From Podarcis melisellensis (Eukaryota), in assembly GCA_964234715.1 (NCBI GenBank), contig OZ174284.1: 64,000 nucleotides of DNA. One strand, 5' to 3'. A program made the position numbers and the translations under genes. Of the stretch, positions 1 through 64,000 are shown one piece after another; the first letter of the stretch is position 1; the number at the start of each line of letters is the position of its first letter. The notes beneath the pieces were generated by a model. That model made no database searches and was not told where the DNA came from. It saw only the letters and a program-made list of their open reading frames with translations.

Positions 1-522
1 CTCAGCTGATATCATACAAACAAAGCACCCGCTGCAAAGGAATAATCAGGAGCCTTGGAGTGTGCTCCCAATGTTCCTTTGCAAGTGCTGTTTGTGTTCA
101 ACACTGTTCAGATTGGGTGCTGAATGCAAGCCACACTGCTTTCACCAGGGTCAGAGCCTGACAAATGACATCAGATGACTGACAAGAGAGAAGCCTGGGT
201 TATTGGTAAATTGTAGCAGATGGAGGGTCAGCCACAATTTGAATTGGTCCCGTGGCCAAAAAGTGGTTTCCCATCCCTGACCTAAATATATTTATCTGAC
301 TGTTGTTGGAAACAGAAGGCTGGACTAAGTGTTCCTCTGTGTGCTCCAGCAAGGCAACCTCTATGTTCTTAATGTGTGAGTGTTCAAATATCAGAGTTGG
401 CAGCTGTGGCCTTGACTTCCACACTAAATTCCACACTAACAACAAATGCTTACAATCACTGATGCAGTAGCAAAGATGAGCTAAGTTAAATTAAACTATA
501 CTGTACTGTGCTCTTTCCTCAG

Positions 523-2057
523 GAGTTGTTCTGTGTATGTGGTGCCCTAAAGCGAGCCCGTTTAGTGCACCCCGGAATGGCGGAGGTGGTGTTTGTGAAA
601 AAGGAAGATGCCATTACTGCATATAAGAAATACAACAACAGATGCTTGGATGGTGAGTGTGAGCCTCTTGCAGAACACAGAAACGTTTTACTTCCCTGAA
701 GATCTCAGATGGTACTTCTTCTGTGTGTAAGAAGTCATGAAATTATTAATTAATTGTTAATGACTGCCATGAGGGGCTGAGCAGTTCTTGGACTATTATT
801 GTATCAGGTGTTTAGAAGTCACCAAATTTGCTCATATTGGAGTGAGAGTGATATTGCAGGCACATAGATGATAACTTGCCCCTACACTAACTGGATATAC
901 AGTAATACCAAGTTTGTGAGAATTAATGCTCTTGAGAGACTGCAGAAACTTTGCTGTTTCAGAGTTTGGGTAAGTAGTTAGGGTATTGACATGAGGAGGG
1001 ATATTGGTTCATTTTATCCTTATTTTTATTATGTATTTTGTATTTTTATCTTGTATTTTTATGCTGTGACTGCCCTGAGCTCTGCAGATGCAGGGCAGTA
1101 TACAAATTTAATTAATAATAATAATGTATCTCAAAATAGAGAAGCTTAGGCTCAAACTGTGTATAATGGTGGCAAATCTGTGCATTCATATCCAGGGATC
1201 TTGTTTAATGAGCAGAATACATGCACAGTGAAGAAACCTATACCACTTTCCTAAGGTTTAATACTTGGTTTTCTTTGTTCTTCTCCATCAGGCCAGCCGA
1301 TGAAATGCAACCTTCATATGAATGGGAATATCATCACATCAGACCAACCTATCTTGCTGTATGTGCATATGGGTTTGTGTTCATAAAACTATGGTGTAAC
1401 ATTTTTGCTCCTTCACAAGGTGCTATGTAATTTTTGTACCCAAGCAAAATACCAAACAGGAGTTTGTTGATATTCAGATCAAAGCTTTTTTACTAATTTT
1501 CCTATATATCCAGCACTGCTGTTCAGATTATCATCTGTATGAACGGTTGTCCTTCCTTCTAAATATGGCAGTAGGCTTCTCCCAGCCTGTAATTGCTTGC
1601 TTAATAATCAGAACAACAGTTTTGGTTCAGCAGTGTAAATTGATCCGCATTTCACCATTCGACAACTATTGATGGTGGAGCTCCCTGGGGTTCTCTGTGT
1701 TCTTCTTTTTCCCCTTTCCATAACTTTTTATCCCTTAATCTGAAATCCTGAAGAGTACACTTGGCTTAAGCTAGCTATGCAGGCAATAGATGGTAATTGC
1801 TGAAAAGAGTAAGCTCTGCTGCTTGACTTGACACTTGTTCTGTTGTGAGGCTAAATAGTGTATCTCTTCTTGTTCTCCTTAGTCGATTGAGTGACACCCC
1901 CTCAGTGAAGAAGGAAGGTGAACCACGTCGGACAAGTGTAGGAGCCGCCTCCAATCCACCAGCTGAAGTGGATCCTGATACCATCTTAAAAGCACTCTTC
2001 AAATCCTCAGGGACCTCCGCCTCTGTGCAACCTACAGAGTTCAAAATCAAACTTTGA
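523..2057 (+). CDS. POLDIP3: Polymerase delta-interacting protein 3 (SKAR), last three coding exons; gene continues upstream of the window
   Basis: Exons 523-652, 1292-1358 and 1883-2057 have GT-AG boundaries and matching phases. They give ELFCVCGALKRARLVHPG..YKKYNNRCLDG/QPMKCNLHMNGNIITSDQPILL/RLSD..AEVDPDTILKALFKSSG..QPTEFKIKL*, matching the RRM and C-terminus of human POLDIP3. Candidate AATAAA at 3665 and 3892. Confidence 0.97.
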
Positions 2058-4583
2058 GGAGTGGCAGGCAAGGAGTGGACTGGAAAACTTGTTGAGCGTG
2101 GGAAATAGGGAGACAAGTGTGGGAATGCAACTGATGTTGTGTTTGACCATGCGGAAACCTTTGTTTTTCTACAATTGCTACCTTCCTGTACAGTAGTGTT
2201 CTCCCTAATGTATGTGTTCTGTTTTCATAGTTGGAGTTTTTGTCCACATATTTCTAATGGAATAATCTTCCCTTCCTCCAGTGATATATCACCAAGCTTA
2301 GAACATTTAACTCTTTTTCCTTTGTTTCAACCACCCTACCTGTATCCAGCCAGTGAAAAGTGCAGCTAGCAAAGGATGTGAGTAGCATCTGTTTGGCACT
2401 TGCACCCTTTGAGTGAGAGATGAGAGTCCTTTTTGATTTTTACTGATGATGGACTGCATTTCCTTTTCAATTCAGCTCTGTCTGTGGCAGAGGCCAGGAT
2501 TTGGTAGCGGTTTTAGCTGTTCTGAAATTGTAAAATTAGTGAAGGAGAAGCAGCAGCAAATGTTCTCTTCGTTCAGCAGCTAATGGAAGGGACTGTGAAG
2601 GCAATGCAAATAAGTCTAGGCACAGGAACATAGCACATCTTACACTTCATTGTCTTCTTTTGTCGTTGTAATAATCTGCTAGTGCACTGAGAGAAAGAAG
2701 CATGTGCCCTGGTGTTGGTGTACTCTTCAGTCCAGGAAGTCTCACAGATGCTCTCTTTGTGAGAATGCATGGGCTTTCTTTCACTTTGTACCATTTACAA
2801 TGTGTTTTTACTATGAAATTATGTATTGGGCAAGAAGAAAGTGTTTCTGGCTTCAGCAATCACTTCTCATGCCTGATGCCTTAGAAGCACTGCAGTAAAT
2901 AGAGGTCCTCATTCATTCAGTCCTGACAGATTCTGATGCACCACTATGTTTTGTAGCACCTACACCTTTCTTGGAGGTTAATGACACCCAAATAAACTCC
3001 AGTGATAAACCCCTAGGAACTATTTCTACAGGGCATCTGTTTTTACCCTACACTACCTTATCCCCAAGTGTAAGAGTCGGGGGAAAATCCAGCCTCCTGC
3101 TCTCATGGAATTGTCAATTGTAAGAGTTGCATCTTTCAGTACTCTGGGCATGACTGCTGCTACTGTACAGCACTGTTGCTTATTTTTCTGTACTGGGAAT
3201 TGGTGGGTGTCTCTTGTGGTTCATATAGAGGAGAATCTACTTATTGGTTTGGCATGGAACAGGGATAGCAGGAAAATGAGTTGCCTATAGCAAACGAGGA
3301 TGATTTGTTTTTTGGCCATGCTGAATTTCCTCTGACATGCCAGTCTTTGCTAAGACAAAAACATACTTCCTTTTTCTAGCAACCCATTTAGTCCAGTGAA
3401 AATGGAAAACTGACAAGGGTTAAGAATAACTGCATTGGTTTTATACTAAATAAACATGCAGATACTTGTATGGGGGCTTGCATTTTTATACTTCCAGCTA
3501 CAAGACGAGAGCATTGCTGTTTATCTGTGCTAAAACCCTGCAGTGTAATATATCTGCTTTCTTCCATTGTAGAACCTGGTGCTCAGTGGATTCTACATTC
3601 CTTTTGCTCTTTGTTCTGTACAGTTTCTTAGTTTCATTTAGCAGGTACACACGTTATGTCACACAATAAACCTTCACAACATGGAAGGCATTTGCTTCCC
3701 AATGGGTTTTTTAAAATCTGAATTACTAATTTAGGACCGGTCATAATTTCACCCTTACTGGGGAGATGTGCTTATGAACGACAAATGATATTTTGTGCAG
3801 AACTGCTGTTCCCTGTACCTGTGTTTCATTAGCAGTTGGTTACAGGGGAAGGGAAGGTTGGGGCTGGAGGACATTATGTATTATGTTTCTGAATAAACGT
3901 TTGTTATACAGAACCTGAATTTTGCCCTGCCTTCTTGGATTGCAAGGAAATCAACTGATTAGTCAATAGAGTCCTGTTGGATTTTCGCTTTTGGGGGTGC
4001 CTGTCAGCAGAATCAAATAATAAAGCTTTCTGTGGGTTGTGTCTTTTAAGGCTGCTGCTGCTGGGGGCTGCCATGTTTGAATTCTCTCCCATGGAGATGG
4101 AAGAAGACCCAGTTCCCTGACATGCTGTTCTTTATGTGCAGGAAGATTTTTTTTTGTAGGGAATGTTTGAGAGGTCATGAGAGAATATTGCATAGTCTTA
4201 TCAGTGAAGAAGAAAACAGGATTATGTGGCATAAAAAAATATGCTATTTTATCTTCTATTGAGCTGTTTTGTTTGACTGTAGACTTCTGGAGTATTTTGA
4301 CAGGTTTGCCACATACTCATCTCTGTTAATAGGAGAAATGAAATAGAAAAGCATTTTAAAAACAGACATGTTACAAGGCTGTTTTGATCCAATAAAAATA
4401 CTTGTAAAGGTTTAAACATGTAATGGTTCTGGAGCATAGCAAAGGGGTAAACTGAATGACAATATGATTTTCCATCTATATTTTTAGCTGGTAAGACTTC
4501 TCATTACTCATTAAGATAGCTGTAGATATTTCAGCACCACCACTTCATATCTTTTGAGTTCACCTGTACTACTTGGGAGAGTA

Positions 4584-4859
4584 CAGTGGTACCTCACAAG
4601 ACAAATGCCTCACAAGACGAAAAACGCGCAAGACGAAAGAGTTTTCCGTTTTTTGAGTCGTTCCGCAAGACGAATTTCCCTATGGGCTTGCTTCGCAAGA
4701 AACGTCTTGCGAGTTCTTGCGAGTTTGTTTCCTTTTTCTTAAAGCCGCTAAACCGTTAATAGCCGCTAAGCCGCTAATGGGCTTGCTTGGCAAGACGAAA
4801 AAACCGCAAGACAAAGAGACTCGCGGAACGGATTAATTTCGTCTTGCGAGGCACCACTG
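4584..4859. mobile_element. Tc1/mariner (Tigger-like) MITE
   Basis: Termini CAGTGGTACCTC...GAGGCACCACTG, TA on both flanks, internal CAAGACG repeats. A related copy lies in opposite orientation at 52668-53071. Confidence 0.85.
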
Positions 4860-5149
4860 TATGTGAGGAAGCCAAGGTTTACTTCAGAGGTTCCCAAACA
4901 GGTCTGTAGACCAGCAATGGCCTTTGATCTTTCTTCAGGTGGCCATTGGCATGTCCACATTAAGTATTGAGTTTTAATTGTATGCTTTTGCTTATTTTGC
5001 ACTCCAGTTTGGATGCAAAGTGCGATGTAATAAAATACAAAAGCAAAAAAGAAAGAAAAACAATTTAAAAGTATATAGCATCTAGCAAAACACACTTAAC
5101 CCCAGGAATAAAAAAATAATTAAATTGCCAAGACCCTCAGCGATTTTAA

Positions 5150-5900
5150 TGGCGGGGAGGGGAGAGCCACTGGCTTAATTTGAATCTGAGCTGGGCCTTG
5201 GCGCCTGTTCCCTGGGCGCAGCTGCGACCACCGAGCAAAACGAGAAGATGCGCGGGAATCTAACTGGGCTCCATTATACCGCTGGAGCGCCTGCGCACGC
5301 GCATTTAGGAGTAAACCCCGCTGAACACAGCATACTTTGGATTAGGATTGCGCTGGAGCTGGAAGGGCCGCGCTAAAGCGAAGGACGACTGCTGGAGAGG
5401 TGAGGGGGCGGCTATTTTTCATAGCACCCAGACCCGCCCCCCGGGAATTAGGACTCTCCTTCACACCGCCCATCCTGGGCACCCTGAAGAACTACTACTC
5501 CCATAAACCTTTGCGGCAGTCCGTCTTGGGCTGCCGGATGACGTCACTTCCTCCGGTCCGCTAAGATGGCGCCGTCCGAAAGGGCGCGTGGGGAAGGCGT
5601 CGAGCCGGCTGCGCCCCTCGGCTATGCGGGTGAGCAGACGGAGGGGAGTGGGGTCGCCGGCATAGTGGTTCTTCCGGGGCCACGAGGGGGGTGGGCTCGC
5701 CACCTTTCAAGGTGCCTCCCAGGCTCTTCTCTGGACCTGCAGGGCAACTTGCCCGGGCTCGCTCGCGGTGCTGCCGGGCTCCCCGGGCTGCAGCCGCCCT
5801 GCCTTCCGCAAGGAAAACCGCACTCGCCATAGCTGAGGCGTTTCTGCAAGATTCTTGCCACTAAGGCACGAATCTCGGTGAGGCGGCGAGGCAGAATTAT
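5150..5900 (+). promoter_or_regulatory. RRP7A CpG-island promoter
   Basis: CpG-rich. Palindromic CRE TGACGTCA (5539-5546) overlaps an ETS core CACTTCC. YY1-like AAGATGGCG spans the ATG. NRF1-like GCGCCTGCGCA near 5287 and a GC box near 5434. Confidence 0.8.
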
Positions 5901-8900
5901 ATATTCGAAGAGCATTATTGGTGTGTGTTTGTTCTATGGGGAGCTCCGTATAGCTCGTAAAGGTGTGTTTTTTATAGTTTTTGAAGGTTTCAAAGCACAA
6001 CCATACTGCATGCAAGTTGATCGGCCAGGACATTTCTGCACATGTAGCTGACCTTTGGATTTGATGGGGGCGGGTAGGGTCAGGATCTGAAGAAGTAATC
6101 TTAAATAATGGCCTTTTGCTGCAAAATGAGTGGTGCTTTATATGTGGGATTTTGGGTTGGGTTGGGCAACCAAACTATCCTCTGCCCCATCTCTGGTCTC
6201 CCAGGCCTTAGCCCAACACTCACCATGGGGTGGGGTGCATGTTTTTTACTACGAAAGATGTATTTGGGTGAGGGGAGCTGAATCCTCTTTCTGGACTGTG
6301 CTCCATTGCTTTAGGCACTTTTGTGCCAGCCCAGCTCCAATGTCTGGAGTGAACAAATTTGAAGAGAAAAATGACTGAAGTGTTGCAGCACAGGGACATA
6401 AGGTGAAGGAAGAGAGCTTGGCTCCAGTCACCCACACCCACTGTAACTTTGCCCCATTCACTTGTAGACATACCAATAAACAGATATTTCTAAAAGATAT
6501 TGGCTGGGTAACATGATTAGTGTCTTCAGGCTGTTGTCTTTGATGTATCAAAGTGTGCTCCAGGTTATAGTTATTAGCTCCACAATTTTTCTTTTAGCTA
6601 TTCCAGTTAAGTTCTCTGAGGAGCATCATTTCCCTCATTACCTCTATGTAAAGGAGCACAAAGTCAGGGAGGACACAGATGTGAAGAGGCCTCAAAACCG
6701 CACACTTTTTGTCTTGAATGTTCCCCCATATTGTACAAAGGTGAGTTTATTGGGAAGGAGGGAAGGGGATTATATGAGAGCCCCGGCAACCTGTAAACCA
6801 AGCCAAGAAGAGAACAAATATTGATACAATGGTACCTCTACTTACGGACACAATCTGTTCCGGGGTGCCATTTGCACCCCAAAAAGTCCATAAGTAGAGC
6901 GCCACTTCTGCGTGCGCACATGACATGATAGAGCGCTCCTGCGCATGTGTGAAGTGCACAGATCGCTGCTGCATGAACCAGAGAACGTAACACTTCTGGG
7001 TTTGCCGCGTTTGTAACCAGAAAAAACGCAATGTGAAGCGAACGCTACTCGAGGTATGACTGTATTTAATATGGAGAGCTGCAGAAAAAATGTAGAAGAG
7101 AAAGAGTGGTGAATCTGTGTGTTCTTCTTGCTTTTAGAACATGTTTGCTATTTTTAAAAAGTGTATCTCAAAAATAGTAGACATACACAGCTCCTAAATT
7201 ATGGGAAGACACTAATCACTGGCTGCTGGATTGCATTTGAGTTTCCTGGTCATCCAATCAGTGAACTTCAGTATCAATTCAAAAAATTACAAGGGACAGC
7301 TGCAATATCCTAGTTGTCAGGTGTTCTTAAAATATAGGCTATATTAGTATCTGCATAGGAGATTGTAGCTACTGGCCTGCAGCTGATTGTTAGATGTAAA
7401 TGACTAGGTAGGGTATGATTGAAGAAGCTGCCTCATACCTAGTCACACCATTTGTTCTATCTAGCTCAGAAATTGTCTGCTATGTAGCTCTCAAGAGTTT
7501 CAGATGGGACATTCCCAGCCATATCTGGAGATGGCAATGGCTAGAGATCAATGAGATGAAAAAGAGGGAGAAGATAAAGCTTATTGAAAAGAATTAGAAT
7601 TGCTTTGAAGAAGACAGTTAGGTTAGGATATCAGAACTCCTATTAACTATTCTGTACTTATGCTGGATATTATGTTCTATATAATAAATATACCTTGAGA
7701 TATACTAACTATAAGCCACCCAAACACAGATAGTTAAATCTTTGTTAGTATATCTCACCCAATATATATTGTGTGGATATGCTCAATTAAGCATGCAGAG
7801 GTGGCTTGGGGAACCTTTGGCTCTCCTGATATTGTTGGGCTACAACTCCCATCAGTCCCCACCAGCATGGGATGAGGTGAGTTGGAGTCCCAACATCTGG
7901 AGCATCAAAGGTTCCCCAGCCTTGATGTAGAGCAGGGTTTCCCAAACTTGGGAACCCTTAAGGGAAGTCTGTACACTGCAGACTAACAGTGAGTGAATTA
8001 CCAAGTGACCTCCAGGGACCAGTGCCTTGTAGAGGAACCCTGGAATGTAAATTAATGTTTAATTAATATGTGAATGTGAATCAACAAGATTGGTAACTCT
8101 TCCTGGTTTCCTGTTCCTCAATTATTATTATTACTTTTGCCCTGAGGAAATGCCTAGGGTAAATGGTAGCAAACCCAAATCCTGAAAGGAAAGGGGCAGA
8201 GCAGGACGTGCTGTCGAGGGCATTAAAAGGTGGGGGCGGTTTTCAGCCATAAAATGCCAAAGGATCAAGTACAGATATTAGAAAGGTAGTTGTCAGGGGT
8301 TCAGGAGTGGAGGCACAGGGGAAGGAGGAAGCAGAGAGCGAAGGGGAACAATCCGAGGGCAGTGTAGGTGAGGAAGACAGTGGGGCAAGAGATTCCATGA
8401 GTCTGTCCAGTGAGTCGGAAGATTCACAGAAGGGGGCACCCATAGCCAGAGCAAGGGGGTTCCCGGGAGGGAGGCACCAGAAGCAAGGAACCAGCGGTGA
8501 CTCCCAGAGCAGCAGCTGGAGATCGGGACCAAGTTCCCCACCAGAGCGTAGCGGGGGGGAAGAGTCCCAGGTGTCAGGACAGGTTTCCACTCCAGGGGAA
8601 AGAGAAGATGAGGCAGGGCTGACCACGCCCCTGTTGCTGAGTGAGGGAATAGAGGGGAAGTCAGATCCAGTTAGCCCCCACGAAGGAGGGAGCAGTGAAA
8701 GGAGCAGTGTAACGGTCAGGAGGAAGGTTACAGGCTGGGCGCGCGCGCCAAGTTCAAATGCAGAGGCGGCGGGACAGCCGGGAGCGCAGACTGGGAGCCA
8801 GGTCCTAAAGCACGCCGGAGGCAGGGGGAAGAATCCGGGGACTCAGCGTCAGAAGAGTCCAGAAAGGGCAACACCCCAGCGGGCAGAAGGACCCAGAGGA

Positions 8901-11900
8901 GAAAGGAGCAAAGGAGGAGGTGGAGCAAGGCTAGGGTCTTGAACTGGTGTCTGGGGGGAGGAGATTCAGACGGAGCTTCAGCGGTCTAGGGTTGAGACGT
9001 AGAGTTGCGCGCCGTGGCTTTGGAATCGAAACTGAACCTTAATAAAGACTTTTGTATATAACAAGAACTGGCGTTGGTCCTCTGTGAGCTGGGACCTTGG
9101 GCAGCTCTGACAGTAGTTAATATCAAGTACAGATATTAGAGAGGTAACTAATAATAATACAAGTATTAGAGAGGTGAGATGATGAGGGGAAATAATGGGG
9201 GATGATTTCAGGTTTCAGGAAATGTCCCTCTTATAGCCATGAATTGTCCCAAATTTCCTTTTGTTGCTTGAAGGAATGTTTGTCCAGGCTGTTCTCGGGC
9301 TGCGGTTCTGTACGCTCCGTGGAGATGTGTGACAAGCCAAGTCTGGGAGAAAAGAAAGAAATGCCCAAGACGAAGTTTTTCAACACAGAAGCACTTCAGG
9401 TAAATCTTGAACCCTTGAGCCAGGGTGGAATTTGGAGAGGTGGGTGGGAATGTAGCATTTTGGGGGTGGGGGAGGGAAGCACTCTTAAGAAAAGGACCAG
9501 AGCTAATGCTTGACTCCATGTTACAGCAGCTTGGCTTCATTCCCTGCAAGTTCAGCCAGCCTTGCAATTTGACGTCTGCCTGTGTGTCAGGCAAAAAGGC
9601 TGCTACTTTAACAGTACTGAATTGCACTGTGGAGCTTGACCATACCCTCTCCCCTTTCCCAAGCAATATAGTGGGGAAAAGGCTTTCATCAAGGGGTGGA
9701 GGAAGGAAAGCAGGCCGTGCACACGGCATATTTCGTGGGTGAGTGTTAGGCTCTGGAGGCTGTGCACATTCCTCTTCACCTCTTCCATGTTTAAAAACCT
9801 AGCAGCACACATGCAGCTGGACACAGAGCTGAACCTCAGAGGCAGCATGTATGGCTGGCTCTCTTTTTTCATGTAAAAAGAGATGAGGGAAGGGAGGGGA
9901 AACATGACGAAGCCAGGGGAGAGAGCAACGGGGATGTGTTTTCCCCCTTGAGTGGGTGTTTCAGTGACTGGCTAAACCTCTCATTCTTTGGAGTGTATGT
10001 GAGTGAAAATAGGCACAGTCCATAATCATGAGCTTCTTGCTTTATAGGGGTTCAAGGTTGCTTATGTTGTGTTCAAGAGTCCTGCTGGGGTGCAGGCTGC
10101 CAAGTCCTTATCAGCAAAAGACCCCCTGGTGATATCTTCCCAAAGGCACCCTGTGCAAACAGGCATTCACAGTAAGTTAACCACAGATGTCTAGAAATTC
10201 CCTCATTCTCCCTGGGCTGGCCTTCAGGTGTGTAAGGATTTAGTTTGTGGCTGGTGGAGAAATCTGAGTGTTGTACAGACTGGGCAGACCAGGCTTCAAC
10301 TCCCCATATGGCCATGGTGCTCACTTGGCAAATTTCTCTCTCAGCCTAACAATCCTCATAAGAGCTGCTGTGCTATAACATTTGGGATGAGAGTAAGGTG
10401 GGGAACAGCTGCCCTGAGCTCCTTTGTGAAAGAATGGAACAGAAATAGAATACTGGTACACCAGCCAGTGTACACCACTCAGAGGGGACTGTGAATAAGG
10501 AGTATACAAATTCTTTAACAAAATTAGGTGTTCACCTCTTAACGAGATGACATTTACCCATCCTTTATTACTTTTGCATTCCCCAGGCACCTCTTTCACC
10601 TTGACTAGGCAGGGCACCTTGTCTCACTCAAATGCAAGGCTGCTACCAGAGGACTCCCCACGCCTTCCATGTCCATCTACAACCATTGTCAGTCCTGGTA
10701 GAACATAGGCTTTCCCCAGCCTCTGTGCTGTATAGTCAGACTGCCTTTGATTTGTTAAACAAGCAAGGAAGAGAATGCAGAGCCACTCCCTGATCCATCT
10801 CCTGTCCTGTGACATTGCCTTATAGTAGGGGTGTCTAACCTTTTTTGGCCACCTTCAGGGTTCACCACCTCCCTGAGGGCTACATACTGGCTGTGAGTTT
10901 CAACAATGTATGTGCATGTGTGTTTGCACCCTTCGTACAACACTTATGCAGGCCACACACACTCACCCTATTAGACATGCAGTCACTCAACACTTAACAC
11001 AGAGAGAGAGAAGAAAGAAAGTGTTTCCAGCCCTCTCCAATCCATTGCTGGCAGAGGGTTTTCTCCATGATCTCAGCACAGTGATGCTTGGCTCTAAGCT
11101 CACAGATAAACGATCCGTCTGCCTGTTCTTTAGAGAGGATTGTCTCTCTCCATCTCAGATTGCTCCCTAAGGATCAGGCAGAGGGCTTTATCTGTCAACC
11201 AGATCAGTAGACAAAGGGCAGGAGCTGGTGGATCACTTCCTGCAGCTTGCCAGGCTAGATCTGGGCTGCAGGTTAGCCCCGTTTTATAGCAGTCAAGGAC
11301 AGCACTTCCTGTGAAGCCCACATTAAGGTAGCAGTAGCATGTCCCAACTTAAATGTACTGTGGCATGGAAGGAATCTCCTTTTCCAGAGTACAGGGGCAA
11401 CCTCAGAGTATAGGGGAAACTGGGGCTTGTTATAACAATAGGATTGATTTCAATAGGCCTTTGGCCAATTAATATCCTACAGCCTTTTAAATGTATCTGT
11501 GGGAAGGGGGGTATTGTTTTGTTGTTTTGGTTTAACTACTTGTGTTTTATCTTTTATTTTACTCTATGAACTGCCCAGGGATCTCTTGAAGGGTGGGATA
11601 TAAATTAAGTAAATAAATAGCCAAGCAGCAAGTGGTTTGTGCAGTGGTATTTGGTATTTCTTAACCGTAGGTGCCTCTAGTAGGAACTGTCGGTCACCTG
11701 CCAGCAAACCACTGCTCATTGACCTGAGAGAACAGGGTTTGCCATCACAGATAGGCATTCAAGTCCAGCATGCTGTCATTCTTAGAAGTAGCAGTAATTG
11801 AAATTTGATCTTGTTTTCCCCCACTGTTGAGTCCCTGGTTTCAATTGTATTAAGGGGGCCTCTAAAGTTTCCAAAATTGTGTTTTGTTCTTCTGTTGTCT

Positions 11901-14178
11901 TGAACATTTTTTGCACTGCAAACTGATTTATTATTTGTTTGTTTTCATCTCAGAATGGATTGCTAGATATGCAGCTTCAGTTGTGGATCCTGCTGAACTG
12001 AAGACAGAAGTGGATGCTTTCATGCAGGCCTATGACAAGAAGGTTGCAAAGGTATGCATTGCTGAAAATATAATGGTATTAGCCAAGCATGCCCTTCCCT
12101 TGAAGGGTCCTTTGGATTCAGCATCACTTGTCTTGGTTATGATCAGCATTGACTGGGTAGAGACCCAGTGTGATGTAGTGATTAGAGGCTGGAAGACTAG
12201 AGTTTACATACTCAGCCATGAAGTTCACCTGGTGTCTTGGACCACTCATCAACTGATGAGCAGGGATTAAATCCTGCTGCCTTGGCTGCATGATCCTGTT
12301 CCATGTTGGGAGCAGGGTGTGCAGCCAATGCAGGAGTCAACCCTGTTCTCCACCAGTGATGGCAGCTGATGGGTGGGCATGCTTTGAAGGAAATAACCTT
12401 GTGAGGCAAATTGGACCCCCTGGTGGGCCAAGATTTGTCTGTTGGCTGGAGGTTCCCCACCTCTGGGGTGAATCTAGAATTGAAATGTTGAATGGAACAC
12501 ATTGTCTATATTTCTGGGTTGCTGATAACACAATCCTGCTTTCTTCAGAAAGCCCTTTTCACATGGCAAAAGGCTTTGCACTGGGCTCTTTTGCTCAAGG
12601 GCTGTGAAGTTGGGCAGGGCACCTTCTGAAATTATAAACAGTATTTCTGAGCTCGGGTAGGGCTGGGGATGTATCAATATATTGCCCAAAACTGTTTTGA
12701 AGCCCATATTGTGATACTGGTTTCATAGTTTTTGACCTGGCAATATATAGTGAGTGAGTGTGTGTGTGTGTGTAAAAATCACAATGAGGGGAAAACAGTG
12801 AAGCTAGCCAGTGCCTTAAAAGCCATCCTTATTTCAGACATTGTGATATATTGGTATATGGTGTTGTTTAGCTGGTGATATATTGCCCAGCCTTACTCAG
12901 GGGGAAGCTGTGAGCTTAAAGCAGCCTCTTCTGACCAGGCTTGAGATGGCTCTTTTTATTGATGCAGGAAGAAGCCAAAGCTGAGAAGGAAGATGGCATC
13001 CCGGATGAGGAAGGGTGGGTGAAAGTGACAAGGAAAGGTCGAAGGCCTGGGCTCCCTCGGACTGAAGCAGCCAACTTGCGGGCGCTGGAGAGGGAGAAGC
13101 GCAAAAGGGCACGCAAGGAGCTGCTCAATTTCTATGCTTGGCAGCATCGTGAGACCAAGAGGGAACGTGAGTCATTTCCTCTTCATCTGATCTCTCAATT
13201 CTGTGCAATATTTGATGCAATAGAATGTCATCTAATTTGAATAGCATACGTATTTACGGGACTCTAATTCACACCTCAATTTTCAAAATCTTGAAACCAA
13301 AAAAGTATTTGCTGATGCCATTATATCTAACACGCTCCCTAATTTTTGCAATGTAAGGAAAAGGTAAAGAGACCCCTGACCATTAGGTCCAGTCGTGGCC
13401 GACTCTGGGGTTGCAGTGCTCTATTAGCCAAAGGAGCCGGTGTACAGCTTCCGGGTCATGTGGCCAGCATGACTAAGCCGCTTCTGGCGAACCATAGCAG
13501 CGCACAGAAATGCCGTTTATCTTCCCGCCGGAGCGGTACCTGTTTATCTACTTGCACTTTGACGTGCTTTCAAACTGCTAGGTTGGCAGGAGCAGGGACC
13601 GAGCAACAGGAGCTCACCCCGTCACGGGGATTTGAACCACCCACTTCTGATCAGCAAGCCCTAGGCTCTGTGGTTTAACCCACAGTGCCACCTGCATTCC
13701 AAATTTTTGCAATGTACTTTGGCCAAAAAGTGTGCATTACATTCGAGTAAATATGGTATTCTTTGCCAGCTTGAATTTTGGTGAAAATGTAGGAACATCT
13801 GAAGGAGCTTAGTTGCTGTTTTCTGAACAGTTTAGATTGTCAGGTGTTTTTGTGGAAGGGCGGATTTTTAGCTTCCAGCATTCTTCTGAGTGTTTTTATT
13901 TCAACAGTAGCATGTTCTCATTACTATGCTTGCTCAGGAGATGTCTACAAACCTTGCCACCTTTAAGGCATCAAACCATCCCAGAACTTGGACAGTGGGG
14001 AACGTTAACTCAAATATGCTAAAGGAGCTTTTTCCTGCTGTGATACTGGTTCTTTCTCTGCTTTATCCAATCTCTCCTTTGTGTGTTTTCAGACATAGCT
14101 CAACTAAGGAGGAAGTTTGAAGAGGACAAGCAGAAAATTGCTCTCCTACGGGCGCAGCGGAAGTTTCGGCCCTACTGA
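5566..14178 (+). CDS. RRP7A: Ribosomal RNA-processing protein 7 homolog A, 279 aa
   Basis: Exons 5566-5629, 6598-6740, 9274-9399, 10048-10171, 11954-12051, 12968-13166, 14093-14178 (840 nt, all GT-AG, phases consistent). Motifs PLGYAAIPVKF, RTLFVLNVPPYC, GFKVAYVVF, PDEEGWVKVTRKGR, LLNFYAWQHRE, RKFRPY*. AATAAA at 14983. Confidence 0.97.
6827..7062. mobile_element. Tigger-like MITE in RRP7A intron 2
   Basis: Imperfect TIRs CAATGGTACCTC...GAGGTATGACTG with TA flanks. Confidence 0.65.
8291..9112 (+). mobile_element. Solo LTR (Ty3/Gypsy-like) in RRP7A intron 2
   Basis: TGTCAG...CTGACA inverted ends, exact 5-bp target-site duplication GTAGT (8286-8290 and 9113-9117), AATAAA at 9041, GC/purine-rich interior unlike its flanks. 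Confidence 0.85.
12658..12895. mobile_element. hAT-type MITE (TAGGGCTGGG termini)
   Basis: TAGGGCTGGG...CCCAGCCTTA termini; same family as 21232-21456. Confidence 0.65.
13249..13756. mobile_element. Tc1/mariner MITE interrupted by a Sauria SINE
   Basis: TA-CGTATTTAC...GTAAATATGG-TA termini surround the SINE at 13356-13701. Confidence 0.65.
13356..13701 (-). mobile_element. Sauria SINE (lacertid type)
   Basis: Reverse complement has the tRNA-like head GTGGCACTGTGGGTTAAACCACAGAGCCTAGG, core GCAAGTAGATAAA.AGGTACCGCTCCGGCGGGAAG and an ACCTTT tail. 15-bp TSD AATTTTTGCAATGTA at 13341-13355 and 13702-13716. Confidence 0.92.
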
Positions 14179-14452
14179 GTTGCAGATCTACAGCTATTCT
14201 GAAAAGAACGGCAGCCACAGTAAGAAGTTCATTGCTGGGATAATTTTGACTTTTTCTCCTTTCTCCTCTAATATCTCCTGGAGTGTGATGGATGCAGCAG
14301 ACGATGAGGGTTTGGAAATGAAATCATCTTGTTTGCTCTGACACTGTAACACGGGCAGTTTCATAAGCTGCCTTCTTCCCCTTTGAGGAATTCTAAGGCT
14401 GCTGTTCAAATGAAACAGACATGTAAATGTTTGTTTTTATATTTGTGATATA

Positions 14453-14709
14453 CCGTATTTTTTGCTCTATAAGATGCACAAGACCATAAAACACACCTAG
14501 TTTTTGGAAGAGGAAAACAAGAAAAAAAATTCTGAATCCTGTGAGCCAGGACAGCCTGTGGAATCGCAGTGCAGCGATCCTGCTGCCTGTTCTGGCTTAT
14601 GGGATAGCCGTGCAGAGCCTCCCGCCTGCATTCGCTCCATAAGATGCACACACATTTCCCCTTACTTTTTAGGAGGGGGAAAGTGCGTCTTATAGAGTGA
14701 AAAATACGG
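14453..14709. mobile_element. Tc1/mariner MITE in the RRP7A 3' UTR
   Basis: TIR CCGTATTTTTTGCTCTATAAGATGCAC / GTGCGTCTTATAGAGTGAAAAATACGG with TA flanks. Confidence 0.85.
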
Positions 14710-15617
14710 TACATCAAGTTTCTTGTTCTCGTCATTTTCACCAATACACGACTTTTAGGTAGGAATTTTTACTGGACAATCTGTGTGCCACACAACCTGT
14801 CAAAGAACAGCTGCTTCCCTAGCTTGTACAACCTTGCATCTCTCCTGTAAATACCTATGCTATGGATGCAAGCGGCACCTTGGAAAAGCAGACCTGTCAG
14901 AGGCTTATTTTGTGAAGCCAAAAAGAACATCTCAGTAAAATTTCTCCTACTCTATTAGTCCCCTCAATCTGTATCACCAAACAATAAATTATTTTGAGAG
15001 ATTGAAACTGTTTAGAGCATGGGTTGGTAAACTAAGGTCTGCAGGCCGGATCAGGCCCAATTGCATTCTAAATCCAGCCCGCAGACGATCCAGAAATCGC
15101 TGTGTGGATTTACAGCACACAAGTTCTTTCCTCCTCCCACCCTCCTGGCTTCTCCCCGCCCTGCCTAGAGGTATTTAAAATTGTATGAGCAAAGAAGTAC
15201 AAGTGCAAGCTGCAACAAACTTAGTTTTAATACCTAAACTAGCATGAGTGGCTAAAATGTTTCCTTTACTGAACTAACAGTTGTTACCTAGTTAGAACAC
15301 CTGGCTCTGGCCTAGAAAATCATAATCCAGTACATGAATTGACATTTTAAGACAAATCCACTCACCCACCGTATGTGTAACTGGACTAAGGCACTCATGA
15401 AGAACTGAATCTGACTGAGCTGTTCAGTAGAAACAGAACCAAGAATTGTTTGTGCTAAATGTCTGTGCAAGCTGTCCCCACTGCGCCACAAGGTAGTTGT
15501 GCAAGATACCCTGCAGGTCCCACAGCAGCCTCCTCACTTAAAGCAGGACTGAATCTTTCGAAGGCATCCATCTGTTCTCTAGGAAGGGTTAGTCATGATG
15601 ATGTAGGCAGGCACTGC

Positions 15618-18600
15618 TTATAGGCTGGCTCTGGGTTTCTGGTCCTTATTTAAGAAGGTGTTGACGATCCCGGCCACAACTTGGGGCTCATTCAGGTGGA
15701 CAAAATGATTGCCAGCAACTTCCACAAACTGGTAACGCTAAGAATAAGGGAGAATACAGTGAGAGATGGACCATGGGAAAGAACACTCAGAAATATGGAA
15801 CAATGAAACTTAACATTAAATGCTAGGAGTTATAATAGGGAGGCTGGATTAGCCCATCCAGAAGCATCTACAACTGGCAGTGAAAGGGTCTAAAGCAATT
15901 CAGTAGTTTTACTGAACACTTAACCACACCTGTGTTCAGTGTGGGCTTAAAAACAATCACACATTCTGTACAAGCTCATTTTGCATAATTCTGCTTCAAC
16001 TCCAGGGGAGAGGCAGAGAGGTAGGAAAGTGACCCTCTCTCTGCACACTGGAAATGCTGCTCAAGCTGCACTGTTTTTTCTTCTTTCACTGACCCCTTCC
16101 CCTCCGTTTTAGTCCACCTATCCAAGCAGGAGGCGAAATCCTGATCAGCCAAGGCAAACAAAAATAATGGTGCATTTGGGGAGCATCGGCAGAGCACGGG
16201 AGACATCCCTTCCATTGCCTATGCCAGGCACCCCCAACCTGCAGCCCTCTAGATGTTTTGGTCTACAACTCCCATGATCCCTAGCTAACAGGACCAGTGG
16301 TCAGGGATGATGGGAATTGTAGTCCAAAACTTCTGGAGGGCTGAAGTTTGGGGATGCCTGGCCTATGTGCCTTTCTTTCTCCCTTTCCTGTCATTTTTAC
16401 AAACTCCACAAAAGGGATTTTGACAGTTGGGTGAGGCAACCTGCCTGTCAATCATGTGGCATCAAGGTTGGCCTGCAGGAAGAGGCCAGAGTTCCCCAGG
16501 CCTACTACAGCCCTTTAAGCCTATCTTATAACTGGGGGGGGGGTGTGGTGGGTGTCTATCCAGCTGTTCTCCTACTGCCTCCTTTGCCACCTCTCTCTTC
16601 CCACTGAATACATGGAAACCCCAAGCGAGAAAAGCAACTGCCCAGCAAAGCCAATGCAAAACGGCTCAGAGCAAGTTTGTGTTCCCCTCAGGACTTGCAC
16701 TCACCTCTTTTAGGCTGGTCCTGAATGCTTCCTCAAGTGGCTCTACAAAGTATGGGACGCTACCTTTAGTAGGATTGGTAAAAATCCCATTTTCTGCTCT
16801 AGAATAAAACAATCAGCTCTTAGTTCTGGTTGCACATAAGAACACAAAGTTCAAATCATCTGCATGCTAGAATTTTCCAAGAAATAGAAGAGGGTGCTGG
16901 AGATTGCATTAGCTTTGTGGATAACCTGAACAGATCCTTCTCACTTGTACCATTGAAAAAAGGATAGATTAGATTTGGGGTGTATCGGGTGTTACAGTAG
17001 GGAAAGCACTTCTGGGGTAGTTTGTTCACCTTTGGTCCCCACCCTGCACTCAGCTCTCATCTGGGCCACCTAGAAGCTATCAGCATGCAACAGTGGCCGC
17101 AGTCCAGAAACAGGCTGGCTAAATCAGGTGAGTGCAGCTGCTGGGTCTCAAATCCTCAGCGAGTCAGGGACTTCACCTGCATGTGGACAGGCTCTGGCAG
17201 ATTGAGCGGATGAGACCAATAGTGGGTCCACCAGCAAGAAGGTGGTTTGTGCACACGGTGCAGAGAGAAGTGAGAGGCAGGGAGGGCTTATCAACCTGGA
17301 AAGGGAGCCACCTGGGAGAGGGGGGAAACTGATCCTAAACCTCCGTTGCCTTGCAGAATATCTTCTGGAGAAGAACAGGCTAAGAAGTAAACCCTGCACA
17401 AATCCAGAATGGAGTCCTTAAGACAGCTGGATGGCGCCCTGTACACCTCCTTCCGGCAACTACTGCAGCCAAGCTGGAGGACCACATCAGAGAGGCTGAG
17501 AAGGGGGACATCATCTGGGCAGCCCAGAGCCTCCATACACCGCCCAGGGTTGTGCCACGGGAAGGTCACTTAAGTGCTGTTAACGCAGCTGTTTGACTTC
17601 ACCCCGGAGGTGCACTCCATTGTCCCTCAAGACAGACGGATGCCAACAACAAACTAGATTGGCTAAGAATGTGGCTAAGCTGGTATTTAGCACAACCTCA
17701 ATATATTTTCATAATTTTTAAAGGAGTGATGCTCCGTGGACCCAGATGGAAGTAGGCCTACTGAAAATAGTAGGACTTCATTGGAAGTAAACATGCGTAA
17801 GACTGCACTGCACTTGGAATACTACTCTGCAACTACTCTGTAGTTTAGGCACTACAGGAGTGCTGTGAGGAGGACTGATTCAGTCTTATGCTTGGGGCTG
17901 ATCAGTGAAGCAATCCATTTTTCTTCATTCTCTGCCCCTGCCTCTCTTTTTCTCTCAGGCAGATCTACTAGGCACTGGTTACATCTGCGTGTCACTTACC
18001 TGATCATCAGTATATCAGCCTCAATTTTCTTCAGGATGTGGCAGCATTGATCCAGAGATACAAAACTGTGGTTCTGCTACATATGTTATAAAATGACAAA
18101 TAAGGAACATAACTCATCTAGTCTGTTTGACTGGCTTAGCACACATGGAGTTTCTTCTAGAACCTGATGGTTTTCATGCATTCCTGAAAATCAACCCAAT
18201 ACTATGCTCCCCCTTTATTCTGTATTGGGGGAGAGAAAATGGAGCAGGTAACCCCACTTTACCCTCTGCTGCCAATCAACGGGCAGGGGGGCAATAGGAG
18301 GTGCTCCACAAATGGCATTGCTCTTGCCAATACCTGGCCACAGGTCAACAGTCTTTTGGTCCTTGAAACTGAAATACCAGTTGTCTACAAAAATGCTTTC
18401 CATCAGAAAAGCCATATGGAGTTAGCCAGAAATAGGTGGCAATTAAATATTCCCGTGTTCTGCAATGTAGCCAACAAAGGCTCTCACTGCAATTTTTGTG
18501 ACGTGGCAACTAAGGTTAGAGGACCAACATTAACAAAGCTAGCCAATGCCTGAGCAGGGCTTTGAGCAAGGACTAATTTGTGTACCTCCAATATCCTTTG

Positions 18601-21600
18601 GGTGGATGAAAAATACAGGGGAAAACATTCAACAGAACTAGATCAGAACTTACCACAAGGACCCTTAAATCTCTGTTATAAACCAAACCTAGAGAAAGAG
18701 AAGAATCACATCTCACATTTTGTACAACTTGTTTTTCTCCAAACTTTCCCCTGGCTTCTTTCTCTTAACACAGCTGGGGGGGGGGGAGTTATTCTATAAA
18801 TGGTAAGTTTAACTGGCTGTCACAATTAAAATTTAAATACCTGGAAAGAGGACTGCACAGTGTTCTGTAAGAGGATGCACAACTCCTAAAAGACCAGGTT
18901 TATACTGGTGGGGGCAGGGGGGTGTCTCCTGGACACTATCTATGGAAGCCTCACAGGTGGTGTTGGTGACTAAGAGTGCCTTTTAACAGCTTAGGTTGCC
19001 TCATCATCTGTGACCCATTCTGCAGAAAGTGGACTTGGCCTCAGTGGCACATGCCCTGGTTACAGCCAGACTGGACTGTATGGGGCTGCCTTTAAACATG
19101 GTCTGGAAACTTCAGCTGGTACAGAATGCGGCACTAGGATGTTTGTGGACAACAGGCACTCGGAGCATATAGCACATATTCCATTTCAGTTGTATTAACT
19201 GCTCAGTGTAAATTACTGGTGGTAAAAAGTAAAGCTCTAAACTGTTTGGACAAGGTTATTTGAATATGGGCCTTAAGAATGGCCTTGCAAGGACCCTCTC
19301 AGAGATTGTGGCCAAAATCCATCAGACTGGCGAACCCTCGAGATTGACCTATTCAGCGCCTAAGAACTCCCTCCCATAAGTAGCATCTCTGGACTGAAAT
19401 GGGTTTTAACTCTGACCTTAGTAAACTTCTTAATTTCAAACTGCTGCTGTTTTTAAATTTTGTAATTTGTTTGCTTTTATGGTTTCAACAATCCCTTCAT
19501 AAATTGCCTTGGAAGGCAGCACGCCAGTACAATCATACAAACAAGATCAGTTCTGAATATTTAGCCACAGAATGCGCCACCAATTGTGCTAGATCATTTT
19601 AGATCTTCAGGCAGTCAGACCACTGGGCCAGCTAGCCACTAGTGCAATGGGCAGCAGGTCTCTAGTGTCTCACACAAGACTGCAACAGTCCCCTGCCACC
19701 AAAGATGCCAGCTATTAAACCTGAGACCTCGCATGTGCTCTGCTCCCCTAATTGCTGGTGCGGTGAAACACAACAGGCACCTCTTTGTATCTCAGCCTCT
19801 TACCTCCTGCCACCTCAGAGGCCCCTCGCTCCAGCAGTACCTTAGCACTCTCTTCTGTTAGCTGGCTGTTTGCTTCCATTAACCTAAGCAAGTTAAGCAG
19901 AAACATGTACAACTTTGTCATTAAGCTGGAGGCAAGAACTGCGTTCTTAGTAATGCCACCTCCAACTAATCCCTCCTCTTATCAAATGTTACCCAGCCAC
20001 ATTTGTCCATCCTGAATCTTGTTCAGCTCTTGTACAACACTGATGCCCTGTACACTTCAGAAAGCATTCAATGGTGATGCCATCAAACAGGACCCTGGAC
20101 CTGGCAAATCACTGATATGAACCAGGGACACCAGTTATGTTCCTTTTTTGGGGGGGGGTGACAAAAAAAGTGGGTGGTATTCAACCAAGTTTTACTCGAG
20201 TGGAACCACTGAAATTAACAAACACGACTAAGTTAGGTTTGGGAAGGCATTTTAGCTAAGTACCTAAGTTCTGAGCACCATTTCCTTGGTTGTCTTTTCC
20301 CCCCCCCCCCCCATTCTAATATCTTGGTTTTGATTCTCCAAGGGAGCCAGTGTGATGCAGTGATCAGAATGTTGGAGACAAGGGTTCAAATCCTCACTCA
20401 GCTGTGAAGCTCACTGGGTGACCTTAGGCCAGTCACTGCCTCTCAGCAATAACCTACCCTCACAGGGTTGTGGGCATTAAATGAGGAGGAGGAAAATCAT
20501 GCACGCCATCTCGAGCTCTTTGGAGAAAAAGGCGGGATATAAATGCAATAAATAAAATAAAAGAACATTTCCTTTTTCAGAATAATGGATTTGGAAAGAG
20601 GCAGGACGGACCTTGCTGTATCCCCAAGGACGAAACACCCAACAGTTGCCAGAGACCAAAGAAGGGAACTCACCTCTGAAGGGCTGCTTCAGGGCTGCGT
20701 ACTTTGGGGGAATGGTACTTGCTGGTCTCAAAATTCAGCAGTTCCTCAATTACCTCCCGCTGGGACTTGCAAATTTTCTCCAATTCCTATAAATCAGACG
20801 TCATCTGCTTTCAGAAGTCTGTTACACCCAAAGCCCCTCACAAGGTATACAAAACAACAACATTAGTATTAGCTTCTTGGGAAGGTAAGACAAAAGTAAA
20901 GGAATTAAAAGGGTTAGCTCTTTCTATGCACTCTGACACCACTAGGCCTCACTTCCAATGCCATGCTGCCTTCCAACCTCACCTCTAAACGTGAGAAAGC
21001 ATCTCTAGGGGTGAACAGCAACCTCGGCTTCTTTTCTGTATGTAATCCCGGGCCCCTTTGATAACCCTGCCAACAAGAGAGCCAACAAACAATGACAGAG
21101 CCTGGGCAGTGGCTTTTGTGGGAGGAAATCCTAGGATCGAGAGCCAATTAAATTCCCTGAAAGTCACACACACAAACGTGTCCTGATTAAGCTCATGTCA
21201 TTCTGTGCAACCAATAAACATTGGACAGGACTAGGGATGGGCGGTATATCAATATATCTTCCCAAATCAGTTTGAAGTCCATATTGTGATATTGCGTTTC
21301 ATAATTTTTGACCTGGCAATATATCGCAAATCATGATGTGTGTGCAAAAGTCACCTTGTGGGGAAAACTGAAGCCAGTCAATGCCTCTACATAGTTCAAC
21401 CCTTATTTAGCTCATGACATATCCCGATGTTGAAAACCAGATATCGCCCAGCCTTAGACAGAACAATGCTGTATTAGTATAATAGACCTCTTAGAGACCC
21501 CTGAGTTATAGATCAAATTCTTTGTATCCCATCACTGGCACATGCAGTTGCTGATTTTGGGAGAGAAAAGCTTTTTGTCTACACATTTTGACTGACTCCA

Positions 21601-24600
21601 AGACTGCCATGAGAGCTGGGTTAAATCACATCCCAGAAACTTAAGCATGCAAGGGAGGGAAGTTTGCCTTTCACCCACTGCCTCTACAATTGCAAGAAAT
21701 ACTTTCCAGCTGGAAAAAAAACTTAAATTTTAATTAAATGTTTATTTTATATATTGCCCTGCCTCTCTCCCAGTGCTGGAGCCAAGATGGTTCACAGGAT
21801 ATATGAAAACAGATTTACTTATCTATTTTCTGATAAAACCAGCACTTAAAAGACGTAAAAGTGGCAGTGGTAGAAAAGTCTCATCGTGTGGGGAGTAGCA
21901 ATCACCTTTCCTGCTCCTTTTCAGTAATTAACACACCTCTGGGAATGGCTCTTTTCAAAGTTAATTTATCCACTGGCTGGTCCTAAATCTACACGTGATG
22001 CTAAGCCTGAACTGTTGGCTCCTCCCAATAGAATCATAGAATTGTAGAGTTGGAATGAATCTAAAGGGCCGTCTAGTCTAAACTCCTGCAAAGCAGGAAT
22101 CGCAGTAACCACAGACTTCCGGTTTCTTTGACAACATATTCAGACCGTTGTGCCTCTCTTCTTTGCAAATCTGCCTCATAACTCTGTAAATCTACAGCAC
22201 TAAAGGAAAGGGGTGTGAGTTCCCTAACAAGAGGGATAATCCACTTGACTACCGTACTTTTCCGTGTATTAGACAAGGTTTCCCCCCTCAAAACAAACAG
22301 GATGTCTTATCCATAGTGCATTTTGGTGTTGTGGGATTTGTTGCTTCCTCTAGCCTGAGATAGTCAGCGGTGTTATGAGTGGCTGCAACAAGGGCTGGTG
22401 TGGATTTGCTGTTGCTGCGGCTTCTGGCTCCAATGGAACAGCTTAATAGGTGGGTTTTGCACATGCGCGGCAGTGCAGGTCTGATGTGTGAGCAATCTCC
22501 TCCAGAGACAGCGCGTCCCACATCACCAGTGCCGCCACCAGAGACTGGGCGTCTCTGCGGCCGGAGGTGCCCAGCAAGGGCTTGTCGCTTCCCGCAGCCC
22601 CGGCATGAGCCATTCCCTCTGTGGGGAGCCGAAGGATAATATAGTAACGAAAAGGAGATGATTGATTCACTGCCCTCTTCATCCTCTGCCTTCGCCACTT
22701 CAGTTCACCTTAGCTGTGGCTGCCCGTTGCCTTCATGTTCTTCTCCCCTCACTCTTGTCCCCGCTTCCCTCAATAAATAAGAACGCGTGTGAGCCGCCCC
22801 TGTCACCAGCAAGGCAGGCAGGCAGCAGCAGCGCCACCACAGAGCAAGTCAGTCCATGGTTGGAGGAGGAGGAGTAGAGTACAGAGGGCAGGAGTCACCT
22901 CATAGCAACGCAATGGCGTTCCTCCTCCTCCTCCTCGCCTCAGGCTCTGCTGGGTTACACTGCTGCCTGCCTGCAGGAAACAAGGACAGCAAGAAGAGGG
23001 GGAATGAACCAGGGGGAGCCATTTTCTTTAGTTTGCGTCCCCAAAAATAGGGGTCGTCTTATAGATGGGGGCGTCTTATACATGGAAAAATATGGTAAGT
23101 TGTTGAGGCAAATAGGCATGAGTCCGTGTAGCAAGCAATTTGCACTTGCCCAAATGGCACGGGTGGCTGCTCAACTCACATCAGGGTTCCAGCCCACATC
23201 TGTGATTTTAAAAATTGCTAATTACATATATTGTGTTTAGCGTCTAGCCTAGGCCTGAGTAAAGCGAATAGTTGTGGTGCTGCATCTACAGCAGCAGCCC
23301 TGGGCACTGTCAAAAAGGCACAAGTATTTTGTCCAACCTACTTGCCATGTACCCACTAGCCTTCCACCTTAGAATGGAGGGCAGAGGTGGGGCTGCCTCC
23401 CATATGCCCCACACCAGGCTCAACACTACCTCAAAAATAACCACCTTCTATTAGCAAAGAAACTTATATAGCTTCTTCAGTTCATGCCACTTCTCTCAAC
23501 TATACTGCAAGGGTAGCAAAAAAAATATAGAATTTAACCTGAGGTGCAGGATAAAAACCATACGATTCCACCAGGATCAGCTTGTCCACCAGTTCGGGGA
23601 AAATACTAGAGAACTAGGAAGACAGAGGGAAAAAGAAAGGAAGTTTAGCTCTTTTACCGCAGGAACAAAAAGTGTAATTTCTATCACCTCTGCCTAGATA
23701 TCATTTCTTATTCTCTTGTGTGTTCGTCACAGAAAAAAAACTGTGTTTTGAGAAGAGACATTTCTATATAGATAAGTGAGTTCTGCAACAAAATGTTGCA
23801 ATGTAGAATACTCCTCTGGAGGATGGTCCAGTCTTTGTCCACTTCCTTTGGTTTTCTATTAAATTTCCAATAGCCAGACAGCATTCCTTGCCTACTGAGC
23901 ATGCTCAGTCTTCACTGGGCTATTTTTAATTTTAAAAACCCCTCTCTTATTAAGAGTTTGTTTCCTAAATATGTATTTGTACTTCTGAAAAGCTGAGGGT
24001 CTTCAGCCTGCCAACCCGTCCCTCTTGGGGATGGATGGTGAAGGTTTGGCAAAATAAAGACTAGCACTCAGAGAAAGGAGACTGCTATTAGTGTAGATAA
24101 GTGGGAGCCACAGCAAAGTGTTGCAGTCTATGGTGCTGCTGTTCAAGATCCCAGCCCTTCTATTCCTACTTCCCCCACCCCAAAATTTTATCCTCCACCC
24201 TAACTGAGTCAGCATTGTGTGGCCACTTAATTCTCATTGGGCTATTGGGGGGTGTTTCTTGTTTTTCTCTTTTCCCTCGTGCCTACGGGACCACCTCTCT
24301 CTCTATGTCCCACAGAGGAACTTACGGTCTTCAAGCAAAAACATCTTGGAGGCTGTGGCTCCGATCTGGTGGAACGCTCTGTCACAAGAGACTAGGGCCC
24401 TGCGGGACTTGACATCTTTCCGCAGGGCCTGCAAGACAGAGCTGTTCCACCAAGCCTTTGGCCAGGGCACAGCCTGACCCCGTCCTTTGGCAATCCTCAC
24501 AGAACTCTAGCCCAATGGTTGCCATTAATTTAATTTGAATTTATTTTATAATGAAATGATTTTAGAATGTTGTACTATTTTATTGTTGTTAGCCGCCCTG

Positions 24601-24659
24601 AGCCCGGCTTCAGCTGGGGAGGGCAGGATATAAATAAAATTATTTATTATTACTATTAC

Positions 24660-24705
<46 letters not shown>

Positions 24706-26842
24706 ACACACTTCTGCACAGAATTCTTCCAAGCCTTCTGATATGTTCCTCTTCTGTATGTATGGATGGTGTTGTTCTTGCTACATAATCAGTGGCACTC
24801 AAACCCTGAACACTGGAAATAGAGGGAATAATGAAAATGCCCAGATAAGACTATACTCACCATGCCTGCAATACTCCCACCTGTAGGAAAGAAAAGGAAG
24901 TCGGGTTTATATGAACACAGAGTATGAACCACAGTGACCACCCATAAAATCCAAAGGGTATAAACTGACCAGCAATGAGAGAACAGGACCATAATTTGAT
25001 AAGTGAACAAACAAGGAAGGGGGGGGGAGGTGATTATGTGTGAGAAACACCAGCTTCCTCAGGGACAAAAGTCACTTACCCAAACTGTGGCCCATAAGGG
25101 TAAACCGATTCCATTTCATTGCTAAAAAAAAAAAAAAAAAAGAGCAAAGGAGAGGCTGAGTTAAGACCAGATAGCCCAGGTTTCACAAGCCCCTTAGCAA
25201 TCGGCAGCATCACAATACAAACATTAGCCACATCATGGCTCAACTTGGTGCTTCTAGATGTTTTGCACAACAGCTCCCAACAGCCACAGCCAGCACAGCT
25301 AGAAATCATAGTGCAAAACATCAGGAAGGCACCAGGTTGGGGAAAGCTAGTGCAGGCTGTCACAGGCAAGAGACAGGTAGGTAGCCATGTTGGTCTGAAG
25401 CAGTCGAAAAAAAATTAAAAATTGTCCAGTAGCACCTTAGAGACCAACTAAGTTTGTTCTGGGCATAAGCTTTCGTGTGCATGCACACTTCTTTAGATAC
25501 TTCTTGAATCTGAAGTCCCTCTAAAAGGGAATGCCTGATTGAGTTCTTTGATAAACAGGCAGCTAACAAGCTGCACAGGAAGAAATGGATGTTGGGAAAT
25601 TGGGAAATGGTTAATGCTGCAATAGGAGCTAATCCCCTAAATTGCACAGGGAATGTTCATAGAGGCTCAGCTCCAAAAATGCACATTTCCTACAACAAGG
25701 CTACGCCCTATGAAATGCGGCTGTGCTTTAGGATCTGAGAAGGGCTTTCACAATTATTAACTTGGTAACAATTTGCCTTCCACAACTAAAAAACAGGAAT
25801 GATGTCAAAGCTCAATGCCTACTAACCGGTTTTACCAAACTAGATTAAGGTGAAAGGTTTACACCTACTCTTGAGAATTGCTACACTGAGAATTTACAAC
25901 CTGTAAAACTGTAACTGTATGTATGTGCCAGTTGTGACTAGTGTTTTATTTTAGGGGCTTTGGAGCCTGTCTAATTAAAGCAAGGGCTGCAAAGTTTTAT
26001 GTCTGGCCTTGAAAGTGGGTTGGGGAGAACTTGCTGGCTTCGGCTGATCAGGAAGTGTGAGAGAAACTGTCTTGACTGCAGCCAGGAGAAATATAGAGCC
26101 AGGCCACTGAGAAATTCAAACTGCCTACAGGCTACAAACAAATCCAACAGGCTCACCTGCTGCTACCCTGCGCACGTCACCCACATAATCCATGAAGTGA
26201 TAGATTGCCCCAGGTGGGCGGTGGGATGACAGGCCGTGTCCTGCAAGATCAATGGCCATGTAGTAACAATCTGAAAGAGAACAAAGGGAAGGGAAACAAG
26301 TCAGGTGCCAAACCACACTCCTGTATAGCATACAGTGGTACCTCAGGTTACATACGCTTCAAGTTATATACGCTTCAGGTTACAGACGCTTCAGGTTACA
26401 GACTCCGCTAACCCAGAAATATCACCTCAGGTTAAGAACTTTGCTTCAGGATGGGAACAGAAATCGTGCTCCAGCGGCGCAGCAGCAGCAGGAGGCCCCA
26501 TTAGCTAAAGTGGTGCTTCATGTTAAGAACAGTTTCAGGTTAAGAACAGACCTCCAGAATGAATTAAGTACTTAACCTGAGGTACCACTGTACTACAATT
26601 TCATTGTATGAAGTTACTTGTGCACCACAACTAACTATTGTTAGCCAGCTGTTCAAATAAAGGAATAAACACAGGACCCAACGACGAATCCTACCTTTGG
26701 GGAGTAAGGGAATGAGCCTGTTGAAAGTGTTTGCATTGTCCAGCCACCCGTGCAAACAGAGGACAGGGCGGCCTTGTGGAGATCCCCATGCCTTGGCTGC
26801 AATGTGGCCCCAGGGGACCATTAACTTCACCTCTGAGATCAT
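15618..26842 (-). CDS. SERHL2: Serine hydrolase-like protein (alpha/beta hydrolase), 305 aa
   Basis: Minus-strand exons 26842-26695, 26270-26157, 25121-25080, 24880-24861, 23613-23539, 20786-20674, 19883-19804, 18688-18654, 18076-18000, 16798-16705, 15737-15618 (918 nt, phases consistent). Motifs [27 protein letters not shown], nucleophile elbow GHSLG, catalytic-His region GNHFVH. Confidence 0.95.
16225..16360. mobile_element. Short hAT-type palindromic MITE
   Basis: CAGGCACCCCCAA...TTGGGGATGCCTG termini with 8-bp TSD GCCTATGC/GCCTATGT. Degenerate relatives near 7800-7925, 25250-25375, 27270-27370, 44690-44785 and 47700-47830. Confidence 0.8.
20341..20560 (+). mobile_element. tRNA-derived squamate SINE
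   Basis: A/B-box-like head (GGGTTCAAATCC), core GAAGCTCACTGGGTGACCTT.GGCCAGTCAC and AATAA tail. Similar copies at ~26935-27130 and ~58315-58528. Confidence 0.7.
21232..21456. mobile_element. hAT-type MITE
   Basis: TAGGGATGGGCGGTATATC...GATATCGCCCAGCCTTA with 8-bp TSD GACAGGAC/GACAGAAC. Confidence 0.8.
22252..23095. mobile_element. Non-autonomous Tc1/mariner element with a GC-rich interior
   Basis: TA-CCGTACTTTTCCGTGTAT...ATACATGGAAAAATATGG-TA. The same terminal sequence occurs in the element at ~42919-43271. Confidence 0.7.
24285..24704 (+). mobile_element. L2-type LINE 3' fragment ending in a (TAT)n microsatellite (~24645-24704)
   Basis: Translates as [39 protein letters not shown], resembling the L2 ORF2 C-terminus, followed by about 20 TAT units. 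Confidence 0.7.
26333..26590. mobile_element. Tigger-like MITE in a SERHL2 intron
   Basis: 19-bp perfect TIR CAGTGGTACCTCAGGTTA / TAACCTGAGGTACCACTG (18 bp shown) with TA flanks. Confidence 0.88.
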
Positions 26843-28569
26843 GTCTGAAATGAAACAACAGGAGCGTCTCCTGGTGATGATAGTGTTACCAGAGAAGGCA
26901 GTCTCACCTATGTCTCATAACCACTGGACACCAAGGCTGATCAGTGTGGCATAATGGTTAGAGTGTTGGACTATGAGCTGGGAGACCAGGGTTTGAATCC
27001 CCAATCACTGGGTGACCTTGGGCCAGTCATACCATCTCTCATTGCAGGATTGTTGTGATAATAAATTGGGGAGGAGAACTATCTGCACCACCTTGAGAGA
27101 AAAGGTGGCATATAAATGTAATAAATAAACAAACAAAAAGTCGATAAACAGATTCTGGCCCCGTGCATCCAGTCACTGAAACAAATATATCAGGCAGCGC
27201 TGGTTTGTCTGACTGGCTGCCTCTTCCCACCCCCTTCAGAAAGATTGTAAAGACTGTGTTTTAAGGCAACATTTGCTAGCATGCTACCCTCCAGGTGTTT
27301 TGTAATGGCTGGGACTGACAGGAGCTGTAGTCCAAAGCACCTGGAGGGTGCCAGGTTAGTGGCGGCTGTTTCAGGGCATGCTTTTAACATTATCTCCCCA
27401 CCTCATGGAACTGAGGGCTTCATGGTGCTACAGTTTCAAGTCATTCTAGTTTTTCAGCATCTATTGTTTGCGATCATTTTATGAGCCCTTATTGTGTATG
27501 ATATACATTGAAATACTCCCCTTTTTTCCTTCCCCTGGGAGAAAAAAAGGAGGGAAGGGTGAATGAGAGAAAGCACACAATGAGACTGACCCTGAACTCT
27601 CCCCTCCAATGGTACAATTGTCTTAGAATGTGGTTGCTCCACTGGTTACACAGCACCACCGGATTCCATAGCACTCTGGTCAAGCATAGTTTCCATTTGG
27701 TCTTTGCTCCTGTCCGGCTTCTGGTCCAGTAGCAGGGGAGGGCAGAGTGACCCTGCTATCATGGTTAGATCAGTTCCCGGTGAAGTTTGGGCTTGCAGTG
27801 ATGCAGGAATGAGGGACCCATTGGGATGGTCTGCCCCTATGGATATTTGGAACCTGACAATGATTAAGTGCTTCTTGACTCAGTGAGTTTCTGCTGCTCT
27901 TCCCCAAAGTTCCAGAAGCTTCTCAACTCATTGCCAGGCAAGGAAACATACAGAAGATGATGGGCTTCCAGGATTAGCTTAAGGCCAAAGGCTGACCCAC
28001 CACACCCCAACAAAATGTCTCTGAGCATGTCAGAGGTGATCAAGAGGAATGGTGCTTGCCTTTCCTGCCTCAGCCAACATGAGCCATCATTCTTTTACAC
28101 TCACCTACTGATGGGGGCTACCAAGTCCAATAATAACAATGATGATAGTAATAATGATAATGATGATGATAATAATTTTATTATTTATACCCAGCCCGTT
28201 TGGCTGGGTTTCCCCAGTCACTCTGGTTGGCTTACAGCAAATACAAAAACACAGTAGAATGTTGCTAGTGACATCTACATTTATGGGATGCTGATGACAT
28301 TTCACAAGTCTCAATATTCAGGGTCTTATTCTGTTTGCAGTGCAGCCTTTGCCCACCACTGGCGCGCACACACACCACAAACGCCATTAGAAAGCAAAAT
28401 TTACTGCACAATTAACCATTTGGAAGGCTTTTCAAGGCTGCCTCAAACCAAAGCCTGGCATTGAGGTGGAACCTTTAGGTGTCTGTTTTGCCCAGGCTCA
28501 CAACTCCCTTCCCACAAGAACCAACGTAGGTGGGAAACAGGACCCCTGCTTCAAAAACCCAGTACATTT

Positions 28570-28965
28570 ATGAGCACAATTCAAAGTGTTGGTGCTGGCC
28601 TTTAAAGCCCTAAACGGCCTTAGCCCAGTATACCTGAAGGAGCGTCTCCACCCCCATCGTTCTGCCTGGACACTGAGGTCCAGCTCTGAGGGCCTTCTGG
28701 CGGTTCCCTCCCTGCGAGAAGCGAAGTTACGGGGAAACAGGCAGAGGGCCTTCTCGGTGGTGGCGCCCGCCCTGTGGAACGCCCTCCCATCAGATGCCAA
28801 GGAAATAAATATCTGACTTTTAGAAGACATCTTAAGGACAGCCCTGTTTATCGAAGTTTTTAATGTTTGATGTTTTATTGTGCATTTAATTCTTTTGGGA
28901 GCCACCCAGAGTGGCTGGGGACATGGGCGGGGTATAAATAACAAATTGTTGTTGTTGTTGTTATT
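28570..28965 (+). mobile_element. L2-type LINE 3' fragment
   Basis: FKVLVLAFKALNGLSPVYLKERL..RAFSVVAPALWNALP followed by a (GTT)n tail. Confidence 0.75.
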
Positions 28966-29339
28966 AAAAGCAGCCTAAGTGGAAATGGTATTTTTACCTC
29001 CATAGAGCACAGCTGACATCAAAACTGAGAAACAAGTTTAACTGCAGGTGCCTAAAAGTTACCAATACATATTTGAATCAATGCTATTGCATCAGTACTT
29101 ATATGGTTATTGTGTAAGAGAGGAGGAAAATGAGAAGATAAGGCAGCCGCAGTTTACCTGTTTACTCGTTGACCTCTCACACCCTTATGCAATGCTGGAC
29201 ACAACATCGGAGAACTACTGACTAACCTACTTTTACTGCACGCATCTGTGCCCGTACATCCCATTAATTTTCTTAATTAAGCTCAATTTCTAAAACAAGC
29301 CCACTGGGGTCAGGACTATCTATAAAGCACAATAAAGTT

Positions 29340-29960
29340 GTGAATCTGTACCGGTGAATGGCTCGGGTGGCGAAGGGCAGGGTCGGCGGCCGCTGCACAT
29401 GCTCAGAGGCACCCTCTTCTCCATTGCGTCTCACACAGAGACCCAGCATAGAATTGTCGAGTCAGACGCCGTGGACTTTGCAACAAGTTGTGCCGCCCGC
29501 GGCCTGCCTAGTTGTCGCCCCCTAACAATCCCGAACACTCAAGAATGCGCGTGAAGGGCTCGAAAAGTGTCTGTCGGCGTTTTCCTACGAGAACTAGAGC
29601 TGGGCAGGCCCACGGAGGGGACTTTCTCCCGTCTCCAAAGCTGCTGACCCAGCGCCAACTCTGCCGAGCATTAACAAAGTGGAAGGCTGAAAACTCTGCT
29701 TAATAATTAAGAGGGGGAAAGTAACGGCGCGAAAGTACGAGGCACGGGACCCGCAGGGACCGCTGCAATGATCCGGCCAAGTCACTCACCGCGGGACGCA
29801 GATCTCTGGCTTTCAAGCTGTGCGAAGAAAAGCAACTCTCTCCCCCATCTGCAGCTGCCGGAACCAGAGAGAAAGACTTCCCTCTGTGCGGCGAGATGCA
29901 AAGAGCAAGCTTGCAGCTCTTAAAGGGACCGGGCGCTCGTTCCTTCTGCCTTTTCCTTGC
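29340..29960 (-). promoter_or_regulatory. SERHL2 CpG-island promoter and probable non-coding first exon
   Basis: CpG-rich island 2.5 kb upstream of the ATG exon. Minus-strand donor CGG|GTGAGT with the exon ending at 29790. Confidence 0.7.
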
Positions 29961-31450
29961 TCTGGAATTCAGAGAGCGTCCTATGCAACCCTAGGCAAGA
30001 ACTGAATCCTATTGTCAGCTTGTGCATGTTTACTTGGAAGGTAGCCCCATTATGCTCAACGGGGCTTACTTCCAGGTTAAGTTTGCACAGGCTAAGACTG
30101 CATGGAGGAAATCTCATTGAACATTTCCAAACTTAATTTCCAGTAAATATGATTGCATGGGGTTGCCCTGTAAAATGTAAGTTGTAACTGGGATGTTTGA
30201 TCCTGACCAGGGGCCTGAAAGGAAGCTGGCTTATGAAATGGTGCAGCAAGGAGCATCATGGGTTGAAATCATCATTTGTCACTGGTATAGCTTGAAATGT
30301 GCAAAATATTTTACCATCTTCGTTTATATATTTCCACTGTTTTGAGCTGTCTGTCACATGTACAACTATCTGCCTGTTGGACAGAAGCTGTGTGTATCCA
30401 AGGTGCAATAAGACCCTGGCTCTCTACGAATAATTTTGTTCCCTTGAGCCTACGGTGGCTGACCTGGAAAATCTGAGAGGATGGAGGATGAGGCCTTTGG
30501 GGATGTTATAGCTATGTCCCACTCCAGGGATGATAGTTTCCCTGCTGTAGGAAAAATAAGGACCCCATGCACCTTTTTAGCTTCCCTGACTGAACTAAAC
30601 TGCTGCAGTTTGGATCCTATCTGTTTCCATCCCCGGTACTGGGTAGCCTAGCCTTCACACACCTGGGTGTGTGCCTATGCATACACCTTGTTATCCCTAT
30701 AAGCACTGCATCCAAAACCTCAGTTTACTGGGTAGATTCAAGCCGCCTTGTCACAAAGAGAGGCATTTTGCTCCTAACAAAATACATAAATTGAAGCTAA
30801 CAGCTCCAATGGTCCAATGTAGCCTCCCCTGGTGGCCACTACAGGTGAGTTCAGCCTTGAAAGTTGAATAATTGCTGTCCCGTTATAATTAGCGAGCAAA
30901 ACATGATGGGGAACAGCTGGAGTCACTATGGATTCATACCAGCTTCCAATCCACAGTGGTACAGTAAAAGGCTCCATTCTCTTGTTTGCAGCAAAAACCA
31001 GTGAAACATTTTCATGTGGCCAGTGAAATATTTTCATTTCTGAGCTGGAGTTGTAGCTGCCAGCTTTCTTCTAGCAGTGCCCTGGCCTGCTGCCTTTAAC
31101 TGTTGTGTCATCAGAAGCAGAAGAAATGTCCTCTGCTTCTTGTACATGCCAGGAAAAGCTTTACCTTCTGAATTCCAGTTGGCACAGAATTTATGGTAAG
31201 GCACATCAGCCTGGCCAGAACGAAGACTGCAGACCAGTGAGGAAAGTAGTTATTGTTTCTCCTATTCACATTTGTTTAACACAAATGCATGGTTCCCCAC
31301 AATATTTGAGAGGAAATTGTGACAAGCAAGGCTCTGGTACAAACACAGCTCTAGCTTAATAGTCCATAGAAACATCACCTATCAGGCTTAGCCGGCAAAT
31401 AATTCAGAGGTTGCCTGACATTGAATCAACACTTAAAAAACTAAATCAAT

Positions 31451-31639
31451 CCTAGTAAAATTCATTTGCAAAGATTATTTTGAATGGATCAGGTGTGTGT
31501 GCGGTATTTAGCAGCTTTCCCATGAGACCCAAGTTCCACTAAGTCAATCAGCTCTTAGTGGAACTCGGACCTTACTGGAAAGCAATGAATACCACACACC
31601 TCTTCATTCAAAATAACCCTAGTAAATGATTTTTACTGG
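31451..31639. repeat. Old fold-back/MITE-like imperfect palindrome
   Basis: Nested inverted segments CCTAGTAAAATTCATTT/AAATGATTTTTACTGG, TTATTTTGAATG/CATTCAAAATAA and AGTTCCACTAAG/CTTAGTGGAACT. Confidence 0.7.
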
Positions 31640-33670
31640 ACAAGCTGAATGATCTAAGCATCACATCATCAACGAGGGAATCAATGTTCATTTAAGGGAA
31701 CAGGCTCGGAAAAGTGATTGTAATATACTTAATAGAATGTAATATACTTAACAGATGGAGCATCAGATTAAGCATCAACAGGAAATCTTGTGTGAAGCAA
31801 CATCTCCTGCATTCAGAGCCAGCCTTACCCTTAGCCAGAGTGAGTCTCCTTAGATTGTCTCCTGTGAATAGAGCTATTCAGTGCAGGTTGCCCTGAGGCA
31901 ATACCTGGTCTGGGCTTTAAACTTAACAAAAGAGTGTGGTGATGTGTTTCCATGGTAACTTAATTATTAAAGCATTTTCTGAATGGCTAACAGAGGTGCT
32001 GCCAGCTTTGAGGGGGCCTTCAGAAAGGTGCTTGCTTTGGGGGGAGGGGGAAGCTACCATGGCCACATCCCTCTTCTCCTCCCCTCCACTGCTTGTGCCC
32101 CACTTTTTGTTTTTACCTGGGGTAGTCACCTGCAGTGGTGGTGGGAGCACACTTTTCTTTCTCCTTCCCTGGCTAGTTGGCTATTCAAGGGGGCAAGGCT
32201 ACCTGGCAGCACTATAGTGGGAGCCTCCCAAAGTGGCTGGGGAATAAATAATAAATTATTATTCAATTATTATTATAATGATAGCACTATCAATGTGCAT
32301 GGTGCTTTAAGTATTAGCGGACAAGTTCCTACGCTGAGTAACAATCAATCTGAAACACAACAGAAGGGAGATAAAACAGGGAAGGACATGAAGATAGAGG
32401 TTTCAAAGTCTGATGAAGGTGGTCCTGAATTCATGCCTTGGTCAAACCAACAGTGGGCATTCAGAAACACATAATCGGCTGCTAGAGAACACTAGCCCAG
32501 CTCCATTGCATTTTTGCTTTCCTGTATTGTCTCTCACTCTACAACTTGCCCACAGCTGACTATCAAGACATTGCAAGGCCAGTTTCTCTTCTGCATCCAT
32601 TCAGACAAAATAATACTCACTGGTTAATAGATAACACCAAGAGACTGACCTCTTCTGTGTGATCTTCTGCCTAGCACCAGACTTACACATACCCAGAGCC
32701 TAGAACCTCTCTACAGTATTGAGAATGAGGAACAGGGGTTTTTGTCCTTAACTGACCTTGGACCACCCCCTCTCCAAATGCAGCACGATTTCAAAAGCAC
32801 TTCTATTGACAGATGCATTATTGGACTGGCCTTTTCAAATACTGGCTTAGTGCAACTCTGGAATTCATGAACCTTTGGACTTTCATACATTTTTGGACAA
32901 ACTGGTCCATAGACACTTTGCCTAACTTACTCCTGGAAGCCACTGTTTGGTGATGACTTTGCACCACTGTGCTCCATGGTGTTTTCTTGCTACAATCTGA
33001 GAACATGAAATTCATTTGCCCTTGGATTTACCCTCTCATGGAGGATCCCCGTTCTGTCTTCTGCTGAAGTGCTTTTGACAGATTGCAAGGAAGGAAAGTT
33101 TAAAAACTAACCAGCACCCTCTTCCCCTCTCAATTTCTCCCTCTTGTCAGTGCTGCCAGCTCTCACCCTTTTCTCTCCATATACACTATACTGCATTTGG
33201 CTCACTGCTGCTTCCCCCTCCCATCTGGGATAGTTTTCAGTAATTGATCTTGCAGTTGCTCCATGAATAAAATCCCTTTTCTGGAAAAGCGCTGATTTCC
33301 TCTTTCCCTCTCAGGAATTGTACAGGATACCCTATATTACTGAAACTACAGAGTTCCTTGTGTGCTCCTACTGATCTGGTTAAACCTACTAGTTTTGGGG
33401 TGCCAGCTGCACTGGACTGACAGGAGTCTGTTCTCAGGCACAAATAAAATATTAAGAAAAGCAAAGGTTTCCATAACAATCATCTGGCATCACAATAACA
33501 TCAGGTGGCACATTTTTGCCCATTAAACTGCAATTAAACTGGCAAAAGCACAGCCCTGCGCTTTGCAAGCACTGATGATCAGCTGATTGTTGGGGCTTAC
33601 AAAGCACCATATAGGGGCTTTACTTGGGGTTTTGCAAGTCCTTTTTCTGCTCAGCTTTACCTGCCCTATA

Positions 33671-34008
33671 GATAAAGGGACCCCTGACCAGTTGTGACCA
33701 ACTCTGGGGTTGCAGCGCTCATCTCGCTTTATTGGCTGAGGGAGGCGGTGTACAGCTTCCGGGTCATGTGGCCAGCATGACTAAGCCACTTCTGGCGAAC
33801 CAGAGCAGCGCATGGAAACGCCGTTTACCTTCCCGCCGGAGCGGTACCTATTTATCTACTTGCACTTTGACGTGCTTTCAAACTGCTAGGTTGGCAGGAG
33901 CAGGGACTGAGCAACGGGAGCTCATCCCGTCGCGGGGATTCAAACCGCCAACCTTCTGATTGGCAAGTCCTAGGCTCTGTGGTTTAACCCACAGCGCCAC
34001 CCACGTCC
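33671..34008 (-). mobile_element. Sauria SINE
   Basis: Highly similar to the copy at 13356-13701, same orientation. Confidence 0.9.
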
Positions 34009-36639
34009 TATACCCAGTGCTTTTCTTTGGGGGAGGGAGGAGGAAATGTGCCAATGCTCACCACAACGTTGTTACAGTTAGTGCTACGATTTTGACCAGT
34101 GTAGGGAGGGAAAGGTGCAGGTACTGTGTATCCTTGAGTACCCCCAGAAATACCTGACTTAATACATGATCACTCTGGCACCACAGCAAAATCCCGCCAG
34201 CCGCCTGGGTCCCAAATGGGCTTCCTATCTGAAAAGAAAAGTAGGTTTCAGACATGTCTAGGGACATTGGGATCAAACAAGCATGGTAACCCATTTGGAC
34301 AGGGAGAAATGTGTGTCATGGGCTTTGGTTCTTTCTCCACCAGCATCAAAAAGGAATCACTTTCCTGGAAAGCCTTTGTCACAGTTCCTTAATGAACTGG
34401 TTTTGTCCTAGAGGAGGAGGGGAGGAGCTTCTGTGAAAAGACCCACTAATCTGCTTCCTGGCAGGAGGAAAATTGGCTCAATCTTTCACTTACCAAAATA
34501 TAAGGATTCTTAAAGGAAGCTGTAAAGAGAAAGATGTAGTGTAAATCTATTTATTAAAAAGAGCTACAGCCCTCTTTCCTTTTTTTAAACAATCCCAGAT
34601 ATAAAGCGGTGTTACAATTTTTAATGAATATATTCCAAATAATATTTGTTTGGAAAATGTTACAAGCAGTGGGGGTTTTTTCTGGCGGTACTCCAGGGTA
34701 TACAGTACTGGCAGCTCCCCCCCCCAAAAAATGTTAAAAGTGCGGCATTTATTATAACAACCTCATGATGAGTACCAGCACCATATACACTGGTTACGAG
34801 CATATTTCAGGTGCATTGTATTTCAGTATTATTTTGAGATTTCTAGCTTTTGCTAATTTATCCAGAGACTCAAAATCCTAGGCAGCAATGGCACAAGTAG
34901 GGTAGAAACATATGGAAACCCAGAAACCATCTGATGACTCAGGAGGATTGTTTTGTCTCCTTGGCAGGTGCTTCTGTCAAAGCCTTGGTTGATCTCTGGA
35001 ATCAAGAAATGTTGACAGAAGGTACTGCTGAGCACCCACCAGGCAGAACTTGGGGTGATTAAATGGTAGGTATGATGGAGACTAGATATGGAGAAAGGAG
35101 GCTTAGACTAGAGTTTATGTTAGGACCTCTTGCGGTAATGAATTCGAGTTTGACTATGCACTGTGTACAGTAATACTTCCTTTTGCTTGTTCAGAATATT
35201 CTAACATTCAGCTTCACTGGATGGTTGTGGGTTGTAATACTGAGAGGGAGAAAAGTTTCTCTCTGCCAATTCCCCCCCCCCCCAACTTCCTGAGTCCCTG
35301 TACAATTTGATGCAACTTGGATGCCACAGTTAGAGCAAATCCAGTGGATGGAACTTCAGCAACCGCATGTCATGAATACTTCTCAGTTTTTGAAGTCCGA
35401 TAATGTGGAAAGGATACATAGGAGGTACAAAGTCAACTACCCGCAAACCTCATTCTTGTCTGCTCTCGATTGCTACCAAGAGCGCTTTTGGTCACTCTGG
35501 ACTGGGATCCAGCTGCATCTGTTCCTAGAGAAGTCAGATCTATCTAGTGCCAATTTTCTAGGAAAAGAGGTGCCAGAACTCTCCATGAACACCTCCCTTG
35601 TTTTCTTAGAATGACAATGGCACCCACCTGAGAGGTGCCGGAGCTGAGTTCTGGCTGAAAAAGAAGCCCTGGAGCTATCCATGGTGACACCCCCTTCTGT
35701 TCTATCAAGACCAGATTACTGCAATGTCCTCTACATGGACCACCTCTGAAAAACACCCAGGCATGGGTCACTGGCCCAGAATCTGATAGTATGTTACCAG
35801 GAGCTAGTTCTTGGGGAGGGGGCACATTACACCTCTGTTAGAATAGTTGCATCAGCTTCTGGATTGTTTCCAGGCACAATTCAAAGTGCTGATTTTTTAA
35901 CCCTTTAAAGCTGAAAACAACTTGGGTCCATTATATTATTCTATTTATTTTTGCTTCTGCTGCTAATTTTATTTTTGATTGCTACTAATATTATGGTAAT
36001 TGTGCTTTTAATGTTACTGTCTGCTGCCTTGGGACTAGAGTGAAAAGCAGACTACAAATACTTAAAATGCTGCCTTCTCCCTTACGAGCCTCCCTGCTCT
36101 TTAAGACCAGCAGGGCAGCCTCTTCACTTGGTCCTGACCCTGGCTGAGCGAGCACATCCAGCAGGTACATAGGATAAGGTCTCTCTGTGGCAATAGCGAC
36201 AGTATGGAACTCTCTGCCTAGTAAGGCCTGACTTTGCTCTGGCTCTGATGACCTGTCATATGGTTAAGAAGATATGACCTTCCCTGTCCTGCCGCTGCCC
36301 AGATTCGTTTTTTTAAGGATGTTGTTGGAAGCCCCCTGTTGAGCATTTAAATAAAAAAAACATTGAAAGGTGGGCTAAAAATACGTGGGCTAAAAATACA
36401 GAGTAGTTAATAAATGTATTTAAACTGAATTAATTTATCGATTGTCTCATTAAAAAGCAAACGAGTAAACAGCTACCGGTTTCTAATCCTTGGCATTAAA
36501 TTTGCTTTTGTAGTTTGTAGGATTTTGCTTGCCACGCTCTGTAGCAGCCTCAAGTGCACAGAGCATCAGGCACTAGGACAGGTGGCCTTGGGCCAATTGC
36601 TCTCTCTTCACTTAACACAGGATTGCTATGAAGATGAGA

Positions 36640-37830
36640 GAGAGAGAGAGAGGCGTCACACGGGCGGGGAGAAGAAGCGGAGTAGGGAAGAAGAAGCCCC
36701 CCTCCTTTGCGTTTCTGAGTAAGGGGGGCAATTGCGAGTTGTCCCTTAAGTGCCCATTCCTGGAACGAGGAACTTGGAGGCCGGTTCCTTGGGCAGCGCG
36801 CAAGCTTCCCGCACGCGACGCGCTGCAAAACTGCTGCACCCCCCGCCCCCCCTCCGCCGGGAAGTCCGCGCGCCGGGAGCTGGAGCTGCGCGTTGCTCTC
36901 GCTCGGAAGAGCTCCGCAGTTCCCAAATCTTACTCTTCATTTGGTTCCTTGTCTTATTTTTTTAATTACTCGATTGGGGGGGGGCGGGACTTTTTTCTCC
37001 CACCCTTCACTGCAAAAAGAAATCGAGAGGTTTGGTGGGGGTTTACCCCCATTAAACAGCCAAAGAGAGGCATTCACAGTTTTGCAAATTGAGTACATTT
37101 CTTTCTCCATGCTCAAACCTTTCAGGGTTCGCCAGCAAGAGGAAAGCCAGCGAAAAGATTCGCCTGCTTTGTAACAAAGTGCAATGAAGTAAGTACGCAA
37201 AGTTCCTTTTGTGTTTTTTTGAGCTGCTTCAGGGAAGAGGGGGCGACTGGAAGCGGAGGTTTTTTTGGGGGGGGGGCTATAGGGAATATCTGGTTCCCCT
37301 ACCAGTTAAGCCACCGACGTCATGAAGGTAAGAGCCAGACTGAAGCTGCAAACTTAACCCCACATACCTGGGAGGAATCCCCATTGAATTCATAAGACTT
37401 ACTAGAGAGTAGCCGTGCTTAGGATCCGGGTGCAAGCAAGTTAAGTTTGGGTCTCCTTGAAATCGAAGGTGCTGATGTTAAATCCTGACTGGGACCCAAG
37501 TTCCATGGACTTAGACTGGATCCAGCCCTATATCTATAACTGACAAAACTGGCCGTTCTCCTAAGTGTTGCTTCTGTTTTCCCGCGCAAGGCTTTCGGAT
37601 CGCTGCCGAAGCACGCAAACGGTGCGCCCGGCTCCCCTCCCGCGCTCGAAGGCGCCCGGGAGCCCACGGAGTCAGCCGCCAGCCCCGCAGACAAAGCGCT
37701 CGGCTGCCCCGGCGCCGCCAAGGCAGGCAGGAATGCCGCGGAAGGATCCGCAGCTGGGACCAATTAGTGTGTGTGGGGGGGGGGGTTCCTGCGAGCTGAT
37801 CTGGCGGCGGGAACCGCGCGGTGGAAAGAG
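36640..37830 (+). promoter_or_regulatory. CpG island; candidate promoter and first exon(s) of the SOCS1-like gene
   Basis: CpG-dense, with GC boxes, a GAS site TTCCTGGAA (36757-36765) and plus-strand donor sites at 37189 (GTAAGT) and 37328 (GTAAGA). The assignment to the SOCS gene is inferred. Confidence 0.55.
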
Positions 37831-40800
37831 ACCTGGTTCCCCCCTTCTGTTTCCCTCCCCCTCCGATGGAAAGCTGTGCTGTTAGTTACCCCTGCCTGCT
37901 TCAAACGGGTTGTTTGAGTCACATCTCGGGAAGGAAGCAGTGGCTAACCTCAAAGCCTTTTTTAATAGCTCCTGGAGATGAAGAGAGACTGCAGAAGTAG
38001 TTAAACAAGAACAGATGTTGGTGTTGCAAACACCGTGCCCTTGATTTAGAAGTCCGGACTTGATTTAGAGCAGCTAACCCTAGAAAGCTGTAGAAATCTG
38101 GTGGCAATCGCCTAATCAAGAAGAGCCCCTGCAGGATCAGGCCCAAGACCAGTCTGGTCCAGCCTCCTGTTCTCGCAGTAGATAACCAGATGCTTATGGG
38201 AAGCTCACAACAAGTAGGGCCTGAGTGCAAGAGATACTCCCCACTTGTGGTTCCTAGTCATTGGGACTCTGCCTTTGGTATTGGGCATGGGTAGGCAAAC
38301 TAAGGCTGGGGACCGGATCCAGCCCAATCACCTTCTAAATCCAGCCTGTGGATGGTCTGGGAATCAGCATATTTTTACATGAGTAGAATGTGTGCTTTTA
38401 TTTAAAATGCATCTCTGGGTTATTTTTTTTTTCCAAAATATAGTCCAGCCCCCCACAAGCTCTGAGGGACAGTGGACTGGCCCCCTGCTGAAAAAGTTTG
38501 CTGACCCCAGGAATTGAAGATAACAGCCATTGTATCTTCCATGGATTTGCCTAACTCTCTTTTAAAGCTGCTGGTTATTTCTGCATTTTTTTAGGAGCCA
38601 ATTCCAATATTCAGCTTCATTGGATGGCTGTGGGTTCTAATACAGTATTACAAAGAGGGTGAGAGAGAGATGCTCTGTGTCCACTTTCTTCATCCTCTGA
38701 ATGGTCTTCCTGGTCGTCTTACCCCAGATGTTTACTTGGAAGAAGGGTCCTCTTTCTTCACTGAGACATATGCCACTTAAGTAAGTATGCATCTGATTGT
38801 TGCTTTAAAGTCTTTGCAATGTGACTTAGAACAGTTGGTGTCGCTTCTGTGCATTGTGCTACCACTTCAGGGGCTCCCACTTGGAATAGGCTTGCTAAAC
38901 CCAGGCTAGTTCACTGGGAGCTCCTTGAAGTTCTTCTTCAAAGCTTAGAAAAGCATAAAATTGGAGCTGGATGGGGCATTGGAGATCCTTTAATCCAGTC
39001 CTGTGCTCGGTGCTGAATTTTGTAACACACGCATCCCTGAGAAATGGCTGCTTAGTATTATCTTGCCATGCCCTGTTTTAAACACATAATCTGCTTCTAT
39101 CAAAGCAAGTGTTCGTTTGTTGGTCACTTGGAAGACTGCTCTTCAGTTGCCAAGTAATCTGAAAATAATTGTAAAATGCAGGTGCTGTAATATAGGGGGC
39201 TGCAACTCGACACATTGTAACTAGTGTTTTTATTCAAAATATAATTATATTTTGAAATCTAGGAATCTCTATGTATGGTAATACTGGATTTGTTGGCAAG
39301 CTCTTGGCTGTAAGCTGGTACTACTGAGTACTACTAAGCTAGTACTAATATTTATGTTGCTTGTGCCTGAGTAATTGCATTATATGACACAAAGGATGGG
39401 ATTGTTTGGAGCAGGAGGTTACCTAATACTACTGCTTAGCACTTGGAATACTGTCTACTGGATGCTATACCTCAAAAGGGGTTTTGTGGAGCTGGAGAAA
39501 GTTCAGAAAAGGGCAACCAAAACAGTCCCCCGTGAGAAGTTAAAATGTTTGCGGATTTTTGGTTTAGAAAACTGATTTGATTGGGGAAAGTGTTTTCTTC
39601 CTCTCTCGTGAAATTAGAGCTGAATCTTGGGGAGATATAGGACGGACAAAAGGAAAGACTTCACAGCACAATTCACTACTACAATGTGACAGTAATGGCT
39701 GCCTCCTTGGATGGCTGTAAAGGCTCCTCCTAGTCAGGATAGCTCTGTTACCTCCAGTATCGGAGCCCATGTGCCTCTGGATACCAATTTATTGGGGAAC
39801 ACAAAAAGTGCCATTGCAGTCATTGTTCAAAACATCCTTCGCCTTTCCTTAAAATGTGCTGTATTGTCAGTATTTTTTGTTATTTTATCTGCATTCCTAA
39901 AATGGTGTTCTAGTCAGAGATGCTCTATGTGCTCCAAAGTGCTTCCGCCCCATTAATGCGGGGGCAAGATGCTAGGAAGGGTTAAGGGAAGGGTGAGATT
40001 TCTTGGGCATGAATTTTGAGGGAGTTCTCCCTTAGTAAAAGATATAATTTGGAGCTGCTATGTTCTGTGTTCCTGTGTGGAAAAAGTGGGGTCATGTGGA
40101 TTTACGAAGTTCGGACTATATCCATTTGGTATAATATTGGTATTTTGAGAGCAGGTGACTAATGAATATGAACATATCTATGTTCTCAAGAGCAGCTGGA
40201 AGGTTGCCATATTTCAAAAAGTAAAATTGTTGAGATTTTTTAAAAAAATAAGCTTTTGAGGGGAAACCTAACCCCAAAACAGTGATATTTTAGGCTGTTT
40301 ACGCTGCTTTTTCCATTGCATTGCCATACATCCGGGTTTTCCCTGACATTTTGACTGTTCGGCAAAATTCCCCGGGCACCATTTTTGTGCCCGAAAACCA
40401 GGACATGTCAGGAATATTCCTGACGTATGGCAAGCATAGAGTAGCACCACTTACCACTTTGCATTAGTTTGTAACAAAATCTGGTCAGTCACAATATGAG
40501 TGTGAGGTGTAATTTGGTGCACTGTTGTTGGTATTAAATAGTTGTTTAACATAGTCCGATGAGGAGTGCTGCATTGTAACCAAAATAGTAGATCCAAATG
40601 CTTTACTTGAATGTTAAGACTCGAAAAACTTAACATTTTGATGAATAAACCATCTTCCATTTTGTTCGGATTGAGAAATAAAACAAATGAACCTCCTTTG
40701 GTTGCATTGGCAACACATTCCTATAATGTTCCTGTTCGGTCCCAGAACTGATGCATAACCCCAAAATTCCTGCATTCCTACCTTGTGCATTGATTCCAGT

Positions 40801-42918
40801 GGCATAAATTAATAAGTCCAAGGTAGCATCTTTCCTTAAGTGTGGAGCCCATGCTTATCTTTCTGTAAGGACAGCTGACCCCATTCTGAGTTTGAAGTGG
40901 TTGTATAGAACAGATTACTGCCTCAAATAACCATGATTAGATCTTCATTGCTGTTTTATACTTATAATCAAATGTCTCATAACATTGCAAGATGTGATTA
41001 TTTCAATCACATAATTCATTTATAATAATTACTTGTAAACTAACTAAATAAAAAAAAGGTAACATGCATTTGGAGGTGCTATCGTTTTCTCTCTCTGCCT
41101 TTTTAATCAGTGTGAAGATATCACAGGCTTTCTCTGGCGGTTTAATTATAGACTGGCAGCCGCTCTTCATGGCTATACTTCGTTGGGGAGCTGACAGGCT
41201 GTTAGCAGGAAGAACCTCTCATACGAGTTTGAGTCAGCACGCTTCCAAGAACTGCTTTCAAGGTACTTGATAATGCATGTTCTCTCCTGTTCTGCTGTGC
41301 TGCTTTCTCCCCTAGTATCTCTTATGCTTTTCGATGTTTGCAGCTTCTATATTTTAGGCCCTCTTATCACTTTTGCTATTTGTTAATTTTTTTAAGTATT
41401 TATGTACCGCCCTCTCATAGAATACCAGGATAGGGCACAGCAACATAAAACTCAACACACACACGCGCAACAGTGCAGAACAATAAATTTGCTAGCTAAG
41501 ATTCTTCACCTTCACAGTTTGGACTTTCGGTATCATCTTTGTGTGATAAGATGCCTCTCAGTTGGCAAACTTCATTTCTGCTCCAGTCTAGAGTCAGACT
41601 TTGGGAGTTACTTTTTTGTTTGTAGTATCAGGTTCTCTCCCCGCCCCTGCCACCCCAATCAGGAGAGCAAATGGGGAGTACAAAAGTCCCAGTTCATATA
41701 TAACTGTTCTTTGTGCCAGTCATACTGTGCGACAGGAACTGATTTTGCAGCGCAGCCCACGTCTACTCAGTATTTGCAGCTTGGTCAGAGCATGGCCTCT
41801 CTCTCTCTTTGCTCTTGCATTCCATAACTTCAGCAACTTTTTTCACATCCCCAAGAATTAATGCACTTCTGGGTCAGTTCCCTTATAAGGAGAGAATACT
41901 GTAGAAATTGTGTTTTTTTTAATTGCCGTGTGTGAAAAGGAACATTTTCTCAGAATCACAATCCTTATGTAGGCAAAATGGGAGATAGCAGGAGGCTTGG
42001 GGGGAAACCCAAGTTTTGCAAAAGTACAAAGAAACTTTTTGGGGTGGGGAGAATGGCTCCATTCATGTCAGCAGGCTAGGGGAAACCCATGCTTTGCAAA
42101 CATGCAAAGCGACTTCAGGGGAAAAACTAAAAGAGAAAAAATTCTTCAACAACCCAGTGAAGTTGGAGCGTGTTCAGTGGTCACAGGATGGTGAGTCTGT
42201 GCGCATGGAGTGGAGGAGGGGAAGGAGGGTGGTGGTAATAGAATGGAGTATCCTAGAAAAAAACTGTGGCTGGAAGGAATCCTGAATACAAACTTTTCAC
42301 ACTGCAACATTTTGTTTTAGGATCTACTTCTATCTGTTCATTTACAAATATGCAAGGTGGGACGAGTCTTAAGTTGAATCTGGGTTGATTTTGCAACTCC
42401 TCATCACCACTCTAGTTTGCTTTTTGCCTACCAGCTGCAAAACTTGGAACTCTTTCTCTTACTCCTAAAATTCAAACTGTTCTCCATCCTTTGGTGTGTG
42501 CACACAGAGACCACTGATTTCAGACTCTGCCCTGAGCAATAGTTGTGACCTTTGCAGTGCCCTTGAGTAGGCATGAACCATCAAAAGCCATAAAAGAAGC
42601 TGTCTGTCTGTCTGTCTATCTAATCTTCTTTTGATGCCCCACAAAAGCATTCCCCTAACACCAGGATGTGAATATGTTTGCTTTAGATTCCACTCCAGAG
42701 ATTCTCTTTTAATTTTACATCAGTATTGCTAATGGGCTCACATTGTTTCCTTTTTAATCCATCTCCCATGTTAAGAATATCTCAAAAATATAATCCCTTG
42801 TAGTATACTATAGGCTAGGACAAATGGTGTAAGAAGCCTTTTTTTCTTTTCCTTTCTCTGAAGCTTATAACCTACCTTCCTTCAAGGAGCTCAAGGTGTT
42901 ATATACATGCACAATTTA

Positions 42919-43271
42919 TCACATTTTTCCATGTATAAGACGACCTTTTTTTTGAATTTTTTTGTGATAAATTGAGGGTCGTCTTATACACGGGTTAATA
43001 TGCTAAGTAAGCGAGGGCTGGTGCTGCGGCAGTAGCAGGGAAATGTTGGAGAGGAGGCTGCTTACCCGTTCTTCCCAGCTTAGGAAGAGTATTTGGTGAG
43101 TGCCAGTATGTGGTGTATTGCGGCACCAGTTCTGTCAGCCAGAGTGAGGGATCACCGAAAAGCTGCTCAACAGCTCAGCGAACTTGCAAAAGAAGCTCAG
43201 CAACTGTTGAGGGCTCCAAAAAATAGGGGTCGTCTTATACATGGGGTCGTGTTATACACGGAAAAATACGG
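42919..43271. mobile_element. Tc1/mariner MITE
   Basis: Termini ATTTTTCCATGTATAAGACG / ATACACGGAAAAATACGG-TA. Confidence 0.7.
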
Positions 43272-43399
43272 TATCTTCAAAACAACCCTGTGAGGTAGGT
43301 TAAGTTGAGAGACAGTAACACACTGAGGTTCCTGAGTGGATATTTGAACCTTGGTCTGCCAAATCCCAGCCTAAGGGCTCACCCACATGGAAGTTTAAT

Positions 43400-43599
43400 N
43401 NNNNNNNNNNNNNNNNNNNNNNNNNNNNNNNNNNNNNNNNNNNNNNNNNNNNNNNNNNNNNNNNNNNNNNNNNNNNNNNNNNNNNNNNNNNNNNNNNNNN
43501 NNNNNNNNNNNNNNNNNNNNNNNNNNNNNNNNNNNNNNNNNNNNNNNNNNNNNNNNNNNNNNNNNNNNNNNNNNNNNNNNNNNNNNNNNNNNNNNNNNN
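43400..43599. other. Assembly gap (200 N)
   Basis: Run of N. Confidence 1.
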
Positions 43600-43960
43600 G
43601 TAACATTTTAAAAATAAAATGCCTTGAATGTGTCTTCAGTAACAACCGGTGAAAAGAGAAGGCCACATCCTTTCCTTGGGGTTGATGGAAACACTATGGA
43701 AGTAAAGGGTGTGGCAACAGAAAAACATCACTACACATTTAAACAACGCCCGCAATGCACAGTGTGTTCACGGGCAAGTAGCATGTGGTCTTACACTGTG
43801 CATTGCGGGCGTTGTTTAAATGTGTAGTGATGTTTTTCTGTTGCCACACCCTTTACTTCCATAGTGTTTCCATCAACCCCAAGGAAAGGATGTGGCCTTC
43901 TCTTTTTCACCGGTTGTTACTGAAGACACATTCAAGGCATTTTTATTTTTAAAATGTTAC
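43600..43960. repeat. Near-perfect long inverted repeat abutting the gap
   Basis: Arm 43600-43765 is the reverse complement of 43793-43960 except for two homopolymer-length differences; 27-nt loop. Confidence 0.95.
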
Positions 43961-45060
43961 TGTTGGGCAGAAGTGCTGTTGCACAAAACAGCTGTATTAA
44001 ATAATAATAAAGCAGCTCCAGATCCTTTCCTGGTTTGAAGCAACATACACTAAAAAACAAACAAACAGAAGTTTGCTCTTCTTTGCAAATCTAGTATATC
44101 TTCAGAGCAAGAATTACATTTTAAAAAATATGGGCAAACTACTTGGAGCAACACAGACACATTTTAAACTTGCTTTTACTGCTCTTTAGTGCAAATCTGG
44201 CATATTATGTATTAGGTTGTTTTTTAGTCTTGGGTCTATATCAGTTTTTAATGTTTGTCAGTCACTTTGAGTTCATTTTTTCAAAGTGACATAATAATAG
44301 TATAAATGTGGGTCCAGTTCATTTATTACGATTTCACAAGCAATCTGTGCCTTTTGTCAACACCTGCAGTTGGAAGTATACTGTTTCTAAATAGTTTTAA
44401 AGGCACTGAAAATAAGTTTTAATAAAATATTTTATTGTTTATTTCTTTACACCATGATATGAGACGTTAAGAAAAGAGTTTGATGGTTCTTGGAAATGTG
44501 GAGAAATTGTTCTGAAATGTGTGTTAAAATTCCAAAGGACAGTGGAAACTTCAAATTCTGCCAGAAACTGGGAGTGGGGCAGTTATGAGCTATTTTGGTA
44601 CAATTCATAACTATTGTTAGTCATGCCAGAACACTGAAGGCAACCATGTTGAAATAATCATTCTTTGCTGCCATTTGCTGCAAGAGACTAACATGGCTGC
44701 TTTCCCACCTGGTACCCATCAGATGTTTATGACTTAAACTCCTATTGTCCCCAGTCATCTGAAGGGCACCAGGTTTGCAAAGCAAGTGTGGACTTCTGGG
44801 GTAGGGAAATAAACTACATACTAGTGCTCCCCAACTTTCTATTTGTTTGGTTTTTACAGTGGTATTTTGATACAGCTGCTTCTGTCTTTGATATGCCATT
44901 GCTTACCTTCAATTCATCCCTTTTGCCCAAGTAAGGGCCCAGAACTTACCCTCTCATTTGTGTGTGTGTGTGTGTGTATTCGCAGGACTGAATATAAAGA
45001 CAGTGGTGGCATCTTCCTGTGATTTGCAGGCTTTCTGAGAGATGATCGGAGAGAAGGCAG

Positions 45061-45621
45061 ATGAACAAACTCGGCAGCTTTTCCGCTTCACAGAGGCAAC
45101 ACCAAGAGTCTCCTTTTAGCCCAACATCAACCAGATTGCTGTCTCACTACCGTGCATTTCGTGATCGTGAATGGGAAGTGGTGGAACGGTCGCTTGGCCT
45201 CCTGCAGGCCAGTGGATTTTACTGGGGCCCTTTGTCTGTTCATGAGGCCCATGCTAGGTTACTGCAAGAGCCGGTGGGGACCTACTTGCTGCGAGACAGC
45301 TCTCAGGGAAACTGCCTTTTCAGCCTCAGCGTCCGCATGCCGTCTGGACCCGTCAGCCTCCGGATCTCTTTCAGCAAAGGCTACTTTTGGCTGAAGGACT
45401 GGTTTTCGGACTGTGTACTGAGGTTGCTTGAACTAGTGGTGGCGGGAACCAGGACTAAACCCCTCCACTGTGATGCAATGGGAGAAGCTCCTCTAGTATT
45501 TTCTGAGCCCCTCTGCAGGGAGCATAGGGCTGTGCCCACGCTGCAGGAACTCTGCCAACGCGCCTTATCTGCTTCCAGCAGGACTGGGCGGGGCAGTTGT
45601 TGGACTCTACCTCTTCGTTGA
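45061..45621 (+). CDS. Suppressor of cytokine signaling 1-like protein (KIR-like, SH2, truncated SOCS box), single coding exon, 186 aa
   Basis: [76 protein letters not shown] parallels human SOCS1 ([50 protein letters not shown]). Candidate acceptor CAG at 44983-44985. The start codon is uncertain. Confidence 0.9.
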   Translation: [186 protein letters not shown]

Positions 45622-48600
45622 CAACAGAAATGCCAAAATGGGGGGGGGCAAAAATATGCAAATATTGATGACGCCAATGCGCTAACAGAATGAGTCATTG
45701 CTTTTCCTGCTTTCTTAGGGTCTGTTTCAATTTCCTTTTATAGGCTAGAGGTAAACATTGCCTTTCATCCGCAACTTGGTATTCCAGCTGCCTAAGCCAG
45801 TCTTTCCTGATGGAACATTGAAACTTGGTTTCAGAGATCTGATGCTGAGATAGGACTTAGTGTGTAGAAGTTGAATGCTGATCTCTAGAACCAGAGAGGC
45901 ACTGCTCTGTGTATATGGGAGATTATTGGAAAACTTAGGCTGCTAACACTTACCTGCGAGTAAGCTTCATTGAACTCAACAAAACTCACTTTGAGTTGAC
46001 ATGTAGAAGATAGCACTGTTATACTTGCAACCAAGCCTTCTTCTCAGTGGGGCAGGTTCAGCAGTGTCTAGCTTTCTCCTCCATGCATCTCCCTAAATTC
46101 TCTTTCCCACTGGGTACTGTCCTCATTGTGTCAGGGTAGGAAATAGAAGGCTTTTATTTTAGCACTTCCCAGCAACTCCATTATTTGGCTTAAGATTAGC
46201 ATTATTTTATAAGAAAAATGTGAGTCTTTAATACAATAGTTGAGATTATTGTATTTGGTGAGTCACACTTGTGGAAAAATGGAGGAATTTAATGAAGATT
46301 AAAAAGAATCTATATCAGATTAAAGTAAAACCAACCAACCCCCCACTACCTAAAACAAGTGGTAGCCAGTGTACAAGGGATTCAGTCGAGAATAAGAAAT
46401 GAAAAAGGTGCATATTCAGAGTAAAAGGGTAAATAGAGGTTTTCACTTGTTCCAGGCTTACTCAGACTATAATCTTGTACCCGCTTGCCTGGGGACAAGC
46501 CCCATGGAACTCAGATTGAACATCCATGTAGACTTACTATATAGGATCACAGTATAATAATATTTTAGTAATTGTCTTAATCTGCAGTAATTAAAAAAGG
46601 TGCCTGAAAAGCATTTAATGGTATTTATTTAGCGAGTCTTGTAAAAAAGTGTGCTGCTGTCATTCAGTGGGGGAGAAATGGGAAGAACTCTTCATTAAAT
46701 GTGTTCATCCTCCTTTTTGTACAGCAGTATTTTCATAAAAGTGAACTCAATTACTGTAATGTATTGACTTCTGCAGTTTTGTTATATGTAGACTGTTTGC
46801 AGCATCTGGATATATAAGTGTATTAGTGGTGAATCTGGATTTTGGAAACCATAACATGGTTTTATGCTCATGATTTATGCCACTTGATTAAAATTAACAC
46901 AGTTGTTTGGGGCATTTTCATGGCTCCTGCTACAAACAAAGGAGTACAGCAGGAGGCTTGGAGAAGCATATCGAGAAGAGCCATCTGAGCAGCATCTTCA
47001 AAATTCAGGGCGACACTGGGACTAGCCTAGGATGGAATTTCTTACTTCAGTGGTCTGCATAGAATGATGGGTGTAAGAGCACCAGAGGCCTGCTATTCCA
47101 CCATCCTGTTCTCAGTGGCCAAACAGATGCCTACATGATCCACAGACCCCTTCAAATCTCTGGGGTCGTTCAAGACTTAGTCATACATTACTTAGAATAG
47201 GCCCATTGGGATCAATGGGATTAAAGTTAGTCATGACCTGCTTAAGTGTCGTTGATATCAGTAGGTCTACTTTAAGCATGGCTAATTCTAAAACCAACTT
47301 TTGTCACCCGTACACTTACCTGGACGCAAACCTCACTGAACTCAGTTGGAGTTGCATCCGAGTAAACATGCATAGGACTTCACTGTTGTACCATTCAAAT
47401 CAAGGACAGATACCGACCGGAATAAATGTATCCTTTTAGAACGCTGATTGAAAGATGACCATCTTTCGCAGGAGCCAAAAAACCAATGGAGAAGGCAACT
47501 GTCTGATATGTAGTGGGAAGGAGTTCCAAAGGGCACATTATGCGGAACAGGCCTCCGGATCAGATGGTATCTGCAGAACTCAGTGGTTGGCTGGGGATGA
47601 GACAATCTCTTAGGTATCCTGGTCTCAAACTGCATAGGGCTTTTTACACCAGCACCTTGAACCTAGGCCTAATCAACGACTGAATTTTTAGATCCTTTGC
47701 TGCAGCAATGGGGAACCTGAAGCCCATCAAATATGGTTGGTTTACAACTCCCATCATCCCAGGCTGGCTGGGGCTAATGGGATTTAGAGTCCAACAAAAA
47801 CTAGAAGACCACAGATTCCACAGCCAAGGAATGCCTTCCCATCATATGTCAAATAAGCAACTACAGTATCTGACTTTTAGAAGACATCTGAAGGCAGCCC
47901 TGTTTAGTGAAGTTTTTAATGGTTGATGTTTTATAGTGTTTTTAATACTCTGTTAGGAACCGTCCAGAGTGGCTGGAGAAGTGTGTAGGCTTGTTATAAC
48001 TTCACTCTTAAGTATCCTGGCAGCTAATTTACAAAGAGAAATAGAAAACTGTTATGCAGTGCCCCCTTGTGAGTGCATATGCCACACAGTCTTATCTACG
48101 GAGTGTCTTACACCTATCTCCTGCCTCTGTTACATTTGAATGGAAACTTCTCCTCCTGATGGCTTTAATTACAATTTATTAGCAACAGCAAACTTTTGAT
48201 ACAGATCAGGGTAGGAAATAATAGCTGAAAAAGTTGTGAGGATTTTGCGGGTCTATCTTTATTTCTAGCAGTTCATTGTGTTAAGCGAATGTGACAACTT
48301 GAGCGTCGGTTCTTGGAGCATACTGAATTTGATTTTAAGGTGCCATCGCTGTAATCTGATGTTGAAAGATCTTGACAGGCTGCAATAAATAGTTGCCTCT
48401 GCAAAATGACATCAGCTGCCTTTGCATTTAATTGGAAAATAGATATTCTTAGTGGCTGCATGTTTACCCGAGCATGAGCATCTTCCAGAGCTAGTAGTTA
48501 TTGGCTGTGATATCTTTTGGTGGACAGGGTTCAGCAAGCGGAGATTGTCTTGTGGCAGGCCACCCCAATCCCCATGCGGTGCAAGATTCTAGGGGTTCCA

Positions 48601-49354
48601 GGTGCTTACCCAGGATTTGGCTTCCCTGGAAGGAGAGACCATGGTGTCTTCATGAAATATTGTTTTATTTACACCTATATACAACCTGAGCCTATAGTGG
48701 AGGGGCCACAGCATTAACACCCAGAAAGTCTTGCTTCTCCCATTGTCACAGCCTTGGATCCAAGCAGATATCCAGCAGGGCTCTCCCTCTCAGGCATCTG
48801 CCTGCAGCCTGCTTGTAGCCCAGTTCAAACATACAGGGGACTCCCCACTTACACAGGGGTTACGTTCCAGCCTCCCCCCTTGCAGAAGTGAAATTGTGTA
48901 AAGTGAGGAGACCCTCTAAACACCTTTTAATTGCCCTCTTTTCCCATAGAATGTGCTCTTGTTAGTTTAATGGATTGTGCTGTTCAATTTCTCTGCCTCG
49001 TTTCATTTGCCAGCCCTGGTCCTGCAAAATAGGAGATAGCTGAACTGTAATCTGATTTTATAGTTTTAACTCATTTTTACTTTCATTGTATGAAGTTTCC
49101 TGCACACTGCTTAGAGACAACCATAGTAAGTGGTAAACAAACTGTTAAAGTAATTTTTAAAATGCACAGAGCCCCCAAAGCAGAAAGCACTGAATACAGC
49201 AGAAAGGGCGGAACAAGGAACAAACGACCAGTAATGTATTGTTTTGTTCCTCCTAAAGCCATCCTCCCCACCCCAAGAAAAGGGAAGAGACAGAAAGACA
49301 TTTCTGAGTAAGAGTACCTCTTAGCTCAGCCTATACCTCTTTTTACATGCTGCC

Positions 49355-52300
49355 ATGGCCTCCAGTCTATATACTGTTATCACACTTCTCTGGACTCTTC
49401 AAGATGGTGGTAAGATCATGTCTCTCCCCCCCTTTTTTCTGTCTAATCTCTCATTTGTTCAGTCTGGGAAAGCCTTTTCACTAGTCTCTTAAAGCAGTAG
49501 TATTTTCAACCATTTCTGCTGTATATGATCACTTCTCCATTTCTCTGTCCTTTTCTCTCCTGTTCTCTATCCACTTATCTTTTAAACAAGAAAAATAAGA
49601 ATAAAGCTGGTGCCATTGGGGTGATCTATCTTAGATTAGATAGAGTGTGGCTTGTCTGTGGGTCCAAATTTGTGGGTGTAAAATTGAATAATAGTTTGTT
49701 TTTATTCTCCTTCTCCCCATTAACTGATAAATGCAAGCTTACCCTGTGTGTTCTGAGTTGAAAGTGGGAAGGGGAAATATTAACATTTTGTAAATAATGA
49801 AATAATAAAACCCACCGACTGATGGTCAGTGCCTTAAGGCAAGCAGCCTTTTAACACTTTCCAGAACTGACAAAGCAATCGAGCATTAATGGGTGTAGTG
49901 AGTGAACGTATTATGTGAATATAGTGGTGAGTAGGGTTGCAGAAAGTATTATAGCAATTTCCCCCCTCCCTCTCTCATCAAACTTGATGGGACTTTAGCT
50001 AACAATCAGTGATATTCCATGTATATATTGCTTATGTGCTCCAGATGTTTCACATACATTATCAGTTTTAGTAATTCTTATAGCCTAGGGGTGGAAAAAC
50101 TTTTTTTTTAAAAGTCCTGAGGGCCAGAGAGAGAACACTGAAGGGTTGGATTTGGCTCCTGGGCCTTAGGTTTTCCATAACTATTGTCTCTGGGCCAGAA
50201 GAGTTGAGTGCTACCACAATGACTGTCAATAACAAGCAGCTTTCAATGAAAAAACACATCTTAATTATGTTTAAAATAGCCAGAAATATGTAATATCCAG
50301 TTTGGGGCTATAGGGTTCACACTTTTAACCCAAATTGCGCTTGAGGGATCAATACATCCAAAGTGTATTAAAATAACTTTTGGCCAGAGAATGTACAAAA
50401 ATCAGTCAAGATATGCATGTTCCCCAAAACATGTTAGGGCTATGCAGAAGGACTAGATAATGTACAAAATTCAATCAATATTTGCATGTTTCCCAAAGCT
50501 CGTTGGCGCATTTATATATTGATTAGGAAACAGGAACAATTTCCTCTATGAGGCCTGGTGAATGTGCACAATGGCTGCTTGTTATATGCATTAACCAGTA
50601 ATCTAGCATTCCCCATAACACACACACACACATACACTACAAGGTTGACTGTGTTTGGGCTCATGGGGAGATCTTGCTTTTAAGAGGGAGTTGGGATTCT
50701 ATCAGCAGGCTCTTGAATTCCTGTTGGGTCCTGCTTAGGGGTTCATCAACAGAAATAAGCAAGCCATACACAGCTATTTAATGTGTTTACACTGGTAAGA
50801 TATCTTCCAAAAATAATAATCAAAATCACAAAGGTTCATGTGAACCTCATCACCATCCAGCCTCACAGAGCAGTGGCAAAGACAGACATTGAGCACCCAT
50901 CCACTACTTTCAGCTTCCTGGAGCATGAGACAAAAATAGACAATATGCTTTACGAAACAGCCAGTTTTGAAACTGTTCTCCCCCTGCTCCCATTATGTCT
51001 TTGTCATTAAACTGTAATGCAGAATTGCTGCAAACTGAGTAAACTGGCCACTTCCGCCCATCGCTTTCCACATACCAGAATTTCACATGAACAGTAGTAA
51101 GTGGAGTGTGGGGGAAGAAGAGGAAGTCAGCGGCAGCAAAGATGATAAATTCCCACAGTGTTCTGCTTATGGACTCTGCTCTGCGTATCATTTGAAACTT
51201 GCTATTTCTAGTTCAGACAGCAGTTTTTAGAGTCAGCACAATCCTCTTTCTGTACTCCAGCACTTCGCTGGGCATCTTCCAGGTTGGGAATACCCAGAAT
51301 TGCATTGGTGATATCCGAATTAATGGAACAGAGACAGCTGGCTCCCAGTTTGCCCTTGTGTGTAGGTTCTACATATGGCAGTAAGGCATGGGGGGTGCAG
51401 ATCTTCAGCTCCTTGTCTAAAACTTTGTGTAGAATATTTAATGTCAGCATTCAGATATTTAATTAGAAGTAAACATTTCTACAGACATAGGCTTGGCTCT
51501 CTCCTACACGCTGTGGGGGAGAGGGAGTGTGTTCTGCTGAATGTAAAGCTAGGTGCACTGTGAACTGTCTTGGTCAAAAAGGCAACTAGATTGTGGACTT
51601 GTGGTTAAGTCCACCATCTTGTGGTGTTGACCAATGGTAGATGCACACCTGGAGTATTGTGTCCAGTTCAGGAAGCCACAATATAAGAATGTTGAAAAGC
51701 TGGAACATGTGCAGAGGAGGGCAACCAAGATGATCAAGGGCCTGGAAACCAAGCCTGTTGAGCAATGGTTGAGGGATATGGGTATGTTTAGCCTAGAAAA
51801 GAGGAGACTGAGATGTGGCAGCCATTTTCCAGTATCTAAAGGGCTGTTACATGGAGGACGGAGCAAGCTTGTTTTCTCCTGCTCCAGAGGCTGGGACCCA
51901 GACCAATGGCTTCAGGTTACAGGAAATTAGATTCCGACTAAACATACAGAAGAGCTTTATGACAATATGAGCTGTTCGGCAGTGGAATAGACTCCCTTGG
52001 AAGATGGTGGACTCTCCTTCCTTGGAGGTTTTTAAGCAGAGGTTGGATGGCCACCTGTCATGTATGATCTACCGGTAGTTGAGATTCCTGCATTGCAGGG
52101 GGCTGGACTAGAATGACCTTTCCAGCTCTATGATTCTATGATCTAGCGGCAGATTCCTGAGTCATTTGCAGTAGATTGGCCAGAATTTCTGACTCCCAAT
52201 AGCTTAACAAGAGCAACAGCAAGATGACTTTTCCCATCTAATTAGACTGCTTTACTGAAGTTTGCATGAAAGGACTGAGCACTCATAGAATCAGAACTGT

Positions 52301-55300
52301 AGAGATCCTAGTTGCCAGAGGATCATTTCGTCCTGCCTCCTGCAATGCAGCAATCTCAACTAAAGCATCTCTGACAGGTGGTCATCCAACCTCTGCTTAA
52401 AAACCTCCCAGGAAGGAGAGTTCACCACCTCCTCAGGGAGTTCGAGTTCAGATCCTGAAAACAAATTGCTAGACACACAGTGTGTTCACCCTGTTCTTTA
52501 ATTCTAACTCTATCTTTTGTACCTGTCTCCAGCTGGTGGAGCTTTGGATTCTTGTAAAAAGCTAAGTAGATCTGACAACTTGAAGTCCATCCACCCGTGG
52601 TGTACACTCCTCTATTGTCAGACTACTCAATCTGTTGTCATCTCACTCCAGTTCAGAGATGGTAATACAGTGGTGCCCCGCAAGACGAAATTAATTCGTT
52701 CCGCAATTTTTGTCGTCTAGCGAATTTTTCGTCTTGCGAAGCACGAAATCCCATAGGAATGCATTGAAAATCAATTAATGCGTTCCTATGGTCAAAAAAG
52801 GTCTAAACAAAGCCAAATTTGGTACAACAACAGTTTATTAACTGCTCTTTAAAGTCACACATACTGTAAAGAGCAGTTCAAAAACTGAAGGGAAAATAAA
52901 TTAACTTTATAAACAAAACATGTCTTTGTTTTTAGACGTCGTGAGACGTTTTCGTCTTGCGAAGCAAGCCCATAGGGAAAATTCGTCTTGCGAGGCAAAT
53001 CGAAAACGGAAAAACCTTTCGTCTAGCGAGTTTTTTGTCTTGCGAGGCATTCGTCTTGCGAGGTACCACTGTATTTGCATCCTTCTTACAGGCTGCTCTA
53101 GGCTATGGGCAGATGTTGCCAAAGTATAGATGACTGAGCAACTTTTCTCAATCTTGATAACTGTAAAAAAATTATATTTTCCTCATCTACCAGGGACTCT
53201 CCACGTGTATAATGACCGTCTAATCAAGATTGCTTTTGCCAATGAAGAAATTAATGCACTCTGCAAAACAAACATAATGTATAAACCAGATTATACAAAA
53301 TTCATCCTTAGCTATTATCGGATTGACTCGGAAAGCAAGGAGATCACAGTCATGCAATCTCTACAGTCTGTGGAAATTCCTCCCGGTCGTGAGAACCAGT
53401 CAGAGACATTAAATTATCCATTTAAAATAAAGCCTTCTATGCATTCCTCTGTTTCTGGTACCTACTACTGCAAAGCTCTTTGGACACTTAAAAACCAAGT
53501 AAGAAGGGGAAATGGGACATTTATCCTTTTCAGAGGTAAGTTCTTGAAGGCAAGTCAGCGGTGGTGGGTTGAACAACAACCGGGGGTGGGGCAGGGGTGG
53601 TCAATCTTGTGTAAAGGCATTTAAAACTTTAGCTACCTTTATTTGAATGTATACTATAAGCAGACAAATTACAATGTCTAATTGCAAACAAATCACAAAC
53701 TCTTAAAGACCAACTCATTTATTCTGATGTAAGCTTTCATGGACTAGCAAATAGGTATGAGGCTTTGAGTTCCTTGAAGGAAAAATGGGATATAGATTTA
53801 AAACAATGAGCCTTGGCTCCCAGTTACCGCTTATCTGCATGTTTGGCTTTCCTCATTTTCTTGCAGAAAAAGGATATACAGAGCCCCCTCTTACCATGTG
53901 GCTGTGCCTTATCACCATCACCATTATTTTAACTGTTGCAAGCATCATGGGAACTGTCCTTCTGTTCTGGAAGAGAGAGGCAAGTAATTCTTACTTAACA
54001 TCGTGTTGTATTTGCTACAAAATGCAAAAAGTTTTGCAGCATCAGCCACTCAGTAGTGCTGAATATTAAAGTCAGTTACAAAATGCTTGGAATGAGGGGT
54101 TCTACTGATTAAAAAAAAATCTTACTTGATTAATCAAATTTTAATTTATTAAGATTGAGTTGATTAATCAATTAAATCTACATATGTTTGCATGTGGCTA
54201 ACATAACAGTTCTGGAGAAAAATGCATTATTTCTTTGTCTGTAGAAAGTGAGTATACAGGCATCATCTTATCATCTTCAAGAGGGACCCCACCCTCCTAT
54301 GGGAAACGGATGTTCCCTACCATCTGCAGTTTTATATACATATACATAACATTTTAATTCATGTGAAAAAACATATATTTAATTATTGAAGTGTTTCCTA
54401 ATCAGTAATGCCTTTTTGGTCTATGAAAAAATTGTGTATAATAAAAGTACCTGAACTTTTACTTAATTGAAGATTGCAGCCCTGTTTGGAGCAGAAATTG
54501 ATTATGTGTTGGCTACTTGGCCAGCAATAAAAATTCGTACTGTTTGTAAACCAAGAGAGTTCATATCATAGCACTGTTATGAGTATCTGTATGAGTATCA
54601 TAGTACTCATAACATAGTGCCAGTTTGTGGGCTTCTGGTCGGCCACTGAGAGAACAGGATGTTGGACTAGATGGGACCAGAGGGGCCATTGGCCTGACCC
54701 AGCTGGCTCTTATCCTCATACTTCCCTTATCCTGAATAGTGGGAAGTCCTAGACAGCCTTTACAAGGTCAGTGTGTTCTTTGGAAGAGAAAACACTGCAG
54801 GCTTAGACTTGTGGTAAATTTGTGACAAAATGTCTGCAGATTTGAAGGTTGATACTTATATTGTATTATTTATTAAATTTTGAACCTGCTCTTCCTCCCA
54901 AAGGAACCCAGGGTGGCAAACATCATACAACACAACGCAATAAAATTATAATAAAAGCATATTCAAATCATTTAAAAACAATTGGAAACATCAAAAACCA
55001 CTAAGAACATTAAAAAAAAGGAAAATGGCCACATGCCTCACGGTTAATTTCAAGGTTATCAGGAGCAGTATATTTCGGCTATTTAAATGCTTGTGTGAAC
55101 AGTAATGTTTTAAAATTCTTTTTTAAAGTTAATAAGGAGGGTGATGAAGGTATCTCACCAGGCAGAACATTCCAGAAATGGGGAACAAGCACCAAGAAAG
55201 CCTTATCATGTGTGAGCTCCAACTGGGCAGCACCCAGCACCACCAACAGAGCCTGCCAATCATATGGCCTGAGTTGGTTGATATTGGGCAGACCCTCTTT

Positions 55301-58300
55301 TACTTACTTGGGTCCCAAGCCATTTGGAGCTTTATATGCTAGAATTTACACCTCGATTTGGGCCTGGTAACTCAATGATAATTCAAAAGCAAGCGTGCAC
55401 ACCCAGTGCTAATCCCACTGACAACCTGGAAGGTGGAGATGACTGACTCGCACTTCCATTGCTTTGAATGGGATATTAGATTTCCCATTGACCTCCATCA
55501 ATATGCCTACCGTAAGGAAGTTTTAGCTGCAACGGACAGTCAGATGCCCTTGTGCTTCTGTAATAGTTCTGGGGCATTGCCTCTGAACTCAAAGGTCATT
55601 ATGTGGACAGTTCCTAAGCTTTGGTTTATTATTCACATCACAAAGGGATAGCTGTATTCAAAATCCTTTCAACTCCTTTGAAAGGTACAACCTTTCTTCT
55701 TCCTAACTCTTTACATGTTGAATTTATGCTTTGCCATTTATTCCCATTCATCGTATCCTCACAAATTTGTGGTGTGGCCTCAGTGGAGACAGATCAAGAA
55801 GTGCCCTGCTCAGAGGCCGGCCCCTCCACACACTTCAGGCAGCTCAGAACCTCCAGAGCCCTCATATGTTGTGAGTATTACTGTATATCAAGAATGACTT
55901 TTTGTAGCAGCCCTATTCAGAAGCCATTAAGTGTAACATGGTAGAGGCTCAGGGGGATGAATCCACTGCAAAGTTCTGCAGAGAGGGAGGTTTACTATGT
56001 CTAGCTGTACGTGTGAAGGTTCCCTCTCTGTAGACCAGGGTTTCTCAAAGTGGTCGATATTGAACCCACCCCCTGCAGGGGTTGAAGGGACTATCCAGGC
56101 ATTGGGAAAAGACCTAGGGGTCAAAAGGGGCCTGGAGTGGGAAAGAAATGTATGAGGTACAGTGTGAAAAATTTAAGAACTATGAGCCTCAGAAATAAAT
56201 GACATGAGCATGTACAGAGTGTACCCCCCTTGCTCTTCTGAACAACACTGAAAAAGGTTGATCACCAAAGAACATGGTGACTTACAGTAAGACTCTAATT
56301 CATAAACCTGCAGCCCAATATTCACATGTTTGCTAAAGCCCATCAGGTTTCTCACTGGAGAGTATGCTGTATATATTATTTTCACAGAATCATAGAATTG
56401 TAGAGTTGGGACCCCAAGAGTCATCTTGTCCAGCCCCTTGCAATGCAGAAATCTTAGCTAAAGCAACCATGTTTAGCTAGTAGATAATCATAATGCTACT
56501 AGATAATTCTGCAATGATTAACGCATCAACTCTGTCATTGAAAAGGAACTTCATATTCACTTTCTATTACCAGGTCTTTCCTGTCAATTCCATCCCTTAA
56601 AAGAGGGATATATGCTATATTACTTAGTAAGCAACAGAGACGAAGAAAAGCGTCTTGGGCATCTTGAATAAATGCATCTTCAAATTTGTTACGTATTGTT
56701 GAAAGCTGAAGTGCTCTGAGCCATTGAAGATAAAACAGTAGAAAGCCATGCAGCTGTGCAAGAGGAAAATTGCTCTTATGACCTGGGTGGGAAATAGAGT
56801 TGAGCCGAGATTTGGATTAGATGCTTTTGGAAGTTGTATTCTATCCTTGACTATTAGATGCATGAGCAATAGGTTTTAATTACGGTTTATGGTTACCAGT
56901 CAATTCAAAGGGTGGTTGTTAAAGGTATCATTTCATCTTTCCTCTTGCTGGGAGAAAAGATGCACAGGGCATACTGTCATTTGATATCATGCTTTAAAAT
57001 AACAGCTGAGACTCAAAGAACAGAGAAGGAAACTTTTATCTAGTTTTGTCAGGTCTGGGGTGCTGGCAACTGTCAGGAAAAAGGCAAGAGCTGTAAACCA
57101 CAAGTTAGGAATTGGACACAGTGAATATTGCCATGCCTCATGAAAAGTCCCAGCTAGAACAGGAAGCCTGTACAGGCCTTTCTAGTCAGGGGCTACCAGT
57201 GGGCAGCCTGGGTGAAAAGAGGAACTTCAGGGCAAAAGCAGCTTTCGCTTCCCAGCAGGTGGGACTTATTGGGGGGGGGGGAGACTGTGGGGAGGTGGGC
57301 ACAGGGCAAACATAGCAGTGAGAACACCCAAATGGCTGTTCTTACAATACTAAAAAGGCCTTGGGCTGTTCCTCAATGCACCTCTCTTCTCTCTTGGGGT
57401 TCACACCATGTTTTAGCTATCCCTTGCCTTCCCTACTTCTGTAATATCCCCCCGTTATGTTGCTACCTACTGCAGTGGTGAGATCATCTTTCATTTAGTT
57501 AATTCACATCCTCTGTCAGTTTAGGGTAGTGCTGGTGTGTTCATGGCTGCAGTCCCACCTAATAAAAAACTTCCCGTCAAGCCTAAATCCAGCTGACTGT
57601 TATTTGGGGGTCCTTTCATCTATGCCCCCCCATTTTTCTCTCTTCCTGCCTTTTCCCATCGCAGTCACAGAAGGAGAATTGATTCTTGGACAATGCTGTG
57701 CGTTATCAGTTTGTTTTGAAGTGAGTGGTGGGAAACAGAGTTTGACAATTTGTTCTTTTCCTCTTGCTGCGTCACTGAGCCTTGCAAATCCTGCACGTTC
57801 CCCGTTCTTCTGTTAATGCCACCTGTCTTCCCGCATGCTGAAGCTCCTCCCACCATCCTGTTGCTAGGGGAACTGCCACCACGACCATGGCAACCTGCCG
57901 TTACCATAAACACACATAAGTGCTGTTTTGGGTGCCTTTTTTAGATAAGAGACTTAACATCAATACATCTGACATACATATTTAGTGGCAAGATGTTTCA
58001 TCTCTTTGCTTGTGCTTATTTGCAGACTCGGTTTCTCAGTTCTGGGTATTCTGAGGCGCTGCCTGGGGAGTGTAAAGAGCAGACCCCCCTTCTTCTCCAG
58101 CCTTTCTTAGTGATAACTAGGAGGAGCCTAAGCATGGCTATTGCGTTCTTAAGGCAATTGTTGGGATTAAGCGTAGGGTGGAGTATTCTGCTGTATTTCC
58201 AAAAGATAAAAAACTGGATCAGCTAATCCATTTTTCTTTTAATCACCTAAGCTGCAATCTTAAAACGCATTTACCAGGGAGTAAACCACTGCTGGGCAAT

Positions 58301-61300
58301 GTGAAATGTACTTCCAGTGTAGAATAGTGGTTAGAGAATTGGACCTAGGACCTGGGAGACCAGGGTTCAAACCACCATTTGGGCATGAAGCTCACTGGGT
58401 GACTTTGGACCAGCCAGTGCCTCTCAGCCTATCATACCTCACAAGGTTGTTGTGGGGATTAAATGAGGATGGGGAGAACCATTTATGCCACCTCAAGCAA
58501 AAGGTGGGATAGAAATTCTATAAATAAAGTATTTCCTTGTAAATATGCACAGGATTTTGTTGTTATATAGCTCTGTCTCAGTGTCAGGGAATGAGTCATT
58601 TTAGATTTGAATATATTTACATGAATCCCTCATGTAGCATAGTTATTACACAAATTGAGTTTATAGTCAATGTCTCACACCAAAATATGCTGACAATTCA
58701 TGACCCTCCTGTGAGGCAGGGAAAAAGCAGCTTACGAGATACATGAGGTCCCTGGCTAAACAGTTTCAAACCAAAGTCTAACACTCTTAACTGTTAGGCT
58801 ACAAACAGCTGGTATGTATATAAGAATGATCTAAGGGTTATTTCCCCTTCCGTGAGAAGTGACAATTCAAGTTAAAACAAATTAAATAAACCCCAATATA
58901 CCTTCAACCCTGTGCAGAAAAGATTCTTGTCAGATTGTTTTCTTTTCCCTCAGACTTTAATTCAAGGCTTGCAATATTATAAATGTTTGAAGCCTTGGTT
59001 TCTAGTGTTGGGCCAAGGAGTAGGACATCAACAATGTTTGCTTGGTGCCCAAACTGGTTAATAATGCAGAGCCATTCTCATGAAGATCTCAATTTCCCCT
59101 ATCCTCACTTGGGAACCTTGGGGGATGTACATAATTTAGGGCAAACCCCTGTGCACATTTACCTGGGATGAGAATAGTCTATTATTGAGATCCCAACATA
59201 GAAATATAAAACCATTGGTAGGAATTATAATTTAATTTGTATGTATAGGATATTATGATTAACACGTGTCCTTCCCCTTCCTTCCTGCTTCAGGAATTAG
59301 GACCCCGGGAACCCGATGTCTATTTTGCCATTAATAAAAGTACAGGTAGTCCATTGCACAAAAAGGTGCCAGCAGTCAAGGTAAGTCTGATACTTTTATC
59401 CCCATTCGCTTCTGGGTTGGCTGCTGTTACAGAAGCCATATGTGTGATGGGAATGCTAGCAAGAACAAACACATTATAATCTGCAGATCCTGGCTCACCC
59501 AACTCAGCCAAATTACTTGTCACCATCAGTGGTATCTCCTGTCTGAATCCTCGACTGACAGGGTATGTGAGGTATGCTTCCTGGTGTTCTGAACACTGCA
59601 TAGATAACTTCTACATTCTCAAGATTAAGACAAGCCACTTCTAATAATACATTTTATCTGGGTCATGTGTATCCACTACTAAGGCAGAAGCAGCTCTTCA
59701 GGGTCAATAGAGGATAAAATCTATACAGGTCAGGGGCTGCTTCTCACCATTGCACTTTAAAGGTTCCTTGTGCTTCCAGATCAGCTTGTCAGGTAGACAC
59801 TGTTGATCCAGTTTTTCTGGAATGGTTCAACAGTAACGTCTTCCCAGCAGGGTAACCAGAGGACAACTTTTAATCGAATTAAAATAGCCCATGACCAGGT
59901 CAACCTGATATAACACCTTCAAAACTTGGGTTGCATGTATATGTAACTATCTTGAACTGAAGGCATAACATAATGGTATGACCAGACTGAGGGCAAGTCT
60001 GAAAATGTATCCCGAAGTGGTCAGACTTCAGGTTTGCAGGATCTGCTTTGTTTTTCACTAGAAGACTCAGATTCACTAACCAGAAACAGGTGCAAAATAG
60101 TGGCTAAGGAAGGTGGATATAGATTTTTTGCCTCCGAGGGCATGTTCAGTACTGTACCAGAAATGGAGTTCACAGACATTACTGATCACACACAAATTTT
60201 GGGTATCCCTCCCCCCCCCAGCATATTTCCCGTTTTAAGCAGCCTAATTTAGAAGGGGGAGAAATGGTTTTGTTGCCACTATGCTTAACCCATTGGGAAT
60301 TTCGATGATCTGTAAATCATCTGGAGATCTATCTGTAAATCCCAGTCTGACTTCTGGCTGCCTGTGCTCTACTCTATGGTGTTTCGGATTTTTTAAAAGA
60401 AAAATCTTGCCTCTCCATTGTTGCATATGCAATAAATAAAAACCATTGAAAAATGGAGTCACAGAAATATCAATGTCCAACGGGTGCATACTTTGCCAAA
60501 ACAGAACTCATTGAAAGAAGCAGGGAGCAAGTGCTGAAGAATTCACATCATCAAGGCTACAAAAAATCCAGTTAACCAACCACTACTGGTGCCTTTGAAA
60601 TGAGAAAGAATGGAAAAAATGAAGAGAGGGGGAGTACCTACATTTGCACATGCACAGTGCCCGGATAGTGCAGTCAAATTAATTCTGCTAAAGGTAAAGC
60701 AAAATTGCACTGTTAGCAACCTGCACTATGAAGAGATTCTGGGTTATTATGTGTACTGTCATGTATGCTATGTACGTTGCCAGAAAATGGAAAGAGAATA
60801 TGTCAATATCTCCTAGATCAGCCAATCATGAAAAGGTTTTCAATCTTTTGGGTTTCACAGAACTCTTCAGGCAAATTGAGGGTTCAGACCATTAAACAAC
60901 AATATAATTTAGACCCTTATACTTTGAATTAGCAATGTGCTTTCTGTGTATTAGAACACTATGTAGTAAGAATCTCCTGTACCTCTTCCAAAATAGAGCA
61001 TATTTCATTATGAGCTAATTCTTCTAACTCAAGTTAGAAAGGGAACATTTGTACTTGACTGTCATTTATCTGGTGTCTTGTTTCTATGCTTGGCTCTGAA
61101 AACATATAAAGGTTGCCAGCGCATCTCTCTCTAGGCAAGTCCAATTGGAATGCCAGCTGCTTAATTTCCAGATTATGCCTATATTGCTCTTGGGGCCAAT
61201 TTGGATGTTGGTTGTTCTCTGGAAATAGCAGATGTGGAGTCAAATGCAACTCAGCATACCCACAGAAATATAATGTGAGAATTAGAATTGTGTGTATTTC

Positions 61301-63461
61301 ATCCATGCACTAAAATGTGTTTCGGAGTACACACATCAGAGTACAAGTGAGACCCATTGTTGCTGGGTATTATGTCACTTTTTTGGGGGATATGCAGAAA
61401 CATGAATGATTCCCATATCTGCCAGAAGAAAGTAACCTCTGAATTGCCTCTTGCCAATGTTAAGGTAAACATATGAAGCCAAACTGATGACTTTGACAGG
61501 TTAGGCCTTCAATGTTTTTTAAACTGAAGAAGGGAATAGAAAAAATGAACAACAACAAAAACAACAACAGTATGGTAAATACAGAACCTCCATTATTCTC
61601 TGTGAACGTCTACACACACTTCACTTCACTTCACTTCACTTCACTGTACTCATAGCATTCAGTATTATATGCCACCCCCTTACCCAGGGCCTGTATTTCC
61701 TGTGTTTCGAGCTCATTATCTCTAAATCAGAACAAATGGCAATTCACTGAAAACCTGAATTGCTGTTTGCTCCAAATGAGTGCTAAAGAGTGGGTTTCCT
61801 TGGGGGAAAGCAGTAGGACAAGAGGAATGTGGATAAGCCCTAACTGCCTGAGGGTTTCTTTTTCACATTGCTATACCTTGTGAAGATATCCTGAATTGTT
61901 AATGTTAGCGGTTTGTAACATCCATATGAAGGTTCCCTTCTTGGGTGTCATCCAGGTCCTCATGGCCTCCCTAACAGACCTGCAGCTATCCCATGTGTGA
62001 GGTCCTGTTCCATTGCTACTTAAACTTGGGTTGAAAAGTAAGAGGTGCAAGTTCTCACAGGAGCATAGAAAACTTCCTTATAGCAGGTCAGACTACTTTC
62101 CCAGCAATGTCAGTATTATCCAATCTGATTAGCAGCAGCTCCTCAGGATCTCTGGGGAAGATTTCCGCTATCACCCACTACCTGATTTTAAACTGGAGTT
62201 GCTGGGGCCTGAACTTGGGACCTTGTAGATGCAAAACACATTCTCTGCTGCTGAGCTATGGCCCTTTATTACTTATTGTGGAACACATACCACAACAAGA
62301 TCTGTCAAGCCTGCTCTATGTTCCGTTTTAGAAAGTTGGTGAAGACTTTATTCTAGCAAGCTTATGGGGGCGGTGGTTAAAATGTTTAAACTGTAAATGT
62401 TTAAGTGAAGTATTAGCTATTTTTTAATCTGCACATTTTAATATTTTAAGGTTCTTTTTAAATTTTTATTGTTTTATTTCATTTCAATACCTCTCTCTCT
62501 CTCTCTCTCTCTCTCACTCTATATATAGATATTAAAAATCTCAAAAGCAGTTTACAGCCTACATAAAAACATCAAATAAAACATTCCAGGATCAAACACT
62601 CCAAAAGAAGCTCAAATAGAAAATGTACATTCAAAGCAACATAATTAACAGGAAACTAAAATATTATCTTAAATATTTCAAAATAAGACCTTACTAAAGG
62701 AGGTCAAATATAGAATACACATTCAAAACAGAATAATTAGCAAGAGAATAAAATCTTGTTTTAAATATAGAACCTACCTGCTGCTGTCAGTGGTGGTTCA
62801 TGGCGGCCGATGGCTGTAGGAATGCAGTCTCGATGGCCCGGGTTGACTCTACACTAAGTGACTTGGGTGCCGGCAGAACAAGCAAGGGGGTCTTCAAGTC
62901 TCCATGTGCAACACTAAGTGCACACTTTGCAGCACACTTGGTACATCACCAAGGTGCTGCCTAGGCAGCTTTTCACTCTATATACCTGGTGGAAAAGCAG
63001 ACGATTGCAGAGTCTCAGTCTGATGGCTATCACCTGGAACAGAGTGCAGCCACACCACCTTCCTAACAAGCCCAAGCCCAGTTTTAACTGCTATCTTGTT
63101 TTTATGGGATGGATCCCTCTGCCAATTGAAAGGGCTCTTTATATTTATGGACAGGGTTCTGCTTCACTAACTGGATGTTCCTACAGATGAAAGGGAACAC
63201 TGAAACATGCTGCACTGCTCTTTTGAAGCTGTAACGGTTGTAACAAATAAATATTTACTTTCTATTAGGGCTGCATCCATGGCATGTCCTCCAGTGCATC
63301 TATTCCAGAAACTGATTGTACCATTATATATGGGGTCCTCTATTCCAGAACATAATGTTTTTTACCCCTCCCCTGCCAATTTACAGGTGTCTCAACAGAT
63401 AACGCAAGAAATCACAGATGTGTATGAGAACAATACAGCAGATTTGTATGAGAACATCTAA
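49355..63461 (+). CDS. NFAM1: NFAT activating protein with ITAM motif 1, 252 aa
   Basis: Exons: 49355-49409 (gccATGG, signal peptide MASSLYTVITLLWTLQDG), 53194-53535 (Ig domain ..ALCK..SGTYYCK..GNGTFILFR), 53867-53979 (GYTEPP plus TM; GC donor), 55784-55870, 59294-59380 (ITAM YVEL-x7-YFAI spans the junction), 63387-63461 (..LYENI*). 759 nt, phases consistent, synteny as at human 22q13.2. Confidence 0.92.
51630..52142 (+). mobile_element. CR1 LINE 3' fragment
   Basis: HLEYCVQF..KLEHVQRRATKMIKGLE..GMFSLEKRRLR with an ATTCTATG tail. Confidence 0.9.
52284..52440 (-). mobile_element. CR1 LINE 3' fragment, inverted relative to its neighbour
   Basis: Starts CATAGAATC; 52372-52430 is the near-exact reverse complement of 52002-52060. 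Confidence 0.8.
52668..53071. mobile_element. Tigger-like MITE in NFAM1 intron 1
   Basis: CAGTGGTGCCCCGCAAGACG...CGTCTTGCGAGGTACCACTG with TA flanks; same family as 4584-4859. Confidence 0.88.
56384..56470 (-). mobile_element. CR1 3' end fragment
   Basis: CAGAATCATAGAATTGTAGAGTTGG..CCAGCCCCTTGCAATGCAG; a similar fragment is at ~22029-22100. Confidence 0.65.
61616..61645. repeat. (CACTT)n microsatellite
   Basis: About five tandem CACTT units. Confidence 0.85.
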
Positions 63462-64000
63462 GGAGAGAGAGCTACACTGCACAGCCCTGCCTTTCTCCAG
63501 AGCTCAAAATAAGGTTCTGAATTCTCAACATGGAACAAGCGGTACATGCAAAATGTTCTACTGATATAGATACAGGTAATACTGATACACATCAACACAT
63601 GGAGCAGCCCAGTATTGTTCCTAGAAAATCCAGCTTTTTGAGACACATGCTTTATACTGAAGAGAATGGGCTAAGAAAGTGGGAATGGGAAAGAAAGAGA
63701 GATTTGGGAGAAGAAAATGGGAATCTCCTGAGTTTGGTATGATTTTTTTAAAAAATATTTAAGATTTTCAATTATATACATTTCACTACTTTTACAATCA
63801 TTCTAACTCTACTTCCTCCTCTTTCTGCGGTTCCTTGAATTTATTTTTTTTACATTTCCTACATATTCTAAATTACCGGTAACTTTAACTTGTTCATTTA
63901 TTCATCTACTTTAAATATATACTCTTATAAAATTGCATGTTATTACAATAATCCTGCCAATGTTCTTATCTGTTTGCAGTTTGCTTGTAGATATTCAATA

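Follow-up and report, generated by a model that had tools for sequence, protein, structure and literature searches.

A SOCS1b ortholog beside NFAM1 in the lizard Podarcis melisellensis with a conserved KIR-ESS-SH2 module and a truncated SOCS box

Background

The KIR of SOCS1 is by itself enough to inhibit the kinase (SOCS1-JAK1 structure 6c7y). An engineered mouse allele of SOCS1 reportedly retains KIR and SH2 without a working SOCS box, and mice with this SOCS-box-deleted SOCS1 are said to keep most SOCS1 function. A second gene of the SOCS1 type was named SOCS1b in 2R vertebrates by Wang et al. (2019, PMC6368001), who proposed it as a 2R-derived SOCS1 duplicate and gave no synteny of its locus. 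In mammals as in reptiles, represented by green anole and Burmese python, the same study reports a single SOCS1, and its text mentions neither NFAM1, Cul5 nor a truncated box, neither marsupials nor platypus. Chicken papers use the name SOCS1L in expression studies (PMC8119446, PMC11795593), and chicken SOCS1L is vaccine-responsive in thymus (PMC8119446). The reverse primer of a published qPCR assay (PMC11795593) encodes EWEVLER, which comparison with the emu sequence identifies as a motif of the SOCS1-like clade. As papers and genome annotation already include a second ancient SOCS1-type gene, its existence is no discovery in itself.

In this study, we analysed a window of 64,000 nucleotides from Podarcis melisellensis (GCA_964234715.1, contig OZ174284.1), in which an earlier note had pointed to a SOCS1-type gene. 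We show that this ORF is a genuine, selectively maintained second SOCS1-type gene and an ortholog of SOCS1b (SOCS1-like, SOCS1L). We correct the distribution of SOCS1b, which is present in reptiles, birds, marsupials and monotremes and apparently missing in placentals only. Moreover, we describe a pattern of domain loss in which the module for direct JAK inhibition is conserved and the ubiquitin-ligase part is dispensable.

Results

The ORF and its domains

The SOCS1b (SOCS1-like) coding exon is one intronless ATG-to-TGA ORF of 186 codons plus the TGA stop at 45061..45621 on the plus strand, exactly where the earlier note had placed it. Its best PDB matches by phmmer are SOCS1 (6c7y_B, E=7.5e-26; 6c5x_D, E=1e-22), followed by weaker matches to SOCS2 (~1e-16) and SOCS3 (~1e-14), and Pfam recognises an SH2 domain (E=2.4e-6). 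The AF2 model of the ORF superposes on 6c7y_B with a TMt of 0.89 and an rmsd of 1.6 A, and the top Foldseek matches of the model are all SOCS SH2 structures.

All motifs that had been named for this ORF are present, each on the plus strand. The KIR (S-H-Y-R-A-F-R, residues 28-34, 45142..45162) aligns to T-H-F-R-T-F-R of 6c7y_B, and its F33 is invariant among 62 aligned SOCS1 and SOCS1-like sequences. It is followed by the ESS helix (residues 35-51, 45163..45213), which AF2 models as a helix with a pLDDT of 85-91, and by the SH2 domain (residues about 52-135, 45214..45465). Within the latter, the motif GTYLLRDS contains the phosphotyrosine-binding Arg78, which like D79 and S80 does not vary among the same 62 proteins. 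The BC box, the Elongin B/C-binding helix 1 of the SOCS box, was assigned by pattern match to residues 159-169 (45535..45567); residues 160-169 follow the pattern [STAP]LxxxCxxx[LIVAM], and residues 161-174 are predicted to be helical (AF2). The family-invariant residues of KIR, SH2 and BC box are all intact. Of the features that mark the KIR-bearing type II SOCS proteins (SOCS1/SOCS3-like), SH2, KIR with ESS and BC box were thus found, and the Cul5 box with the C-terminal helix was not.

Truncation of the SOCS box

The ORF had been described as intact and of SOCS1 architecture. It is intact only as far as halfway through the SOCS box, where it ends with LPLR* at the position of the Cul5 box, and Pfam gives no SOCS_box match in it; the architecture is that of SOCS1 in KIR, ESS, SH2 and BC box, and the description went too far for a protein that lacks the C-terminal half of this last box region, the SOCS box. 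DNA alignment to the Lacerta agilis locus (L001) places the L-P-L remnant of the Cul5 box, followed by R and the TGA stop, at 45607..45621 (plus strand). At 45619-45621 the window reads TGA versus TGG (Trp) in Lacerta agilis, which continues for 25 more codons; Zootoca and Podarcis muralis also have Trp here, and the TGA of the window could be a polymorphism or an assembly error. The 25-codon stretch cut off by the TGA lies in another frame in geckos, agamids, turtles and crocodiles and has no counterpart in birds or mammals. The former tail, now 3' UTR (45622..45700, plus strand), carries the lacertid-specific frame QQKCQN...ANALTE. Two short nucleotide blocks within it are conserved in squamates, turtles and a crocodile, in different frames or behind a stop depending on the lineage.

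The ending LPLxPxLxKY[IV]EEFPFKI is matched in six of seven anamniote orthologs, the seventh (Narcine) being one substitution off, and the pattern scan found this anamniote-type ending in none of about 60 amniote orthologs. Among canonical SOCS1 proteins, 80 of 118 match the pattern for the Cul5-box/terminal-helix ending. In Chelonia a stop lies inside the BC box, and as judged from sequence SOCS1b of cryptodire turtles stops there. A pattern scan of 1.6 kb, starting about 110 bases upstream of the stop, found no downstream SOCS-box exon. A tblastn search with 11 SOCS-box C-termini against 10 amniote loci of +/-10 kb (E up to 20) gave nothing consistent; every match had an E above 0.6, and strand and position were scattered. 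The finch loci contain the string KLPLPPSL at 10909-10932, with nothing SOCS-box-like after it.

The 5' region

The ancestral start codon (45042..45119, plus strand) is the homolog of the one at which the protein begins (MIRGRP/MVGGR) in turtles, birds, platypus and skate. According to the upstream alignment and translations, this ATG is out of frame in squamates and opens a 25-codon uORF that overlaps the main ATG; such an overlapping uORF could lower SOCS1b translation in squamates. A candidate splice acceptor for a non-coding 5' exon, tgatttgcag, lies at 45020..45029 (plus strand), and nucleotide conservation with gecko begins at 45010 (blastn). This candidate exon is modelled on the gene structure given in PMC6368001.

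Phylogeny, age and selection

The window ORF is 96% identical to the SOCS1-like protein of Lacerta agilis (P0001), a RefSeq protein whose name bears out the expected database label, 94% identical to that of Zootoca, and about 66-71% identical to bird SOCS1-like proteins; identity to lizard SOCS1 is just 37-46%. In an ML tree (LG+C20, 64 sequences), SOCS1-like and canonical SOCS1 form two clades separated at 100/100. Chondrichthyans stand at the base of both and each extends to amniotes; sharks, a ray, lungfish, a caecilian and a frog fall in the SOCS1-like clade. The window ORF groups with Lacerta and Zootoca at 100/98, within the SOCS1-like clade and outside canonical SOCS1, and the amniote stem branch has a length of 0.73. 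The proposal of an ancient SOCS1 paralog, as opposed to a recent retrocopy, is thereby upheld. The tree comprises the two clades without SOCS3, SOCS2 or CISH, none of which was among the relatives retrieved by word search, so that each paralog clade serves as the root of the other and the closest relationship to SOCS1 rests on the PDB scores and on Wang et al. 2019. On this tree, the SOCS1b duplication is older than the divergence of cartilaginous from bony vertebrates. A proposed paralogon that links 16p13, 22q13 and 17q25 is the argument for an ohnolog origin, and origin of SOCS1b by whole-genome duplication (2R) is plausible.

A canonical SOCS1 exists separately beside the SOCS1-like gene in Zootoca (P0084 against P0002), as well as in Varanus, Lerista, Phrynocephalus, Sphenodon, Pelusios, Dromiciops, Macrotis, Rhinatrema and Pelobates.

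Among sauropsids, dN/dS of the KIR-ESS-SH2 core is 0.07-0.15 (NG86) and that of linker plus BC box 0.10-0.28. A GY codon model gives an omega of 0.137 for sauropsids and 0.123 for all taxa, which is purifying selection and far from a value of about 1. Between the window and Lacerta the core differs by 12 synonymous and 6 non-synonymous changes (omega 0.15). In marsupials the KIR-ESS-SH2 module has a dN/dS of 0.07-0.19 versus 0.6-0.8 in the tail.

Distribution

SOCS1-like orthologs were found in lacertids, geckos, skinks, varanids, iguanians, tuatara, turtles, crocodilians and birds, and in seven marsupials, platypus and echidna. The gene had been suggested to be retained in this reptile and lost in mammals. 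It is indeed retained, a statement that undersells a gene carried by essentially all sauropsid groups; its loss in mammals is wrong as stated, given the orthologs in the seven marsupials and both monotremes. Eutherians are the sole mammal group without a SOCS1-like match in the word search. The koala ortholog of SOCS1b carries the NCBI label 'SOCS3-like'.

The locus

The placement of the gene between an SERHL-like hydrolase and NFAM1 is confirmed. Downstream, an NFAM1 immunoglobulin-domain exon lies at 53193..53537 on the plus strand (Pfam Ig_NFAM1, E=1.2e-13), which the NFAM1 part of P0051 also matches by tblastn (E=4e-19). A further NFAM1 exon at 55760..55876 (plus strand) matches residues 165-202 of the fused Salvator model P0009 (tblastn, E=5.5e-5); Pfam has no match there. 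Upstream, alpha/beta-hydrolase (SERHL-like) exons at 26128..26914 on the minus strand were located by motif scan. Since their Pfam matches are weak (Hydrolase_4 and Abhydrolase_6, E about 0.04), the SERHL identity comes from the called 435-aa hydrolase gene on the minus strand of the collinear Lacerta agilis locus, where the order hydrolase, SOCS1-like, NFAM1 is found.

Adjacency to NFAM1 extends beyond lacertids. In Phrynocephalus, an agamid, NFAM1 lies 7 kb downstream of the SOCS1-like gene, and fused SH2+Ig_NFAM1 gene models in two passerines (Zosterops, Pitangus) and a tegu (Salvator) imply the same neighbourhood. Within +/-10 kb of the SOCS1-like loci of Geospiza, Camarhynchus, Dromiciops, Macrotis, Notamacropus, platypus, skate, Gekko, Emydura, Chelonia and Crocodylus there is no other called gene. 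In a subset of these +/-10 kb loci, tblastn with pieces of the window found no NFAM1 or hydrolase exon, NFAM1 being too divergent for a word-based search. A blastn comparison of 38-49 kb with eight loci gave almost no conservation beyond the coding exon.

Discussion

The data make it probable that the window holds the lacertid ortholog of SOCS1b, a gene adjacent to NFAM1 in sauropsids, which keeps KIR, ESS and SH2 under selection, has lost the Cul5 half of its SOCS box and acts as a JAK inhibitor uncoupled from Cullin-5. Judged from its domains, SOCS1b is most likely a KIR/SH2 JAK inhibitor of this kind. Its SH2 and ESS would dock on JAK kinases or phosphorylated receptors, as in SOCS1, and the KIR would block the JAK substrate groove and thereby damp JAK-STAT signalling; cytokine inducibility is likewise to be expected. 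SOCS1b would not assemble a Cullin-5 ubiquitin ligase, and Elongin B/C may remain a partner of the BC-box helix that sauropsids have retained. Loss of the Cul5 box and of the last helix presumably dates to the amniote stem. The remaining tail then appears to have drifted through frameshifts, nonsense mutations and lineage-specific extensions, of which the TGA in the window would be one.

An intronless coding region, an ORF that a nonsense codon makes shorter than its closest orthologs and the missing Pfam SOCS_box match are also what one could expect if lizard SOCS1 had recently given rise to a processed retrocopy or pseudogene that inserted by chance beside NFAM1. However, canonical SOCS1 is likewise a single coding exon (PMC6368001), the identity to lizard SOCS1 of only 37-46% and the separate 100/100 clade with sharks, lungfish and amphibians do not fit a recent copy, and neither does a core omega of 0.137 nor a locus occupied by the same gene in agamid, tegu and passerines. 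As the ORF is not nested in SOCS1 of its own lineage in the ML tree and its omega is not near 1, we reject this origin and grant it practically no probability. A milder form of degeneration would have SOCS1b decaying in this lizard, with the TGA as first step of pseudogenisation and the conserved core reflecting a recent loss of constraint. The change from TGG to TGA relative to Lacerta, with Trp also in Zootoca and Podarcis muralis, and the overlapping uORF in the start region would suit it; the 25 codons removed are a lacertid-specific tail, though, the core omega between window and Lacerta is 0.15 (12 synonymous versus 6 non-synonymous differences), and the family-invariant residues of KIR, SH2 and BC box are intact, which leaves ongoing decay very improbable.

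Two further readings concern what SOCS1b does. It might be a complete SOCS-box E3 adaptor, with the missing part encoded by a downstream exon absent from annotation or replaced in the tail by a diverged sequence of equivalent function. The Ensembl model of Podarcis muralis (P0014) splices to a mini-exon ending in ...LFQFPFIG, and in the window a polypyrimidine tract and an AG precede GLFQFPFIG*, encoded at 45719-45748; the tails of gecko, agamid, skink, turtle and crocodile, moreover, share a short C/H-V-A-x-K motif in frame. The FPF string, however, occurs in two lacertid loci only, in T-rich sequence and with no usable GT donor in the window, and we judged GLFQFPFIG* as a SOCS-box end to be a chance match. 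The search with SOCS-box C-termini found nothing consistent within 10 kb downstream in any of the 10 amniote loci, and the recurring tail motif is out of frame in lacertids and lies behind a stop in Chelonia; we regard a hidden complete adaptor as highly unlikely. Alternatively, SOCS1b could serve as a dominant negative or a decoy, in competition with SOCS1 over JAKs or Elongin B/C, and thereby prolong signalling instead of braking it. Its docking surfaces are kept (KIR, ESS and SH2, in sauropsids also the BC box) and the ligase-recruiting part is gone, and constraint on the BC box persists in sauropsids despite the absent Cul5 box. Since the KIR suffices in SOCS1 and box-deleted SOCS1 reportedly keeps most of its function in mice, an intact KIR predicts inhibition and not relief, and we consider the decoy unlikely.

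Returning to SOCS1b as an inhibitor uncoupled from Cullin-5, a wider proposal for amniotes seems to us on balance correct, if held with more reserve: amniote SOCS1b would be naturally 'ligase-uncoupled', a pure pseudosubstrate JAK inhibitor shaped by a single loss of the Cul5 half, stepwise decay of the box and loss of the gene in placentals. Strong purifying selection would have continued to act on KIR, ESS and SH2 for about 300 million years, in sauropsids as in marsupials and monotremes. The BC box would have decayed to different degrees: most sauropsids keep it, marsupials have it in mutated form, platypus lacks it and in cryptodire turtles a stop cuts it off. The whole gene would afterwards have disappeared in placentals. 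A ligase-uncoupled SOCS1b of amniotes is described neither in PMC6368001 nor in other literature found. It would provide a natural experiment on a long-standing question, the share of SOCS1 function that needs the SOCS box, and it suggests that chickens, lizards and marsupials, among them model species of immunology and regeneration, have a JAK-STAT regulator that has gone unstudied.

Among described genes, SOCS1b of Wang et al. 2019 (PMC6368001) belongs to the same orthogroup as the window ORF and has the same proposed origin as an ancient SOCS1 duplicate; it went undetected there in reptiles and mammals and was detected here in both. Canonical SOCS1 (6c7y with JAK1, 6c5x with Elongin B/C) shares with the window ORF the KIR H-[FY]-R-x-F-R, the ESS helix, an SH2 with FLVRDS-type Arg, the BC box and the single coding exon. 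It differs in the first aromatic residue of the KIR, which is Phe in SOCS1 and Tyr in the window ORF; the latter also has a short unconserved N-terminus, no Cul5 box or terminal helix, and a different neighbourhood (NFAM1, SERHL-like hydrolase). SOCS3, the other KIR-bearing SOCS protein, has the same domain order, but its PDB score against the window ORF is 55.8 bits versus 94 for SOCS1. The reported SOCS-box-deleted SOCS1 of the mouse is likewise a SOCS1-type protein with KIR and SH2, and amniote SOCS1b looks like its natural counterpart. That allele is engineered, whereas the truncation of SOCS1b is evolutionary and appears to have been stable for roughly 300 million years. Most sauropsids have lost part of the SOCS box and retain its BC box; in cryptodire turtles the truncation is complete.

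SOCS1b encodes a SOCS1-type protein

SOCS1b (alias SOCS1-like or SOCS1L) is encoded by a 186-codon open reading frame (ORF) running from ATG to TGA at 45061-45621 on the plus strand, exactly where the earlier note had placed it. The top PDB sequence matches of the ORF are SOCS1 structures (6c7y_B, the SOCS1 chain of the SOCS1-JAK1 complex, E=7.5e-26, 94 bits; 6c5x_D, SOCS1 with Elongin B/C, 1e-22), followed by SOCS2 (~62 bits), SOCS3 (~56 bits) and, below these, SOCS6 and SOCS4. Pfam detects an SH2 domain (E=2.4e-6) and no match to the SOCS_box family in the ORF. An AlphaFold2 model built from a 62-sequence alignment (mean pLDDT 77.6; 85-96 across residues 31-130) comprises an ESS helix (35-51), an SH2 fold and a helix spanning the BC box (161-174). 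Its top Foldseek matches are SOCS structures only, with 6c7y_B as the closest superposition (TMt 0.89, rmsd 1.6 A, 40% identity). The KIR, S-H-Y-R-A-F-R, occupies residues 28-34; F33 and the phosphotyrosine-binding Arg78 within GTYLLRDS are invariant among 62 SOCS1 and SOCS1-like proteins, and motif comparison places the BC box at residues 159-169. KIR, phosphotyrosine-binding arginine and BC box, all named from the first reading, are thus real by motifs and alignment. The SOCS1 architecture claimed there extends to KIR, ESS helix, SH2 and BC box; its completeness was overstated, as the Cul5-box half of the SOCS box is missing.

The SOCS box is incomplete in amniotes

In shark, ray, lungfish, caecilian and frog, the orthologs finish with a highly conserved, canonical Cul5 box plus a terminal helix (LPLxPxLxKY[IV]EEFPFKI). 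This pattern closes six of seven anamniote orthologs, the seventh (Narcine) having the same ending with one substitution, and a pattern search found it in none of ~60 amniote orthologs. Amniote tails past the BC box are variable in length and unrelated between major groups; the tail reading frame of lacertids differs from that of geckos, agamids, turtles and crocodiles, and nucleotide conservation with non-squamate amniotes ends at ~45555, at the BC box. Neither scanning for the pattern nor permissive tblastn searches with eleven SOCS-box C-termini revealed a consistent downstream SOCS-box exon within 10 kb 3' in ten amniote loci. The candidate 'GLFQFPFIG*' (45719-45748), used by one Ensembl Podarcis model, is chance-like and absent from all non-lacertid lineages.

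The BC box itself (L-x-x-x-C-x-x-x-L) is kept in squamates, pleurodire turtles, crocodile and birds. Marsupials have the key leucine replaced or the motif eroded, and platypus retains no recognisable box. The green sea turtle (Chelonia mydas) has an in-frame TAG within the box (…VVPKL*ELC…; locus L011, 10511-10513). Annotated proteins of Mauremys, Pangshura and Chelydra likewise stop at 170 aa, and the pleurodires Emydura and Pelusios read through, so that the stop looks like a cryptodire-specific SOCS-box loss. The window protein terminates L-P-L-R-TGA; Lacerta agilis has TGG at this position, followed by 25 more codons, a single G-to-A difference in a tail conserved among lacertids only. Judged from these sequences, amniotes as a whole lack the ligase-recruiting SOCS-box half, a loss that selection tolerates and that is shared well beyond this lizard.

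Two short nucleotide blocks (...ATGTGTGGCAGGCAAAA... and ...CTAAC[TA]GAATG...) are conserved in squamates, turtles and crocodile ~100-200 nt 3' of the BC box (window 45625-45700, plus strand; loci L007, L008, L009, L010 and L011 of relatives). Since they are read in differing frames by lineage and lie after the stop in Chelonia and the window, they suggest an RNA-level or DNA-level element rather than a protein motif. The first block is interrupted by a nine-G run in the window.

SOCS1b is an ancient paralog retained in marsupials and monotremes

A word-index protein search with the ORF collected 82 relatives. SOCS1-like proteins were found in squamates (Varanus, geckos, skinks, tegu, Anolis, an agamid), tuatara, turtles, crocodile, dozens of birds, seven marsupials, platypus, a caecilian, a lungfish, a frog, one shark and two rays; eutherian matches were canonical SOCS1 only. 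Identity of the ORF to canonical lizard SOCS1 is just 37-46%. A search seeded with Varanus SOCS1 retrieved canonical SOCS1 throughout vertebrates, and both genes are present in Zootoca, Varanus, Lerista, Phrynocephalus, Sphenodon, Pelusios, Dromiciops, Macrotis, Rhinatrema and Pelobates.

In a maximum-likelihood tree (IQ-TREE, LG+C20+F+G4 by PMSF; 64 sequences, 197 columns) the SOCS1-like and SOCS1 clades are split with 100/100 support, the cartilaginous fishes being basal in each and both broadly tracking the species tree. The window sequence clusters with Lacerta and Zootoca (100/98), and the sampled teleost 'SOCS1b' (Clarias) nests within canonical SOCS1. This chondrichthyan base of two fully supported clades places the duplication before the last common ancestor of jawed vertebrates. 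The proposal of an ancient SOCS1 paralog is thereby borne out, and a recent retrocopy of lizard SOCS1 is ruled out by the separate 100/100 clade reaching from cartilaginous fish to amniotes. The age of the split fits a whole-genome-duplication origin; the proposed 16p13/22q13/17q25 paralogon would point the same way. The amniote SOCS1-like stem is long (0.73 substitutions per site), to which unalignable tails kept in the trimmed alignment may contribute; a very long branch (0.84) of deviant composition leads to platypus.

The earlier note had the gene lost in mammals as a whole, which is wrong. A search seeded with the Dromiciops protein returned 66 proteins, from seven marsupials, platypus, echidna (P0194), sauropsids, a caecilian and a lungfish, and none from a eutherian, despite eutherian proteomes being the most densely sampled. 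The gene therefore persists in monotremes and marsupials, and annotated placental proteomes apparently lack it.

SOCS1b is under purifying selection

Coding DNA was obtained for ten loci by exact protein look-up. Over the core (residues 27-169), the window sequence has a Nei-Gojobori dN/dS of 0.15 relative to Lacerta (12 synonymous, 6 non-synonymous differences); the corresponding values are 0.09 for Gekko, 0.12 for Phrynocephalus, 0.09 for Emydura and 0.07 for Crocodylus. Under a Goldman-Yang codon model, omega is 0.137 in seven sauropsids and 0.123 across all ten taxa. The dN/dS check proposed at the outset thus yields values far below 1. In three marsupials, omega is 0.07-0.19 for KIR-ESS-SH2, 0.22-0.40 for the BC-box region and 0.6-0.8 for the tail. 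SOCS1b is kept by selection acting on the KIR-ESS-SH2 module.

Neighbouring genes and 5' region

Alpha/beta-hydrolase exons lie upstream on the minus strand (e.g. 26128-26914); an NFAM1 Ig exon (53193-53537, plus strand; Pfam Ig_NFAM1 E=1.2e-13) and an additional NFAM1 exon (55760-55876, plus strand) lie downstream. The Lacerta agilis chromosome locus (L001) is collinear with the window across non-coding DNA, its called genes being hydrolase (minus), SOCS1-like and NFAM1 (plus), which identifies the window as DNA of a lacertid near Lacerta and Zootoca. Same-strand NFAM1 adjacency is seen directly in the window, Lacerta and Phrynocephalus. In Salvator (P0009), Zosterops (P0051) and Pitangus (P0195) it is implied by independent gene models joining a SOCS1-like SH2 to NFAM1 exons, the NFAM1 part being an Ig domain or an ITAM-like YENNSTAIYENI tail. 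These fusions are probably annotation read-through, and could conceivably be real SOCS1L-NFAM1 chimeric transcripts. No further gene is called in the 10-kb flanks of the finch, turtle, crocodile, marsupial, platypus and skate loci.

From skate to birds an ancestral start is shared (MIRGRP in turtles, crocodile and birds; MVGGR in platypus and skate). In lacertids and gecko this ATG is present out of frame, opening a 25-codon uORF (45042-45119, plus strand) that overlaps the annotated start codon (45061) and may lower main-ORF translation; the agamid has lost this ATG. A candidate splice acceptor (45028-45029, plus strand) fits a non-coding first exon. A (GT)n microsatellite (44962-44980) immediately precedes the candidate acceptor region, ~80 nt 5' of the coding exon; a run of N (~43390-43600), an assembly gap or masked stretch, lies ~1.5 kb upstream of the gene. 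GC content of the window peaks at 36000-38000 (0.516), where the minus-strand hydrolase gene has its 5' end, so that a CpG-island promoter may lie here; a non-coding SOCS1b first exon ~7.5 kb upstream could use it as well.

Discussion

An ancient second SOCS1-type gene is not novel as a concept. Wang et al. 2019 (PMC6368001) propose a whole-genome-duplication origin on grounds other than paralogous chromosome blocks; NFAM1, Cul5, truncation, marsupials and platypus are unmentioned in their text. Chicken 'SOCS1L' (GeneID 417978) is listed with the vaccine-influenced innate immune genes of the thymus (PMC8119446). Published qPCR primers for chicken SOCS1L include a reverse primer encoding EWEVLER, a motif of the SOCS1-like clade by comparison with the emu sequence (PMC11795593). 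No functional study of SOCS1b/SOCS1L was found in the literature. The most interesting remainder of our finding is the amniote-wide loss of the ligase-recruiting SOCS-box half, together with gene loss apparently restricted to placentals.

The retained and constrained BC-box helix of sauropsids suggests continued Elongin B/C binding, perhaps for stability; in cryptodire turtles and mammals this helix is clearly dispensable. A decoy or dominant-negative role of SOCS1b is conceivable. As the JAK-inhibiting parts are conserved and the Cullin-5-recruiting part is gone, which would leave no ubiquitin-ligase activity, SOCS1b is most likely a stoichiometric, ligase-free JAK-STAT brake. The conserved parts would be those that SOCS1 uses for direct JAK inhibition: on the model of the 6c7y structure, the SH2/ESS of SOCS1b would dock on a JAK kinase or phosphorylated receptor, with its KIR filling the kinase substrate groove.
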